Positions 1 to 64,000 of a stretch of DNA of 64,000 bases are shown in pieces; the first letter of the stretch is position 1, and each line of letters begins with the position of its first letter. The translations under genes and the position numbers were made by a program. The stretch is from sequence record NZ_LR134467.1; one strand, 5' to 3'. Source of the DNA: a plasmid. Under the pieces are notes generated by a model, which was not told where the DNA came from, did not search any database, and saw only the letters and a program-made list of their open reading frames with translations.

Positions 1-540
1 GTGGAGCGGGTCTACTCCGACGTCACCCCGATGAACTTCCCCGCCATCCTCGCCAGCCCGATCACCCTGCACCCCTTGGCCGTCGACGCGCACACCCGCA
101 GGGTCGTCGACCTGGCTCCGTACGTCACCGACGCCGCATCGCTGCGCACCGCACTGCGCGCGACCACCGCGCTTCCTCTGCTCGCCGGGCCACCCGTGCG
201 GCTCGCGGGGCGGGAGTTCCTCGACGGCGGCCTCGCCGAGAAGGTGCCGCTGGCCACGCCCATCGAGCAGGGCGCCACGCACCTGCTGGTGCTGCGCACC
301 GTCGAGGCGGAGGCCGCACCCCGCTCCTCCCGCGCCGAGCAGTGGGTCCTGGACACCTACTTCACCGCCCGGCGGGCCGCGCCCGCTCCGGAGCCGGTGG
401 AACCGGGCGCAGCCGAGGTGCTGCAGGTGTGGGTCCCGCCCGGCAGCCCGGCCGTCGGCCGCCTCTCCAACGACGGTCCGCTGATCTCCCGCGCCGTCGA
501 GATCGGCCGCGACGCCGCGCTCCGTGCCCTCGCCGGGTAG
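1..540 (+). CDS. patatin-like phospholipase, C-terminal part (5' end outside window)
   Basis: ORF runs from window edge. Conserved FLDGG..EKVP motif region (catalytic Asp of patatin DGA/G). High-GC codon bias consistent with coding. Confidence 0.55.
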   Translation: MERVYSDVTPMNFPAILASPITLHPLAVDAHTRRVVDLAPYVTDAASLRTALRATTALPLLAGPPVRLAGREFLDGGLAEKVPLATPIEQGATHLLVLRTVEAEAAPRSSRAEQWVLDTYFTARRAAPAPEPVEPGAAEVLQVWVPPGSPAVGRLSNDGPLISRAVEIGRDAALRALAG

Positions 541-543
541 CCC

Positions 544-1125
544 TCAGCCGCCCAGCAGCCGCGCGGCGAGGCGTTCCGCCTGATCCGCTGCGGCGGGGGG
601 CGGTGGATCGCCGGCCACCAAGTACCGCCGCGCGACCGCGAGGGGTAGTTCGTACAGGGCGAAGGCGACGTCGGCGCGCGGGCACTGCGCATTCGCGGCC
701 ACTCTGCCGACGATCTCGGCGATCCGCTCCGTCCGCTCGGCGTCGAGCGCCGACCATTCGGCGGCCGCGGTGGGGGGCCATGATTCGACGGCGAAGGCCG
801 GGGGTCCGGCCTGCAGGACGAGCGCCTCGCCGAGGTCGGCGCGGCAGCGCTCCACGATCCACCGCGCGCTCGACGCGGCGTCGGCGGTCGCCGAGAGATC
901 CGCCCAGTTCGCAATGTAGTCCTCGTGGAACCGGCGGACCGTCCGCAGCCAGACGGCGGCGAGCAGCGCGGGACGGTCGGGGAAGAGGTGGTACACGGAA
1001 CCGCTGGGCGACTTGGACTCCCGTGCGACGGCGGCCACCGTGAGGCCTCGTGTCCCGTCCCGCGCGAAGAGCCGGACGGCGGCGTCGAGCAGCCCGTCCG
1101 GATCGTGCAGCCTCGGCCTTCCCAT
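544..1125 (-). CDS. TetR family transcriptional regulator
   Basis: 193 aa ORF. N-terminal HTH signature (LDAAVRLFARDGTRGLTVAAVARESKSPSGSVYHLF) typical of TetR/AcrR. Confidence 0.8.
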   Translation of the reverse strand: MGRPRLHDPDGLLDAAVRLFARDGTRGLTVAAVARESKSPSGSVYHLFPDRPALLAAVWLRTVRRFHEDYIANWADLSATADAASSARWIVERCRADLGEALVLQAGPPAFAVESWPPTAAAEWSALDAERTERIAEIVGRVAANAQCPRADVAFALYELPLAVARRYLVAGDPPPPAAADQAERLAARLLGG

Positions 1126-1180
1126 GGCGGCGATCCTATGTTAGACCTTTTGGAGAGATATCACTAAAACAGGAGCGATC

Positions 1181-1618
1181 ATGATCGAATCCAGTGCGGA
1201 GTCCCTCGCCCTCGCCGCCGCGGTTCTCGACGCCCAGCCCTTCAACGCCGTGGTCGGCGCCCGGATCACGGCGTTCGGCGGCGGCAACGCCGAACTCGTT
1301 CTCGACATCGAGGACCGGCACCGGCAACAGTTCGGCGTCGCCCACGGCGGCGTCCTCGCGTACCTCGCCGACAACGCGCTGACGTTCGCGGCGGGATCCG
1401 TCCTCGGCACGGACGTGCTCACCGGCGGCGTGGACGTGAACTACCTCCGCGCGGCCCGAGACGGACGGCTGCGCACCACGGCGACAGTCGTACACCGGGC
1501 CCGAACACACGCTGTGACCACCGCCGAGATCTGGCACGAGACCGACGGCGCCGAGCCCCGCCTGTGCGCCATCGCCCGCGGCACCGTCTTCGTCACCGCC
1601 CCGGGAGCGTCCCGATGA
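1181..1618 (+). CDS. PaaI/hotdog-fold acyl-CoA thioesterase
   Basis: 145 aa. Hotdog thioesterase motifs (GGVLAYLADNALTFAAGS, HGG). ATGA stop/start overlap with next gene. Confidence 0.7.
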   Translation: MIESSAESLALAAAVLDAQPFNAVVGARITAFGGGNAELVLDIEDRHRQQFGVAHGGVLAYLADNALTFAAGSVLGTDVLTGGVDVNYLRAARDGRLRTTATVVHRARTHAVTTAEIWHETDGAEPRLCAIARGTVFVTAPGASR

Positions 1619-2178
1619 CGGACCCGGACGTGGCACGAGTGGCGGCGCGCACCACAGTGCGCCGCGCGATCCGCACGTCACTGCACTGCGCGATCGCGTC
1701 GTGCAACCCCGACGGCTCCCCGCACGTCACCCCCATCGGCTCGATCCTGCTGGATCGGGATGCGCGGTCGGGCATCTACTTCGACGTGTTCAACGCGCGG
1801 CTCGCGCGCAATCTCGCACGCGACCCCCGGATCACGGTGCTAGCGGTCGACAGCGGCTCGCTCCGCTGGCTGCGCGCTCTGCTCCGTGGGCGGTTCGAGC
1901 AGAGTCCCGGGGTCCAGCTCGTGGGCACGGCCGGCCCGGCCCGGCCCGCGCGCCCCGAGGAGATCACCCGGTTCCGCCGGTTGGTCGGACCGCTCGGCAG
2001 GACTCCCGGCGGGCGCGCCTTCTGGTCCGACCTGTCCCGGGTGCGCGACCTCCGCTTCGACGACGCCCGCCCGATCCACCTGGGCCCGATGACGCGTGAG
2101 CGACGAGTCAGTCCGCGACGACGGTGCCCTGGTGGAACATCACGGTCCACCGGTTCTCGCGGCGACGCCACACGGTGA
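1615..2178 (+). CDS. pyridoxamine 5'-phosphate oxidase (PNPOx) family FMN/F420-binding protein
   Basis: ATG at 1615 overlaps thioesterase stop (ATGA). PNPOx-like split-barrel motifs (CNPDGSPHVTPIGSILLD). 3' end may be shorter, since it overlaps the convergent gene. Confidence 0.55.
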   Translation: MTDPDVARVAARTTVRRAIRTSLHCAIASCNPDGSPHVTPIGSILLDRDARSGIYFDVFNARLARNLARDPRITVLAVDSGSLRWLRALLRGRFEQSPGVQLVGTAGPARPARPEEITRFRRLVGPLGRTPGGRAFWSDLSRVRDLRFDDARPIHLGPMTRERRVSPRRRCPGGTSRSTGSRGDATR

Positions 2179-2506
2179 GCCGACGGGTGACGCGGTCGCC
2201 CTGCGCCAGCGTGTAGGTGAGCAGGTACACGGAGGCGCCCATCGCACGGACCTGGAACTCGCTGGTCTCCCAGTCCGATTCGTCCGGCGGCGCGGCGATC
2301 CGCTGGTCGGTCACCGCCCGGACGTGCTCGCGGCTGTACCGCCGGCCCGAGGCACCGACCTCCCAGAAGTCGGGCGCGACCGCGTCGTCGAAGTCGGCGA
2401 GCGAGCGCCAGGAGGGGCCGTGGAAGACGGGTTCGCGGCGGCGGAGCTCCGCGAGCACCTCGCGCAGCTCCGGCTCGGTGGTCCGGTCCGGCTCCTCCTC
2501 GATCAC
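2108..2506 (-). CDS. SnoaL-like / NTF2-fold protein (DUF4440-like)
   Basis: 132 aa ORF with NTF2-like pattern (WRRRENRWTVMFHQGTVV at the C-terminus). Confidence 0.5.
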   Translation of the reverse strand: MIEEEPDRTTEPELREVLAELRRREPVFHGPSWRSLADFDDAVAPDFWEVGASGRRYSREHVRAVTDQRIAAPPDESDWETSEFQVRAMGASVYLLTYTLAQGDRVTRRLTVWRRRENRWTVMFHQGTVVAD

Positions 2507-2522
2507 TTGCCTAAGGCTACCC

Positions 2523-5500
2523 TCACTGCCAATCGCGGGACCGCGAGGGCACCGACAGGTCCATGCGCTGCAGTCGATCGGCGACGACGGTGACGGCGCC
2601 CTCCGCGTTCTGCAGCTTCCCCCGGATCAGCAGCGCGGGCGCCGACTGCGCCAGCCGCCGATACCGCGCCCACAGCCCCTGGCTGCACACCACGTTCACC
2701 ATGCCGGTCTCGTCCTCGAGGTTGATGAAGGTGACGCCGCCCGCGGTGGCGGGCCGCTGCCGGTGCGTGACGGCCCCGCCCACCAGGACGCGGTCACCGT
2801 CGGGCAGCGAGAGGAGGCGGTCGGCCGGGACGACACCGAGACGGTCGAGGGTGGGCCGCAGGAACTCCGTCGGGTACTTGCCGACGGTGACCGACGTGGC
2901 CCACACGTCCGCCGCCGCGAGCTCCGTCTCGCTCATGCCGGGCAGGGCGGGCGGCGCGCCCGCGGTGGCGGTACCCGGCAGCCGGTCCGGACGCTCCCGC
3001 GCGGCGGCACCCGCCTCCCACAGCGCCTGCCGGCGGTCGCGGCCGAAGCAGTCCAACGCACCGGAGGTGGCGAGCGCCTCCGACTGCGCGACCGTGAGCT
3101 CGACCCGAGCCGTGAGATCGGTGAGGCCCGCGTAGGCGCCGCGCGCGTCCCGCTCGTGGGCGATGCGCTCGGCGAGGTCGTCGCCGATGGTGCGGATCGC
3201 GGCCAGGCCGAGCCGGACCTCCGCACCCGCGTTCTCCAGATCCGCCCACGGCAGGCTGCGGTTCACGCACGGCCCGTGCACGGTGACGCCGTGCCGTCGC
3301 GCGTCGGCGACGAGGGACTGCGGCGAGTAGAAACCCATCGGCTGGGCCCGCAACAGCGCCGCGCAGAAGGCCGCCGGATGGTAGAGCTTGAACCACGAGG
3401 AGTAGAAGACCAGCGACGCGAACGACTGCGAATGACTCTCGGGGAAGCCGAAGTTGGCGAAGGCGGCGAGCTTCTCGAAGATCCGGTCGGCCACCTCCCC
3501 CTCGATGCCGTGCCGGTGCCGCGCACCGTCGTAGAAGCGCTGCCGCAGCTGCTCCATCTTCTCCGTGGAGCGCTTCGAGCCCATGGCGCGGCGCAGCTGG
3601 TCGGCCTCCGCCGGGGAGAAGCCGGCGACGTCGGTGGCGAGTTGCATGAGCTGCTCCTGGAAGAGCGGCACCCCCAGCGTGCGCCGCAGGGCCTTCCACA
3701 TCGACGGGTGCTCGACGGCCGGCTCCTCCAGCCCGTTGCGGCGGCGGATGTACGGGTGCACCGAACCGCCCTGGATGGGGCCGGGCCGGATGAGCGCGAC
3801 CTCCACCACCAGGTCGTAGAAGTTCCGCGGTTTCAGGCGCGGCAGCGTGGCCATCTGCGCGCGCGACTCCACCTGGAAGACGCCCACGGAGTCGGCGCGA
3901 CAGAGCATCTCGTAGACGTTGGCGTCGGCGAGGTCGAGCTGCGCGAAGTCCACGTCGATGCCCTTGTGCTCGGCGAGGAGGTCCTTCGCGTAGTGCAGCG
4001 CGCTGAGCATCCCGAGGCCCAGCAGATCGAACTTCACCAGGCCCGCGGCCGCGCAGTCGTCCTTGTCCCACTGCAGCACGCTGCGGTCCTCCATGCGGGC
4101 CCACTCGGTGGGGCAGACGTCGGCGATCGGACGGTCGCAGATCACCATGCCGCCCGAGTGGATCCCCAGATGCCGCGGCAGGTCCGCGATCTGCGTCGCC
4201 AGCTCGACCACCCGGCCCGGGATCCCCTCGGGCACCGGATCGTTCCGCCACCCCCAGCTGGAGACCTGTTTGCTCCAGGCGTCCTGCTGCCCCTGCGAGT
4301 AGCCGAGCGCCCGCGCCGTGTCACGGACCGCGGACCGGCCGCGGTAGGTGATGACGTTGGCGACCTGCGCGGCGTACTCGCGGCCGTACTTCCGGTAGAC
4401 GAACTGGATCGCCTCCTCCCGGCGATCCGACTCGATGTCGACGTCGATGTCGGGCGGGCCGTCGCGCTCGGGGGCGAGGAAGCGCTCGAAGAGCAGCTGG
4501 TTGCGCACCGGGTCCACCGCCGTGATGCCCAGCGCGAAGCAGACGGCCGAGTTGGCGGCGCTGCCGCGGCCCTGGCACAGGATGTCGTTCTCGCGGCAGA
4601 AGGTGACGATGCTGTGCACGATGAGGAAGTAGCCCGGGAAGGTGAGCGTCTCGATCACGTTCAGCTCGTGCTCGATCTGCCGGTACGCCTGCGGGTTCCG
4701 CTCCGGCGGGCCGTACCGCTCCAGCGCCCCGCGCCGGGTCAGCTCGCGCAGCCAGGTGGCCTCCGTGTGGCCCGACGGGACGTCGAAGGGCGGCAGGTTC
4801 GGCGCGATCAGCTTGAGGCTGAAGGCGCACTCGGCGCCGAGCTCGGCGGCGGCCGCGATGGCGCCGGGATGTTCGGGTAGCAGCAGCGCCATCTCGTCGC
4901 CCGAGCGCAGGTGCGCGCCGCCCGCGGCGGGGAGCCAGCCGTCGAGTTCGTCGAGGCTGCGGCGGGCGCGGATCGCCGCGAGCGTGGACGCCAGGTGCCG
5001 CTGGCCGGGCCGGGCGAAGTGCGCCCCCGTGGTGGCGACGGTGCCCACCCCCATCCGCGCGGCCACGCCGGCGAGGAGATGGTTGCGCTCGTCGTCCTCG
5101 GGGACGCCGTGGACGGTGAGCTCCATGCTCACCCGCCCCTCCCCGAAGCGGTCGACGAGCTGCGCGAGGGCGGCGGCGGCACCGTCGGGCCCACCGGCGG
5201 CGAGGCCGCGCCGGACCGCGCCCTTGCGGCAGCCGGTGAGGATGTGCCAGTGTCCGCCGGACCATTCGGCGAGGCGGTCCGGGTGGAAACGCAGCAGCCC
5301 CTTCTCCCCCGCCTCCATGTGCGCCTCGGCCATCGCGCGCGAGAGGCGGCGGTACCCCTCCTGGCCGCGGGCGAGCACGAGCAGGTGATCGCCCGACGGG
5401 TCCTCGGCGCCGGTGCGCATCGCGTCGTGCTCCAGGGACAGCTCCGCCCCGAAGACCGTGGGAACGCCCAGCTCCAGCGCGGCCTCGGCGAACCGGACCA

Positions 5501-5816
5501 CCCCGTAGAAGCCGTTGTGGTCGGTGACCGCGAGGGCCTTCAGGCCGAGCGCGTGGGCCTGCTCGACCATCTCCTCCGGCAGCGCGGCGCCGTCGAGGAA
5601 GCTGAACGCGGTGTGCGCGTGCAGCTCCGCATAGGGCACGCGGGAGACCCCGGGACCGCCGCCGGACGGCACGTAGGGCTCGCGCTTGCGGGACCACGCC
5701 GGCGAATCGCCACCGTCGCCCGGCGGCTCCTCCGCCCGGCGCACCGGGGCCCGCCCGGAGAGCACCCGCTCCATCTCCGACCAGCTCGGCCCGTTGCTCC
5801 ATCCCACACCCAGCAT
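2523..5816 (-). CDS. dnaE2: error-prone DNA polymerase DnaE2 (ImuC)
   Basis: About 1100 aa. PHP domain (ELHAHTAFSFLDGA), Pol III alpha catalytic core and OB fold. N-terminus MLGVGWSNGPSWSEMERVL matches the DnaE2 start. Alternative starts GTG 5807 or ATG 5849. Confidence 0.9.
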   Translation of the reverse strand: MLGVGWSNGPSWSEMERVLSGRAPVRRAEEPPGDGGDSPAWSRKREPYVPSGGGPGVSRVPYAELHAHTAFSFLDGAALPEEMVEQAHALGLKALAVTDHNGFYGVVRFAEAALELGVPTVFGAELSLEHDAMRTGAEDPSGDHLLVLARGQEGYRRLSRAMAEAHMEAGEKGLLRFHPDRLAEWSGGHWHILTGCRKGAVRRGLAAGGPDGAAAALAQLVDRFGEGRVSMELTVHGVPEDDERNHLLAGVAARMGVGTVATTGAHFARPGQRHLASTLAAIRARRSLDELDGWLPAAGGAHLRSGDEMALLLPEHPGAIAAAAELGAECAFSLKLIAPNLPPFDVPSGHTEATWLRELTRRGALERYGPPERNPQAYRQIEHELNVIETLTFPGYFLIVHSIVTFCRENDILCQGRGSAANSAVCFALGITAVDPVRNQLLFERFLAPERDGPPDIDVDIESDRREEAIQFVYRKYGREYAAQVANVITYRGRSAVRDTARALGYSQGQQDAWSKQVSSWGWRNDPVPEGIPGRVVELATQIADLPRHLGIHSGGMVICDRPIADVCPTEWARMEDRSVLQWDKDDCAAAGLVKFDLLGLGMLSALHYAKDLLAEHKGIDVDFAQLDLADANVYEMLCRADSVGVFQVESRAQMATLPRLKPRNFYDLVVEVALIRPGPIQGGSVHPYIRRRNGLEEPAVEHPSMWKALRRTLGVPLFQEQLMQLATDVAGFSPAEADQLRRAMGSKRSTEKMEQLRQRFYDGARHRHGIEGEVADRIFEKLAAFANFGFPESHSQSFASLVFYSSWFKLYHPAAFCAALLRAQPMGFYSPQSLVADARRHGVTVHGPCVNRSLPWADLENAGAEVRLGLAAIRTIGDDLAERIAHERDARGAYAGLTDLTARVELTVAQSEALATSGALDCFGRDRRQALWEAGAAARERPDRLPGTATAGAPPALPGMSETELAAADVWATSVTVGKYPTEFLRPTLDRLGVVPADRLLSLPDGDRVLVGGAVTHRQRPATAGGVTFINLEDETGMVNVVCSQGLWARYRRLAQSAPALLIRGKLQNAEGAVTVVADRLQRMDLSVPSRSRDWQ

Positions 5817-5860
5817 TCTACGCTTATATGTTCGATGAATGTTCGACACTCGAACGCTTC
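5817..5860 (-). promoter_or_regulatory. candidate dnaE2 promoter/operator: TATAAG -10-like hexamer plus clustered SOS-box hexamers (TTCGA-N6-TTCGA; GTTCGA-CAC-TCGAAC palindrome)
   Basis: Seen directly at 5823-5855, immediately upstream of the dnaE2 start. Hexamers are identical to LexA half-sites but not in canonical TCGAAC-N4-GTTCGA spacing. Confidence 0.4.
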
Positions 5861-5998
5861 ACATGCGCCGGACGCTGCCGACACCCGCGAGCGCTGCCAC
5901 GAACCGGCAGCGTGGACGGAATCCGGCAGCGCGCTGCCGGAACTCACCCGGGCAGCGGGCGATGCCGCGAACACTGTGGCCGCCGCGGCCTGACGGGC

Positions 5999-6481
5999 TC
6001 AGGCCTCGTCGGCGAGACCCGGGGTGACCTTGGAGAGAGCGGCGCGCAGCGCGGTGACGTCGCGCGCCGTGAGGTGGTCGAAGACCAGGCGGCGAACCTC
6101 CGCGACGTGCCCGCGGGCGGCACCGTCGAGCGCGGCGAAGCCCTCGTCGGTGAGCTCGGCGTAGGCCGAGCGCCCCTCCGCGCGCCGCACCAGCCAGCCG
6201 CGCTCGCCGAGCTTGCGCAGCACGTGCGACAGGCGCGAGGGCGACGAGTTGGCGGCCTCGGCGAGTGCCGACAGGCCGAGCGTGCGGTCGGGCGCCTGCG
6301 AGAGCTGCGCGAGCACCATGAACTCGTAGTGGGTGATGCCCGCGTCGGCGCGCAGCTGCGTGTCCAGCTTCGAGGGCAGCCGCATCGCGACGTGGATGAG
6401 GGGCAGCCAGGCCGCCATCTCCTCGTCGGACAGCCACCGGGTGTTCCCCGTGTCCACCATCGCCACACCCCCGAACATCAC
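5999..6481 (-). CDS. MarR family transcriptional regulator
   Basis: 160 aa, winged-helix MarR pattern (LGLSALAEAANSSPSRLSHVLRKLGERGWLVR). Confidence 0.8.
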   Translation of the reverse strand: MMFGGVAMVDTGNTRWLSDEEMAAWLPLIHVAMRLPSKLDTQLRADAGITHYEFMVLAQLSQAPDRTLGLSALAEAANSSPSRLSHVLRKLGERGWLVRRAEGRSAYAELTDEGFAALDGAARGHVAEVRRLVFDHLTARDVTALRAALSKVTPGLADEA

Positions 6482-6534
6482 GTCGGGACCCGAGTTTACC
6501 GGCTCCGCATTTCGGTGAACGGCGCCTCACCGAC

Positions 6535-7461
6535 GTGGGTACATTGACCGGTATGAGCAGTCCGAGCACCACGCCGGGACCGACCTCCGACGCGGAGATC
6601 CCCGTCTACCTGGAGTCCCTCGGCATCCCCGGCCTCGCCGACATCCACGTGCACTTCCTGCCCGAGCCGATGCTGGTCAAGGTGTGGGACTTCTTCGACC
6701 GCGCGAGCGCCGAGTACGGCCGCGAGTGGCCCATCCGGTACCGGTTCGACGAGGACACCCGGCTGGAGCTGATCCGCGGCATGGGCGTGACGGCGATCCC
6801 CGCGCTCACCTACCCGCACAAGCCCGGGATGGCGGTGTGGCTCAACGAGTGGTGCGCCGAGTTCGCGCGCCGCGTGCCCGACGGCATCCACTGCGCCACG
6901 CTCTACCCCGAGCCCGGCGTGGGCGAGTACGTCGCGCAGGCCGTCGCCGACGGTGCGCGGTTGTTCAAGATGCACGTCCAGGTGGGCGTCTTCGCGCCCG
7001 ACGACCCGCTGCTGGATCCCGCCTGGGAGGTGCTGGCCGCGGCGAGGATCCCGGTGGTGATCCACGCCGGCTCCGGCCCCGTCGAGGGCCCGTACACCGG
7101 CCCCGACCGCGTCGGCGAGGTGCTGCGCCGGCACCCCGAGCTGACACTCGTCATCGCGCACCTCGGCATGCCGGAGTACGACCGGTTCGCCGACCTCGCC
7201 GAGCGCTTCCCCCACGTGTACCTCGACACCACCATGGCCGCGACCGACTTCACCGAGCGGACCGCCCCGATGCCGCCCGGATACGTCGAGCGGCTCGGCG
7301 CGCTCGCCGACAAGGTGGTGTTGGGCAGCGACTTCCCCAACATCCCGTACGAGTACGCGCACCAGCTCTTCGGGCTGGCGCGGCTCGGCCTCGGCGACGA
7401 ATGGATGCGCAAGGTGCTGTGGCACAACGGCCGCGCCCTGCTGGAGCGCGCGGGCGCCTGA
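6535..7461 (+). CDS. amidohydrolase-2 family metal-dependent hydrolase
   Basis: 308 aa. HxH metal-binding start (ADIHVHF), conserved His/Asp later (VIHAGSG, IAHLGMP, LGSDFP). Confidence 0.75.
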   Translation: MGTLTGMSSPSTTPGPTSDAEIPVYLESLGIPGLADIHVHFLPEPMLVKVWDFFDRASAEYGREWPIRYRFDEDTRLELIRGMGVTAIPALTYPHKPGMAVWLNEWCAEFARRVPDGIHCATLYPEPGVGEYVAQAVADGARLFKMHVQVGVFAPDDPLLDPAWEVLAAARIPVVIHAGSGPVEGPYTGPDRVGEVLRRHPELTLVIAHLGMPEYDRFADLAERFPHVYLDTTMAATDFTERTAPMPPGYVERLGALADKVVLGSDFPNIPYEYAHQLFGLARLGLGDEWMRKVLWHNGRALLERAGA

Positions 7462-7475
7462 GCACGGGCCGTACG

Positions 7476-8756
7476 ATGGCCCTCATGCAGATCCGGCGCG
7501 CCGCGGTGGCGCTGTTCGTCGCGGGGACCCTCGCGGCGTGCGGCGGCGCACCGTCGGCGCCCGAGACCCTGTCGCTCGAGCGGTCCAAGACCGCCTTCGA
7601 GCAGGTGGGGATCGACGAGACCCGCGACGACGTGACCGCGCTGGTCTCCACCGCCACCCGCGTCGGCGCGCGGCTCGCGGCGGGCGACCCGCGCGCGGCG
7701 AGCACCGCCGTCTCCCCCTGGTCGGTCCTGAGCCTGCTGGGCATGCTCCGAGCCGGGGCGCAGGGCGAGACCGCCGCGCAGCTCGACGGTGCCGGGCTCG
7801 GCGCCGCGAAGAACCTCCCGCGGGCGATGGCGGCTCTCACCGGCCAGGCCGCGCAGTGGGCGGGCGATCCGGGCACCGTCCCCACGGGCACACCGCCCGC
7901 GTCGCCGCTGTTCCAGTCGCAGGTCGCGCTCCTGACGGCCAAGCAGCCCGAGGACCGGCGCGTCCGGTCCCCGTACCTGGACGCGCTCGCCGCGAGTTAC
8001 GACACCGGCGTCTACCCGGTGGACTTCGGCCTCGGCGTGGGCGAGCCGCTGGGCGAGTGGGTGGCCGTGAACACCGGCAGCAGCCTCACCGCGGCGCCGC
8101 TGCGCACCGACGCCGACACGCGCCTCGCCGCCGCGACGACCGCGTACCTCGCGGCCGCGTGGCGCTTCCCGTTCGACGCCGCCCGGACGCGGCCCGCGCC
8201 GTTCACCGCCGCCGACGGCGCCGTTCTCGACCCGCTCACCATGCGCGGCACGGTGCCCGCGCGGGTGGCCGCGGGCGAGGGCTTCACGGCGTTGCAGCTC
8301 GACTACGGCACCACGCTCGCACTGCAGATCGTGCTACCCACCCCCGGGACGCCGCTCGCCGACGCGGCGAGCGAGGGCCGGTTCACCGCGGCGCGGATCG
8401 CGCTGGCGGGGGCACCGTCGACGCCGCACGAGGTGAGCCTGCCGAAGTGGCGCACCAGCACCTGGACCGGGCTCGCCGATCCGCTCCGGGACGCGGGCCT
8501 GACGGCGCTGTTCGCGGGCCCCGGCCTCGACGGCGTGGCCCCGGGATCGCCGTCGCTGGCCGACGCCCGCGCGGCGGCCGTGCTCACCGTCGGAGAGAAG
8601 GGCACCGCCACCGACACCGCGACCGCGGCGCCGACCCCGGAGCCCGCGCCGGGCCCCGCGCCCTTCGTGGTGGATCGGGCCTTCGCGTACTCGGTGGTCG
8701 ACACGGCGACAGGGATGCCCCTGATGATGGGGACGGTCAACCGGCCGGGCGCATAG
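7476..8756 (+). CDS. serpin-family protease inhibitor, predicted lipoprotein
   Basis: Signal peptide with lipobox LAAC. Serpin N-terminal motif (SPWSVLSLLGMLRAGAQGETAAQL). Hinge GEKGTATDTATAA and C-terminal FVVDRAFAYSVVD..PLMMGTVNRP signature. Starts 14 bp after the amidohydrolase stop. Confidence 0.8.
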   Translation: MALMQIRRAAVALFVAGTLAACGGAPSAPETLSLERSKTAFEQVGIDETRDDVTALVSTATRVGARLAAGDPRAASTAVSPWSVLSLLGMLRAGAQGETAAQLDGAGLGAAKNLPRAMAALTGQAAQWAGDPGTVPTGTPPASPLFQSQVALLTAKQPEDRRVRSPYLDALAASYDTGVYPVDFGLGVGEPLGEWVAVNTGSSLTAAPLRTDADTRLAAATTAYLAAAWRFPFDAARTRPAPFTAADGAVLDPLTMRGTVPARVAAGEGFTALQLDYGTTLALQIVLPTPGTPLADAASEGRFTAARIALAGAPSTPHEVSLPKWRTSTWTGLADPLRDAGLTALFAGPGLDGVAPGSPSLADARAAAVLTVGEKGTATDTATAAPTPEPAPGPAPFVVDRAFAYSVVDTATGMPLMMGTVNRPGA

Positions 8757-8846
8757 CCCGCACACCACCTGTTGGTATTGCAAATCCACATTCCTTCCAG
8801 CGGTTATCTTTTCACCAAAGTCTCGACTTCACGTTAAGGTTGAGGC

Positions 8847-10129
8847 ATGACCATGAAGCTGACCCGCCCGCTCCGCGCGGCGGCCCGTTCGGCGTGGGCC
8901 CTCACGGGCACCGCGCTGCTCGCCGTGCTGATCGCGCTCGTCGCGGGCGGCGCCACCTTCCTCATCGCCGCGGGGACGACTCCGCCCGCGCCGGCCCAGG
9001 AGCGGGAGAACGCCGAGAACACGCGCGTCGCCCTCAAAGCCGCCGACGAGTCGCGCGCGCTCTTCGGCCTACTGTCCAACGCCGTGGTCTCCGCCGGGAA
9101 CGGCCTGAACACCTCGGCCGGCTCGGTCCCGCAGATCTTCGACAGCGTCGACACCGCCAAAACCGGTGCCGAACAGCTGGTCTCGGGCCTCGACGAGGCG
9201 TCCTCGCTCTCCGCCGCGCTGGGCCAGGTGAACCGGGCGACCGCCACGCTCACCGGCGCCCTCGAGCGCACGCAGGGACTGCAGCAGGTGGCGGCGGGCA
9301 CCCGCGCGGCGCTCGTGGCACTGCGCGGACGGCTGATCGAGCACCCGTCGCCCGGATCGGCCGAGGCCGTCGCGCAGCTCGACCGCGCGCTCGCCGGCTC
9401 GAAGGGCGTGGGCGCGCTCGACGACGTGGCCGGGATGCGGAGCACGCTCTCGACCATGACGAGCAGCCTGAGCAGCGCGTCCGCCAACGCCGACGCCTCG
9501 CTCACCTCCGCCCGCAGCGCCGCCCGGCAACTGCGCGACGGGCTGACCAAGCTGGCCTCGGCGCGCAAGGACGTCAACGCCTCCGTCACCAACCTGACCA
9601 CCGGTGTGGGACAGCTGAAGACGGCGCTCGGCGCCATCGACGGCCAGCTCGCCCTCACGCAGACCCGGCTGCGGTCCGTGACCAGCGCGCCCGCCCCGGC
9701 GCCGGACCCCGGCATCGCGCGGCCACTCGCCTGGGCGCTCGTCGTGGGCGGCGCGGCGGGCACCGTCACCTACCTGGCCGCACTCGCGGTCGCCCATCGT
9801 CTGCGCCGCCGGGAGGCGGTCGCCGTGGAGGCGGCGGAGGCCGTCGAAGCCGCGACCGCGGACCTGGCCGAGTCCGATGAGGCCGCCACCGAGGCCACCC
9901 CCGCCGAGGAGGTTCCCGCCGCGGGGCACCACCGGGTTCTGCCGCCGGCCGACGAGGCCGCGGGGACGCCCTCGCGGAGCCCGCCGCGGAGGAGGCACCC
10001 GAGGATTCCGAGGGCACGGCGCTCACGCCCGGGAAGCGGGCGAAGCACCGGCGCAACCGGTTCCGGCCCGCCCCGGCGCCGGACACCAACCCGTACCTCT
10101 CGGTGGCCTTCTCGGGCAGCGCGGGCTGA
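8847..10129 (+). CDS. membrane-anchored coiled-coil protein with YhgE/Pip-like Leu/Gly heptad repeats and acidic C-terminal tail; reading frame interrupted near 9962
   Basis: N-terminal TM, about 250 aa Ala/Leu/Ser/Thr/Gln-rich helical repeats, second TM, acidic tail. The frame that ends cleanly at 10129 (just before imuB) is only reached after a +1 shift at a GGGG run (9962-9965). Confidence 0.5.
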
Positions 10130-10143
10130 GCCGGTCGGCTCCT

Positions 10144-11736
10144 CTACTCGTACACGCCCTCCACCTCCCAGCCCCCGGCGTACTGCAGTAGCAGGGCCCG
10201 GCCGTCGTCGCGGCCCGGCGCGGGCTCGAGCAGCACCTGGGCGCGGGCCCGGGGCTCGGTGGCACCGTCGGCGGCCCACCACCGCTCGTCGACCAGCCAC
10301 GGCCCCGCCCACCAGCGCAGCGACCAGTCGCGCGAGCCCCACACCAGGTGCGTGGGCTCACCCGTGAAGGCGCCGCGCTCGGTGACCCGCACGGCGGCGC
10401 CCGCGGCATCGGTCATCGTGACCGCGGCGCCCGTGACCAGAACCGACGGTGCCGGCTCCGGCATCCGCCCGGGCCACGGCGCGGCCGGATCGCGCTCCGG
10501 GACCACCTCGTCGCCCAGCGGCACCCAGGTGACCCGCTCGGCCGGGCCGCGACCGCCGCTGCGCACCCCCATCCGCACCGCCTCGCCGCCGAGCAGGCCC
10601 TGCACCCGGACCAGGGCGCGGCGGAACCGGGCGGCACCGTCGGCCTCGTCGCCCCACATGCCCGCCTGCAGCGCGCCGGCGTCGACCACCTCGACGGGTT
10701 CGAGCCGCAGCAGGGAGATCGGGGCGCCCGGGCCGCCGTCCCCGTCCCGCTTCGCGGACCGGCCGCCGGTGAGCCAGCCGTCGATCTGCCAGCGCACGCG
10801 GTCGGCCGTGCCGTCCGGGGTGAGCGGCTCGGCGCAGCGCCAGATGCGGCTGTGCCGTTCGCCGTTCTCGGCGATCGCGGAGACCTCCAGGCGCAGGCAC
10901 GCGACGCCGGCCGCGGACAGCTTGCCGTGCAGCTCCGCGGCCAGGGCGCGGCCGGCGAAGGCCGCCGCGTCGACCCGGTCGATCGGCGGGTCGGGCCGCA
11001 GCTCCACCTCCAGCCCGGGCGGCAGGGCCGCGGTGGACGGCGGCCGGTCCGGCACCGCGCGGGCCTGCCGGTGCGCGGCGATCGCGTCGGTCCCGAAACG
11101 GGTGGCCACATCGGTCGCGGAGAGCGCCGCGAAGGCGCCGACGGTGCGCAGCCCCAGCCGGCGCAGCAGGTCGAGGAGCTCGGTGCGGTCGCCGCCCGCG
11201 AGCGCGGGTTCGGCCCCCAGCTGGGCGATGGGCAGCGGGGCGAGGAAGGTCGCCGACTCCCCCGGCGGGACGACGGTGCCGCGGCGGGCCGCCAGGGCCG
11301 CGGTGAAGACCTCGTCGGCGATGCCGGCGAGCGACTCCGCGCCCACGGAGGAGGCCGCGTCCACCAGGCGCTCGGCGGCCTGCTCCTCGCCGCCGAAGAA
11401 GCGCGCCGCGCCGCGCGCCGGGATCACCACGAGCCCCGGGCGCAGCACCTCGATGAGCGGGATCAGGGCGGCCACCGCGCCGGCCACGGGCTCGAAGAGC
11501 CGCGCGTCCCGGCCCTCGTCGGCCTGGGCGACGTGCAGTCCCGGGCAGCGGGCCTGGGATTCGCGGCGCTTCATGCCGCGGCGCACACCGTCGGCCCGGG
11601 CGGGGGCGTTGCAGGCGACGACCCGGTTGCCGTGCAGGACGGCGACGGGGCGGTCGGGCGGCAGGTCCGCGTCCGCCGCCGCGGCGGCCGCCGGCCAGTC
11701 CGGGCACCACAGCGCGAGGATACGCTGCGCGGTCAC
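10144..11736 (-). CDS. imuB: ImuB, Y-family polymerase-like mutasome subunit
   Basis: 530 aa. N-terminus MTAQRILALWCPDWP typical of ImuB. Overlaps the imuA' stop by 4 nt. Confidence 0.85.
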   Translation of the reverse strand: MTAQRILALWCPDWPAAAAAADADLPPDRPVAVLHGNRVVACNAPARADGVRRGMKRRESQARCPGLHVAQADEGRDARLFEPVAGAVAALIPLIEVLRPGLVVIPARGAARFFGGEEQAAERLVDAASSVGAESLAGIADEVFTAALAARRGTVVPPGESATFLAPLPIAQLGAEPALAGGDRTELLDLLRRLGLRTVGAFAALSATDVATRFGTDAIAAHRQARAVPDRPPSTAALPPGLEVELRPDPPIDRVDAAAFAGRALAAELHGKLSAAGVACLRLEVSAIAENGERHSRIWRCAEPLTPDGTADRVRWQIDGWLTGGRSAKRDGDGGPGAPISLLRLEPVEVVDAGALQAGMWGDEADGAARFRRALVRVQGLLGGEAVRMGVRSGGRGPAERVTWVPLGDEVVPERDPAAPWPGRMPEPAPSVLVTGAAVTMTDAAGAAVRVTERGAFTGEPTHLVWGSRDWSLRWWAGPWLVDERWWAADGATEPRARAQVLLEPAPGRDDGRALLLQYAGGWEVEGVYE

Positions 11737-12464
11737 TGCGCCGCCGCCCTTCGACGCTGCTCGGCGCCCCAGTGCTGCTCAGCGCCCCGCTGCGGGTTGA
11801 CGCAGCCGCGGCCGCGGGCGGAGAAGACCAGGTCGATCCCGCGGATCCGGCCGCGGCCCGGCCGGGTGCCGAGGCCGGTGTAGCCCTGCACGCGCGCGCC
11901 GAGGTGCAGCGCGGCGCCCTCCCACCGGCCGCCGGTGACCAGCAGTACCGAACCCCGGGAGCGGGCCCGGGCGGCGATGGCCCGGCCGCGACTGGGAGGC
12001 ACCGCGATGCCGCCCAGCTCGCACAGCACCACGTCGGCACCGTCGAGCAGGATCGAGGCGACGGCCACCGGATCCGCGAGCGGGCCGGCGATGAGCGCGA
12101 TGCGCTCCGGATCGGCCCCCTGTTCGAGTGCGGCGGCCATGCCGAAGCCGGACACGCCGCACAGCGCGACCCGCGCCCCGGCCCGCGAGACGCCGGCCAC
12201 CAGCGAGACCGCGAGCGAGCCGGCGCCCGCGACCTCCGCGACCGTGCCGCGGGGCAGGCCGCCGCCCGGCAGCAGCCGGGCGAGTTCCTCGTGCACCGGG
12301 AGCACGCCCATGCCGAGCTGCGCCGACTCATCCTGCAGCGGCGCCTCCACGGGCGCCCGCGCCTTCGCCGGACGATGCCTCTCCGGCAGCGCCGCGAGCC
12401 GCTTGCGCAGCTCCGCGAGCTTCTCCTCGCGGCCCCCGGCCAATGCCTGAACACGTGCGGACAT
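11733..12464 (-). CDS. imuA': ImuA' (RecA/SulA-like mutasome subunit)
   Basis: 243 aa. Degenerate RecA-fold motifs (GTVAEVAGAGSLAVSLVAG). Position directly upstream of imuB with ATGA overlap. SOS box upstream. Confidence 0.8.
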   Translation of the reverse strand: MSARVQALAGGREEKLAELRKRLAALPERHRPAKARAPVEAPLQDESAQLGMGVLPVHEELARLLPGGGLPRGTVAEVAGAGSLAVSLVAGVSRAGARVALCGVSGFGMAAALEQGADPERIALIAGPLADPVAVASILLDGADVVLCELGGIAVPPSRGRAIAARARSRGSVLLVTGGRWEGAALHLGARVQGYTGLGTRPGRGRIRGIDLVFSARGRGCVNPQRGAEQHWGAEQRRRAAAQ

Positions 12465-12540
12465 GTGTCACACCCCTCCCCTACCTTCGGATCCCGCGTC
12501 ACCGATCAGTGCGGAAGCCGAGCCACGGGGAAGACATGAC

Positions 12541-12556
12541 TAGAACTTCTGTTCGA
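12541..12556. promoter_or_regulatory. LexA (SOS) box TAGAAC-TTCT-GTTCGA
   Basis: 11/12 match to the actinobacterial consensus TCGAAC-N4-GTTCGA, 77-92 nt upstream of the imuA' start. Confidence 0.7.
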
Positions 12557-12700
12557 TCTGATCTCAGCGTAGATCCGCGATCCGAACGGCGTCAAGCGCC
12601 GAGGTAGGAGAGGTTCCGAACGGGGATGCGGGCAACGCATCACATGATCGCCGCAGGTCAGGGGCAACGTCGGCGGCACGGGCGTCAGCCCGGACAGAAC

Positions 12701-12736
12701 GACGGCGGACCGCCCCGTCGGGGGCGATCCGCCGTC
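12701..12736 (-). terminator. GC-rich hairpin downstream of permease gene
   Basis: Inverted repeat GACGGCGGACCGCCCC / GGGGCGATCCGCCGTC (one mismatch) right after the permease stop. Confidence 0.4.
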
Positions 12737-12753
12737 ATCGAGCGAGCGGGAGA

Positions 12754-14259
12754 TCAGCCCACGCGGTTCGGATCGTGGTGCGCGGAGGCCGCCGCGACGG
12801 GCGACAGGTCCGCGGTCTTCGGGTCGACGGTGGGCGTCTTGGTGATCAGCTTGTGTCCCCACCACAGCCCCAGGAACAGGATCAGCGCGGCGTACGTGGT
12901 GAGCAGCAGACTGACGCTGCCTCCCGTGTCGGAATCGGTGACCGCGACGTAGTACTGCCCCGCGACGACCGCGACACACATGAGGAGCGCCACGATCGGA
13001 CCCGCGGGGTACAGCCACGCCTTGTAGGGCAGCTCGTCGAGCGAGCGCCCCTGCGCGTTCCACGCCCGGCGGAACTTGTAGTGCGCCCACGCGATCCCGA
13101 TCCAGGTCACGAACCCGGCCACGGACGAGGCCGCGACCAGCACCGTGTACGCGGCACCATCGCCCTTCGGGCCGGCGAGGAAGCACAGGCACCCGATCAC
13201 GGTGGTCGCCGCCGTGGCGGCGATGGGAACGCCGGCCTTGGTCACCTTGGCGAAGATCTTCGGCGCGTTGCCCTCCACCCCCAGGCCGTACAGCGCGCGC
13301 GTGGCGGCGAACAGGCTGGCGTTGCCGGCGGAGAGGATGGCGATGAGGATGACCGCGTTCATGATCGACGCCGCGGCATCGATGCCCGCGAGCTTGAAGA
13401 CCAGCGTGAACGGCGCCACCGCGACGTTCTCCGCCGAGGCGTCCAGGAGCTCGGGGCTGGTGTACGGGATGAGGAAGGCGATGATCGTCAGCGTGCCGAT
13501 GTAGAAGACCAGGATCCGGAAGAAGACGGTGCGCACCGCGCGCGGGATGGCGCTCTTCGGCTCGATGGCCTCGCCCGCCGCGACCGCGATCATCTCCGTG
13601 CCCTGGAAGGCGAAGCCCGCGATGAGGAAGACCGAGAGCATGCCCAGCGGCCAGTCCACGAAGGGCGCGTCGCCGATGGTCCAGTTGGAGAAGCCGGGAG
13701 ACGGGCCGTCGCCGACCACGCCCAGCACCATGAGCACGCCGACGATGAGGAAGATCACCACGGCGATCACCTTGATCGACGCGAACCAGAACTCGGCCTC
13801 GCCGAAGGCCTTCACCGCGAACAGGTTCAGGGCCAACAGGCCGGCGAGGAAGATCACCGACCAGATCCAGGTGGGCACGTCGGGCAGCCAGAACTTCATG
13901 ATCAGGCCGGCCGCCACCACCTCCGCGGCCAGCGTGATCGACCAGTTGAACCAGTAGTTCCACCCGGCGGCGAAGCCGAAGGACTTACTGACGAACCGGC
14001 TGCCGTACTCCTCGAACGGATTACTGCACGGCATGTACGCCGACATCTCGCCGAGGCTCTGCATGAGGAAGAAGACCATGACGCCCATGAGCGCGTACGC
14101 CAGGAGGGCGCCACCGGGGCCGGCCTGGCTGATCGTGGCGCCGGACGCCACGAACAGGCCGGTGCCGATCGCGCCGCCGAGCGCGAGCATGCTGATGTGG
14201 CGACTCTGCAGTCCTTGGCGGAGGGAGTCATCGGGGGTGATTCCAAGAGGGCTGGACAC
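12754..14259 (-). CDS. APC-family amino acid permease
   Basis: 501 aa, 12 TM. Amino-acid permease signature (GTGLFVASGATISQAGPGGALLAYALMG). Confidence 0.85.
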   Translation of the reverse strand: MSSPLGITPDDSLRQGLQSRHISMLALGGAIGTGLFVASGATISQAGPGGALLAYALMGVMVFFLMQSLGEMSAYMPCSNPFEEYGSRFVSKSFGFAAGWNYWFNWSITLAAEVVAAGLIMKFWLPDVPTWIWSVIFLAGLLALNLFAVKAFGEAEFWFASIKVIAVVIFLIVGVLMVLGVVGDGPSPGFSNWTIGDAPFVDWPLGMLSVFLIAGFAFQGTEMIAVAAGEAIEPKSAIPRAVRTVFFRILVFYIGTLTIIAFLIPYTSPELLDASAENVAVAPFTLVFKLAGIDAAASIMNAVILIAILSAGNASLFAATRALYGLGVEGNAPKIFAKVTKAGVPIAATAATTVIGCLCFLAGPKGDGAAYTVLVAASSVAGFVTWIGIAWAHYKFRRAWNAQGRSLDELPYKAWLYPAGPIVALLMCVAVVAGQYYVAVTDSDTGGSVSLLLTTYAALILFLGLWWGHKLITKTPTVDPKTADLSPVAAASAHHDPNRVG

Positions 14260-14309
14260 CCGATGAGAGTAGCGACCCCGACACCACTCCGGTTAGCATT
14301 CGCAGCGTC

Positions 14310-14858
14310 ATGTTCTCCTACGACACCCGATCCGCCCTCGCGAGCGCCGCCGATCTGGTCAACACCGCCCCGGACGCGCGCACGGAGCGCCCCGAGCGCC
14401 TGCCCGACGTCGCCGCGCTCCGCGCCTTCGTGGAGCGCTGGGGCTGGACCGGCCCCATCCCGCTGCGCGACGACGAGCTGGATCGCGTGCACGCCGTGCG
14501 CCGCGTCCTGCGCGGCCTGTGGGACCTCGCGGGCGACGAGGCCGGCACCGTCGACCTGGTGAACCGGATGCTGCGCGACGCGGCGGTCCTGCCCCAGCTC
14601 GTGCGGCACGACGACTGGCCGTACCACCTGCACGGCTGGAACGACGCGACGCCCATCGCGGAGCGCTTCCTCGCCGAGCCCGCGATGGGCATGGTCGACG
14701 TGGTCCGCGCGGGTGCCCTCGACCGGCTGCGCCGGTGCGCCGCGCCGGACTGCGCCGGGGTGCTCGTGGACTTCAGCCGCAACAGCTCCCGCCGCTTCTG
14801 CGACGACGGATGCAACAACCGCCTGAACGTGGCCGCGTACCGCGCGCGCCGGGCCTGA
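14310..14858 (+). CDS. ABATE/CGNR zinc-finger domain protein
   Basis: C-terminal CxxC..CGNR motif (RCAAPDCAGVLVDFSRNSSRRFCDDGCNNRLNVAAYRAR). Confidence 0.8.
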   Translation: MFSYDTRSALASAADLVNTAPDARTERPERLPDVAALRAFVERWGWTGPIPLRDDELDRVHAVRRVLRGLWDLAGDEAGTVDLVNRMLRDAAVLPQLVRHDDWPYHLHGWNDATPIAERFLAEPAMGMVDVVRAGALDRLRRCAAPDCAGVLVDFSRNSSRRFCDDGCNNRLNVAAYRARRA

Positions 14859-14875
14859 CCCTTAGGATCAACGGC

Positions 14876-16057
14876 GTGGCGGAATCGACGGGTGCGGGCG
14901 GAGCGATCAGGGGCGTTCCCGGGCCCGATTACCTGGTCGCCGGGCGTTACCGCCTGACCTCCAAGATCGGCGGCGGCGGCATGGGCGCCGTGTGGCTCGC
15001 GCGCGACGAACGCCTGGACCGCGACGTGGCCGCCAAGCAGGTCATCTCCACCGAGGGCCTCACCCAGGAGGAGGCCGACGAGCTGCGTCGGCGCGCCCTG
15101 CACGAGGGCCGGCTCGCGGCCCGGCTGCAGCACCGCAACGCCGTCGCGATGTACGACGTGGCCCTCGACCGCGGCGAGCCCTGGCTGGTGATGGAGTACC
15201 TGCCCTCGCGCTCGCTCGCGCAGGTGCTGCACATGACCGGGTCCATGCCCGAGCGGCAGGTCGCGCAGATCGGCGCGCAGATGGCCGACGCCCTCATCGA
15301 GGCCCACGAGTCGGGGATCATCCACCGCGACATCAAGCCCGGCAACATCCTCATCGCGAACCGGGGCCGCGCGTCCGGCACCGTCAAGCTCTCGGACTTC
15401 GGCATCGCGCGGGCCAAGGGCGACGATGCCGGGCCCACCGGGATCATCACCGGCACGCCCGCCTACTTCGCGCCCGAGGTCGCCCGCGGCACCGAGCCCT
15501 CCGAGGCCTCCGACCTGTACTCGCTGGGCGCCACGCTGTACACCGCGCTCGAGGGTGCGCCGCCGTTCGGCGTCGACGAGGACTCGATCGCGCTGCTGCA
15601 CAAAGTCGCGCTGGGACAGATCAATCCGCCGAAGAACGACGGTCCGCTGATCCGCGTGATCCTGGACATGCTGCAGCCGAGCCCGAAGCGACGTCCCTCG
15701 CTCACCGACGCCCGGGACCGGCTCGCCGCGGTCGCGGCGGGCGGCGGCAACCCCGCCGCGATCCTCACCGCCCCGCTGCAGGCGACCGAGGGCGCGCCCG
15801 CGGTGTGGCTGCGGCGCACCGCCGGGGAACGCTCGTCGAGCGCCTCCGGGGATCGTGCGGCGACGGCGCGCACGGCATCGTCGGGCCCGATCGAGCGCAA
15901 GCGGCCCATCCCGCCCGCACCACGGCCCAGCACCTACGTGCCGCCGCCCGTGGCGCCGCCGTCGGGGATGTCGAACACCGTGCTCGCGGTGTGGATCATC
16001 GGCGGCTTCATCGTGCTCGCCGCGATCATCGCCGGCGTCATCATCGCGCTGGGCTGA
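14876..16057 (+). CDS. Ser/Thr protein kinase, C-terminally membrane-anchored
   Basis: Hanks kinase motifs (GGGGMGAVW, VAAK, HRDIKPGNIL, DFG, GTPAYFAPE). Single C-terminal TM (VLAVWIIGGFIVLAAIIAGVIIALG) ends the protein. GTG start chosen; upstream in-frame ORF overlaps the CGNR gene. Confidence 0.8.
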   Translation: MAESTGAGGAIRGVPGPDYLVAGRYRLTSKIGGGGMGAVWLARDERLDRDVAAKQVISTEGLTQEEADELRRRALHEGRLAARLQHRNAVAMYDVALDRGEPWLVMEYLPSRSLAQVLHMTGSMPERQVAQIGAQMADALIEAHESGIIHRDIKPGNILIANRGRASGTVKLSDFGIARAKGDDAGPTGIITGTPAYFAPEVARGTEPSEASDLYSLGATLYTALEGAPPFGVDEDSIALLHKVALGQINPPKNDGPLIRVILDMLQPSPKRRPSLTDARDRLAAVAAGGGNPAAILTAPLQATEGAPAVWLRRTAGERSSSASGDRAATARTASSGPIERKRPIPPAPRPSTYVPPPVAPPSGMSNTVLAVWIIGGFIVLAAIIAGVIIALG

Positions 16058-16069
16058 GCCCCGCTCCGG

Positions 16070-16741
16070 TCAGTCCGCGAGGTGGCGCGTGTGCGCCCAG
16101 CGTGTGAGGGCGTTGCGGTTGCTCTGCTGCGTCTTGCGGAGCACGTTCGAGGCGTGCGTCTCGACGGTCTTGACCGAGATGAACAGGTCCTCGGCGATCT
16201 CCCGGTAGGTGTAGCCGCGGGCCAGCAGGCGCAGGACCTCGAGTTCGCGCGGGGTGAGCGAGTCCAGCTCCGGGTCGAGTGCCGGCTCAGGCACGGGCGA
16301 GCGGCCCGTGAAGGAGTCCAGCACGAAGCCGGCGAGCCGCGGCGAGAAGACCGCGTCGCCCTCCGCGACGCGGCGCACCGCATCGGCCAGCTCCTCCCCC
16401 GAGATCGTCTTGGTGACGTAGCCGCGGGCGCCGGCGCGAATCGTGGCGATCACGTCCTCCGCGGCGTCGGAGACGCTGAGCGCGAGGAAGACCGGTGCCT
16501 TCTCCAGCTTCGCGCGGGGCGCGCCGTCGGTGACGCCGCGCAGCACGGCGACGCCGCCGCCGTCGGGCATGTGCACGTCCAGCAGCACCACATCGGGGCC
16601 CGTGGAGAGGATCCCCGCCACGGCCTCGCCGACGGTGCCGGCCTCGCCCACCACCTCGATGGAATCCTCACGGGCCAGTTCGGCGCGCACGCCGGACCGG
16701 AACACGCCGTGATCGTCGACCAGGAACACCCGGTAGCTCAC
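16070..16741 (-). CDS. NarL/LuxR-family response regulator
   Basis: REC domain (FLVDDH...D54-like LLDVHMPDGGG) plus LuxR HTH (LTPRELEVLRLLARGYTYREIAEDLFISVKTVETH). GTGA overlap with the kinase gene. Confidence 0.85.
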   Translation of the reverse strand: MSYRVFLVDDHGVFRSGVRAELAREDSIEVVGEAGTVGEAVAGILSTGPDVVLLDVHMPDGGGVAVLRGVTDGAPRAKLEKAPVFLALSVSDAAEDVIATIRAGARGYVTKTISGEELADAVRRVAEGDAVFSPRLAGFVLDSFTGRSPVPEPALDPELDSLTPRELEVLRLLARGYTYREIAEDLFISVKTVETHASNVLRKTQQSNRNALTRWAHTRHLAD

Positions 16742-18144
16742 GCACTCTCCTCCGCTGTCTCCGGCGCGACCGTCTCGTCGCCCTCGGCGAGCCTCGCCAT
16801 CGACAGCCGCACCTCGGTGCCCCGGCCCGGGGCGGTGCGGACCGCGACGCTGCCGCCGCGGCGCTCCATCCGGGACCGGATCGACTTGGCCAGGCCCTGC
16901 CGGTCCGACGGTACCCCGTCCGGGTCGAATCCGACGCCGCGGTCGCGGACGAAGACGGAGACCGCGGCGTCGTCGACCTCCGCGTAGGTGTCGATGCTCT
17001 CGCAGCCGGAGTGCTTGGCGGCGTTCACCATCGCCTCCTTCGCGGCGCCGAGCAGGGCGGTGAACCGGTCGTCGACGCCGAGCTCGGCGCCCTCGACGTC
17101 GCCGACGGTGATGACGTCGACCGCCACCGAGTGCGCGTCCTCGACGTCGGCCGCCGCGGCCTTGAGCGCCGCCGCGAGCGACTGGGCGGGCGCCTCGGAG
17201 CCGCCGAACAGCCACTCGCGGAGTTCGCGCTCCTGGCTGCGGGCCAGCCGCTTGACGGCGGCACCGTCGGCGGATTGCTTCTGGATGAGGGCGAGCGTCT
17301 GCAGCACGGAATCGTGCAGGTGCGAGGCGATCTCCTCGCGCTCGATCGTGCGGACCCGGGCGGCGCGCTCGGCGCCGAGGTCGCGCCACATGCGCACCCA
17401 GATCGGCACGGTGAGCAGCGCGACGCCCACCAGGGTGAGCACGACGGCGGCGAGCGCCGTCGGGAGCGCGGCCACGTCGACGCGGCCCAGGAAGACCACG
17501 GCCAGGCCGACGACCACGAGCGTGGCGCCGCCCAGCACGCGCAGCCAGGTGATGAGCCGGGAGCCGCCCGGCGTGGACGCCGGTGTCCGCGAAGCGGAAT
17601 CCGCCTCCCGCCAGACGAGGGCCGCGCCGATCCCGATGACGAGGACCGGGACCACGAAACCGGCGCTGGTGTTGCTCGCGACCGACGCGAGGGTCGCCGC
17701 GCCCACCACGCCGAGGACGGCCAGCGCGAGGCCCTGGCGGCGCTCGGCCGGGTCGGGGTGCTCGGTATCGGTGCCCGGGCGGCACATGAACCACAGCAGC
17801 GCGTACATGACCACGCCCGCGCCGAGCAGCGCGAGCAGGGTGAAGGCGATGCGGACCTTGGTGGCGTCGACGCCGAGATGGTCGGCGATGCCGCCGCACA
17901 CGCCGCCGATCACCGCGCCGCCGTTGCGGCGGTGCATCCGGGGGTACGACGGTGCCGGCGCCGGCTGCGCCGGGGGCGGTACGACGGCGGGCCGGGCGAC
18001 GGCGGGCGCGGGCGCGCGGAGATCGGCGGCCGGGCCCGGTTCGGCGCCCTGTTGCCACCCCTGCTGCCAGTTCTGCCAGCCCTGCTGCCACGCCTGCTGG
18101 CGAGCCTGGTGCCGCGCCCACCGGCGCTCTGCTCGTCTGCTCAT
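16738..18144 (-). CDS. PspC-domain sensor histidine kinase (LiaS/VraS-like HisKA_3 + HATPase)
   Basis: N-terminal PspC domain (GGVCGGIADHLGVDATKVRIAFTLLALLGAG), TM segments, H-box (REEIASHLHDSVLQTL), ATPase motifs. Start at MSRRAERR; longer ORF to 18300 is possible. Confidence 0.8.
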   Translation of the reverse strand: MSRRAERRWARHQARQQAWQQGWQNWQQGWQQGAEPGPAADLRAPAPAVARPAVVPPPAQPAPAPSYPRMHRRNGGAVIGGVCGGIADHLGVDATKVRIAFTLLALLGAGVVMYALLWFMCRPGTDTEHPDPAERRQGLALAVLGVVGAATLASVASNTSAGFVVPVLVIGIGAALVWREADSASRTPASTPGGSRLITWLRVLGGATLVVVGLAVVFLGRVDVAALPTALAAVVLTLVGVALLTVPIWVRMWRDLGAERAARVRTIEREEIASHLHDSVLQTLALIQKQSADGAAVKRLARSQERELREWLFGGSEAPAQSLAAALKAAAADVEDAHSVAVDVITVGDVEGAELGVDDRFTALLGAAKEAMVNAAKHSGCESIDTYAEVDDAAVSVFVRDRGVGFDPDGVPSDRQGLAKSIRSRMERRGGSVAVRTAPGRGTEVRLSMARLAEGDETVAPETAEESA

Positions 18145-18191
18145 GATCCCTCGATGGTGGCACGGATCCTCGCCCGCGGGTATCGGGGAAG

Positions 18192-18241
18192 CCCCTGAAA
18201 GATCACCCCTCACCCCGAGGCGCGGCGCCGCGATTTCAGGG
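18192..18241. promoter_or_regulatory. inverted repeat CCCTGAAA...TTTCAGGG in divergent promoter between the sensor-kinase gene and the PspC-protein gene
   Basis: 8-bp perfect arms separated by a GC palindrome (GCGCGGCGCCGCG). Candidate autoregulatory site. Confidence 0.35.
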
Positions 18242-18287
18242 TAGATCCCGATGGACCGGGGCGGCCGCGGCCCGCAGGATCGAAGGC

Positions 18288-19646
18288 ATGGATACGACAA
18301 CCCTCTCCAGCCAGCTCCGGCAGATGTGGGAGACCAGGCCGCTCCGGGCCCGCAACGCGCCGATCGCCGGCGTGTGCACGGGCTTCGCGCGCCGCTACCA
18401 GGTGGACGTCGCGCTGGTCCGCGCGGCGTTCATCGGGGCGACGGTGCTCGGTGGACTCGGTTTCGTCGCCTACATCGTCGGCCTCTTCGTGCTCCCCAAG
18501 GAGTCCGAGTACGCCTACGGCACCCCCGTGCAGCGCTCCGGCCCGCCCACCATCGTCCTCATCATCGCGGCGGTGCTCGCGGTGACCTTCGGCGGCGGCA
18601 TGAGCTCCTCGTGGCCCGGCGCCGGATTCATCAGCCTCGCCCTGCTCCTCGCGGGCTGGTACGCGCTGCACCAGCGCCTGCCCGTGCCCCCGCCCGGCAC
18701 CGCGGTCTCCGCGCGGCTCGCGCCGCCGGCCCCCGTCGGGGCCTGGCAGCCGCCCGCGGCGCAGTTCCCGTGGCAGCCCGTGTGGACGCCGCCCGCCGGC
18801 ACGGACCCGACGACGCCGCAGGCCGCCGCCCCGGAGCAGGCGACCGAAGGGCCCGCGGGCCCGAGCGCGCAGACGCCGCCGGCCGCGGCACCGTCGGAGC
18901 CCCTCAACCTGCAGAAGGCACCGGCGCCCGAACAGGCCCCGCGCGTGCAGACGCAGACCACCGAGGAGATCCACCCGCCCCGCTGGGATCCGTTGGGCGC
19001 CGCGCCCTTCGCGTGGGACCTGCCCGAGCCGGCGGCGTCGAACGCCCCGGTCCCGGTGGAGCCCAAGCGTCGCACCCGGATCACGCCCGTGACGCTCGGC
19101 ATCGCGCTGCTCACGGCCGCGGCGATCGCCACCGTCAACCTCGTTCTCGGCGTGTCGATCTCGCCCGTCGTCGCCGCCGCCATCGTGCTCGGCGTGGTGG
19201 GCACCGGCCTCGTCGCCGGCGCCTTCCGCCGCGGCGGTTACGGCCTGCTCGCCGTCGCGATCCCCCTGGCGGGCTTCGTGATCGTGGGCACCATGGCGCA
19301 GAACGTGATGAGCGGCTTCGCCGATGCTCCGCGCGGCGACCGGAACTTCACCGTCGCCGATCCGAACGCCCTGCAGGAGCAGTACATCCTGCAGGCGGGC
19401 TCGCTGAAGCTCGACCTGCGGCAGCTCACCCTGGACCACGACCGCACCCTGACCACTCGAGTGGGCTTGGGCGAGACCAAGATCCAGGTACCGGAGGGCA
19501 TGAACGTGAAGGTGCGCTGCACCGTCACCGTGGGTGACGCGCAGTGCCCCGACGGCCTGAACGCGACGCCGAAGCCCGGAGCCCCGACCCTGACGATCGA
19601 CGCCCAGAGCAACATGGGCAGTGTGGAGGTGGACCGTGTCCGCTGA
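18288..19646 (+). CDS. PspC-domain membrane protein with LiaF-like C-terminal domain
   Basis: N-terminal PspC motif (IAGVCTGFARRYQVDVALVRAAFIGATVLGG), Pro/Ala-rich linker, TM bundle, C-terminal beta-rich domain. Confidence 0.8.
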   Translation: MDTTTLSSQLRQMWETRPLRARNAPIAGVCTGFARRYQVDVALVRAAFIGATVLGGLGFVAYIVGLFVLPKESEYAYGTPVQRSGPPTIVLIIAAVLAVTFGGGMSSSWPGAGFISLALLLAGWYALHQRLPVPPPGTAVSARLAPPAPVGAWQPPAAQFPWQPVWTPPAGTDPTTPQAAAPEQATEGPAGPSAQTPPAAAPSEPLNLQKAPAPEQAPRVQTQTTEEIHPPRWDPLGAAPFAWDLPEPAASNAPVPVEPKRRTRITPVTLGIALLTAAAIATVNLVLGVSISPVVAAAIVLGVVGTGLVAGAFRRGGYGLLAVAIPLAGFVIVGTMAQNVMSGFADAPRGDRNFTVADPNALQEQYILQAGSLKLDLRQLTLDHDRTLTTRVGLGETKIQVPEGMNVKVRCTVTVGDAQCPDGLNATPKPGAPTLTIDAQSNMGSVEVDRVR

Positions 19647-19884
19647 GAAGACCACGGCCGGTAGGACATCGGCCTCGCCCGCGCTCCTCGTCGCCGGCAT
19701 CGCCGCCCTCGCGATCGCCGCCTGGGGCATCGTCGGAGGCCCCCGCCTCATCGACGCCGGCACCCTGCTCGGGATCCTCGCGATCGGCGCCGTCGTCGTG
19801 GCGGGGGTGACCCTGATCAGGCCGCGAAGAGGCTCCGATTCCGCGCCGCCCACTGCGCCAGGCTCATCGCCGGACGACCACTGA
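19621..19884 (+). CDS. small membrane protein (2 TM) downstream of PspC protein
   Basis: 87 aa ORF overlapping the PspC gene end. Two hydrophobic helices. 3' end overlaps the convergent NmrA gene by 68 bp, so its extent is uncertain. Confidence 0.35.
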   Translation: MWRWTVSAEKTTAGRTSASPALLVAGIAALAIAAWGIVGGPRLIDAGTLLGILAIGAVVVAGVTLIRPRRGSDSAPPTAPGSSPDDH

Positions 19885-20623
19885 GATCCTCCACCAGCGA
19901 GTTCGCCTCCTGCCGATACCGGCGGGAGGCGTCTTGCAGGTCCAGGTACCAGCCGGCCATGTCGCCCATCTCGGGCCGCAGCGCCTCCTCGGCCTCCTCG
20001 CGGCTGATCTGCTCGAAGCCGACCTCGCGGCCGATGCCCTCGCCGATCTGCGCGGCCATCTCGACCCGGGTCAGGAAGCTCGGGCCGGTGAGCTCGTAGA
20101 CCTTCCCGACGTGCGCGGCACGGTCCTCGGCCGTGAGCAGCGCCGCCGCGACCGCGGCGATGTCGTCCATCGAGATCGGCGCGCTGCCCGCGTCCGGATA
20201 GGGCTCCCGGACGACGCCCGTCGCGACCTGCCCCGCCCAGCCCGCGAAATTCTCCATGAACTCGCCCGGGCCCAGCACGGTGACGTCGAGGCCGCTCGCG
20301 AGGATGACGTCGGTCAACGCCTGCCAGTGCGCGCTGCCCGAGGTGGCGACCACGTACTCGACGCCCGCGTCCTCGGCCCGGCGCAGCACCTCGGCCGCCG
20401 TGGGCTCGTACGGCGCGAGGTACATCCCCGTCACGCCCTCGAAGGCGCCGTCGAGCGTCTCCGGCTTGCCGATGAAGCCTCTGAAGGCCTCCACCCCGCT
20501 CGGCAGCGCCGCCTTCGCGGGGTTGGTGGTGAGCGCCCGGATGTCCGCGACACCCCTCGCCACCAGCTCGTCGACCACTTTCCGCCCGATGTTGCCCGTT
20601 GCACCCGTCACCAGAATCGTCAT
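19817..20623 (-). CDS. NmrA-family NAD(P)-binding protein
   Basis: Rossmann motif MTILVTGATGNIGRKV at the N-terminus. Confidence 0.8.
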   Translation of the reverse strand: MTILVTGATGNIGRKVVDELVARGVADIRALTTNPAKAALPSGVEAFRGFIGKPETLDGAFEGVTGMYLAPYEPTAAEVLRRAEDAGVEYVVATSGSAHWQALTDVILASGLDVTVLGPGEFMENFAGWAGQVATGVVREPYPDAGSAPISMDDIAAVAAALLTAEDRAAHVGKVYELTGPSFLTRVEMAAQIGEGIGREVGFEQISREEAEEALRPEMGDMAGWYLDLQDASRRYRQEANSLVEDLSGRPAMSLAQWAARNRSLFAA

Positions 20624-20663
20624 GGCGTCGACGGTACCGGCGGCACCGGTCAGATCGTGACCG

Positions 20664-22235
20664 CTATTCCCACTCGATGGTCCCCGGCGGCTTGCTCGTC
20701 ACGTCGAGCACCACGCGGTTGACCTCTTCGACCTCGTTGGTGATGCGGGTCGAGATGATCTCGAGGGTCTCGTACGGCACGCGCGTCCAGTCCGCGGTCA
20801 TCGCGTCCTCGGAGCTGACGGGGCGCAGCACGATCGGGTGGCCGTAGGTGCGGCCGTCGCCCTGCACGCCCACGCTGCGGACGTCGGCGAGCAGCACGAC
20901 CGGGCACTGCCAGATGGTGCCGTCGAGGCCCGCGGCGGTGAGCTCCTCGCGGGCGATCGCATCGGCCTTGCGCAGCAGGTCGAGGCGGTCCTTGGTGACC
21001 TCGCCGACGATGCGGATCGCCAGGCCGGGCCCGGGGAAGGGCTGGCGGCCGACGATCTCCTCCGGCAGGCCCAGCTCGCGGCCGACCGCGCGGACCTCGT
21101 CCTTGAACAGCAGGCGCAGGGGCTCGACGAGGGTGAACTCGAGGTCCTCCGGCAGGCCGCCCACGTTGTGATGGCTCTTGATGTTCGCCGTGCCGGCGCC
21201 GCCGCCCGACTCCACCACGTCGGGGTAGAGCGTGCCCTGGACGAGGAAGTCGATGGTGTGGCCCTCGGCCGCCCGCGCGCCCAGCGCTTCGGAGACGACG
21301 TCCTCGAACGAGCGGATGAACTCGCGCCCGATGATCTTGCGCTTCTCCTCGGGGTCAGAGACGCCCTTGAGGTGCCCGAGGAAGGTGTCCTCCGCGTCGA
21401 CGGTGATCAGGCGCGCGCCCGTCGCCTCGACGAAGTCCTGCTGCACCTGCTCGCGCTCGCCCTGCCGCAGCAGGCCGTGATCGACGAAGACGCAGGTGAG
21501 GCGGTCGCCGATGGCCTTCTGCACCAGCGCCGCCGCGACGGCCGAGTCGACGCCGCCGGACAGCGCGCACAGCGCGAGGCCGTCACCGACCTGGGCGCGG
21601 ACGTCCTCGATGAGCTGCTCGGCGATGTTCGCCGCGGTCCAGGTGGGCTTCAGCCCCGCGATCTCGTAGAGGAAGCGCGTGAGCACCTCCTGGCCGTGCG
21701 GGCTGTGCAGCACCTCGGGGTGGTACTGGACACCCGCCATCCGCTTACCGACGTTCTCGAACGCGGCGACCGGGGCGCCGGGCGTCGACGCCACCGTCGA
21801 GAAGCCCTCGGGCGCGACCTGCACGGCGTCGTTGTGGCTCATCCACACCGGCTGTTCGGCCGGAAGCCCCACGTGCAGGACACCGTCGCCCTGGGGAGTG
21901 AGGGTGGTGCGCCCGAACTCGCGCCCGCCCGTGTTGGCGACGGTGCCGCCGAGTGCCCGGGCCATCATCTGGAAGCCGTAGCAGATGCCGAACACCGGGA
22001 CGCCGAGGTCGAAGACCGCGGGATCGAGGCTCGGGGCGTCCTCCGCGTACACCGACGCGGGGCCGCCCGACAGCACGATGGCGGCGGGGCTCTTGGCGCG
22101 CACCTCCTCGGCGGTGATGGTGTGCGGCACCACCTCCGAGTAGATCCGCGCCTCGCGGACGCGGCGCGCGATCAGCTGCGCGTACTGCGCGCCGAAGTCG
22201 ACGACCAGAACGGGGTTGGGTGAGGAGTCCGTCAC
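20664..22235 (-). CDS. guaA: GMP synthase (glutamine-hydrolysing)
   Basis: GATase1 ([16 protein letters not shown], catalytic Cys in GICYGFQ), ATP-PPase SGGVDS motif, C-terminal KPPGTIEWE. Confidence 0.95.
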
Positions 22236-22287
22236 CCGGCTCAGTCTAGTCGCGGTCGGCGCCGCGCTCCGACATCAGGGCCGGTCA

Positions 22288-22668
22288 TCAGGGCACGTCC
22301 ACCAGCTCCCACAGCGGGACGTGGGCGTACCAGGGGAACTCGTCGGGCGTCACACGGACCTCGCGGCCGGCGAGGATCGCCTCGTTCTCGCCCCGCGCGT
22401 GCGGGGACAGGACGTCGATCGCCGCCTCCGCGACGCGCTGCAGGTCCGCCTCGTCGAACCGCGCCCACAGCACGCGGCACCGTCGGTCGGCGGGCGGGGT
22501 GCCCGGGTGCTCGATCGCCCACTGCCGCAGCAGCGACGGGTCCTCCGGGGAGCTCGCGAACTCGAACAGCGCCGCGCTCGCGTCGAGGCGGTCACCGATG
22601 GACGCGGTGACGCGCGGCTCGTCGTCGGGCCGGATGAGGACGGTGACGAGGGGGAATCCTGCGGACAT
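22288..22668 (-). CDS. hypothetical protein (126 aa), no recognisable domain
   Basis: Clean ORF with typical codon bias between guaA and the alkylation-repair gene. Confidence 0.45.
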   Translation of the reverse strand: MSAGFPLVTVLIRPDDEPRVTASIGDRLDASAALFEFASSPEDPSLLRQWAIEHPGTPPADRRCRVLWARFDEADLQRVAEAAIDVLSPHARGENEAILAGREVRVTPDEFPWYAHVPLWELVDVP

Positions 22669-22741
22669 GCGGTCACGCTACGACGCGGGGACGGCCGCCG
22701 TCATCAGGGTTTCTCCGGGTTCCGCCCCTGATCGCGCCGGC

Positions 22742-23398
22742 CTAGTCCTCGCGGCGGCGGACGATCTCGGCGATCCAGACCGGCGCGAACGGCGACGTGC
22801 AGCCCTTCGACACCGGGTAGTCCGCCAGCACCTGCAGGTCCTCACCGATCGCGATCGCGCGGGCACGGCGGGCCCGGTCCTCGATGCCGATGGTCGCGAG
22901 GGTCTCGTTCATGGCCCACTGCAGCTTCGGCTCGGCGTCGCGCATCTCGCGTTCGATCTCGTCCAGGAGCGCGTCCCGGTCCAGGTCGGCCGTCGCGACC
23001 GCGTGCGTCGTGAGCGCCCAGCCCGCCGCCCGGACCCGCGGGTCGGCGTCCTCGAACCACCGCTCCCGCAGCGCCGCCGCGTGCGGCGACTTCGTGACCA
23101 GGTAATTCAGCAACCAGTCGTGGGCCTTGTCGCTGCGAGTGGAGCGCACCATCGCGTCCAGCTCGTCCTCGGTGAAGGCCTTCGGCTTCGCGATGAGCAG
23201 GGCCACCAGCTGGGCCGCCACGTCGCCCGAGTCCCACAGCTCGCCGGCCAGCTCGCGGTCGGTGCCGAGCGACTTCGCCACCGCCCGCAGCTTCGTCAGG
23301 TTCACGCCGTGCGGGTCGCCGTGCCGCTCGTTGACGGCCCGCGCCTTCGGATCCTCCAGCGCCGCCAGCTCGGCCACGACCTCATCGACTCGCGTCAT
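22742..23398 (-). CDS. DNA alkylation repair protein (AlkD/HEAT-repeat family)
   Basis: 218 aa. Pattern of PF08713 proteins (KARAVNERHGDPHGVNLTKLRAVAKSLG, WLLNYLVT). Confidence 0.75.
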   Translation of the reverse strand: MTRVDEVVAELAALEDPKARAVNERHGDPHGVNLTKLRAVAKSLGTDRELAGELWDSGDVAAQLVALLIAKPKAFTEDELDAMVRSTRSDKAHDWLLNYLVTKSPHAAALRERWFEDADPRVRAAGWALTTHAVATADLDRDALLDEIEREMRDAEPKLQWAMNETLATIGIEDRARRARAIAIGEDLQVLADYPVSKGCTSPFAPVWIAEIVRRRED

Positions 23399-23500
23399 GT
23401 CCCGAGGTTAGCGCTGACGAAAGTCGAGTCCTGCGGGCAGGCGAGGCGAATCGCTGCCTCGGTGCGCCGTAGAACTCGACTTTCGGAAACCGTGACCGGC

Positions 23501-25246
23501 TCAGGCCTGCGACTCCTGCGCCGGCCGCACCTTCGGCATGGGCAACAGCAGCTGGCCGGGCGCGCCCGCGGGCACGGCGGGCGACTTCGGCGCGGTCGGG
23601 GCGATGCGCCGGTAGCCGGTGCCCTGCGCGGGGCGCGGATCCTGCTCGCCCTTGTTCGGCCACAGCGACGCGGCGCGCTCGGCCTGCGCCGCGATCGACA
23701 GCGACGGGTTGACGCCGAGGTTCGCGGAGATGGCGGCACCGTCGACGACGAACAGCGACGGGTAGTTGTGGATGCGGTGGTACGGGTCGATGACGCCGGT
23801 CTCGGGGCCGTCGGAGATGGCGGCGCCGCCGAGGAAGTGGGCGGTCATCGGGACGTTGAAGATGTCGCCCCAGGTGCCGCCGGCCACGCCGTTCAGCTTC
23901 TCCGCACCGATCCGCGCGGCCTCGTTGCCCGCGGGGATCCAGGTGGGGTTCGGCGCGCCGTGGCCCTGCTTGGAGACCATGCGCCGCTTCTTCGAGCCCG
24001 GGATCTTCTTGGTGTACGTGGTGATCGAGTTGTCGAGGCTCTGCATCACCAGCAGGATCAGCACGCGCTGGCCCCAGTCCTTCTGCGTGAGCAGCAGTTT
24101 GAGGTCGGTGGGCTTCTTCGCCAGGCCCTTGAGGAAGCCGCCCAGGCGGGTGCGCTTCTCGCCGCCGTCGACGAGCAGCGTCTGCAGCAGGCCCATGGCG
24201 TTGCGGCCCGGGCCGTAACGGACGGGCTCGATGTGGGTGTCGGGCGTCGGGTAGAAGGAGCTGGTGATCGCGACACCGTGCGAGAGGTCCTGCGACGGAT
24301 CGGCGACGGTGCGCGCGGAGCCCAGGATCGACTCGGAGTTGGTGCGGGTGAGCACGCCGAGGCGGTCCGAGAGCTTCGGCAACGCGCCGGTGTCCTTGAG
24401 CGAGTGCAGCAGCGTCTGCGTGCCCCAGGTGCCCGCGGCGAAGACCACGTTGTCGGCGGTGTAGACGGTCCGGTTCTTGCGCGCGACGGCACCGGTGCGC
24501 ACCGTCGACACCTCCCAGACGCCCTTGCGGCCCTCGCGGAGCCCCGTCACCGTGGTCATCGGGATGAACCGCGCGCCGCCCGCCTCCGCGAGGTGGATGT
24601 AGTTCTTCATCAGCGTGTTCTTCGCGCCCACGCGGCAGCCCGACATGCACTGGCCGCACTCGGTGCAGCCGGTGCGGGCGGGGCCGGCGCCGCCGAAGAA
24701 CGGGTCGGCGTCGGTGCGGCCCGGCTGGTTGAAGTACACGCCCACGGGTGTCTCGGTGAACGTGTCCGCGACGCCCATCTCCTCCGCGATCTGCTTGATC
24801 ACGCGGTCCGAGGGGGTCTCGTGCGGGTTCTTCACCACGCCCAGCATGCGGCGGGCCTGGTCGTAGTACGGCGTGAGCTCGTCGTCCCAGTCGGTGATGT
24901 GCTTCCACTGCGGGTCGTTGAAGAACGGCGCGGGCGGCTTGTAGAGGGTGTTCGCGTAGTTCAGCGAGCCGCCGCCGACGCCGGCGCCGGCGAGCACGAC
25001 GGCGTCGTTGAGCAGGTGGATCCGCTGGATGCCGTACAGGCCCATCTTCGGCGCCCACACGAACTTCTTCAGGTTCCAGGTGCTCTCGGCGAAGTCCTCG
25101 TCCTCGAACCGCTGCCCGGCCTCGAGCACGCCGACGCGGTAGCCCTTCTCGGTGAGGCGCAGCGCCGTGACGCTACCGCCGAATCCCGACCCGATCACGA
25201 GCACGTCGAAGTGATCGCCCGACTTCTGCTCGACTGCCTTGGCCAT
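23501..25246 (-). CDS. choD: GMC-family oxidoreductase / cholesterol oxidase
   Basis: FAD motif DVLVIGSGFGGS. 581 aa. Position next to guaB3 as in mycobacteria. Confidence 0.8.
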   Translation of the reverse strand: MAKAVEQKSGDHFDVLVIGSGFGGSVTALRLTEKGYRVGVLEAGQRFEDEDFAESTWNLKKFVWAPKMGLYGIQRIHLLNDAVVLAGAGVGGGSLNYANTLYKPPAPFFNDPQWKHITDWDDELTPYYDQARRMLGVVKNPHETPSDRVIKQIAEEMGVADTFTETPVGVYFNQPGRTDADPFFGGAGPARTGCTECGQCMSGCRVGAKNTLMKNYIHLAEAGGARFIPMTTVTGLREGRKGVWEVSTVRTGAVARKNRTVYTADNVVFAAGTWGTQTLLHSLKDTGALPKLSDRLGVLTRTNSESILGSARTVADPSQDLSHGVAITSSFYPTPDTHIEPVRYGPGRNAMGLLQTLLVDGGEKRTRLGGFLKGLAKKPTDLKLLLTQKDWGQRVLILLVMQSLDNSITTYTKKIPGSKKRRMVSKQGHGAPNPTWIPAGNEAARIGAEKLNGVAGGTWGDIFNVPMTAHFLGGAAISDGPETGVIDPYHRIHNYPSLFVVDGAAISANLGVNPSLSIAAQAERAASLWPNKGEQDPRPAQGTGYRRIAPTAPKSPAVPAGAPGQLLLPMPKVRPAQESQA

Positions 25247-25358
25247 CTGGCACCCCTCACCCGTCCGTGGCGGACATGTGTCACCGGGCCGCTGCTGACA
25301 CGGCCCTACTGACGGGTAACGGTACTACTAAACACCACTCAATAACAGTGGTTCGCGC

Positions 25359-26528
25359 TCAGTACGCGACGTTGAGGCCCACCTTCTGGAACTCCTTGAG
25401 CTCGCTGTAGCCGGCCTTCGCCATCGACCGGCGCAGGCCTCCGACCAGGTTCATCTGGCCGTTCGGCTCCGTCGACGGGCCGGTGAGGATGGTGGCGAGC
25501 GACGGCGCGGTGCCCGCGGCGGCGCCCTCCCCCGCATCCAGCCCACCGAGCTGCGCGGGCGCGACCGCACCGCGCGGCATCGACGGGTGCGCCGCCACCG
25601 ACGGCCAGTACCAGCCCTTGCCCGGCGCCTCGGCGGCGATCGCCAGCGGCGCGCCCAGCATGGTGGCGTCGGCGCCGCACGCGATGGCGCGGGCCACGTC
25701 GCCGGAGCTGTAGATGTCGCCGTCCGCGATGACGTGGACGTACCGGCCGCCGGTCTCATCGAGGTAGTCCCGGCGGGCCGCCGCCGCGTCCGCGATGGCG
25801 GTCGCCATCGGCACGCCGATGCCGAGCACCTCGCGGGTGGTGGTGGCGCCCTCGGCCGAGCCGTAGCCCACGATGACGCCTGCGGCGCCCGTGCGCATGA
25901 GGTGCAGCGCGGTGCGGTGATCGCTCACGCCGCCGGCCACGACCGGCACGTCGAGGTCGCCGATGAAGGTCTTGAGGTTGAGCGGCTCCCCCGCCGAGTC
26001 CTCGTTCGAGACGTGCTCGGCCGAGATGATGGTGCCGTGGATGACCAGCAGGTCGATGCCCGCCTTCACCAGCACCGGGGTCAGCTCGCGGGCGCGCTGC
26101 GGGGACACGCGGACGGCGACCGTCACCCCTGCGTCGCGGACCCGGCCGACGGCCGCGGCCAGCAGCTCGGGATCGAGCGGCGCGGCGTGCAGCTCCTGCA
26201 GGCGGCGGATCGCCGCGATGCCCGTGATGTCGGACGCGGCCAGGTCGACGACCTGCTCCAGCTGTGCCTCCGCGTCGCGGTGCCGGGAGAACAGGCCCTC
26301 CGCGTTGAGCACGCCCAGGCCGCCCAGCTTGCCGAGCTCGATCGCGAAGTCCGGCGAACCGATCGCGTCCGTCGGGTGCGAGAGGATCGGGGTGTCGAAG
26401 CGGTACGCGTCGAGCTGCCAGGCGGTGGACACCTCCTTCGAGGAGCGGGTGCGCCGCGAGGGGACGATGTTCACGTCCTGCAGCTCGTAGGTGCGCCGGG
26501 CCGTACGACCCATGCCGATCTCAACCAT
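25359..26528 (-). CDS. guaB3: IMP dehydrogenase family protein GuaB3
   Basis: Starts MVEIGMGRTARRTYEL. TIM-barrel IMPDH-like without CBS pair. Confidence 0.85.
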   Translation of the reverse strand: MVEIGMGRTARRTYELQDVNIVPSRRTRSSKEVSTAWQLDAYRFDTPILSHPTDAIGSPDFAIELGKLGGLGVLNAEGLFSRHRDAEAQLEQVVDLAASDITGIAAIRRLQELHAAPLDPELLAAAVGRVRDAGVTVAVRVSPQRARELTPVLVKAGIDLLVIHGTIISAEHVSNEDSAGEPLNLKTFIGDLDVPVVAGGVSDHRTALHLMRTGAAGVIVGYGSAEGATTTREVLGIGVPMATAIADAAAARRDYLDETGGRYVHVIADGDIYSSGDVARAIACGADATMLGAPLAIAAEAPGKGWYWPSVAAHPSMPRGAVAPAQLGGLDAGEGAAAGTAPSLATILTGPSTEPNGQMNLVGGLRRSMAKAGYSELKEFQKVGLNVAY

Positions 26529-26595
26529 GTCGCGCAACGCGCTCAGTCCTTCCGATTCCGGAGCGGCCGCTCCGAATGTGCCAGTTCAGCAGGGT

Positions 26596-29869
<3,274 letters not shown>

Positions 29870-29870
29870 G

Positions 29871-30443
29871 TCAGTTCTCACCTTCTTTCGCGATCTGGTT
29901 CTTCAGCTTCGTCAGCGCGCGGTGCTGAGCCACGCGGACGGCACCGGCGGTACCGCCCACGGCCTCCGCGGTCTCCTCGGCCGACAGGCCGACGACCACG
30001 CGGAGGATCAGGATCTCGCGCTGTTTCTCGGGGAGCGTGCTCAGGAGCCGGGCCATGTCACGGCTCGCCTCGGTGGCGAGCGCGTGGCTCTCGGGCCCGC
30101 CTTCCAGCGACGCTCTCTCTGGGATCTCGCCGACGGGGTCGGATTTGTTACGCGAGGCGTTCCGGAAGCCGTCCGCGACCTTGTGCGCGGCGATGCCGTA
30201 CACGAACGCCATGAACGGGCGCCCCTGGTCCTCGTAACGGGGCAGGGCCGTCATCACAGCCATGCACACCTCCTGCGTGAGATCCTCAGCCGACAGCGAG
30301 TGACGCTCGCCGCCACCGACCCGCGCGCGGCAGTACCGCACGACGAGGGGTCGGATGGTGTCGAGGACATCTGCGAGCGCCGACCTGTCACCGCGCGCTG
30401 CCTCGCGCACGGCCCGGTCGAGCTCCTCACCTGTCAGATTCAT
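29871..30443 (-). CDS. sigD: ECF RNA polymerase sigma factor SigD
   Basis: Sigma-70 region 2 (DLTQEVCMAV) and region 4 (REILILRVVVGLSAEETAEAVG). Synteny with rsdA. Confidence 0.8.
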   Translation of the reverse strand: MNLTGEELDRAVREAARGDRSALADVLDTIRPLVVRYCRARVGGGERHSLSAEDLTQEVCMAVMTALPRYEDQGRPFMAFVYGIAAHKVADGFRNASRNKSDPVGEIPERASLEGGPESHALATEASRDMARLLSTLPEKQREILILRVVVGLSAEETAEAVGGTAGAVRVAQHRALTKLKNQIAKEGEN

Positions 30444-30463
30444 CGCCAGCCTGCATTCCGCCG

Positions 30464-31312
30464 TTACACCCCTGCCAGATCCGCGCCATCACGAATCCAT
30501 TCCTCCTCCAGAACGGCGACGATCCGCGCCGCAGCCGCCCCCCGACCCTCTCCTCCTGACGTGCCGCTCATCATTTTGGCTCCGGCCCACCTTAGAGGAT
30601 TCAACACCGCCTCGGTGGCGACCCGGTAGGCCTGCTCGACCAGTTCCACCGCCCGGTCGGCCTGCCCCGAGGCCATCGCCGCGGCGCCCGCGATGAGGAG
30701 CGTCTTCGCGTGATGACGAGGCCGGCCCGGCCCCGGATCGGCCGTGAGCAGGGCGCCGACCGCGTCCGCCGCGCCCGCGGCGTCCCCGGAGTACACGGCC
30801 AGCTCGGCCGCGACCCAGTCCCGGCGCAGGCGCGCGCGGGGCACCGTCCACCACGGCCCCGGCGACGGCTGCGCAGCGCCTCCCCCGGCACTCCCCGCCG
30901 CACCGGCGTCGTGCGCGGCGAGATGCTCATCGGCCCGCGCGAGGAGGCGCGCGCTCAGCGCGTAGCGGCCGGTACCGAGGGCGTCCGCTGCGAGCCCGAC
31001 GGTCGCGTCGGCCGCCCATGCCACACTCATGTCGTACACAGGTTGTTCACACCCTGTGTATGCAAGAGCAAGCGCGGTGCCGTCGGGGACCGCGGCGGCG
31101 CGGTGCCGGCCGGACTGCCGCAGCATCGACGCCTCGAGGCACCGTGCGGCGGAGGCGAAGGGACCGTCGACCACGGGGGCCGTGAGGGTGCGCGCGGCGG
31201 CGAACCGTCCGGCACCCGCGAGCGCGACCGCCCGGAGCCACGCTCGCCCCTGCGGACCGTCGAGCGGCCCGGCGGGACCGCAGTCCGCACCGAACGCCGC
31301 GGCGAGGAGCAC
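30464..31312 (-). CDS. conserved hypothetical protein (Rv3415c-like)
   Basis: Ala-rich ORF. GTG start chosen to avoid the AT-rich whiB3 promoter region; the longer ORF to 31387 is possible. Confidence 0.5.
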   Translation of the reverse strand: MLLAAAFGADCGPAGPLDGPQGRAWLRAVALAGAGRFAAARTLTAPVVDGPFASAARCLEASMLRQSGRHRAAAVPDGTALALAYTGCEQPVYDMSVAWAADATVGLAADALGTGRYALSARLLARADEHLAAHDAGAAGSAGGGAAQPSPGPWWTVPRARLRRDWVAAELAVYSGDAAGAADAVGALLTADPGPGRPRHHAKTLLIAGAAAMASGQADRAVELVEQAYRVATEAVLNPLRWAGAKMMSGTSGGEGRGAAAARIVAVLEEEWIRDGADLAGV

Positions 31313-31387
31313 CTCCGCGGAGGGCCCCGAGTGTCCAGTTTCCAAAGATTTAACCTTCCGGAATTTGCAGCCGTGACAATGGATCAC

Positions 31388-31721
31388 CGAGGCCGTTCAC
31401 GGGCGTTGAGGTTACCGTCATGTAAGACGTTTCCCGTCCGTCCGCAGCCTGTGAACGCCCCATTGGTACGGCGTACGACAATTCAAAACTTACCACTACC
31501 TGGGCGAACACTTCCCGAGACACTCACTTCACAGTCGCAATTCCTCAGGTGCACACCGGCGTAATGAATGAACACGACGTTAATTCTCACGCTGATCGAA
31601 TCACCCCCCGGATACCCCGGAACGGGTTGACCTTCGTCTGGCGAACTGCCTACGGTGAGTGCGCGAGAGGAACAACGACGTTTCCACGCCCGCGAGAACG
31701 CCGAGTGTCTGGAGAATGCGC
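31388..31721 (+). promoter_or_regulatory. long, relatively AT-rich whiB3 upstream/leader region
   Basis: 334 bp non-coding, with repeated GTTCACGGGCG / GTGAACGCCCC elements. Confidence 0.5.
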
Positions 31722-32024
31722 ATGCCTCAACCCAACGAGCTCCCCGGTCCCAACTCGGATTTCTGGGACTGGCAGATGCATGGCGTGTGTCGCGGGGTCG
31801 ACAGCTCGGTGTTCTTCCATCCGGACGGCGAGCGCGGCCGGGCCCGTGCGCAGCGCGAGCGGCGCGCCAAGGAGCTGTGCCGCACCTGCCCCGTCCTCGC
31901 GCAGTGCCGCACGCACGCGATCGCGGTCGCCGAGCCCTACGGCATCTGGGGCGGCCTGTCGGAGTCGGAGCGCGCCGCCCTCACCGCGAAGTCGCGGGTC
32001 AAGACCAGCCGCATCGCCGGCTGA
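31722..32024 (+). CDS. whiB3: WhiB-family Fe-S transcription factor WhiB3
   Basis: MPQPNELPGPNSDFWDWQMHGVCRG..CRTCPVLAQCR. Four Cys and the GIWGG turn. Confidence 0.9.
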   Translation: MPQPNELPGPNSDFWDWQMHGVCRGVDSSVFFHPDGERGRARAQRERRAKELCRTCPVLAQCRTHAIAVAEPYGIWGGLSESERAALTAKSRVKTSRIAG

Positions 32025-32102
32025 CCCGCCCCGAACACGGGAGCGCCCCCGACCTCGCGGTCGGGGGCGCTCCGTCTGTTCGAGCAGTGCCCGGGGGCTC
32101 GC

Positions 32103-33713
<1,611 letters not shown>

Positions 33714-33742
33714 TCAAAGCTCCTCAAGCTCTGCGGAAACGG

Positions 33743-33788
33743 CCGGACCGCCCGTCCCCGGCGGTTTCCCAGGGGCCGGGCGGTCCGG
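33743..33788 (-). other. stable stem-loop in groES-groEL1 intergenic region (12-bp arms)
   Basis: CCGGACCGCCCG...CGGGCGGTCCGG. Confidence 0.5.
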
Positions 33789-33807
33789 AATTCGCACGTG
33801 TGCGCCG

Positions 33808-34107
33808 TTACTTGCCGATGACGGCCAGGACGTCGCGCGCGGAGAGCACGAGGTACTCCTCGCCGTTGTAGTTGAACTCGGTGCCGCCGTACTTGCTGAA
33901 CAGCACGGTGTCGCCCTCGTTGATGCCGGTCGGAACCCGGTTGCCCTGCTCGGTCACGCGACCCTCGCCCACGGCGACGACGGTGCCGGTCTGCGGCTTC
34001 TCCTTGGCGGTGTCCGGGATGACCAGACCCGACGCGGTGGTGGTCTCGGCCTCGGTGGCCTTGACCAGGATCTTGTCGTCAAGCGGCTTGATGTTCACGC
34101 TCGCCAC
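33808..34107 (-). CDS. groES: co-chaperonin GroES
   Basis: 99 aa, canonical GroES. Confidence 0.95.
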
Positions 34108-34225
34108 AGTTCGCCTCCATGTGTGGAAAATCTTCTGTCATGTTGGGTGGCCCGAAAGTCACAGCCGTCGTCGCGGGTGCCGGCGTCACCTTGTGCGCGC
34201 GGAACTCCCCGCACACACGAACCAC

Positions 34226-34252
34226 TTAGCACTCTACCGATGGGAGTGCTAG
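34226..34252. promoter_or_regulatory. CIRCE element (HrcA operator) TTAGCACTC-N9-GAGTGCTAG
   Basis: Seen directly, about 120 bp upstream of groES. An extra TAGCACTC half-site follows. Confidence 0.8.
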
Positions 34253-34277
34253 CACTCAAGGGCGGTCGTGGAACAAC

Positions 34278-35651
34278 TCAATGGGTGAGGTGCTCGACCA
34301 TCAGAACCTGCAGTTCACCGACGAGGAAGCCGAGGATCGCGCCGACCATGATCAGCGTCTTCTCGTCCGCCTGGAAGGCCGGGCGCAGCACACCCTCGAA
34401 CTCGTCGGGGCTCATCGCCGCCATCTTCTGCACCATCGTCGTGCGGATGTCGAGCTTCGCGTCCAGGTAGTCGTTCGCGTCCGCGAGCATCACCGGCATC
34501 GAGGCGACGAAGTCGTCCGCGCCCGCCCGCGACATCGGGCCGATCTGCGTCATGTCCAGGCCGCCCGCGACCTTCCCCACCTGCCCGCCGACGGCGCCCC
34601 CGACCATCCCCACGGCATCGGCGACCACGCCGACGAGGTTGCCGGCCGTGAGCGGCCCGACGCCCAGCTTGTCGAGGCCGAGGCTGTCCGAGTTGCTGCG
34701 CAGCGCCTTCTCGACGCTCGGCATCTCGTCCTCCATCGCCTCGCGGAGCACCGCGGCCACGACGGTCACCAGCTGGTCGCGCTGCGGGCCGGTGAACAGC
34801 GAGCGCACCAGCCGCTCGGCGGTGAGCACGCGGGTGGCGATGAGCGCGCCGTACTCCTCGGAGACCGGGATGCGGTGCTTCTGGAACAGTCCCTGCCACG
34901 GGATGAAGCCCAGGTACTTCTTCGGTTCCTTGGGATTGAAGATGAGCCGCAGCGCGGCCCAGTCCGTGAACCAGCCGGTGAAGAGGCCGAAGAGCGGCAT
35001 GATCCACGGATTGCGGAAGAGGGCCCAGCACGCGGCCTGCAGCAGGCCGATGAAGAAGCCGAAGACGAGGCCGCTGTTGCGGATGAAGGCGAACTCCCGC
35101 CGGCCCACGTCGAGGAACATCTTCTCCAGCACGTCGGGGTCGGCCAGCACCTCCCGCGTGACCATCTCCTTGAGATCGAAGACCTCGTCGATGTTCTCCC
35201 GGATCGCCGTCACCAGCTTCGGAATCAGGTCCCGCGCGATCACCTGCGCGCGCTGGATCACCAGGTCGCGGGCCGCCGTGGGAAGGAGGTTCCAGAGGGC
35301 GGGCTGGTACTCCGCGGCGACGACCGGCACGATCCGCGCGACCTCGCGCCGCAGCTGCCGCTCCATCCGGTCGCCCAGCTCGTCCGCGTCGACCTTCTCG
35401 AGGATGTCCGACGCCGAGACCAGCCGGTCGGTCAGGGTGTCGCACAGCACCTCGACCATCTGCGGCGCCCGCTTGGGGATGATGCCCTGCCAGCCGAGCT
35501 TGCCGATGCCCTTGAACCGGTGCGGCCGGAACATCATCCGGATGGCGACGACCTTGGTCCCGTAGCCGATGAGGGCCGCGATGACCGGCATGGACAGGTA
35601 GATGAGCCAGTTCCGCTGAACGTCCGCAGTGATCTCGGCCCAGGTCTGCAT
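34278..35651 (-). CDS. DUF445-family membrane-associated protein
   Basis: 457 aa. DUF445/YjiN-like pattern ([12 protein letters not shown]...). Start at MQTWAEI. Confidence 0.65.
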
Positions 35652-35693
35652 GGCGGCCACCCTACGCACGACGACCGGTGATCGTGATGTGAA

Positions 35694-36557
35694 TCACACG
35701 ACCGGTCGCCCACCGCGAGACCCCGCCGCCGGGCCCCGGGCCAGGTACCCCGCCAGGTGCGGCGCCCGCGTCGTGATCTCGGCGATCCGGTCGTCGTTCC
35801 GGTCCGCGGCGCCGTCGAGCCGGCGCCGGGTCTCTTCGTCCATCGGGTAGAAGGCCTCGAGGACGAGGCTCTCGAGCACCACATCGCGCGGCCCGCCGAA
35901 CGTCGTGAGGGTGCTGGCGAAAGCGAGCTCGCCCCCGTCGTCGCCCCGCATCCGGAACGGGACGAAGACGCCCGGCACGGGATCGGGGTCGACGGTGCCC
36001 GGCGGCGCGGGGTAATCGCTCAGCTCGCGGTACAGCTCGCCGAGCCGGGGGTCCGCGGTGCGTTCGTGCGAACGGCGCACCCGGGCGAGCACGGAGTCCC
36101 GCACCTGCGCGTGATTGAGCAGGCGCGGCGCGAGACCGTCGGGGTGCAGCGTCAACCGCATGACGTTGAGCGGCGGGGCGAGCAGCGCGGCGTCGACGCC
36201 CGTGACGAACAGCGCGGCTCCCGCGTTCGCGGTCAGCAGGTCGAATCCCGCGCCGAGGACCAGCGCGGGATAGGGAGAGTGGGCGGCGAGGACCGTCTCG
36301 AGCGCCGCGCGCACGGGCCGCATGGGCGCGTCGTCGAGGCCGTGCGCGGTGTACGCCGGCGCGAACCCGGCGGCCAGCAGGGCCTCGTTGCGGGCGCCGA
36401 GCGGCATGTCGAGCTGCTCCCCCAGCGCGGCGACGAGGCGCCGGCTCGGTCGCGCGCGCCCGGTCTCCACGAAACTCAGATGACGCGCGGAGACGCCCAC
36501 CGCGAGCGCGACGTCGAGCTGGGTGCGGCGCCGCCGCACGCGCCAGTCCCGGATCAT
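35694..36557 (-). CDS. XRE-family HTH regulator with MmyB-like C-terminal domain
   Basis: N-terminal HTH (RRRRTQLDVALAVGVSARHLSFVETGRARPS). About 290 aa. Confidence 0.7.
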   Translation of the reverse strand: MIRDWRVRRRRTQLDVALAVGVSARHLSFVETGRARPSRRLVAALGEQLDMPLGARNEALLAAGFAPAYTAHGLDDAPMRPVRAALETVLAAHSPYPALVLGAGFDLLTANAGAALFVTGVDAALLAPPLNVMRLTLHPDGLAPRLLNHAQVRDSVLARVRRSHERTADPRLGELYRELSDYPAPPGTVDPDPVPGVFVPFRMRGDDGGELAFASTLTTFGGPRDVVLESLVLEAFYPMDEETRRRLDGAADRNDDRIAEITTRAPHLAGYLARGPAAGSRGGRPVV

Positions 36558-36659
36558 CTCGCCGCACGTCATCGTCTCGACGCTAGCCGCGACCGGTAGG
36601 CGTTCGCATTACCTCGCAGGTAATCGACGCCCGGCGTACTCGTCGCGAGACTCGTCGGC

Positions 36660-37106
36660 ATGACGACCACGATCACCACCTCCGACCCGCTCTCGCCCGC
36701 CTTCACCCTGATGGCGGCGGGCCGCATCGCCTGGGGCACCGCCGCGGTCCTCGCCCCGCGTACCAATCTGCGGGTGGCGGGCGCGCCGTCGCTGGGCGCG
36801 CCGCACACCGACTACCTGATCGGCGTGTTCGGGGCGCGCGCCCTCGCGATCGGACTCGGCTACGTCACCGGCGACGCGGCGACGCGGGCGCGGTGGCGGC
36901 GCTTCGGCCTGCTCATCGACGTGGTCGACACGGTGAACGGGCTCGCCCGGCTCGCAGCCGTCGACGACGCGGAGTCGCGCCGTGCCGGTCGCCTGATGGT
37001 GGCGATCACCGGCGCCTACGCGATCGTCGGGCTGACGGACGCCGCCACTGGCATCGTCCGGTCCCGTCAGACCGCCCGCCGCGCCCGGTCCGCCCTGGCC
37101 GCGTAG
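36660..37106 (+). CDS. small hypothetical membrane protein
   Basis: 148 aa, hydrophobic helices. Divergent from the XRE gene. Confidence 0.45.
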   Translation: MTTTITTSDPLSPAFTLMAAGRIAWGTAAVLAPRTNLRVAGAPSLGAPHTDYLIGVFGARALAIGLGYVTGDAATRARWRRFGLLIDVVDTVNGLARLAAVDDAESRRAGRLMVAITGAYAIVGLTDAATGIVRSRQTARRARSALAA

Positions 37107-38815
37107 GCGGCGCCGACCCCGAGCAGGGTGATCCCCACCAGCAGGAAGGCGATCACGCGCACGGCACCGTCGAGGGCGGCGAGGTCGAAGAGGAAGAGCT
37201 TCGCGACGGCGCCCGCGATGAGCGCCAGGCCCGCGACGGTGCCTGCCGTGCCCCCGTCGCGCCGCCGCTGCAGGAGCAGGTACGCGCCCGTGGTGATCCA
37301 GGCGACGGTCGCGACACCGTGGCCCCAGCGGGCGCCCTCCGCGCCGCCGAGGGCCCAGCCGACGTTCGCGAACAGCGCGGTGGCCGCACCGAGGGCCGCG
37401 ACGCCGCAGACCGCGCCGACGAGGTTGCGCGCCTCCTCGGGAACCTGCGGCAGCAGGCGCCACGCGGCGACGACGGCGAGTGCGAGGGCGAGGGCCGCGG
37501 TCGCGAGGGCCGGGGCGGTGCCCGCGCCGAGGCGGACCGCGGAGTCGAGCAGGGTCACCGTCGGGCCGTACTGCTCGAGCGCGATCGCGAGACCCACGCC
37601 CCCGAGGGCCGCGCCGGCCCAGCAGGCCGACGGTTCGCGGCCGGCCGCGACGAGCGCGCCGACGCCGAGCGCGAGCACGACCGCGGGCAGCGAGGCGGAG
37701 GGCGTGGCGACGAGGGCGCCGATGAGCGCGGCGAAGGCGGCGACGCCGAACCACACGCCGCGGACCGCGGGCGCGGTACCCGACATCAGGCCGAGCGCGA
37801 CCGCCGCGGCGACCAGGGCGAGGGCGGCGAAGGCCGCCGCCCAGTCGGGAGCGCCGGTCGTCGCCAGCAGGACGGGCGCCGACGAGACGATGCCGGCGGC
37901 GACCAGCGCCCAGGACCGGCCGGCGCGGGCGTCGGGGTCGGCTGCGGCGAGCAGGCCGACGACGGCGCCGAGCACCGTCGCACCGAGGATCGGCAGCGCG
38001 TCGGACGGGCCGGCGGCGAGGGCCAGCACCGCGAGGGTGAGCGAGGTGCCGGCCGAGCGGACCACGTGGAGCCAGGGCCAAGCGGCCGGGCGGGAGACGC
38101 CGATCGAGGCGATCGCGAGGATCAGGGTGAAGCCGCCGAGCAGGTAGGCGTTGCCGGCGAGCGGCGGCGCCAGCAGGTGGACCGGCGCGTAGAGCGCGAT
38201 CCCGAGCCACTGGCTGCGCCAGCGCTGGGCCAGCGCGAGGCCGCCGAGGGCGATGAGACCCGACAGCGTGAGCCCGACGACCGGGGGCACCCATTCGTAG
38301 ATCCCCGTGACCGCGACGGTGTCGAGGTAGGCAGCGGCGATGCCGGTGGCGGCGAGCGCGGCGGACCCGATGCGGCCGCCGGGCCGGCGGTGCAGCCAGA
38401 GCGCCGCCCCGAGGAGGCCCGCGGCGAGCGCGGTGCCGAGGCCGACGCGGACCGCGGGGCCGAGGAGTCCCGCCTGCGCGGCGAGGACGAGGAGCAGGGC
38501 GACGCCGATGAGCGTGACGAGGACGCCCGCGCCGGCGAGCACCCGCGCGACGGTGAAGACGGGCGGCCGTGCGGGCCGTGCCGGTGCGGGAGCGGGGAAC
38601 GGCACCGGCGGGGGCGGCGGTACGGGCCGCGGCTGGGCCTGAGGCCGGGGAGCCTGCACGGGCCGCTGCGCCTGGGTGATGAGCACGGGGGCGGCGACGG
38701 GCCGCTGCATCGCGCCGAGCTCGGCCTGCATCCACTGCAGCCTGCGGACGGTGATGTCGAGTTCGGTGGCGAGCCGGGCGATCCGGGGGTCCGACTGCGA
38801 GGTGATCTGTGGCAT
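37067..38815 (-). CDS. DUF2339-like polytopic membrane protein
   Basis: Start MPQITSQSDPRIARL. N-terminal cytoplasmic helix plus Pro-rich linker, then more than 12 TM. The longer upstream ORF is an antisense artefact. Confidence 0.65.
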   Translation of the reverse strand: MPQITSQSDPRIARLATELDITVRRLQWMQAELGAMQRPVAAPVLITQAQRPVQAPRPQAQPRPVPPPPPVPFPAPAPARPARPPVFTVARVLAGAGVLVTLIGVALLLVLAAQAGLLGPAVRVGLGTALAAGLLGAALWLHRRPGGRIGSAALAATGIAAAYLDTVAVTGIYEWVPPVVGLTLSGLIALGGLALAQRWRSQWLGIALYAPVHLLAPPLAGNAYLLGGFTLILAIASIGVSRPAAWPWLHVVRSAGTSLTLAVLALAAGPSDALPILGATVLGAVVGLLAAADPDARAGRSWALVAAGIVSSAPVLLATTGAPDWAAAFAALALVAAAVALGLMSGTAPAVRGVWFGVAAFAALIGALVATPSASLPAVVLALGVGALVAAGREPSACWAGAALGGVGLAIALEQYGPTVTLLDSAVRLGAGTAPALATAALALALAVVAAWRLLPQVPEEARNLVGAVCGVAALGAATALFANVGWALGGAEGARWGHGVATVAWITTGAYLLLQRRRDGGTAGTVAGLALIAGAVAKLFLFDLAALDGAVRVIAFLLVGITLLGVGAAYAARADRARRAV

Positions 38816-38862
38816 GCCCTTACGCTGCCGCGCCGGGAGGCGGCGCGGCAGCGTAGGACTAC

Positions 38863-40440
38863 TCAGAGGTCGGCGGTACTTCCCACCTCGGCCTGCGCCG
38901 CGGGGGCCTGCACCCCGGAGACGGGCGCCGCGGCGGGGGCGGCACCGTCGGACCGGCCGGGGCGGGCCAGGGCGAGCACCGTCACCGTGCCCGCGAGGCC
39001 GACGAGGGTGAGCCCGACGACAACGGCGATGGCTGTGGTCATCCCGGGCAGCAGCTGCCCGGGCAGGGCCTCGCTCCCCGCGCTGGTGGTGATCGCGGTG
39101 ACGACGGCCATCATCACGGCGCCGCCCACCTGGATGAAGGTGTTGAGCAGGCCGGAGGCGAGGCCCTGCTCGTCGTCGTCCACACCCTCGGTGGCCTGGG
39201 AGTTCACCGCCGGGAACGTGAGGGCGAAGCCCACGCCGAGCAACAGGATCGTCGGGAACAGGAACAGCCAGTAGCTGGCCCCGGCCTCCGCGCGGAGGAA
39301 CCACACGTACGCGCCGAGGAAGGCGGTGAGGCCGACTGCCACGAGGACAGTGCTGTTCACACGGTCGAGGACGGCGTCGATCTTGGTGGCCGAGGCCACC
39401 ACGAGCAGGCCGGCGGGCAGGAAGGCGAGCGACATGGCGACGGGGCTCCAGCCCAGCGAGTCCTGCACGTAGAGCGTGACCAGGAACTGGAAGGCCGCGT
39501 AGCCGCCGAACATGACGAAGCCGGCGAGGTTGGCGTGCACCAGCCGGACGGAGCGCAGGATGCCCAGCCGGACCAGCGGGTGCCTGTGCTTGGCCTCGAT
39601 GACGACGAAGGCCACTGCGAGCAGCGCGGACACGGCGAACAGGGTCAGCACCGTCGGCGAGGTCCAGCCGAGGTGGGGCGCCTGGACCACCGTGTAGACG
39701 AGGATCAGGAGCGCGCCGGTCGAGGTGACGGCCCCGGCCACGTCGAAGCGCTTGAGCGCGAAGGTCTCCGACGGTGCGGTCCGCGGGATGACCTTCCACC
39801 CCAGCACGACGAGCGCGAGGGCGACGGGGCCGGGGAACAGCAGGGTGAGCCGGTAGGACAGCTCGGTGAGCAGGCCGCCGAAGACGAGGCCCATCGAGAA
39901 GCCGGAGGCTCCCGCGACGGTGTAGATGGAGAAGGCCTTGTTGCGGGCCGGTCCCTCGGCGAAGGTCGTGGTGATGATCGACAGGCCCGCCGGGACGGTG
40001 AAGGCCGCGGCGACGCCCTTGATGAAGCGCAGCGCGATGAGCGCGGTCGGCACGTCGACGAAGGCGGTGGCGACGGAGGCGACGCCGAAGACGAGGACGG
40101 CGCCGAGGAAGACGGGGCGCCGGCCGATCAGGTCCGCCGCGCGGCCGCCGAGCAGCAGCAGGCCGCCGTAGCCGAGGACGTAGCCGGAGACGATCCACTG
40201 CAGGGACGACGGGTCCATGCCGAGGGCCGCCTTGATGGAGGGCAGTGCCACGCCGACCATCGAGATGTCGAGGGCGTCCAGGAACAGGGCGCCGCAGAGG
40301 ACGAGCAGGAGCAGCCAGGTGCGGGAGGTCCAGCCGGAGGCGGTGGTGACGTGGAGCTCTTCCCTCCCGGGGGTCGGGTTCGACGGTGCTGTCGGGGGTT
40401 CGTGTGTCGTGGTCACTCCGGAGACTCTATGCGCACGCAT
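38863..40440 (-). CDS. MFS transporter (DHA2-like, 14 TM)
   Basis: MFS motifs (GRRPVFLGAVLVFGVAS). Start codon uncertain (ATG 40440 overlaps the operator palindrome). Confidence 0.8.
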   Translation of the reverse strand: MRAHRVSGVTTTHEPPTAPSNPTPGREELHVTTASGWTSRTWLLLLVLCGALFLDALDISMVGVALPSIKAALGMDPSSLQWIVSGYVLGYGGLLLLGGRAADLIGRRPVFLGAVLVFGVASVATAFVDVPTALIALRFIKGVAAAFTVPAGLSIITTTFAEGPARNKAFSIYTVAGASGFSMGLVFGGLLTELSYRLTLLFPGPVALALVVLGWKVIPRTAPSETFALKRFDVAGAVTSTGALLILVYTVVQAPHLGWTSPTVLTLFAVSALLAVAFVVIEAKHRHPLVRLGILRSVRLVHANLAGFVMFGGYAAFQFLVTLYVQDSLGWSPVAMSLAFLPAGLLVVASATKIDAVLDRVNSTVLVAVGLTAFLGAYVWFLRAEAGASYWLFLFPTILLLGVGFALTFPAVNSQATEGVDDDEQGLASGLLNTFIQVGGAVMMAVVTAITTSAGSEALPGQLLPGMTTAIAVVVGLTLVGLAGTVTVLALARPGRSDGAAPAAAPVSGVQAPAAQAEVGSTADL

Positions 40441-40465
40441 TAAATGTGTCTACATTTAATGCGTG
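40434..40465. promoter_or_regulatory. perfect 14-bp inverted repeat CACGCATTAAATGT-gtct-ACATTTAATGCGTG (candidate MarR operator)
   Basis: In the divergent MFS/MarR promoter. Confidence 0.6.
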
Positions 40466-40501
40466 GGAATATTTTGCGTCGGTCCGGTGTAGACTGCGGG
40501 C

Positions 40502-40969
40502 ATGAGCGTCAACGGCGACGTCGTTCCGATCGACACGAGCCCCTGCACCCCGGCGGACGACGCGCTGGCCGAGCAGTGGCACCGGCTGATGCGCGACTAC
40601 TCGCGCATGACCTGCGCGCTCGACCGCGCCCTCGCGGCGCACGAGCTGACCTCGTCGGAGTTCGAGGTGCTCGAGCAGCTCGAACGCGCCCGGTCGGGCG
40701 CCCTCGACGGTGGCGAGAAGGTGCGGATGGCCGACCTGGCCGAGCACGTGCACCTCTCCCAGTCCGCACTGTCCCGCCTGGTGGCCCGCCTGGAGAAGGA
40801 CGGCCTCGCGACCCGCACGATGTGCCAGAGCGACCGCCGGTCGGTGTTCACCTCGATCACGGACAGCGGCCGCGAGCGCTACGACGCGGCCCGGCCGACC
40901 CAGCGCGCGGTCCTGCGCGCCGAGTCGGCCGAGTGCGAGATGCGGGAGTACCTCTGCGGCGAGGAGTGA
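40502..40969 (+). CDS. MarR family transcriptional regulator
   Basis: 155 aa, winged-helix pattern (VRMADLAEHVHLSQSALSRLVARLEKDGLATR). Confidence 0.8.
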   Translation: MSVNGDVVPIDTSPCTPADDALAEQWHRLMRDYSRMTCALDRALAAHELTSSEFEVLEQLERARSGALDGGEKVRMADLAEHVHLSQSALSRLVARLEKDGLATRTMCQSDRRSVFTSITDSGRERYDAARPTQRAVLRAESAECEMREYLCGEE

Positions 40970-41665
40970 TCAGCCGGCGAAGGCCGCGACCGCGCGGTCG
41001 ATGAGGTCCGCGATCTCCCGCGGGTGCGAGGCCAGCGAGGCGTGGCTCGCGTCGAGCTCGATGACCTCACGGGCGCCGATGCGCTCCGCCATCCGACGCT
41101 CGTTGTCCGGGTGGATCATCCTGTCCTGCGTGGACACCTGGTACCAGCTGGGCTTGTGCCGCCACGCCGGATCCGTCACGGTATCGCCGAAGGTGGAGCC
41201 CAGCGGCGCCTTCTGGGTGACGGCCATGACGAGCGCCGCATCCTCGTCGAGATCCTGCGCGAAGCTCTCGCGGAAGCGGTCCTGCGCGATCCACAGGTAG
41301 CCGTCGGAATCGGGCGCGATCGCGTCGACCGCGGCCGGCGGGTGCTGCTCGGTGATCGCTCCGGGGCTCTCGCCGGCGTCCGGCGCGAAGGCCGCGATGT
41401 ACACCAGCCCGGAGACATTGGGCTGGTTGCCGGCCTCGGTGATCACGGCGCCGCCGTAGGAGTGGCCGACGAGGAGCACGGGACCGTCGACCTGCGCGAC
41501 CATCTTCCGCGTGCGCTCGGCGTCGTCGGCGAGAGAAGTGAGCGGGTTCTCGACCGCGCGCAGCTCGGGGTAGCCGCGGCGCCGCAGCTCGACGATGAGA
41601 TCCCCCCAGTGGGCGGCCCCGCCCCAGAATCCGTGGACCAGGACGATCGTGGGCTTCTCCGTCAT
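40970..41665 (-). CDS. alpha/beta hydrolase
   Basis: HGFWGG oxyanion motif and GHSYGG nucleophile elbow. Confidence 0.8.
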   Translation of the reverse strand: MTEKPTIVLVHGFWGGAAHWGDLIVELRRRGYPELRAVENPLTSLADDAERTRKMVAQVDGPVLLVGHSYGGAVITEAGNQPNVSGLVYIAAFAPDAGESPGAITEQHPPAAVDAIAPDSDGYLWIAQDRFRESFAQDLDEDAALVMAVTQKAPLGSTFGDTVTDPAWRHKPSWYQVSTQDRMIHPDNERRMAERIGAREVIELDASHASLASHPREIADLIDRAVAAFAG

Positions 41666-41737
41666 CTGTCGTGACCTTTCATGTGCAGTGGCTTATCCTT
41701 GCCCTGTCCACGTTAGAAGGATTTCGGATCAAACCAT

Positions 41738-42607
41738 ATGCCTGATTCACCCCTTTTCTTTGCCGATCGTCCAGGCGATGCGCCGGACGCGCTCAGCTCC
41801 CTGCTGCGCGCCGTCCACCTGCGCGGAGACCGGGTGCGCCGCGGTTCCTCGCCGGAGCCGGTCGCGCTGCGGGTCACCGGCCGCCGGGTCGTGCACCTCG
41901 CGGTCTCCGACGGGCTGACGGTGCGCGTGGGCGGCACGACGGTGGCGCTGGGGCCGTCCGACATGGCGCTCCTCCCCCGCGGCGACGAACACGTGCTGTC
42001 GGGACCCGCGGGCGCCGAGTGGGTCACCGGGGAGTTCACCGCGGATCACTCCGTCGCCGACCCCGTGCTCGCGGTGCTGCCACCGGTGATCCACTGCTCC
42101 GGGGCGGCGCCCGACGCGCAGTGGCTGCGGGCCAGCCTGGAACTGCTCCTCGCCGAGACGGATTCGCCGAGCCCGGGGAGCCACGTCATGGCGGCGCGGA
42201 TCCTCGACCTGCTGTTCATCCACGCGCTGCGCCAGTGGGCCGCGCAGGCCGATTCGGGGCCCGGCTGGCTCACCGCCGCGATGGACCCGCGGCTCGGCCC
42301 CGTGCTCACCGCCGTGCACGCGCACCCCGAACACCCCTGGAGCATCGACGAACTCGCGCGCGTGGCGAGCCTGTCGCGGTCGGCGCTGGCGGCGCGGTTC
42401 ACGCGCTCGCTGGGCCTGCCGCCCGCCGCGTACGTCGCCGCGCAGCGGCTCGATCGGGCCGCGGACCTGTTGCGCGAGACCGATTCTCCGGTCGCGGAGG
42501 TGGGCCGCGCGGTGGGCTACGCGTCGGAGGCGGGATTCAGCCGCGCGTTCCACCGCCGCTTCGGCGCGCCGCCCCTGCGGTGGCGCGCGCAGCAGTCGTC
42601 CCACTGA
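41738..42607 (+). CDS. AraC family transcriptional regulator (cupin + HTH)
   Basis: C-terminal AraC HTH (LAARFTRSLGLPPAAYVAAQRLDRAADLLRETDSPVAEVGRAVGYASEAGFSRAF). Confidence 0.8.
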   Translation: MPDSPLFFADRPGDAPDALSSLLRAVHLRGDRVRRGSSPEPVALRVTGRRVVHLAVSDGLTVRVGGTTVALGPSDMALLPRGDEHVLSGPAGAEWVTGEFTADHSVADPVLAVLPPVIHCSGAAPDAQWLRASLELLLAETDSPSPGSHVMAARILDLLFIHALRQWAAQADSGPGWLTAAMDPRLGPVLTAVHAHPEHPWSIDELARVASLSRSALAARFTRSLGLPPAAYVAAQRLDRAADLLRETDSPVAEVGRAVGYASEAGFSRAFHRRFGAPPLRWRAQQSSH

Positions 42608-42612
42608 GTCGA

Positions 42613-42648
42613 CGGATCCCGCCGCGTTCCAGGAGGAACGGGCGGGAT
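42613..42648. terminator. hairpin between convergent AraC and MFS genes
   Basis: GATCCCGCCGCGTTCC / GGAACGGGCGGGATC. Confidence 0.4.
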
Positions 42649-42663
42649 CGTCGGCGCGGAACG

Positions 42664-44145
42664 CTACTTCGCAGCGGCCGGAACCTCGGCCGGCGCAGCC
42701 TGCTCCGACTGCTCCACCTGGGGCTTGGGGATGAGCAGCGCGATGACGCCGGCGAGCAGCGCGGCGACGGCGGCGACCACGAAGATCGTCTCGAACGCGC
42801 CCTGCGTGGGGATGACGTGACCGGCCATGGTGACCGACTTCGCGGAGATGATCGCGGCGGCGACGGCGGAGCAGATCGTGGTGCCCAGCGAGCGCATCAG
42901 CGCGTTGAGGCCGATCGCAGCGCCGGTCTCGCTCTGCGGCACGGAGGACATGATGATCGTCGGCATGGCGGCGTAGGCGATGGCGACGCCGACGGTGCCC
43001 ACGATCGACGCGAGCGAGAGCTTCCAGGCCGCGTCCATGAGGAAGTACGCGAGCACGTAGCCGCCGGCCACGACGAAGGCGCCGATGGCGAGGGTGACGG
43101 CGGGGCCGACCTTCTTGATGAGGATGCTGGAGACCGGCGCGAAGATCATCATCATGATGCCGCCGGGCATCATCCACAGGCCCGCCTCGAGCATGCTCTT
43201 GCCCAGGCCGAAACCGGTGGCGGTGGGGTACTCCATGATCTGCGGGACGCAGAGCATCATCGCCATCATGCCGAAGCCGATGGTGACGGTCGCGATGTTG
43301 GTGATGAGCACGCGCGGCCGCGCGGAGGTGCGCAGGTCGACGAGCGGGTCGTCGTGCCGCAGCTCGTAGGCGCCCCACGCGAGCAGCACGATCAGGCCGC
43401 CGATGAGCAGGCCGAGCGTGGTGCCGGAGGTCCAGCCCCAGTCGTTGCCCTTGGAGACGGCCACGAGCGTGGCGACCAGGCCGACGGCGAGGCCGATCGA
43501 GCCGATGACGTCGATGCGGCCGCCGACGCCGGGGGTACCGTCGGGAAGCACGAACAGGACGGCGGCGAGGATGAGCCCGGCGAGCACCGTCGAGACCCAG
43601 AACAGCATGTGCCAGTCGTAGGTCTGCGCGATCCACGCCGAGAGCGGCAGGCCGATGGCGCCGCCGACGCCGAGGGTCGCGCTCATGGCGGCGACGGCGG
43701 TCGCGGTCATCGCCGGGGGCGTGACCTCGCGCATCATCGAGATGCCGACGGGGATGAACGCCATGGCCAGGCCCTGCAGCACGCGGCCGAGCAGCATCAG
43801 GAGCAGCCCCGTGGACAGGGCGGCGGCGAGGGAGCCCGCGACGAGCAGTGCCGCGCTGAGGATGAGGACGCGCCGCTTGCCGATCATGTCGGCGAGACGG
43901 CCGCCGATGGGCATCGCGACCGCGGCGGCGAGCAGCGTGGCGGTGATGACCCAGGACGCGTTCGCCGTCGAGGTGTTCAGCAGCTGCGGAAGCTCGGGCT
44001 GGATCGGGATCACGAGCGACTGCATGAGCGCGGCGACCATGCCGCCGAAGCACAGGATGATCACGGTCACGAGTGGGTGGTTCCGGCGGGAGCCGCTCGG
44101 TGCGAGCGCTCCCTGCCCGGTAACGGTGCTGGTCACGAGGACCAC
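42664..44145 (-). CDS. MFS transporter (DHA2-like, 14 TM)
   Basis: GTG start. MFS motif (GGRLADMIGKRRVLILSAALLVAGS). Confidence 0.8.
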   Translation of the reverse strand: MVLVTSTVTGQGALAPSGSRRNHPLVTVIILCFGGMVAALMQSLVIPIQPELPQLLNTSTANASWVITATLLAAAVAMPIGGRLADMIGKRRVLILSAALLVAGSLAAALSTGLLLMLLGRVLQGLAMAFIPVGISMMREVTPPAMTATAVAAMSATLGVGGAIGLPLSAWIAQTYDWHMLFWVSTVLAGLILAAVLFVLPDGTPGVGGRIDVIGSIGLAVGLVATLVAVSKGNDWGWTSGTTLGLLIGGLIVLLAWGAYELRHDDPLVDLRTSARPRVLITNIATVTIGFGMMAMMLCVPQIMEYPTATGFGLGKSMLEAGLWMMPGGIMMMIFAPVSSILIKKVGPAVTLAIGAFVVAGGYVLAYFLMDAAWKLSLASIVGTVGVAIAYAAMPTIIMSSVPQSETGAAIGLNALMRSLGTTICSAVAAAIISAKSVTMAGHVIPTQGAFETIFVVAAVAALLAGVIALLIPKPQVEQSEQAAPAEVPAAAK

Positions 44146-44160
44146 CTCTCTACGTGGGGA

Positions 44161-44204
44161 AACGATTGAATGTGTGTAACATACATATCGTTGAACTGTG
44201 CAAC
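44161..44204. promoter_or_regulatory. imperfect palindromes (AACGAT...ATCGTT; GTTGaactgtgCAAC) in second MFS/MarR divergent promoter
   Basis: Seen directly. Shares an AATGTGT core with the 40434 operator. Confidence 0.4.
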
Positions 44205-44287
44205 CATATGCCTCGAGCCCGCACCGTGCAACACGGACATTCCGCCGGCCTGACAGAATCGGCGGATCGATCCTCGAGGGAGGAAGC

Positions 44288-44716
44288 ATGGACGACGCGG
44301 CGCGCCGCCTCGAGCGGGAGATCAACGCCCTCGGGCGGCACATGCGAGCGCGCCCGCGGTCGATGGAGCTGCACCTCGACCGGTCGGCCTACCTCGTACT
44401 GCTGCTCCTCGACTACGCCGGGCCGAGCACGCTCAAGGAGATCGCCACCGAGCTCGAACTCGAGCAGTCGACGGTGAACCGCCAGGTCAACAAGGCCATC
44501 GAGCACGGGCTGCTCGAGGCCGACGGTGCCGTGTCCGGCCCGAAGCGCATCCGCGCGACCGCAGCGGGGCGGGCGGCCTTCCAGCGCGACCGCGACGTGA
44601 AGCTGCGCGGGATCGGCTCGATCATGGCCGACCTCGACGAGACCGACCGCGAGGCGCTCATCTCCGGTCTCACCGCCCTCAACGCGGCGCTCGCCGCGCG
44701 GGCCGGGGAGTCCTGA
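44288..44716 (+). CDS. MarR family transcriptional regulator
   Basis: Start MDDAARRLEREI. wHTH (STLKEIATELELEQSTVNRQVNKAIEHGLLE). Confidence 0.75.
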   Translation: MDDAARRLEREINALGRHMRARPRSMELHLDRSAYLVLLLLDYAGPSTLKEIATELELEQSTVNRQVNKAIEHGLLEADGAVSGPKRIRATAAGRAAFQRDRDVKLRGIGSIMADLDETDREALISGLTALNAALAARAGES

Positions 44717-44741
44717 CGACGCCCTCGCTCGCCGCGCCGCG

Positions 44742-45775
44742 TCAGAGCTTCGTCAGGGTGACCGAGAGCCCCGGGTCGGTGGCGGCGCCGAGGTCCGTCG
44801 GGGTCGGGTCCGCGTCGATGACGTGCGCGCCCAGCGCGGCGATCATGACCCCGTTGTCGGTGCACAGCCGCGGCTTCGGCACGCGCAGCTCGATGCCCGC
44901 GGCGTCGCAGCGCTCCTGCGCGAGCGAGCGGATGCGCGAGTTCGCGGTGGCGCCGCCGCCGAGCACCATCGTCTCGACGCCGACGTCCTGCGCGGCGCGG
45001 ATCGCCTTGAAGGTCAGCACGTCCGCGACGGCCTCCTGGAAGGACGCGGCGACGTCGGGCACGTTCAGGGGCCGCCCCGCGGCGTTCTCGGCCTCGACGT
45101 GTCGCGCGACGGCCGTCTTGAGGCCGCTGAACGAGAAGTCGTGGCGCGCGTCCTGCTGCCGGGTCATGGCGCGCGGGAAGCGGATCGCGGTCGGATCCCC
45201 CTGGCGGGCGAGCTCGTCGATGACGGGGCCACCGGGGTAGCCGAGGCCGAGCAGGCGGGCGACCTTGTCGAAGGCCTCCCCGCGGCGTCGTCGACGGTGG
45301 TGCCGAGTTCCGTGATCGGGGCGCCGAGGTCGGTCACGTGCAGCAGGTGCGTGTGCCCGCCGGAGACGAGCAGCGCGACGCAGGGCGGCATCGGGCCGTG
45401 CTCCAGGGTGTCGACGGCGACGTGCCCGCCCAGGTGGTTGAGGCCGTAGAAGGGCACCTCCCACGCCGCCGCATAGGCTTTCGCGGCCGCGACGCCCACG
45501 AGCAGGGCCCCCGCGAGGCCCGGTCCGATGGTGACGGCGAGCGCGTCGGGCCGGTCGACGCCGGCCGTGGCGAGGGCGCGCCGCATCGTCGGGACGATGG
45601 CCTCGAGGTGTGCGCGCGAGGCGACCTCGGGCACGACGCCGCCGTAGCGGGCGTGCTCGTCCTGCGACGAAGCGACCTCGTCGGCGAGCAGGCGCGCCGT
45701 CTTCGACTCCGGGTCCCAGTCGACGATGCCGACGCCGGTCTCGTCGCACGAGCTCTCGACACCCATGACGATCAT
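44742..45775 (-). CDS. tsaD: tRNA N6-threonylcarbamoyladenosine synthase TsaD, reading frame split by a 1-bp deletion at about 45278-45281
   Basis: N-terminal half in ORF 45164..45775 ([18 protein letters not shown]...HxxxH). C-terminal half in ORF 44742..45749 ([24 protein letters not shown]...). The halves join as ...DDAAG/EAFDK if one G is added to a GGGG run. Confidence 0.85.
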
Positions 45776-46242
45776 CGCTGTCCCTGCGCTTCCCGCTTCA
45801 TCGTGTAGGCGTCGGCCCCGGACGGCCGGTAGTAGTTCTTCCGCACCCCGACGACCGCGAATCCGTTGCGCTCGTAGAGCGTCCGGGCCGGGTCGTTGTC
45901 CGTGCGCACCTCGAGGAAGACGGATCCGCCGTGCCGGTCGGCCTCGTCGAGCAGGGCCCGCAGGAGCGCGTACCCGACTCCCCTGCCCTGGTACTCGGGG
46001 TCGACGCCGATGGTGAGGACCTCGGACTCGGGGAAGAAGGTGTTGCCCAGCAGGCCGATTCCGGCGTAGCCGACGAGCCTGCCGTCCGCGGTCTCGTCGC
46101 GGGCGGCGAAGAAGCGGGTGTGCCGCTCTGGCGTGAACGCCGAGGCCGGCCAGGGGCTGTCGCCGGCGAACAGGACGGTCTCCAGTTCGGCGCAGCGCGC
46201 GGCCTCGTCGGGACGCAGCGGTCCGATCGGGATATCAGGCAC
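45772..46242 (-). CDS. rimI: ribosomal-protein-alanine N-acetyltransferase
   Basis: GNAT motifs ([36 protein letters not shown]). GTG start overlapping the tsaB stop. Confidence 0.8.
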
Positions 46243-46810
46243 GCGAAGCCATTTCGACGGCGTCGGGACGGCGCAGGTACAGCGGCACGAGCGGCCGCGG
46301 CGCGGTCCCGAGGAGGTGCGCGCCGACCGCGGCGAGGCTCGCCGGCGTCGGCGAGCCCTCGACGACCCGCGCACCGTCGACGTCCAGCTCGGCCGGCTTG
46401 ATCACGCCGGGCCCGGCCGTGCGGACGCCGTCGGCGTACCGCGCCCAGTAGACCTCCTTGCGGCGCGCGTCCGTCACGACGACGACGTCACCGGGCTCAC
46501 CGTGCGCGATGGCATCGAGGCTGCACACGCCGTGCACCTCGATGCCGAGGGCGTCGCCGAACGCGGCGCTGGTGGCCATCCCGACCCGCAGGCCCGTGAA
46601 CGGGCCGGGGCCGCAGCCGACGATGACGGCACCCAGGTCGGCGCGGCGCAGCCCCGCCTCCGCGAGGCATTCGAGCAGGTAGGGCACGAGCACCTCGGCG
46701 TGGCCGCGGGCATGGGTGCGGTCGCGGCGGGCGAGCACGGCGCCGGTCTCGGAGTCGACGATGCCCACCGTGAGCGCCGGCGTGGCGGTGTCCAGGGCGA
46801 GCACGTACAT
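46235..46810 (-). CDS. tsaB: tRNA threonylcarbamoyladenosine biosynthesis protein TsaB
   Basis: MYVLALDTATPALTVGIV start. Inactive Kae1-like fold. Confidence 0.85.
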   Translation of the reverse strand: MYVLALDTATPALTVGIVDSETGAVLARRDRTHARGHAEVLVPYLLECLAEAGLRRADLGAVIVGCGPGPFTGLRVGMATSAAFGDALGIEVHGVCSLDAIAHGEPGDVVVVTDARRKEVYWARYADGVRTAGPGVIKPAELDVDGARVVEGSPTPASLAAVGAHLLGTAPRPLVPLYLRRPDAVEMASRA

Positions 46811-46859
46811 ACCTGCAGGTTACCGCCTCGGCGTGGTGCGCCCGAAATCCGCGAGGCGG

Positions 46860-47486
46860 TCACGCCGGGCGCATCAACCCCCGGACGAACTGCGCGATCA
46901 CGGCCCTGACCTCGGCCAACGCCGCGTCCCGGTCGTCGGCGCGTGTGACGTAGAGGGCGGATTCATCGAGCATGCCGAGGATCACGTGCGCGAGCGGGCG
47001 CACCGGCTGCGGCGCCATCCACCCCTGCTCGATCGCCTGCGCGAGAAGGCCCTCGATCACGGCGAGCCCGTACTTCTCGCCGCGGGCGCGCCAGCCCTCC
47101 CAGCCGAGCACGGCGGGAGCGTCGATCATCGTGATCCGCGTGATGCCCGGCGCCGCGATCGCCTCCATGAAGGTGTCGACCGCGAGCAGCATCGTGTCGA
47201 CGGGCTCGAGGTCGCCGGCCGCGAGCACCGCCTGCGCGGCGCCGCTGATCGTCTCCTCCTCGACGGCGTCGAAGACGGCCTCGAACAGGCCGCGCTTGTC
47301 CCCGAACTGGTGGTAGAGCGCGCCGCGGGTCACGCCCGCCGCCTCGACGATCGCCTGGGTACCGACGCCGGCGTAGCCGTGGTCGGCGAACAGCGTCCGC
47401 GCCGCGGCGATCAACGCGGCGCGGGTGGCGGCGGTGCGCTCCGCCTGCGTGCGGCGGCCGCCCCGCTCCTCACCATTGACTTCCAT
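46860..47486 (-). CDS. TetR family transcriptional regulator
   Basis: HTH (TRAALIAAARTLFADHGYAGVGTQAIVEAAGVTRGALYHQF). Confidence 0.8.
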   Translation of the reverse strand: MEVNGEERGGRRTQAERTAATRAALIAAARTLFADHGYAGVGTQAIVEAAGVTRGALYHQFGDKRGLFEAVFDAVEEETISGAAQAVLAAGDLEPVDTMLLAVDTFMEAIAAPGITRITMIDAPAVLGWEGWRARGEKYGLAVIEGLLAQAIEQGWMAPQPVRPLAHVILGMLDESALYVTRADDRDAALAEVRAVIAQFVRGLMRPA

Positions 47487-47565
47487 ACAGGTTGCACGTA
47501 ACTTTCATACCGAGTGTTCGTAACTACGCTCCGACCTTAGCCCCCGACTCCGCGAAGGGTGTGCC

Positions 47566-47922
47566 ATGCGGTGGTTCTACCTGGCCATGATGGTGATCGG
47601 CACCGTGGTGCCGTGGGCCTTCTTCGGCGACTTCTTCGCCGCGGAGGGGCTCGACCTCCCCCTGTTCGTCACGAGCCTGGTCCCCAACGGGGCGGCGTCG
47701 GGCTTCACCGCCGACGTGCTGCTGTCGATCGTCGTCTTCCTCGTCTGGTCGGCGGCGGACGCGCAGCGAGTCGGCGTGCGGCGCTGGTGGCTCGTGATCC
47801 CGGCGACCTGCCTCGTCGGGCTCTCGCTCTCGCTCCCCCTCTACCTCTACCTGCGCGAGACCCGCGCCGACCGGGAGACCACCGGCGGCGCCGCGCCCGC
47901 ACCGTCAGGAGTCCCCGCATGA
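47566..47922 (+). CDS. small membrane protein (DUF2834-like)
   Basis: 118 aa, 3-4 TM. Divergent from TetR. ATGA overlap with the next gene. Confidence 0.5.
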   Translation: MRWFYLAMMVIGTVVPWAFFGDFFAAEGLDLPLFVTSLVPNGAASGFTADVLLSIVVFLVWSAADAQRVGVRRWWLVIPATCLVGLSLSLPLYLYLRETRADRETTGGAAPAPSGVPA

Positions 47923-48781
47923 GCCTCGCCTCGCTCCCCACCGGCACCGTCGACTTCCACGTCTACGGCCCCGAGACCTCCGACCGTCCGCCCGTGCTGT
48001 TCGTGCACGGCGCCGTCGTCGACCTGCAGCTGTGGGACCGCGTCGCGGGAACGCTCGGCGCCGCGGACACCGCTGTTGGTCGGTCACGTGGCCGCTGGGC
48101 TCGCACCGCATCGCCTGCCCGGACGCCGTCGCCGACGGTCCGCGCGGCGTCGCCCGCATGGTCGCCGACTTCATCGAGGACCAGGGCCTGCAGGGCTGCA
48201 CCCTCGTCGGCAACGACACCGGCGGCGCGGTCTGCCAGTACCTGCTGCACGAACGTCCCGAGCTGATCGGCCGCGTGGTGCTCACCAATTGCGATGCCTT
48301 CGAGGTGTTCCCGCCGCAGCCCTTCGCGGCGCTCTTCGCCATGCTCCGGCACCGCGCGACGATCCGGCCGCTGATGACGACGATGCGCTCGACGGCCCTG
48401 CGGCACTCGCCCATCGGCTTCGGACTGCTCGTCACCGATCCCGACCCGGACGTCACCGCCTCTTGGGCGCGGCCGACGCAGGTGGCCCCGAAGATCCGCG
48501 CCGACCTCGCGGCGCTGCTCGCCGGGATCGATCCGTCCGACCTCGCCCGGGTCTCACCGACGATGCGCGCCTTCCCCGGGCCGGTGACGTTCGTCTGGGG
48601 CATGGCCGACCGCGCCTTCACGCCCGCGCTCGGCCGCCGGCTCGCCGCCGCCTTCGGGGACGACCGGCCGGGCGGCACACGCTTCGTCGAGGTCGACGGT
48701 GCCCGCACCTTCGTCTCCCTCGACGAACCGCAGGCCGTCGTGCGGGCGATCACCGAGATCGCCGCGCTGCCCACCCGGTAG
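47919..48781 (+). CDS. alpha/beta hydrolase, frame interrupted near 48065
   Basis: N-terminal part in frame 1 (MSLASLPTGTVDFHVYGP...LFVHGAVVDLQLWDRVAGTLGAA). Remainder in frame 2 (GHRCWSVTWPLGSHRIACPD...GNDTGGAV...). Adding one G to the GG at 48065-48066 joins them. Confidence 0.6.
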
Positions 48782-48817
48782 CTCCCCGCCCCGGTTACCG
48801 CCCGGCTGCCGCCCCGG

Positions 48818-51100
48818 TCAGAAGGGTGGGGGTTCGTCCGGTGGCGGGTGGTGTGCGGGGTCACGTCCGGCGAGGACGGTTTCGAGGTGGTGTTCGACGG
48901 GGCTGACGCGCTCTCGTTCCTCGCGTTCGCGGGTGAGGGCATCGAGGTGTGCGGCGCGAAGCCGTTCGCGTCGGGCGTGTTCCTTCTGGAGTCGGGTGGG
49001 ACCGCTCGGTGGCGGCGGCTTCCTGCGCTCCGTGGGCGTGGGGGTGGTCCAGGTGATGCGGGTCAGGTCGGGGAACAGGGCTGCGATGGTGCGGGTGGGG
49101 TCGACGATGATCCGTTGGCAGGTGGGGCCGATCCACAGGATGCGGCCGTCGGGTAGTCGGGCGTCGGTCCACAGGCCGGCGGTCTTGAGCTGGTGGTGCG
49201 GGATGCAGAGGGGTTGGCCGTTGCCGGCGATGGTGGCGCCGCCGCGGGTGGGGTCGTGGTGGTCGTATTCGCGGGCGTGGTCGAGCTGGCAGCGCGAGGC
49301 CGGGCGAGTGCACAGGGGGAAGACGCAGCGCGGGTAGAGCAGGGTGAGGTAGCGGGTGAGGTCGGCGGAGAACCGGTAGCCGGTGCTGCCCTGCGCGATC
49401 ACCAGCGCCCGAGGACTCACTGCGGTCGCCGGGGTAGGTGTGGGCAGAGCTGTCCTCTGGACTTCGGCGGCGGGTTCATCGACCCGCTGAGACGAATCAC
49501 ACTCCGTAGCCGTCGCTTCGGCAGCCGTTGCGGGCTCCTGATCCAGCGTGTCGGACGCGGACTCGGGCGCATCGTCGGTCTCAGCTTCGGCCTCGGAGTC
49601 GGTGATCACGGTGGGGCCTGCGTGGCAACACCGTGCGGCGAGCAGAACGCCGGCGGGTTCGCGGTGGGTGAGGTCGATACCGGTCGCGCGGAACCACGCC
49701 GCCCGCGGCCGCCGAGGTGACGGCCGGGCCGGAGATTCAGGCCGGTCGTGGTCGCGGTCGTGATCAACATCAGCGAGCGAGATCTCATCCGCGGCAGGCT
49801 GCGTGGGATCCGCTGCATCCGACGTCCCGGCGGTGCACGCGGCATCGGCAACGGAATCGGATACCGCGTCAGCGCGAGCGCTCGCGGTGCCGGCACCGTC
49901 TGCGCCCAGCTCGATATCGCGGTTCGCCTCCGGATCGCTCGGAGCCGCGATCTGTGCCGCAGCGCCGTCCTTTTCGATCTCGCTCGCATCGGGGAGTTCC
50001 TCGCCGAAGGGGCGCAGAACCGCGTCGTCACGGGCAGCGAGGTTGCGGGCGTGCTGGGCGGTGATTGGTCCGTGCCCGATCAGGAACCCCGCGTCGGTGT
50101 CGCCCGGGTCGGTGAGGGTCTTCTCGTTCACGACCACGTGGATCAGCGTGCGGTACCGGGTCACCACGCGCGCACCCGCGTGATCGTCATCGATCCCGTC
50201 GTCGCCGACCGCGCGGGCCTCTCGCAGCGGACATCCCGGGACCGCGCACCAGCACCCGAGCGTCGAGAAGCCGCGGACCAGCAACATCAGTCCGTCGGCC
50301 CGCCGCTGCGGCACCGTCCGCGGATCGGATTCGCACACCGTGCCGGCGATCTCGTCCACCCGCACTCCCAGCTCCAGCCCCTCGTGCGCGGTCAGCAGCG
50401 CGTACGCCGCGGCCATCCCGTCCTCCGCCGGACGGAACGTGACCCGGCGATCCTCCTCCGCCATCCGCCGCCGACGCTCCGCCGCCACCGGATCGATCTC
50501 ATGAACCAGCCGATCGGCCGCCTCGCGCAACGCGGGCACCGAGATCAGCGCCAACGGATCCGCGGCCAGCAGTTCGGCGAGGAGCTCGTCGAACTCGATC
50601 GCCTGCCCGCCCGTCAACGCCCGCGCGCGACTGAGCGCCTCCATTCCGCCCCGCGGGGAGAGCACGTTGCGGCCGACCAGCGCGAACACTCGCGGCAAGC
50701 GTTCGACGAAACCCACCGCCTGTTCGATCACCGTCTCCGTCGCGGCCGGCCCGATCCGCAGCGTGACCGAGACCTCCGCCTTCACCGCCTCATAGGCGAG
50801 CGAGAGCTCGCGCCGCACCGCGTAGAAGTCCGCACTACCGATCGGATCCGAGGACAGGAACGCCGACTCACGCTCCCCGTACCGATCCCGGAACAGCGCA
50901 TACACCGCCGACATCGTCCGGCAGAACGCGACGTTCTCGCACCGTCGCTGCTCCAGCAGTATCGACCCCAGAGCTCCGGAGCCGGGCGTACCGTCGACCA
51001 ACACCGAAGGCAGCAGGGCCTTCGGGAGGTTCGCCAACGCGCCGGATCCGTTCACACTTTCATCGTACGCCTGTTCGATGACAATGCAAGAGCCGAACAT
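48818..51100 (-). CDS. DUF222 / HNH endonuclease family protein (REP13E12-like), with long acidic low-complexity insert
   Basis: C-terminal HNH motif (CTRPASRCQLDHAREYDHHDPTRGGATIAGNGQPLCIPHHQLKTAG). N-terminal DUF222 region. Start at MFGSC (alternative start 51139). Confidence 0.75.
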   Translation of the reverse strand: MFGSCIVIEQAYDESVNGSGALANLPKALLPSVLVDGTPGSGALGSILLEQRRCENVAFCRTMSAVYALFRDRYGERESAFLSSDPIGSADFYAVRRELSLAYEAVKAEVSVTLRIGPAATETVIEQAVGFVERLPRVFALVGRNVLSPRGGMEALSRARALTGGQAIEFDELLAELLAADPLALISVPALREAADRLVHEIDPVAAERRRRMAEEDRRVTFRPAEDGMAAAYALLTAHEGLELGVRVDEIAGTVCESDPRTVPQRRADGLMLLVRGFSTLGCWCAVPGCPLREARAVGDDGIDDDHAGARVVTRYRTLIHVVVNEKTLTDPGDTDAGFLIGHGPITAQHARNLAARDDAVLRPFGEELPDASEIEKDGAAAQIAAPSDPEANRDIELGADGAGTASARADAVSDSVADAACTAGTSDAADPTQPAADEISLADVDHDRDHDRPESPARPSPRRPRAAWFRATGIDLTHREPAGVLLAARCCHAGPTVITDSEAEAETDDAPESASDTLDQEPATAAEATATECDSSQRVDEPAAEVQRTALPTPTPATAVSPRALVIAQGSTGYRFSADLTRYLTLLYPRCVFPLCTRPASRCQLDHAREYDHHDPTRGGATIAGNGQPLCIPHHQLKTAGLWTDARLPDGRILWIGPTCQRIIVDPTRTIAALFPDLTRITWTTPTPTERRKPPPPSGPTRLQKEHARRERLRAAHLDALTREREERERVSPVEHHLETVLAGRDPAHHPPPDEPPPF

Positions 51101-51145
51101 GGTGGAACCGTCGAACTCGACGGTGCCGGGGAGCACCATGGAGTC

Positions 51146-51778
51146 ATGAGCGAGAACTCCGATCCCCTCCCCGACTGGGCGCCGCTCGTCCGCGGCCTGC
51201 ACACCCGGTTCCGTACCCGTGACTTCACCGCCGGCCTCGAGCTGGTCACCGCGTTCGCCGCCGCGGCGGAGGCCGCGAACCACCACCCCGACCTCACGCT
51301 GCGGTACGGCACCGTCGACGTGCTGCTCTACAGCCACGACGCCGGCGGCGTCACGGACCGTGATCGGAAGCTCGCCGCGCAGTTCTCCGAGATCGCCCGC
51401 GAGCGCGAGGTCACGGCGAACCCCGGGGAGTCGTCGGTGGTGGAGCTCGGCCTCGACACCGCCGACGCCGCGGAGATCGCGCCGTTCTGGTCGGCGGTGC
51501 TCGGCGCCGAGGTGCAATCCGGAATCGAGGGCGTGGAGGTCCGCACCCACGGCGCGGACGCGATCCTGTGGTTCCAGCGCACCGACCCGCACGAGACGCC
51601 GCGGCAACGCTTCCATCTCGACGTCTGGGTGGATCCGCGGGAGGCGCGCGGTCGCATCGACGCCGCCGTCGCGGCGGGCGGCCGCCTGGTCTCGGACGCG
51701 CACGCGCCCAGCTTCTGGGTGCTCGCGGACGCCCAGGGCAACCACGCGTGCATCTGCACGGTCGCCGGGAGGGACTGA
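51146..51778 (+). CDS. pterin-4a-carbinolamine dehydratase domain fused to glyoxalase/VOC-like domain
   Basis: PCD signature E-x3-HHP-x6-Y (EAANHHPDLTLRYGTVDVLLYSH). C-terminal VOC-like beta-alpha-beta pattern. Confidence 0.65.
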   Translation: MSENSDPLPDWAPLVRGLHTRFRTRDFTAGLELVTAFAAAAEAANHHPDLTLRYGTVDVLLYSHDAGGVTDRDRKLAAQFSEIAREREVTANPGESSVVELGLDTADAAEIAPFWSAVLGAEVQSGIEGVEVRTHGADAILWFQRTDPHETPRQRFHLDVWVDPREARGRIDAAVAAGGRLVSDAHAPSFWVLADAQGNHACICTVAGRD

Positions 51779-51788
51779 ACGGGCCGGG

Positions 51789-52241
51789 TCAGGCCCCGTC
51801 GACCCACTCCCAGGTGACGGTGCGGACGTCGGTGCCCTCGGCGCGCCGCAGCCGGACCATGAGGTGCCGGTCGGCGAGGCGTTCGGCGACGCCCTCGCCC
51901 CACTCCACGACGACGACGCAGTCCTCGAGGTCGGTGTCGAGGTCGAGGGCGTCCAGCTCGTCGAGGCCGCCGAGGCGGTAGGCGTCCACGTGCACGAGGC
52001 CCGGGCCGCCGGACGGGCCCGGGCGGTGCTCGCGGGCGATGATGAACGTCGGCGACGAGACGCGGCCCACCACGCCGAGGCCGGCCGCGATCCCCCGCGT
52101 CAGCGCGGTCTTGCCGGCCCCGAGCGGGCCGTCGAGGATGACCAGGTCGCCCGCGGAGAGCTCCCCGGCGAGCTCCCGGCCGAGGGCCTCGGTGTCCTCG
52201 ACCTCGGGCAGGACGCGCTCGCCCCGCAGCGGTCCGCTCAC
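51789..52241 (-). CDS. tsaE: tRNA threonylcarbamoyladenosine biosynthesis protein TsaE (P-loop ATPase)
   Basis: Walker A GPLGAGKT. GTGA overlap with the upstream hydrolase gene. Confidence 0.8.
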   Translation of the reverse strand: MSGPLRGERVLPEVEDTEALGRELAGELSAGDLVILDGPLGAGKTALTRGIAAGLGVVGRVSSPTFIIAREHRPGPSGGPGLVHVDAYRLGGLDELDALDLDTDLEDCVVVVEWGEGVAERLADRHLMVRLRRAEGTDVRTVTWEWVDGA

Positions 52242-53308
52242 TGCGGCACCGCCCGCGCGACGAGGTCGGCGACCGCCCGCGCCACCCGCGGCGCGGCCTC
52301 GAGGATGAGCATGTGCCCCGTGTCGGCGAGCACGATCAGCTCGGAGTCGAGCTCGTCGGCGAGGGCCTGCGACTTGCGCAGCGGCGTCATCCAGTCGTGG
52401 TCGCCGCACACCACCGACGTGGCGATCCGGCGCAGCACGGGCAGCGCGGCCCGCTCGTCGTAGTCCTCCAGCGCGGGCATGAAACCCGCGTAGGTACCGA
52501 GCGGCGCGGACAGGCTCATGGTCGACGAGAACTCGGTCATCGTCGCGCTCCGGTCGCCGGGCGCGTACGCACCGGCGGTGATGAACGGCGTCGCGATCGG
52601 CTTGATCGCCTCGCGGCCCCGGCCGACCACCGAGGGCAGGAAGCGGATCGCGGCGCGCACCACGTCGAGCACCGGATTCCGCAGCGCCGCAGCCAGTCCC
52701 CCGTCGGTCAGGGCGTGCGAGGCCGTTCCCAGCAGCGAGGCGCCCACCACCCGGGTGCCGATCAGTTCCGGGTAGCCCGTGGCGAACCCGCAGATCGCCA
52801 TGCCGCCCATCGAATGGCCCACGAGCACGACCGGCCCCTCGGGCACCAGGGCACGCAGCACTGTGGCGATGTCGTCGCCGAGCAGGGCGACGGTGCTCTG
52901 CTCGGGGGTGCATCCGCCGGAGTCGCCGTGGCCGCGGCAGTCGGGGAAGACCATGCGCACGTCGTCGCCCCAGCGGGCCCGCAGCTCGTTCCGCACCAGC
53001 ACCCACGACGCGGTGCGCAGCGTGAAGCCGTGCACGAACAGCACCGTCACCGGGGCGGTCCGGGGGCCGACCTCGCGGACGTGCAGGGGCACCCCGTCGG
53101 GGCTCATGACGATCGACTCCCGGTCGGCGCGGAACACCAGGTCGTCCGGAGCGACGGGGTCGTCTCCCGCGCCGCGGACACCGAGAACCCGTGCGGCGGC
53201 AGCGATCCCCGTCAGGGCCGCGACGGCGACGCCGGTGCCGAGCCCGGCCAGCAGGGCCGGCCCGGGCAGGCGCTCGGGGATGTGGATGCGGCCGCGGTCG
53301 TCGTTCAC
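52238..53308 (-). CDS. alpha/beta hydrolase
   Basis: GHSMGG nucleophile elbow, HGF oxyanion motif. GTGA overlap with the alr stop. Confidence 0.75.
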   Translation of the reverse strand: MNDDRGRIHIPERLPGPALLAGLGTGVAVAALTGIAAAARVLGVRGAGDDPVAPDDLVFRADRESIVMSPDGVPLHVREVGPRTAPVTVLFVHGFTLRTASWVLVRNELRARWGDDVRMVFPDCRGHGDSGGCTPEQSTVALLGDDIATVLRALVPEGPVVLVGHSMGGMAICGFATGYPELIGTRVVGASLLGTASHALTDGGLAAALRNPVLDVVRAAIRFLPSVVGRGREAIKPIATPFITAGAYAPGDRSATMTEFSSTMSLSAPLGTYAGFMPALEDYDERAALPVLRRIATSVVCGDHDWMTPLRKSQALADELDSELIVLADTGHMLILEAAPRVARAVADLVARAVPQ

Positions 53309-54444
53309 AGGTCCCCCGTGTAGGTGCGGACGGCGCGCCCGCGCACGCCGGTGAGGATCTCGTAGTCGATGGTGCCGACCTGCTCCGCCCAGTCGGCGGC
53401 GACGTCGGCGCCGGGCGCCTCGCCGAAGAGGACGGCGGTGTCGCCCTCGGAGACCCCGCCGCCGTCGGGTCCGAGGTCGATCACGCTCTGGTCCATGCAG
53501 ACCCGGCCGACCTGCGGGAACCGGCGGCCGCCGATCGCCACCTCGATCCGGCCGCTGAGCGGGCGCCACACGCCGTCGGCGTAGCCGGCCGGGATCAGCC
53601 CGACGACGGTGTCGCGCGGCGCGATCCAGCTGTGCCCGTAGCTCACCCCGTCGCCCTGGCGGATCCGCTTGATCAGGATCACGGGGGCGGCGAAGGTCAT
53701 CGCGGGCCGCAGCCCGAAGTCCCTGCCGGGCACCGGCACTCCGCCGTAGAGGGCGATGCCGGGGCGCACGAGGTCGAAGTGCAGGTCGGGGCGGGTGAGC
53801 GCGGCGGCGGAGTTCGCGGCGTGGACCTGCGTCGGCGTCAGGCCGTGCGCGCGGGCGTCGGCGACGGTGGCGGCCAGCGCATCGCGCTGCACGTCGAGGA
53901 ACGGGTGCTCCGGCTCGTCGCCGTGCGCGAGGTGGGTGAAGACGCCCTGCAGCTCGACGGTGCCGGCCCGCTCGGCCTCGAGGAGCGCGTCGCGGGTGGC
54001 GGCCCACTCCGCCGCGGCGACGCCGTTGCGGCTGAGCCCGGTGTCGACCTTGACGTGGACGGTCGCGGGCCGCCCGACGTTCTTCGCCGCGGCCACGACC
54101 GCCGCCAGCTGGCGCGGGGAGCTGACGCCGATCCGCACGCCGGCGTCGATGGCGCGCTCGAAGCCGGTCGTGCTGAGCCAGCTGAGCAGCGGGACGGTGA
54201 CGCCGTCTTCGCGCAGCGCGACGGCCTCGTCGACGGTGGTCACGCCGATCTCCGTGGCGCCGCCCGCGAGGACGGCCCGCGCGACGGGCAGCGCGCCGTG
54301 CCCGTAGGCGTCGGCCTTGAGCACGGCCATCACCGCGGCCCCCGGTGCGTGGTCGGCGACGATCCGCGTGTTGTGCGCGACCGCGCCCAGGTCGATCTGC
54401 GCGGTTAGTCGCTCCAGCCCGGTCGCGGGAATCGTTGTCTTCAT
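53305..54444 (-). CDS. alr: alanine racemase
   Basis: PLP-Lys motif VLKADAYGHG. 379 aa. Confidence 0.9.
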   Translation of the reverse strand: MKTTIPATGLERLTAQIDLGAVAHNTRIVADHAPGAAVMAVLKADAYGHGALPVARAVLAGGATEIGVTTVDEAVALREDGVTVPLLSWLSTTGFERAIDAGVRIGVSSPRQLAAVVAAAKNVGRPATVHVKVDTGLSRNGVAAAEWAATRDALLEAERAGTVELQGVFTHLAHGDEPEHPFLDVQRDALAATVADARAHGLTPTQVHAANSAAALTRPDLHFDLVRPGIALYGGVPVPGRDFGLRPAMTFAAPVILIKRIRQGDGVSYGHSWIAPRDTVVGLIPAGYADGVWRPLSGRIEVAIGGRRFPQVGRVCMDQSVIDLGPDGGGVSEGDTAVLFGEAPGADVAADWAEQVGTIDYEILTGVRGRAVRTYTGDL

Positions 54445-54457
54445 GGCGCTGCTCAGC

Positions 54458-55873
54458 CTAGTCGCGCAGCACGACGCGCAGGACGCCCGGCACCGCCGCG
54501 CTGATCGCGGCGGCGTGCGTCGGGGCGCCGTCGGCGGCGCGGGCCGCGGCGAGTCCGTGCACCCGCGCGGCGCAGGCGGCCGCGGCGAGCGGGGCGAGCC
54601 CGGAGGCGAGGAGCTTGCCGACGAGCCCGGTCAGCACGTCGCCCGAGCCGGGCGTCGCCGCCCACGACGAGCCGGCGGTGTCGGCCACGACGGTGCCGTC
54701 GGGGGCCGCGATGACGGTGACGTGCCCCTTGAGCAGGACGGTCGCGTCGAGCTCGCGGGCCGCCTCCCGCACGGCCGCGACCCGGTCGTTGCCGACGGGG
54801 CCCACGAGCCGGGCGAACTCCCCCGCGTGCGGGGTGAGCACCGTCGGCGCGGAGCGGCCCGCGAGCAGGCCCGGGTGCTCGGCGAGCAGCGTGAGGGCGT
54901 CCGCGTCGAGCACCGTCGGGAGGTCCTGGTCGAGCACGCGGGCCAGACGGTCCGCGGCGGCACCGTCGACGCCCATGCCCGGGCCGGCGGCCCAGGCCTG
55001 CACCCGCCCGGCGTCCGCGACGTCGTCGCTCGCGACCGCCTCCGGCCAGGCGGCGAGCACCGCGTCGCGGGCGGTGCCGGCGTACCGGACCATGCCCGAC
55101 GTCGCGCGGATCGCCGCGCCCGTCGCCAGCACGCCGGCGCCCGGGTAGGTCGCGCCGCCGGCGACGACGCCGAGCACGCCGAGGCTGTACTTGTCGTCGG
55201 CGGGGCCGGGGACGGGCCAGAGCGCGGCCAGGTCGGCGTCGTCGTAGGCGAGCAGCTCGCCCGCGCTCCGGTCGGAGGGGAACGCGAGGCCGATGTCGAT
55301 CAGCTCGATCCGGCCGCAGCGGGCGGGGGCGAGCGCGTGCACGGGTTTGAGGGCACCGAAGGCGACGGTGACGGCGGCGGAGACGGCCGGGCCGTGCACG
55401 ACGCCGGTGCGGACGTCGACGCCCGACGGGGTGTCCGCCGCGACGATCGGCGCGGTGATCCCGGCGACGAGGTCCGCGGCCTCCGGGCGGAGGGCGCCGC
55501 GGGCGCTGATCCCGACGATGCCGTCGACCACGAGGTCCGGGCGGCGGGGCGCGCCGACGATGCGGCCGCCCGCGCGGCGCAGCGCCCGCAGACCCGCGGC
55601 GTGAGCGCGGTCGGGCGCCAGCAGCACCGCCTCGACCGCGACGCCACGGCGCCGCAGGAACGCGCCGGCGAACAGCGCATCGCCGCCGTTGTCGCCGGAG
55701 CCCACGAGCAGCGTCACGCGCCGCCCCGCGGTGCCGCCCGTCCGCGCGGCCAGTTCCGCCGCGCAGACACCCGCGAGGCCGTGGGCGGCGCGGCGCATGA
55801 GGGCACCGTCGGGCAGGACGGCGAGGAGCGGAGCCTCCGCCGCACGCACGGAGTCGGGGTGGTGATAGTGCCG
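54458..55873 (-). CDS. nnr: bifunctional NAD(P)H-hydrate repair enzyme Nnr (epimerase + ADP-dependent dehydratase)
   Basis: YjeF-N (VLLVGSGDNGGDALFAG) and YjeF-C/carbohydrate kinase (GPGMG, LTPHAGEFARL) domains. Start codon uncertain. Confidence 0.7.
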   Translation of the reverse strand, partial: RHYHHPDSVRAAEAPLLAVLPDGALMRRAAHGLAGVCAAELAARTGGTAGRRVTLLVGSGDNGGDALFAGAFLRRRGVAVEAVLLAPDRAHAAGLRALRRAGGRIVGAPRRPDLVVDGIVGISARGALRPEAADLVAGITAPIVAADTPSGVDVRTGVVHGPAVSAAVTVAFGALKPVHALAPARCGRIELIDIGLAFPSDRSAGELLAYDDADLAALWPVPGPADDKYSLGVLGVVAGGATYPGAGVLATGAAIRATSGMVRYAGTARDAVLAAWPEAVASDDVADAGRVQAWAAGPGMGVDGAAADRLARVLDQDLPTVLDADALTLLAEHPGLLAGRSAPTVLTPHAGEFARLVGPVGNDRVAAVREAARELDATVLLKGHVTVIAAPDGTVVADTAGSSWAATPGSGDVLTGLVGKLLASGLAPLAAAACAARVHGLAAARAADGAPTHAAAISAAVPGVLRVVLRD

Positions 55874-55904
55874 CACGCCGCCACGGTACGGCAGATCGGC
55901 TAAC

Positions 55905-56759
55905 GTGAGCGGCGTGACGGATGCGAACAAGCTGGTGAAGCAGTTGCAGCGCCGCGGCCCGCACCGCGTGCTCAAGGGCGACCTGGGCGTCGCGGGCCTG
56001 CCCGGCGTGATCTACACGCCCGAGAGCGGCTCGAACCTGCCTGCGGTGGCGTTCGCGCACGACTGGCTGACCCCGTCGAAGAGGTACACCAAGACGCTGC
56101 AGCACCTGGCCTCCTGGGGCCTGGTCGTGGCGGCCCCGGACACCGAGGGCGGCATGCTCGCCTCCGACGGGCGCCTCGCGATCGACCTGGGCACCGCGCT
56201 CGACGTGATCACCGAGGTCCGCCTCGGCGACGGCGCCATCACCGTCAACAAGGCCAAGCGCGCCGCGGTCGGGCACGGCTGGGGCACCGGTGCGGCGCTC
56301 ATCGCGGCCGCCGCGGACTCGCGCATCGAGTGGCTGTCCGCGCTGTTCCCGGCGCCCACCTCGCCGCAGGCCGAGAAGGCGTCGACCGGCACCCACGCGA
56401 ACGCGCTGATCCTGGGCGCGCCCGGCGACGAGCACTCCATGACCTCCAACGCCGGCGTCCTCTCGCTGCGCTACGCGGGCCCGACGGAGCTGCGGATCGT
56501 GCCCGGCGCCGAGCCCGGCGGCCTGGCGGAGGGCATCTCACTGCGCGGCGCGCTCGGCGCGGGCGGCTCCGACAAATCGACGCAGAAGATGGTCCGCGCG
56601 CTGCTCACCGGCTACCTGCTCGGCGGACTCGCCGACGACAAGGAGTACAAGGTCTTCACCGAGGTCGGCGCCGACCTGGGCGACAGCTCCTACGTGTGGG
56701 ACCCGAACGCGGAGCCCGAGCAGCCCAGCGCGTTGCAGCGCCTGCGCAGCCTGGCCTGA
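55905..56759 (+). CDS. alpha/beta hydrolase-fold protein (dienelactone-hydrolase-like)
   Basis: GHGWG nucleophile-elbow-like motif. 284 aa. Confidence 0.55.
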   Translation: MSGVTDANKLVKQLQRRGPHRVLKGDLGVAGLPGVIYTPESGSNLPAVAFAHDWLTPSKRYTKTLQHLASWGLVVAAPDTEGGMLASDGRLAIDLGTALDVITEVRLGDGAITVNKAKRAAVGHGWGTGAALIAAAADSRIEWLSALFPAPTSPQAEKASTGTHANALILGAPGDEHSMTSNAGVLSLRYAGPTELRIVPGAEPGGLAEGISLRGALGAGGSDKSTQKMVRALLTGYLLGGLADDKEYKVFTEVGADLGDSSYVWDPNAEPEQPSALQRLRSLA

Positions 56760-56769
56760 GATCCCGCGC

Positions 56770-56955
56770 TCAGCCCGCGCTGAGCCACGACTCCGGCTGC
56801 TCCGTGCGCGTGATCACGGGGATCGGCCGGGTGATCTCCGCCGGCGCCGGCGCGACGCCCGCGACGCGCAGGAGCTCGTCGAACAGGTCCTGTCGCTCGG
56901 CGATGCGGATCGCGCGGGCGTGGTCCTCGGGGTGCGGGTCGGTGCTGCTCACGGG
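56770..56955 (-). CDS. possible small protein (61 aa)
   Basis: Short ORF with GTG start in the convergent gap. Weak support only. Confidence 0.2.
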   Translation of the reverse strand, partial: PVSSTDPHPEDHARAIRIAERQDLFDELLRVAGVAPAPAEITRPIPVITRTEQPESWLSAG

Positions 56956-56960
56956 TCCTC

Positions 56961-58601
56961 CTAACTGCCGCTGACGGCGAATTCGGCGCCGGTGCCCTGG
57001 TCCGCGGATTCGCCGGGCGGGCACGGCTCCTCCGCGGGTGCGGTGTCCTGCGCGCCGGTGTTCGAGGGCTTCGCCGGGGCGACCGGTGCCACCGGTACAC
57101 CGGGGCTCGGCGTGGCCGACGGGGTCGCGCCGCCACCGGTCGACGGAGCCGGCGTGGTTCCGCCGCCCGTGCCGGACGGGGACGCGGCCGCCGGCGTCGC
57201 ACCGCCGCCGGTTCCGGCATCGTTCTGCGTCGCTGGCTTCGCGTCGGCCGGCTTCGCGTCGCCGGCCTTGCCCGTGCCGTCCTCGCCCTTATCGGCGCCG
57301 CCCTTGGCACCGTCCTCGGCGTCGACCGCGGTGAGCTTGCCGTCCTCGCCGACCTTGAGGGTGGCCTTCTCGGCGACCGTGCCGTCCGGCTTCTTGGCGG
57401 TCACCTCCACGGTCTTGCCGTCAGGGCTGAGTGTCGCGGTGACGGTGCGGCCGAGGGCGTCGACGCCGAGCACCTTCTCGCCCTTGGCGTCCTTGTCCCC
57501 CGCCTTGTCGGCGTCCTTGTCGCCGGTCTTGTCCGCGTTCGTGCCGTCGCCGGTCTTGTCCTTGTCACCCAGGCCGAGCTGCTCCGCGATCTTCGGGAGC
57601 AGCTGCGAGAGCCACGACGGGGTGCCGCTGCCCGTGCCCGCTCCAGTTCCCGTGCCGGTGCTGGGCGTCGCGCTCGACGGGGTGGTGCTCGCGCCCGTCG
57701 TGGTGGGCGTCGTCGTGCCGGTCGTCGTGGGGCTGGTGGTCGTCGGGCTCGTGGTGGTGGGGCTGGTCGACGTCGGGGACGGGCTCGTCGACGTCGGGGA
57801 CGTGCTGGACGGCGACGACGTCGTGGGCGACCCGCTGCCGCCCCCGCCGCCTCCGCTGGTGGCCGGCGACGCGGTGGTCGGGCTGGTCGTGGTCTGCGTG
57901 GAGGTCGCCGTGATCGTGCCGAACGACGGGGCCGGGAACGCCGACGCGTCGATGCCCTTGGCCGCCGCCGGCACGCTCGCGTAGGCGGCCTGGACGGCGG
58001 AGACAGCGGTCGCGTTGATCTGGTCGAAGCGGGCGAGGTCCTGCGCGAGCTGCGCTTCGAACCGCTCGCGGGAGCGCGCATTGAGTTCGACCAACGATGC
58101 GACTCCCGGAACCACCAGACCCGCGACCCGCATCACGCCCACCCATACGCCGGCGTCCGCTTCCTTCGAAGCGAACTCGCTGAGCGCGTCCGTCTTCGTC
58201 TTCACCGCGGACAGGACCGCGCCCGGTACCGACTCCGCCGCGGTCGCGGTCCTCTCGAGGACCGTGGCCACCGGCTCGCTCCGCTTCTGCTGTGCGTCCA
58301 GGGTCGTCACGGCGGCGCGTCCGGCATTGTCGGGCCAAGCCGTCTGCACGCTCGTACGCGCCGCGGACTGGTCCGTGACGGCCTGGCGCGCGGCCGTGGC
58401 CTGCTGCCGCAGCATGACCGCATCGCCTCGCAGAGATGCGAGATCGATGCCCCGCTCGTTGTCGTAGTCACGGCACACGTGATCACGCCAATCGGGCCAT
58501 GTCTTCTGCGACAACCACTTCGCGATATCGAGCATCGCCTTGAAGTACTGCAGGCAATCCGCACCCGCGTCGAGCATCTGATCGACGGTCTGCTCCGCCA
58601 C
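56961..58601 (-). CDS. Ala/Thr/Pro-rich protein with N-terminal helical domain (Rv3439c-like)
   Basis: 546 aa. Structured N-terminal 230 aa, then (SPT/TTSP)n and (GDKD/K)n low-complexity repeats. Confidence 0.7.
   Translation of the reverse strand: MAEQTVDQMLDAGADCLQYFKAMLDIAKWLSQKTWPDWRDHVCRDYDNERGIDLASLRGDAVMLRQQATAARQAVTDQSAARTSVQTAWPDNAGRAAVTTLDAQQKRSEPVATVLERTATAAESVPGAVLSAVKTKTDALSEFASKEADAGVWVGVMRVAGLVVPGVASLVELNARSRERFEAQLAQDLARFDQINATAVSAVQAAYASVPAAAKGIDASAFPAPSFGTITATSTQTTTSPTTASPATSGGGGGGSGSPTTSSPSSTSPTSTSPSPTSTSPTTTSPTTTSPTTTGTTTPTTTGASTTPSSATPSTGTGTGAGTGSGTPSWLSQLLPKIAEQLGLGDKDKTGDGTNADKTGDKDADKAGDKDAKGEKVLGVDALGRTVTATLSPDGKTVEVTAKKPDGTVAEKATLKVGEDGKLTAVDAEDGAKGGADKGEDGTGKAGDAKPADAKPATQNDAGTGGGATPAAASPSGTGGGTTPAPSTGGGATPSATPSPGVPVAPVAPAKPSNTGAQDTAPAEEPCPPGESADQGTGAEFAVSGS
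57640..57860. repeat. tandem imperfect repeats encoding SPTST/TTSPT array
   Basis: Seen directly in sequence (GTCGTGGGGCTGGTGGTCGTCGGGCTCGTGGTGGTGGGGCTGG...). Confidence 0.65.
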
Positions 58602-58604
58602 GGA

Positions 58605-58901
58605 TCAGGCCCCGGTGACGGCGGCGGCGCCGCTCTCGTCGGTGGTCTTGTGCGCCGACGCCGAGGTGGTCAGCCCGGTACCGCAGGCACGCGAGCCCAC
58701 CTGCCAGGCGTCGGCGCCCTTCGCGAGGCTCTCCATGGTGGCGGCGTAGGCGGCACCGTCGGACTGGTACTTCCGGCCGAAGTCACCGGACTCGGCGGTG
58801 AATCCGCGGATCCGGCCGGCGACGGTGCCGAGGTTGTCGGCCACCGTCGAGTACGTACCGCCGGCCGCGCTCACCGCGGCCGCGTCGATCTTCGTGCCCA
58901 T
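58605..58901 (-). CDS. small conserved hypothetical protein (Rv3440c-like), 4-nt upstream of the Ala/Thr/Pro-rich gene
   Basis: 98 aa ORF, tightly coupled to the downstream gene. Confidence 0.55.
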   Translation of the reverse strand: MGTKIDAAAVSAAGGTYSTVADNLGTVAGRIRGFTAESGDFGRKYQSDGAAYAATMESLAKGADAWQVGSRACGTGLTTSASAHKTTDESGAAAVTGA

Positions 58902-58972
58902 GCGATCCCCCTCGCTGCGACGTCCCCTTACTCATTGGACGCACCAGCGGGCGGATCGGTTCCCGCGGATCC

Positions 58973-59683
58973 TCAGATCGCGCCGGCGGCGCGCACCGCG
59001 TCGAGCAGGCCGGCCGGGCGGGCGTCGACGGGCAGCGGCTCGACCTGCGCGAACCCGCAGCCGATGGCGCGGGAGGCACCGTCGGCCTCGGCGCTGTCGC
59101 CGACCATGAGCACCCGCTCCGGGGGCAGCCCGAGCGCGGCGGTGGCGGCGTGGAAGACCGCGAGGTCGGGCTTGGCGTGGCCCACCTCGAAGGAGAGGAC
59201 GAACTGGTCGACGAGGTCGGCGATGCCCTCGCGCTCGAACGCGGGGCGGATGTCGTAGCCGATGTTGGAGAGCACGCCCACGGTGAGGCCGGCGTCGCGC
59301 GCCGCCCGCAGCACCGCGGCGGTGTCGGGGTAGATCGTCCAGTTCAGCGGGTTCGAGAACTCGCCGTAGAGCCGCTCCCGCTCGGCCGCGTCGGCGATGC
59401 CGGAATGCTCGAGGATGTGCAGGTAGGCGTCGCGGTGGTCGGCGGAGGACAGATCCCTCGCGTGCCAGGTGCGCAGCGCCTCACCCTCCATCGGGACGGG
59501 CGGCCCGACCGGCACCGTCATCCGGTGCAACAGCTCGCGCTGGGCCGCATCGTCGAGGATGCGCCCCTCGGCGTCGGCGAGCCCCGCGAACCACGCCGGG
59601 TCCGGCTCCAGCCGGAACAGCGTCCCCGAGAAGTCGAACAGCACACCGGCGTAGCCGGTCCCACCCGATGTCATAGGCCCCAC
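58973..59683 (-). CDS. HAD-family hydrolase
   Basis: Motif I DFSGTL, motif III/IV (MVGDSAEAD). Confidence 0.75.
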   Translation of the reverse strand: MGPMTSGGTGYAGVLFDFSGTLFRLEPDPAWFAGLADAEGRILDDAAQRELLHRMTVPVGPPVPMEGEALRTWHARDLSSADHRDAYLHILEHSGIADAAERERLYGEFSNPLNWTIYPDTAAVLRAARDAGLTVGVLSNIGYDIRPAFEREGIADLVDQFVLSFEVGHAKPDLAVFHAATAALGLPPERVLMVGDSAEADGASRAIGCGFAQVEPLPVDARPAGLLDAVRAAGAI

Positions 59684-59730
59684 GCTACCGGGTATGAAAA
59701 CGTTTCGACAACACGCTCCGGAACCGGCCG

Positions 59731-61065
59731 TCAGGAGATGAGACCCGCGAGCCGCTCCGCGGTGCCGCGGGCGACCTCCTCGGTGGGCGCCTCGACCATG
59801 ACGCGGACCAGCGGCTCCGTCCCCGACGGGCGCAGCAGGATCCGGCCGGCCTCGCCGAGCGCGGCCTCCTCCGCGGCCAGCGCCGTGACCAGGTCCGCGG
59901 AGGCCATCGCCGCGGCCTTGTCGATCACGCGCACGTTCACGAGCACCTGCGGCAACACCGTGAGCACCGACGCCAGCTCGGCGAGCGACGAGCCCGTCTG
60001 CGCCATCCGCTCCATGATCTTCAGGCCCGTGAGCACGCCGTCGCCCGTGGTGCCGAGCGCCGGCAGCACGACGTGCCCGGACTGCTCGCCGCCCAGGGCG
60101 TAGCCGCCGTTGCGCAGCTCCTCGAGGACGTACCGGTCGCCCACGGCGGCGGTGCGCAGGGTGATGCCCGCGGCCTTCATCGCGAGGTGCAGGCCGAGGT
60201 TGCTCATGACCGTCGCGACGAGGGTGTGGTCGGTGAGCTCGCCGGCCTCGTCCATCGCGATCGCGAGGATCGCCATGATGGCGTCGCCGTCGACGGTCCG
60301 CCCGTTCGCGTCGATGGCGAGGCAGCGGTCGGCGTCACCGTCGTGCCCGAGGCCCAGGTCGGCCTCGTGCGCCAGCACCGCCGCGCGCAGGCCCTCCAGA
60401 TGCGTGGAGCCGCAGTCGCGGTTGATGTTGAGGCCGTCGGGATCGTCGTGGATCGCGATCACCTCGGCGCCCGCGTCGCGATAGGCCTTCGCGGCCACCG
60501 TCGAGGCGGCGCCGTTGGCGGCGTCGACGACCACCTTCAGACCGGCGAGGGGGACGTGGACGGCCGACTCCAGGTGCGCGACGTACCGGTCGACGGCGTC
60601 GAAGGCGCGCTTGACGCGGCCGATCGCGGCGCCCGTCGGGCGCGGCGGGGCGGGATCGTCGAGGGCCGCCTCGATGGCGTCCTCCTGCGCGTCCTCCAGC
60701 TTGTGCCCGCCGCGGGTGAAGAACTTGATGCCGTTGTCCGGCATGGGATTGTGCGAGGCGGAGATCATCACGCCGAGCGCGGCGTCGTACTCGGCCACCA
60801 GGTGCGCGACGGCGGGCGTGGGCATCACGCCCACGAGCAGCACGTCGACGCCGGCGCTGGTCAGGCCCGCGGAGACCGCCGCGGAGAGCATCTCCGACGA
60901 TGCCCTCGGGTCCCAGCCGACGACCGCGAACGGCCGATCCCGGCCCTCGAGATCGTGGGCGCCGAGCACGGCCGCCGCGGCGGCGGACAGCTTCAGCGCC
61001 AGGTCGGCGGTCAGATCCTTGTTGGCCAGGCCGCGCACACCGTCGGTCCCGAACAGACGCCCCAT
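59731..61065 (-). CDS. glmM: phosphoglucosamine mutase
   Basis: Active-site SASHNP. 444 aa canonical GlmM. Confidence 0.95.
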
Positions 61066-61165
61066 GGGTCATACCTCGCTAGAGAAAGAAGAGGGAGGAG
61101 GCGAGCCGGCCCCGCAGCCGGTCGCACGCGCCGCCATGACGGCGGCGAAGAAGGTGGAAACGAGA

Positions 61166-61205
61166 CCAGGGCAGGCGCCCGCACGGATGCGGGTGCCTGC
61201 CCTGG
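61166..61205 (-). terminator. 18-bp-stem hairpin downstream of rpsI
   Basis: CCAGGGCAGGCGCCCGCA / TGCGGGTGCCTGCCCTGG (one G-U). Confidence 0.55.
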
Positions 61206-61218
61206 TGAGAGGCTGCAA

Positions 61219-61725
61219 TCAGCGCTTGCTGTACTGCGAGGCCTTACGGGCCTTCTTCAGGCCGTACTTCTTGCGCTCGACGGCACGCGGGTCACGCGTG
61301 AGGAAGCCGGCGCGCTTGAGCGCGGGACGGTCCTCGGGCGAGACCTCGATCAGCGCGCGGGCGATGGCGAGGCGCAGCGCGCCCGCCTGGCCCGACGGGC
61401 CGCCACCGGAGAGGTTCGCGGCGATGTCGAAGGACTCGAGGCGCTCGACGGTGTTCAGCGGATCCTTCACCAGCTGCTGGTGCAGCTTGTTGGGGAAGTA
61501 GTCCTCGATGGTGCGGCCGTTCAGCACGAAGTTGCCGGTACCGGCGGTCAGACGCACCCGAACCACGGCCTCCTTGCGGCGGCCGACGGTCTGGATGGGG
61601 CGGTCGATGACCACGGGGCCACGGGGGGCGCGGGTCTCGGCCGAGGCCGCCTCGGGGGTCTCCGAGGTGTACTCGTTGGGAACGACCTCGGCGTCGGACT
61701 CGTTGTTCTCGATCGTGTCGCTCAC
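61219..61725 (-). CDS. rpsI: 30S ribosomal protein S9
   Basis: C-terminal [17 protein letters not shown] start adjacent to the rplM stop. Confidence 0.9.
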
Positions 61726-62171
61726 TGCTGCGCCACCTGCTTGATCTCGTAGGGAACCGGCTGCTGCGCGGTGTGGGGGTGGTTCGGGCCGGCGTAGACC
61801 TTCAGCTTGCCGCCGATGGCGCTGCCCAGCTTGTTCTTCGGGATCATGCCCAGAACAGCCTTCTGCACCACGCGCTCCGGGTTCTTGGAGCCGAGGACCT
61901 CGCTGATGGTGCGCGAGCTCAGGCCGCCCGGGAAGCCCGAGTGGCGGTAGTGCCGCTTGTCGGTGAGCTTGGCGCCCGACAGGGCGACCTTCTCGGCGTT
62001 GATGATGATGACGTAGTCGCCGCTGTCCACGTTGGGGGCGTAGGTCGGCTTGTGCTTGCCGCGCAGCAGGTTGGCAGCTGCGACGGCGAGGCGGCCGAGC
62101 ACCACGTCGGATGCGTCGATGACGTGCCACTGCCGGGTCACGTCACCCGCCTTCGGGGTGTAAGTAGGCAC
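61722..62171 (-). CDS. rplM: 50S ribosomal protein L13
   Basis: [20 protein letters not shown] canonical L13 N-terminus. Confidence 0.9.
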
Positions 62172-62462
62172 AGGAGATCCTCTGCTCGATGGTTCGGTGC
62201 CGGTCCATGCGTGACGAGAGCACTCCCGGCGACCAACGGAGACCCGGGACCCGACTCCGCATCGCCCTCGATCTTCCGACCACAGGGCAGCACGGCGCCA
62301 CACACCAGCGGACCAGAGTACGCGGGTGCCCCGCCGCAGGTCAAAACGGGCGGATCGGGGTGACCGGCCCACCGCCCCGTGCCCGACGGTGCCGCACATC
62401 AGGGTCCGGTAGGGGGCTTTCCCGGATGTGGCCGGGCACCGTCGGGAAATAGCTTCGAGGAC

Positions 62463-63800
62463 ATGACCACCCCGACCGTGGAGGCGCCCGCCGCGCCCGC
62501 GTCCGACACCCCTCCCCCGCGCTGGACCACCGCCCAGTTGATCGGCTTCCGCCTGCTCTTCACGCTGGGCGGCGGCCTGACGATCCTGTCCGTCTTCGGC
62601 AGCCTGCAGTTCGCGCCCGTGATGTCCGTCGTTCAGGGCCCGTTCGCGCGGCTCGGCGCGCTCGTCACCGGGACGGAGCTGCAGCTGCCGGAGCTGACCA
62701 GCTCGGGCGATTCGATGGGGATCTGGCAGTACCACATCGGCTGGGCGGTGGTCGCCGTCGTGATCACCGCGGTCTGGACGCTCCTGGACCGGGGCCGCGG
62801 CGACTACCGCAGCCTCGGCGGCCTGCTCTGGCAGGTGGGCCGGATCGCCCTGGCGAGCGGCATGATCTTCTACGGCCTGGGCAAGGCGATCCCCACACAG
62901 ATGGGGTTCATGCAGCTGCCGACCTACGCGCTGCAGCCCGCCGGCGACATCAGCCGGATGAACATGCTGTGGGGCTTCATGGGCGCCTCGGACGGCTACT
63001 CGATCGTCACGGGCCTCGTGGAACTGATCTCGGGCATCCTGCTGCTGTCGCGTCGCACCTGGATCCTGGGCGCGCTGGGCTCGATCGTCTCCATGGTGCA
63101 GGTGCTGCTCATGGACAGCTTCTACAACGTGCCGGTGAAGTTCCTCTGCTTCGAGTTCCTGGTGATCGCGATCGCCCTGCTCGCGCCGCAGTGGCTGAAC
63201 CTCATCCGCGCGAGCTTCGGCCGGGCGACGGGACCGATGCCCGCGATCTGGCCCGCCGCGGGCGCCGACCGCACCTGGCTGCGGCGCACCGGGAAGACCG
63301 CCGCGGTGCTCGCCCTGGTCGCCATCACGGGGGTCGGCCTCGCCGCCGGGGTCATGATGAAGTCCGCGCTCTCGGAGACGCGGGGCGACATCGACGGCAC
63401 GTGGCACGCGACGTCCTTCCGCGTCGATGGCCGCGAGGCGGCCCTCGCCACCGACCCGGCGTGGATCAACGTCGCCATCACCTACCGCGGCCGCGGGATC
63501 TGGGAGGCCGCCGGCGAGTCGTACAACTCCTTCGTCACGCAGGACTCCACCGCGCGGGTCACGCCCTGGCTCCTCGACGTCAGCGACACCGCGCTGACCA
63601 TCAAGGCCCGCAAGTCCGGACCCGAGACGGTGCTGCAGTACACGCAGCCCGACCGGGATCGCCTGACGATCACCGGACGGGTCGACGGCCGCGACGTCGT
63701 GGCCGCCTACGAGCGGCGCCCCATGAAGCGGGAGTCCGAGGACCTGCGCTTCACCCACCCGGTCCCCGACGAGGACGCGCCGACCCTCGACTTCCCCTGA
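62463..63800 (+). CDS. membrane protein: DoxX-like N-terminal TM domain plus soluble C-terminal beta-rich domain
   Basis: Start [10 protein letters not shown]. 5-6 TM, then about 190 aa hydrophilic domain. Confidence 0.55.
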
Positions 63801-63831
63801 GTCCCCGTTACATCTGTCACTAGGAGCGATC

Positions 63832-64000
63832 GTGAGCCGCACTTACGATGACGGCATGAGCGCACCCCAGAGCCCCCTGGGCCAGTCCGCACCGTCGACC
63901 GTCCCCGGGCCGGGGATGCCACCCCCGCTCGGTCCCCCGGTCCCGCCGCCCGCGCCGGAGCCGGTGTGGTCGAGCGCGCAGAAGCTGGCCTTCCGCCTGC
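63832..64000 (+). CDS. paralogue of the preceding membrane protein (5' part, continues beyond window)
   Basis: GTG start. ...SAQKLAFRL parallels ...[11 protein letters not shown] of the upstream gene. Confidence 0.35.

Follow-up and report, generated by a model that had tools for sequence, protein, structure and literature searches.

The genes between dnaE2 and imuB-imuA′ in this Tsukamurella genome are, on balance, probably three separate things in one chromosomal pocket rather than one module: a serpin-fold lipoprotein that has likely ceased to act as a classical inhibitor, a membrane protein (gene 3) that would be independent of it, and a position beside the mutasome that would be inherited.

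Gene content of the dnaE2-imuB interval

The window, the whole 64,000-nt stretch of DNA that we analyzed, has a GC content of ~73%, and coding frames were read from third-position GC. The dnaE2 to imuB-imuA′ interval holds genes for a MarR regulator, an Amidohydro_2 enzyme, a serpin, and a two-TM coiled-coil membrane protein. The features are as follows.

2523..5849, minus strand: dnaE2, error-prone DNA polymerase III alpha, left flank; PHP, DNA_pol3_alpha (E 8e-82), finger, HHH_6, and OB domains
5999..6481, minus strand: MarR-family regulator, divergent from the amidohydrolase gene; PF01047, 28.3 bits versus a cut-off of 24.6
6482..6534, no strand: divergent intergenic region of 53 nt, with a 7-nt perfect inverted repeat (6512-6518 / 6527-6533, TCGGTGA/TCACCGA)
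6535..7461, plus strand: Amidohydro_2 metal-dependent hydrolase/decarboxylase, putative first cistron of the operon; PF04909, E 6.9e-38
7476..8756, plus strand: serpin-fold lipoprotein gene, 426 aa; PF00079, 130.5 bits, E 1.1e-37
7476..7541, plus strand: signal peptide with lipobox L-A-A-C and Cys22, read off the sequence
8595..8672, plus strand: hinge and reactive-center loop (RCL), residues 374-399, EK-GTATDTATAAPTPEPAPGPAPFVV; degenerate hinge, Pro/Thr-rich loop
8757..8846, plus strand: AT-rich spacer carrying the gene 3 leader; GC ~0.5 versus 0.73 for the genome
8847..10129, plus strand: gene 3, two-TM membrane protein, frameshifted after 9961; the ORF as sequenced is 8847-10367
9955..9966, plus strand: gene 3 frameshift site, 25 nt fewer than in the relative L008
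10144..11736, minus strand: imuB, convergent with gene 3; IMS domain (E 6.7e-12) and weak DNA polymerase IV-like matches
11733..12464, minus strand: imuA′; NF058630, 156 bits versus a cut-off of 65
12541..12556, no strand: LexA (SOS) box TAGAACTTCTGTTCGA upstream of imuA′, the sole LexA box within the first 16 kb

These matches bear out the original prediction as to the amidohydrolase-2 gene, the divergent MarR gene upstream of it, the serpin domain, and the mutasome flanks (DnaE2, ImuB, and ImuA′). The true start of dnaE2 may lie ~33 nt downstream of the one listed, since its orthologue in L008, a 99%-identical relative, is called at 1097 aa. ImuB is 86-100% identical to that of close Tsukamurella loci and 76-79% identical to that of divergent ones. 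The only PDB relative of the amidohydrolase is the uncharacterized protein BB4693 (3irs).

As predicted, the serpin start lies 14 nt past the amidohydrolase stop; the distance is exact. MarR, amidohydrolase, and serpin genes were all found in 19 of 19 Tsukamurella genomes examined, with MarR upstream of the amidohydrolase each time, and the amidohydrolase and serpin genes are co-oriented in this genus at a spacing of −8 to +53 nt. This spacing and conservation suggest that the two genes are co-transcribed, and the MarR gene (minus strand) and the amidohydrolase-serpin genes (plus strand) would form a divergent regulator/operon pair kept across all Tsukamurella genomes examined. The inverted repeat between them is a candidate MarR operator; a simple sequence scan returned no sigma-70 promoter. 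Divergent Tsukamurella species carry a LigB-type dioxygenase gene ahead of the amidohydrolase, as the first gene, which suggests an operon for the catabolism of small (aromatic) molecules in which the serpin gene is the final cistron.

The AlphaFold2 (AF2) model of the serpin has a pLDDT of 86.7 and a pTM of 0.86, with the RCL as an exposed, low-confidence loop. The best Foldseek match to this model was native tengpin (E 1.6e-27); native miropin (5ncs) matched with an E value of 2.7e-25. Miropin is itself said to be a lipoprotein, by Ksiazek et al. in 2015. The LAAC lipobox that had been predicted was confirmed, and its Cys22 does not vary among 16 aligned homologues. Lipoboxes also occur on Williamsia and Arthrobacter homologues, and the serpin is part of an actinobacterial, lipobox-bearing clade that includes Arthrobacter, Pseudarthrobacter, Williamsia, and Gordonia. 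The protein would be exported and lipidated, and so tethered to the external side of the cytoplasmic membrane. Membrane-anchored serpins are an already recognized class in prokaryotes (PMC8233489), and a serpin fold joined to a lipobox-bearing N-terminal export signal is shared with miropin of Tannerella forsythia, the Bifidobacterium longum serpin, and groups T and U of Spence et al. 2021.

Hinge and reactive-center loop of the serpin

The hinge motif ExGTEAAAA is an accepted marker of inhibitory competence (PMC8233489). The original prediction had described the hinge as complete; instead, positions P17-P9 read EKGTATDTA, so that the proximal E-K-G-T (P17-P14) is intact and P12-P10 are T-D-T rather than A-A-A. 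We scored a canonical hinge as the pattern E[EKR]GTxA[AS][AS][AV]. This pattern was present in none of 26 Tsukamurella copies, compared with 5/5 Williamsia/Gordonia and 56/57 Arthrobacter-type homologues; equally, the Ala-rich P12-P9 segment is gone from all 26 and kept in 61 of the 62 homologues outside Tsukamurella. In three divergent Tsukamurella lineages, P9 is Pro and P10 is Glu, Gln, or Arg. Loop length ranges from 23 to 45 residues within Tsukamurella (24 in the window serpin) versus 24-28 in other genera. No other 24-residue stretch of the serpin is as poorly conserved as the RCL (identity 0.58 versus 0.80 for the remainder), and the DNA encoding the loop (8603-8662) consists of 6/12-nt tandem repeats. 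Comparison with close species gave a dN/dS of 0.125-0.22 for the serpin gene, indicating purifying selection.

Together, the hinge replacement, the variable, repeat-encoded loop, and a fold under purifying selection lead us to infer that the Tsukamurella lipoprotein has most likely kept the serpin fold but lost inhibition by the classical loop-insertion mechanism. It may still inhibit poorly or behave like a substrate, or it may have a non-inhibitory role in the envelope. In the Tsukamurella lineage, the Ala-rich hinge (P12-P9) would have been swapped for T/S-D-T/S-A or Pro-containing sequences and the RCL turned into a Pro/Thr/Ala-rich segment, while purifying selection held the remaining fold. 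The serpins of other genera, with their canonical hinge and fixed loop length, are probably true suicide inhibitors.

It is possible, although we consider it rather unlikely, that the Tsukamurella serpin still works as a membrane-anchored suicide inhibitor and shields envelope proteins from serine proteases, whether endogenous or foreign, like miropin and the Bifidobacterium serpins, and that its odd loop sets specificity, e.g., for Pro- or Ala-directed proteases. Such a protein would be expected to have the native-like fold with an exposed loop that is predicted here at high confidence, the intact P17-P14, small residues at P12 and P10, a loop (24 residues) within the range of its canonical relatives, and a gene under purifying selection. 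The canonical hinges of the sister lineages mean that the ancestor was probably inhibitory, and characterized bacterial serpins are inhibitors (PMC6718151; PMC8233489). However, besides the loss of the Ala-rich segment from every Tsukamurella copy, Pro at P9 and the Glu, Gln, or Arg at P10 of three lineages would have to insert into beta-sheet A, and Pro would fall at about P5, P3, and P1. The mechanism also needs a fixed distance from hinge to P1, yet the loop varies almost twofold in length within the genus (the insertions could lie on either side of P1) and its DNA changes by repeat slippage. Protease genes were absent within 10 kb in any genus.

Miropin and the Bifidobacterium serpins have canonical hinges and have been shown to inhibit broadly, in contrast to the Tsukamurella serpin, with T-D-T at P12-P10 in the window and a Pro-rich loop of variable length across the genus. 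The uncharacterized sister clade (Williamsia, Gordonia jinhuaensis, Arthrobacter, and Pseudarthrobacter) shares 32-39% identity over the full length, the lipobox, and the C-terminal core DTATGLPLF/LMG with Tsukamurella, but keeps GT[VIL]AA[AS][AV]T hinges, DRPF, and loops of 24-28 residues. The gene upstream of the serpin also differs from that in Tsukamurella, being Ala_racemase_N/D-Ser-dehydratase-like in Williamsia, with PoxB-like and glyoxylate-shunt genes in Arthrobacter. The non-inhibitory serpins ovalbumin, maspin, PEDF, and HSP47 resemble the Tsukamurella protein in that the serpin fold is kept under selection and the hinge is off the inhibitory consensus. Of the Drosophila serpins, 42% are non-inhibitory (PMC2770083), and Spence et al. 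suggested that a Streptomyces serpin clade is non-inhibitory (PMC8233489). In the Streptomyces clade, the breach and shutter deviate and the hinge is often kept, the reverse of the Tsukamurella pattern. None of these non-inhibitory serpins is a bacterial lipoprotein, in contrast to that of Tsukamurella.

Some features run counter to a loss of inhibition. In the clade of the window serpin, the inward-facing P12 and P10 are small (Thr/Ser), and the Asp at P11 would point to solvent; the loop of the window serpin itself, with 24 residues, falls within the canonical range. PAI-1, a good inhibitor, carries Ser at P11-P9. Inhibitory serpins engaged in arms races also typically show a highly variable RCL.

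Gene 3 and its relation to the serpin

At 1283 nt, the length of the gene 3 span (8847-10129) is not divisible by three. An ORF opening at 8847 continues to 10367, and the stop at 10129 sits in a different frame, one that encodes the conserved C terminus of the family. Compared to L008, the window is without 25 nt after 9961, consisting of two CCCGACGAGGCC units (12 nt each) and one G; the G5 run of L008 is G4 in the window (9962-9965). Thus, gene 3 is frameshifted as sequenced. Its product has two TM helices and, outside the cytoplasm, a long hairpin of antiparallel helices; a disordered tail in the cytoplasm ends in DTNPYLSV. Both termini are predicted to be cytoplasmic, and the frameshift falls in this tail. 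An AF2 model of the orthologue P0023 (alignment A2) places the helices at 47-163 and 169-277 (pLDDT 75-89); since each has about 110 residues, we estimate that the hairpin is roughly 16 nm long.

The original prediction of a Pip-like coiled-coil membrane protein holds for the helical ectodomain between two TM helices, but not for the likeness to YhgE/Pip/EsaA. The Leu/Gly heptad repeats that it invoked are absent: TIGR03057 scored 13 bits versus a cut-off of 18.6 (E 0.094), and the ectodomain contains three L-x-x-G motifs versus 2.7 expected from shuffles. No protein-family model scored above its threshold, and we rejected this assignment. Although the phage-infection-protein family shares an Ala/Leu/Ser/Gly-rich helical ectodomain bounded by TM helices, gene 3 has only two TM helices and is without the C-terminal multi-pass domain. 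When 1.84 billion representatives were searched with a profile, no YhgE/Pip/EsaA member was reached and only 22 relatives were returned, all labeled “hypothetical”; fold searches gave generic coiled coils only (SMC, EnvC, and HlyD). Gene 3 belongs to a very small orphan family confined to Mycobacteriales. Homologues occur in Gordonia, Millisia, and Mycolicibacterium, and there are unlinked paralogues; the one paralogue examined in context has no serpin nearby.

A conserved leader precedes gene 3 (8813-8846, AAAGTCTCGACTTCACGTTAAGGTTGAGGC), with TAAGGT 6 nt ahead of the ATG. It is kept in eight loci, including L088, where the serpin does not adjoin gene 3 and AmiS/UreI and MarR genes on the opposite strand sit between the two. 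The leader is a candidate promoter with a probably leaderless start, and gene 3 would be transcribed independently of the serpin.

Across the 19 Tsukamurella genomes, gene 3 adjoins the serpin in 13 and is missing or replaced in six (T. spumae, a MAG, sp. 1534, T. soli, sp. 8F, and BOG_194), all of which retain the serpin. The trio of amidohydrolase, serpin, and gene 3 is thus kept in part of Tsukamurella and conserved nowhere beyond that one genus, and its proposed standing as a module fails on the losses of gene 3, the separation in L088, the unlinked paralogues, and the leader. We consider it very improbable that the serpin and gene 3 products are physical partners, in which the hairpin would display the serpin in the cell wall or fix it there and the trio would be a real envelope module where all three genes are present. 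Their adjacency in most of the genomes, the predicted extracytoplasmic location of both products, and the similar purifying selection on both genes are what a partnership would predict; the same losses and separation, the homologues and the serpin-free paralogue, and gene 3 having a leader of its own argue against it.

Position beside the mutasome genes

Four Williamsia genomes and Gordonia jinhuaensis likewise have a serpin gene between dnaE2 and imuB, with a product 37-39% identical to that of the window. The serpin is the sole gene of the interval common to the three genera, and it is retained despite a local inversion in Gordonia. In M. tuberculosis, dnaE2 (Rv3370c) and imuA′B (Rv3395c-Rv3394c) are on the same strand, 24 locus tags apart, with unrelated genes between (PMC2724278). 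The window has the same three mutasome genes, strand, order, and LexA box before imuA′, but its dnaE2-imuB interval is 4.3 kb. The linkage of dnaE2 with imuA′B would be ancestral in Mycobacteriales and the interval a variable pocket, and the serpin-mutasome link is most simply read as inherited synteny.

The original prediction remarked that a protease-inhibitor module next to SOS genes is not a described association, and our literature search indeed gave no mention of a serpin together with imuB and dnaE2. It would be most surprising, however, if the serpin, with or without gene 3, were functionally coupled to the mutasome as an envelope response co-selected with SOS mutagenesis, e.g., by being transcribed convergently with imuB or by sharing a chromosomal domain. 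Coupling would explain why the serpin was held in place across three genera while all other genes of the interval turned over. It would also fit the 17-86 nt between the serpin and imuB stops (in T. spumae, the Tsukamurella MAG, and two Williamsia genomes) and the adjacency of gene 3 to imuB where it is parted from the serpin. Yet no LexA box or RecA-NDp motif precedes the operon or gene 3 in any locus checked, the serpin strand is opposite to the mutasome in Tsukamurella and Williamsia and the same in Gordonia, and 57 Arthrobacter-type homologues lie away from mutasome genes. The product is extracytoplasmic, the M. tuberculosis linkage exists with other filler genes, and the three genera are closely related. 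No canonical LexA box was found before dnaE2 in the window. The box before imuA′ is conserved in L008, L013, and L018; that of M. tuberculosis Rv3395c is TCGAACATATTTTCGA (PMC2724278).

Beyond imuA′, Williamsia has genes that resemble the response-regulator and PspC-kinase genes of L008 by size and orientation only (GC3-based ORF calls). The persistence of the serpin in the interval is slightly above neutral-synteny expectation, which counts against pure inheritance.

Gene order and reading frames

Since the window is about 73% GC, we set reading frames by third-position GC phase plots together with homology. The resulting genes were:

2108-2506, minus strand, DUF4440 gene
2523-5849, minus strand, dnaE2
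5999-6481, minus strand, MarR gene (PF01047)
6535-7461, plus strand, Amidohydro_2 gene (PF04909)
7476-8756, plus strand, serpin gene (PF00079)
8847 (start), plus strand, gene 3, encoding a membrane protein with no Pfam family
10144-11736, minus strand, imuB
11733-12464, minus strand, imuA'
12754-14259, minus strand, amino-acid permease gene

The original prediction was largely right, failing only on the hinge, on the heptad repeats and in missing a frameshift. Its coordinates held, apart from the end of gene 3, as did the divergent MarR gene, the LAAC lipobox and the 14-nt gap from amidohydrolase to serpin. The amidohydrolase matched PF04909 with 131.5 bits (cut-off 26.4) over profile positions 2-287 of 289. 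The MarR protein passed PF01047 marginally (28.3 bits, cut-off 24.6), and its orthologues were graded only "weak" or "faint" in precomputed gene tables. The whole block was 99-100% identical to L008, a contig from a MAG. An Rfam scan of 1-16000 gave no match, and a simple promoter and terminator scan of 5800-10300, which is uninformative for actinobacterial promoters, returned nothing.

Gene 3 had been taken to end at 10129. The open reading frame that starts at 8847 extends to 10367, and near 9925 the third-position GC signal switches to the frame ending at 10129. The gene 3 proteins of T. paurometabola and L008 are 433 aa long and share a conserved C-terminus (...RRNRFRPAPAPDTNPYLSVAFSGSAG), which is encoded in the window solely in this second frame. 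DNA alignment with the 99%-identical L008 (11100-11145) revealed that the window is short by 25 nt after 9961 (site 9955-9966), corresponding to two copies of a 12-nt repeat (PDEA repeats) and one G of a G5 run. Because of the conserved C-terminus in the second frame and the 25-nt deficit, 10129 can be kept as the ancestral stop, yet 8847-10129 is not an open frame as sequenced. The frameshift alters the cytoplasmic tail, and the as-sequenced reading frame overlaps imuB by 224 nt. An error in the homopolymer or the assembly could account for it, as could a true mutation.

The lipoprotein serpin and its hinge

The serpin assignment, for which a PF00079 search had been proposed as the check, was clearly above threshold: the protein scored 130.5 bits (cut-off 27) across profile positions 14-370 of 370, and 94 PDB serpins matched it at E<=1e-5, the best being conserpin (6.8e-16). 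In the AF2 prediction (pLDDT 86.7, pTM 0.86), residues around 376-396 of the loop formed low-confidence coil. Foldseek searches with this model recovered native tengpin (E 1.6e-27), miropin, C1-inhibitor and PAI-1, with TM-scores of 0.72-0.84. The model thus gives good support to a native serpin fold in which the reactive-centre loop is exposed.

The signal peptide, M-A-L-M-Q-I-R-R-A-A-V-A-L-F-V-A-G-T-L-A-A-C, fits the lipobox pattern [LVI][ASTVI][GAS]C, predicting a lipoprotein, and the lipobox Cys22 was invariant among 16 homologues. The Arg-Arg of the signal peptide (MQIRRAAVAL; 7476-7520), which weakly resembles a Tat motif, is kept in most Tsukamurella orthologues and is missing from Williamsia and from Tsukamurella sp. 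8F; exporting a metastable serpin in folded form would be unusual.

The top matches to the serpin were Tsukamurella proteins of 93% identity annotated as "serpin family protein". A scan of one genome per species found homologues at 78 loci, from Tsukamurella, four Williamsia genomes, Gordonia jinhuaensis and many Arthrobacter and Pseudarthrobacter, and lipoboxes were also present in homologues of the other genera. By sequence, the homologues form an actinobacterial clade of lipoprotein serpins. Prokaryotic serpins anchored in the membrane are an already recognized class, and the roles of prokaryotic serpins are still termed "enigmatic" (PMC8233489). Three public records (L053, L024 and P0043) are probably mislabelled. 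The Arthrobacter-type serpin on a "Vibrio cholerae 35D" contig has a loop one residue (P13, V/I) off that of the Arthrobacter MAG L043, the locus on an "Acidobacteriaceae BOG_194" contig is Tsukamurella-like, and a "Nocardiopsis tropica" protein equals a T. strandjordii gene 3 protein in length and query scores.

Inhibitory competence of serpins is marked by a P17-P9 hinge of the form ExGTEAAAA (PMC8233489). In the window these residues are E-K-G-T-A-T-D-T-A, departing from the consensus E-x-G-T-E-A-A-A-A, so the hinge is not complete, contrary to the original prediction. Even a relaxed hinge pattern fitted 0 of 26 Tsukamurella copies, as against 61 of the 62 copies from other genera.

Hinge and reactive-centre loop of serpins in the three groups
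Group; distinct loops; hinge residues; loop length
Arthrobacter-type; 53; P15-P8 GT[VI]AAA[VA]T; 24-28 residues
Williamsia/Gordonia; 5; P15-P8 GT[VIL]AAS[AV]T; 25-28 residues
Tsukamurella; 18; P12-P9 TDTA, SDTA, SDSA, AGTA, MAQP, IGEP or VARP; 23-45 residues

From hinge to strand s1C, the loop is 24 residues long in the window, compared with 24-28 in canonical relatives and 23-45 across Tsukamurella. Tsukamurella loops are rich in Pro, Thr and Ala, and DRPF is replaced by DRAF. Within the serpin, no 24-residue stretch is less conserved than the loop (identity 0.58, versus 0.80 elsewhere). Its DNA (8603-8662) is made of 6/12-nt tandem repeats, which accounts for the changes in loop length within the genus. 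We also compared the C-terminal serpin signature, using a PROSITE-type pattern. It matched none of the 26 Tsukamurella copies, but among the Arthrobacter-type copies just 5 of 57 fitted it, so the signature does not discriminate and was dropped as evidence.

The serpin gene is not decaying in Tsukamurella: dN/dS was 0.125 relative to T. asaccharolytica and 0.22 relative to T. paurometabola, with similar values for the neighbouring genes. An inhibitory lipoprotein serpin was probably ancestral, and we infer from the sequences that the Tsukamurella lineage retains the fold with its loop-insertion function relaxed or altered. Serpins of the window's own clade may instead be weak or unusual inhibitors, as the inward-facing P12 and P10 residues are small (Thr or Ser) and the loop is of canonical length. 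Genus-wide loss of the inhibitory hinge, seen in the 0 of 26 copies that fit the relaxed pattern, would make the Tsukamurella lipoprotein a probable non-inhibitory bacterial serpin. Such a loss in a conserved lipoprotein serpin is the point of interest that remains. If it is real, Tsukamurella is a natural experiment in which a sister genus lost the inhibitory hinge with the fold under selection, while Williamsia, Gordonia and Arthrobacter members of the same clade kept it; this would be a convenient system for studying the role of a non-inhibitory serpin in the bacterial envelope. For annotation, "serpin family protein" in Tsukamurella should not be equated with "protease inhibitor". As for a partner protease, the 10 kb on either side of the serpin contained no protease gene in Tsukamurella, Williamsia, Gordonia or 56 Arthrobacter-type loci.

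The serpin neighbourhood and the mutasome genes

We compared neighbourhoods by tblastn of the window proteins against 87 loci and from gene tables of public contigs. A minus-strand MarR gene followed by plus-strand amidohydrolase and serpin genes was present in 19 of 19 Tsukamurella genomes, with amidohydrolase-serpin spacings of -8 to +53 nt; in divergent species of the genus, a LigB-type dioxygenase gene comes first. Gene 3 directly followed the serpin gene in 13 of the 19. It was absent from T. spumae, one MAG and sp. 1534. In T. soli (L003), sp. 8F (L004) and "BOG_194" (L006), DUF1697 and Imm5-like (immunity-protein family) genes (11320-12405) replace it in the slot between serpin and imuB. 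At another locus (L088), AmiS/UreI and MarR genes on the other strand lie between serpin and gene 3, which still abuts imuB.

The 35 nt 5′ of the gene 3 start codon were conserved in all eight aligned loci, L088 included, with TAAGGT placed 6 nt ahead of the ATG, as is typical of leaderless transcripts in actinobacteria; we infer that this leader is a promoter with a leaderless start. Because gene 3 can be absent, replaced or separated, has a paralogue elsewhere and has its own leader, the conserved unit is MarR with the divergent amidohydrolase-serpin pair, and gene 3 is a separate unit. The proposed three-gene module also failed outside the genus, as neither the amidohydrolase nor gene 3 adjoins any of the 62 non-Tsukamurella serpins.

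In Williamsia, a gene with Ala_racemase_N and D-Ser-dehydratase-like domains precedes the serpin, its stop overlapping the serpin start (by 4 nt in L026). Thus, the serpin is again the last cistron after a cytoplasmic enzyme gene, a different enzyme than in Tsukamurella. A gene of this type also lies near the serpin in Gordonia jinhuaensis. The genes with these two domains are:

L026, 4734-5936, Williamsia
L030, 8778-9905, Williamsia
L029, 12241-13398, Gordonia jinhuaensis

In Arthrobacter, by sequence inspection, the conserved neighbours resemble a PoxB-type TPP enzyme, an MFS transporter, isocitrate lyase, a RamB-like regulator, malate synthase and a pyridoxal/HMP-type kinase.

Unexpectedly, the serpins of Williamsia and Gordonia jinhuaensis, only 37-39% identical to that of the window, also lie between dnaE2 and imuB-imuA'. 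The serpin and imuB stop codons are 17-86 nt apart in two Williamsia genomes, T. spumae and one MAG. This shared position and the convergent stops make an enzyme gene followed by the serpin gene, convergent with imuB-imuA', the likely ancestral layout. Past imuA' in Williamsia, reading frames called by third-position GC match in size and orientation the response-regulator and PspC-kinase genes annotated in L008, of which they may be the counterparts.

A search of 1-16000 for the LexA box (TCGAAC-N4-GTTCGA, with an intact GAAC...GTTC core) revealed a single site, TAGAACTTCTGTTCGA at 12541-12556, 77-92 nt upstream of imuA' and identical in L008, L013 and L018. There was none in the regions upstream of the amidohydrolase-serpin operon (6482-6534) or gene 3 (8757-8846), or near the serpin in L001, L004, L008, L013, L018 and L026-L030, and no RecA-NDp motif preceded the operon or gene 3. 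With both scans negative, we rejected SOS or PafBC control of the operon and gene 3.

We read the placement of the serpin between dnaE2 and imuB as inherited synteny, because the three genera are close relatives, the operon and gene 3 lack these upstream motifs, serpin orientation relative to imuB differs in Gordonia, and 57 Arthrobacter-type serpins stand away from mutasome genes. Moreover, in M. tuberculosis dnaE2 (Rv3370c) and imuA'-imuB (Rv3395c-Rv3394c) likewise share a strand and are linked across 24 locus tags of unrelated genes (PMC2724278). Given the missing motifs, the variable orientation and this M. tuberculosis-like linkage, a protease-inhibitor module tied to SOS genes is unsupported. 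No paper was found that mentions the association, in line with the original prediction that it is undescribed.

In favour of the original prediction, the serpin is the only gene that persists in the dnaE2-imuB interval across Tsukamurella, Williamsia and Gordonia, where all its neighbours have turned over and there has been a local inversion. Selection might conceivably keep the lipoprotein there as part of a DNA-damage-linked envelope response of these mycolic-acid bacteria, joined in some species by the coiled-coil protein beside imuB, with the Tsukamurella serpin repurposed as a non-inhibitory envelope factor bearing a Pro/Thr-rich, possibly O-glycosylated loop; we consider this very improbable. 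A functional link between serpin and mutasome as such we likewise consider very improbable. A connection to SOS mutagenesis, striking though it would be, is not supported by the evidence.

Unlike M. tuberculosis dnaE2, which has a perfect LexA box, dnaE2 of the window has no canonical box upstream (5826-5860, minus strand). This region contains an everted repeat, GTTCGA-GTG-TCGAAC, then a second TCGAAC half-site and a TAGAAT -10-like hexamer. In Gordonia jinhuaensis (L029), TAGAACGCATGTTCGA lies directly before dnaE2.

The gene 3 protein family

Gene 3 had been described as a YhgE/Pip/EsaA-like membrane protein with Leu/Gly heptad repeats. Searches against Pfam and NCBIfam gave nothing above threshold; TIGR03057 reached 13 bits (cut-off 18.6, E 0.094), and no stretch passed. 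The L-x-x-G pattern occurred three times, compared with 2.7 +/- 1.4 in shuffled sequences, and so is not enriched, leaving the heptad repeats without support. In YhgE, Pip and EsaA proteins, a multi-pass membrane domain lies C-terminal to a large ectodomain. The gene 3 protein has just two hydrophobic helices (residues about 17-42 and 290-315) and then a disordered tail.

AF2 modelling of the orthologue P0023 with the family alignment A2 predicted an N-terminal transmembrane helix, two helices of ~110 residues (47-163 and 169-277; pLDDT 75-89) joined at HPSPGS, a second transmembrane helix and a disordered tail. Since basic residues flank the cytoplasmic side of both transmembrane helices, the hairpin should be extracytoplasmic. 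Foldseek returned no PDB structure at E<=1e-3; what it matched were generic coiled coils (SMC, EnvC, HlyD). A profile search of 1.84 billion representatives recovered 22 relatives, all annotated "hypothetical", from Tsukamurella (several paralogues), Gordonia, Millisia and one Mycolicibacterium. Together, the family, L-x-x-G, fold and profile searches rule out a YhgE/Pip identity; gene 3 should not be annotated as a Pip/YhgE protein, and its annotation should record the frameshift in the window sequence.

The variable tail ends in a conserved motif, F-x5-6-(D/E/N)-T-(N/D)-P-(W/Y/G)-(L/F)-(S/P/A)-V (A2; window 10066-10126, shifted frame), which is preceded by RRNR in most Tsukamurella orthologues and retained in 45%-identical paralogues. 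It looks like a putative docking motif for a partner. A 46%-identical paralogue of gene 3 in T. strandjordii (L009:7716-9170) starts 75 nt 3′ of a 69-aa reading frame that contains sigma-70 region 4 alone. The two could be a sigma-fragment/membrane-protein pair, which may hint at a regulatory, anti-sigma-like role for the gene 3 family.
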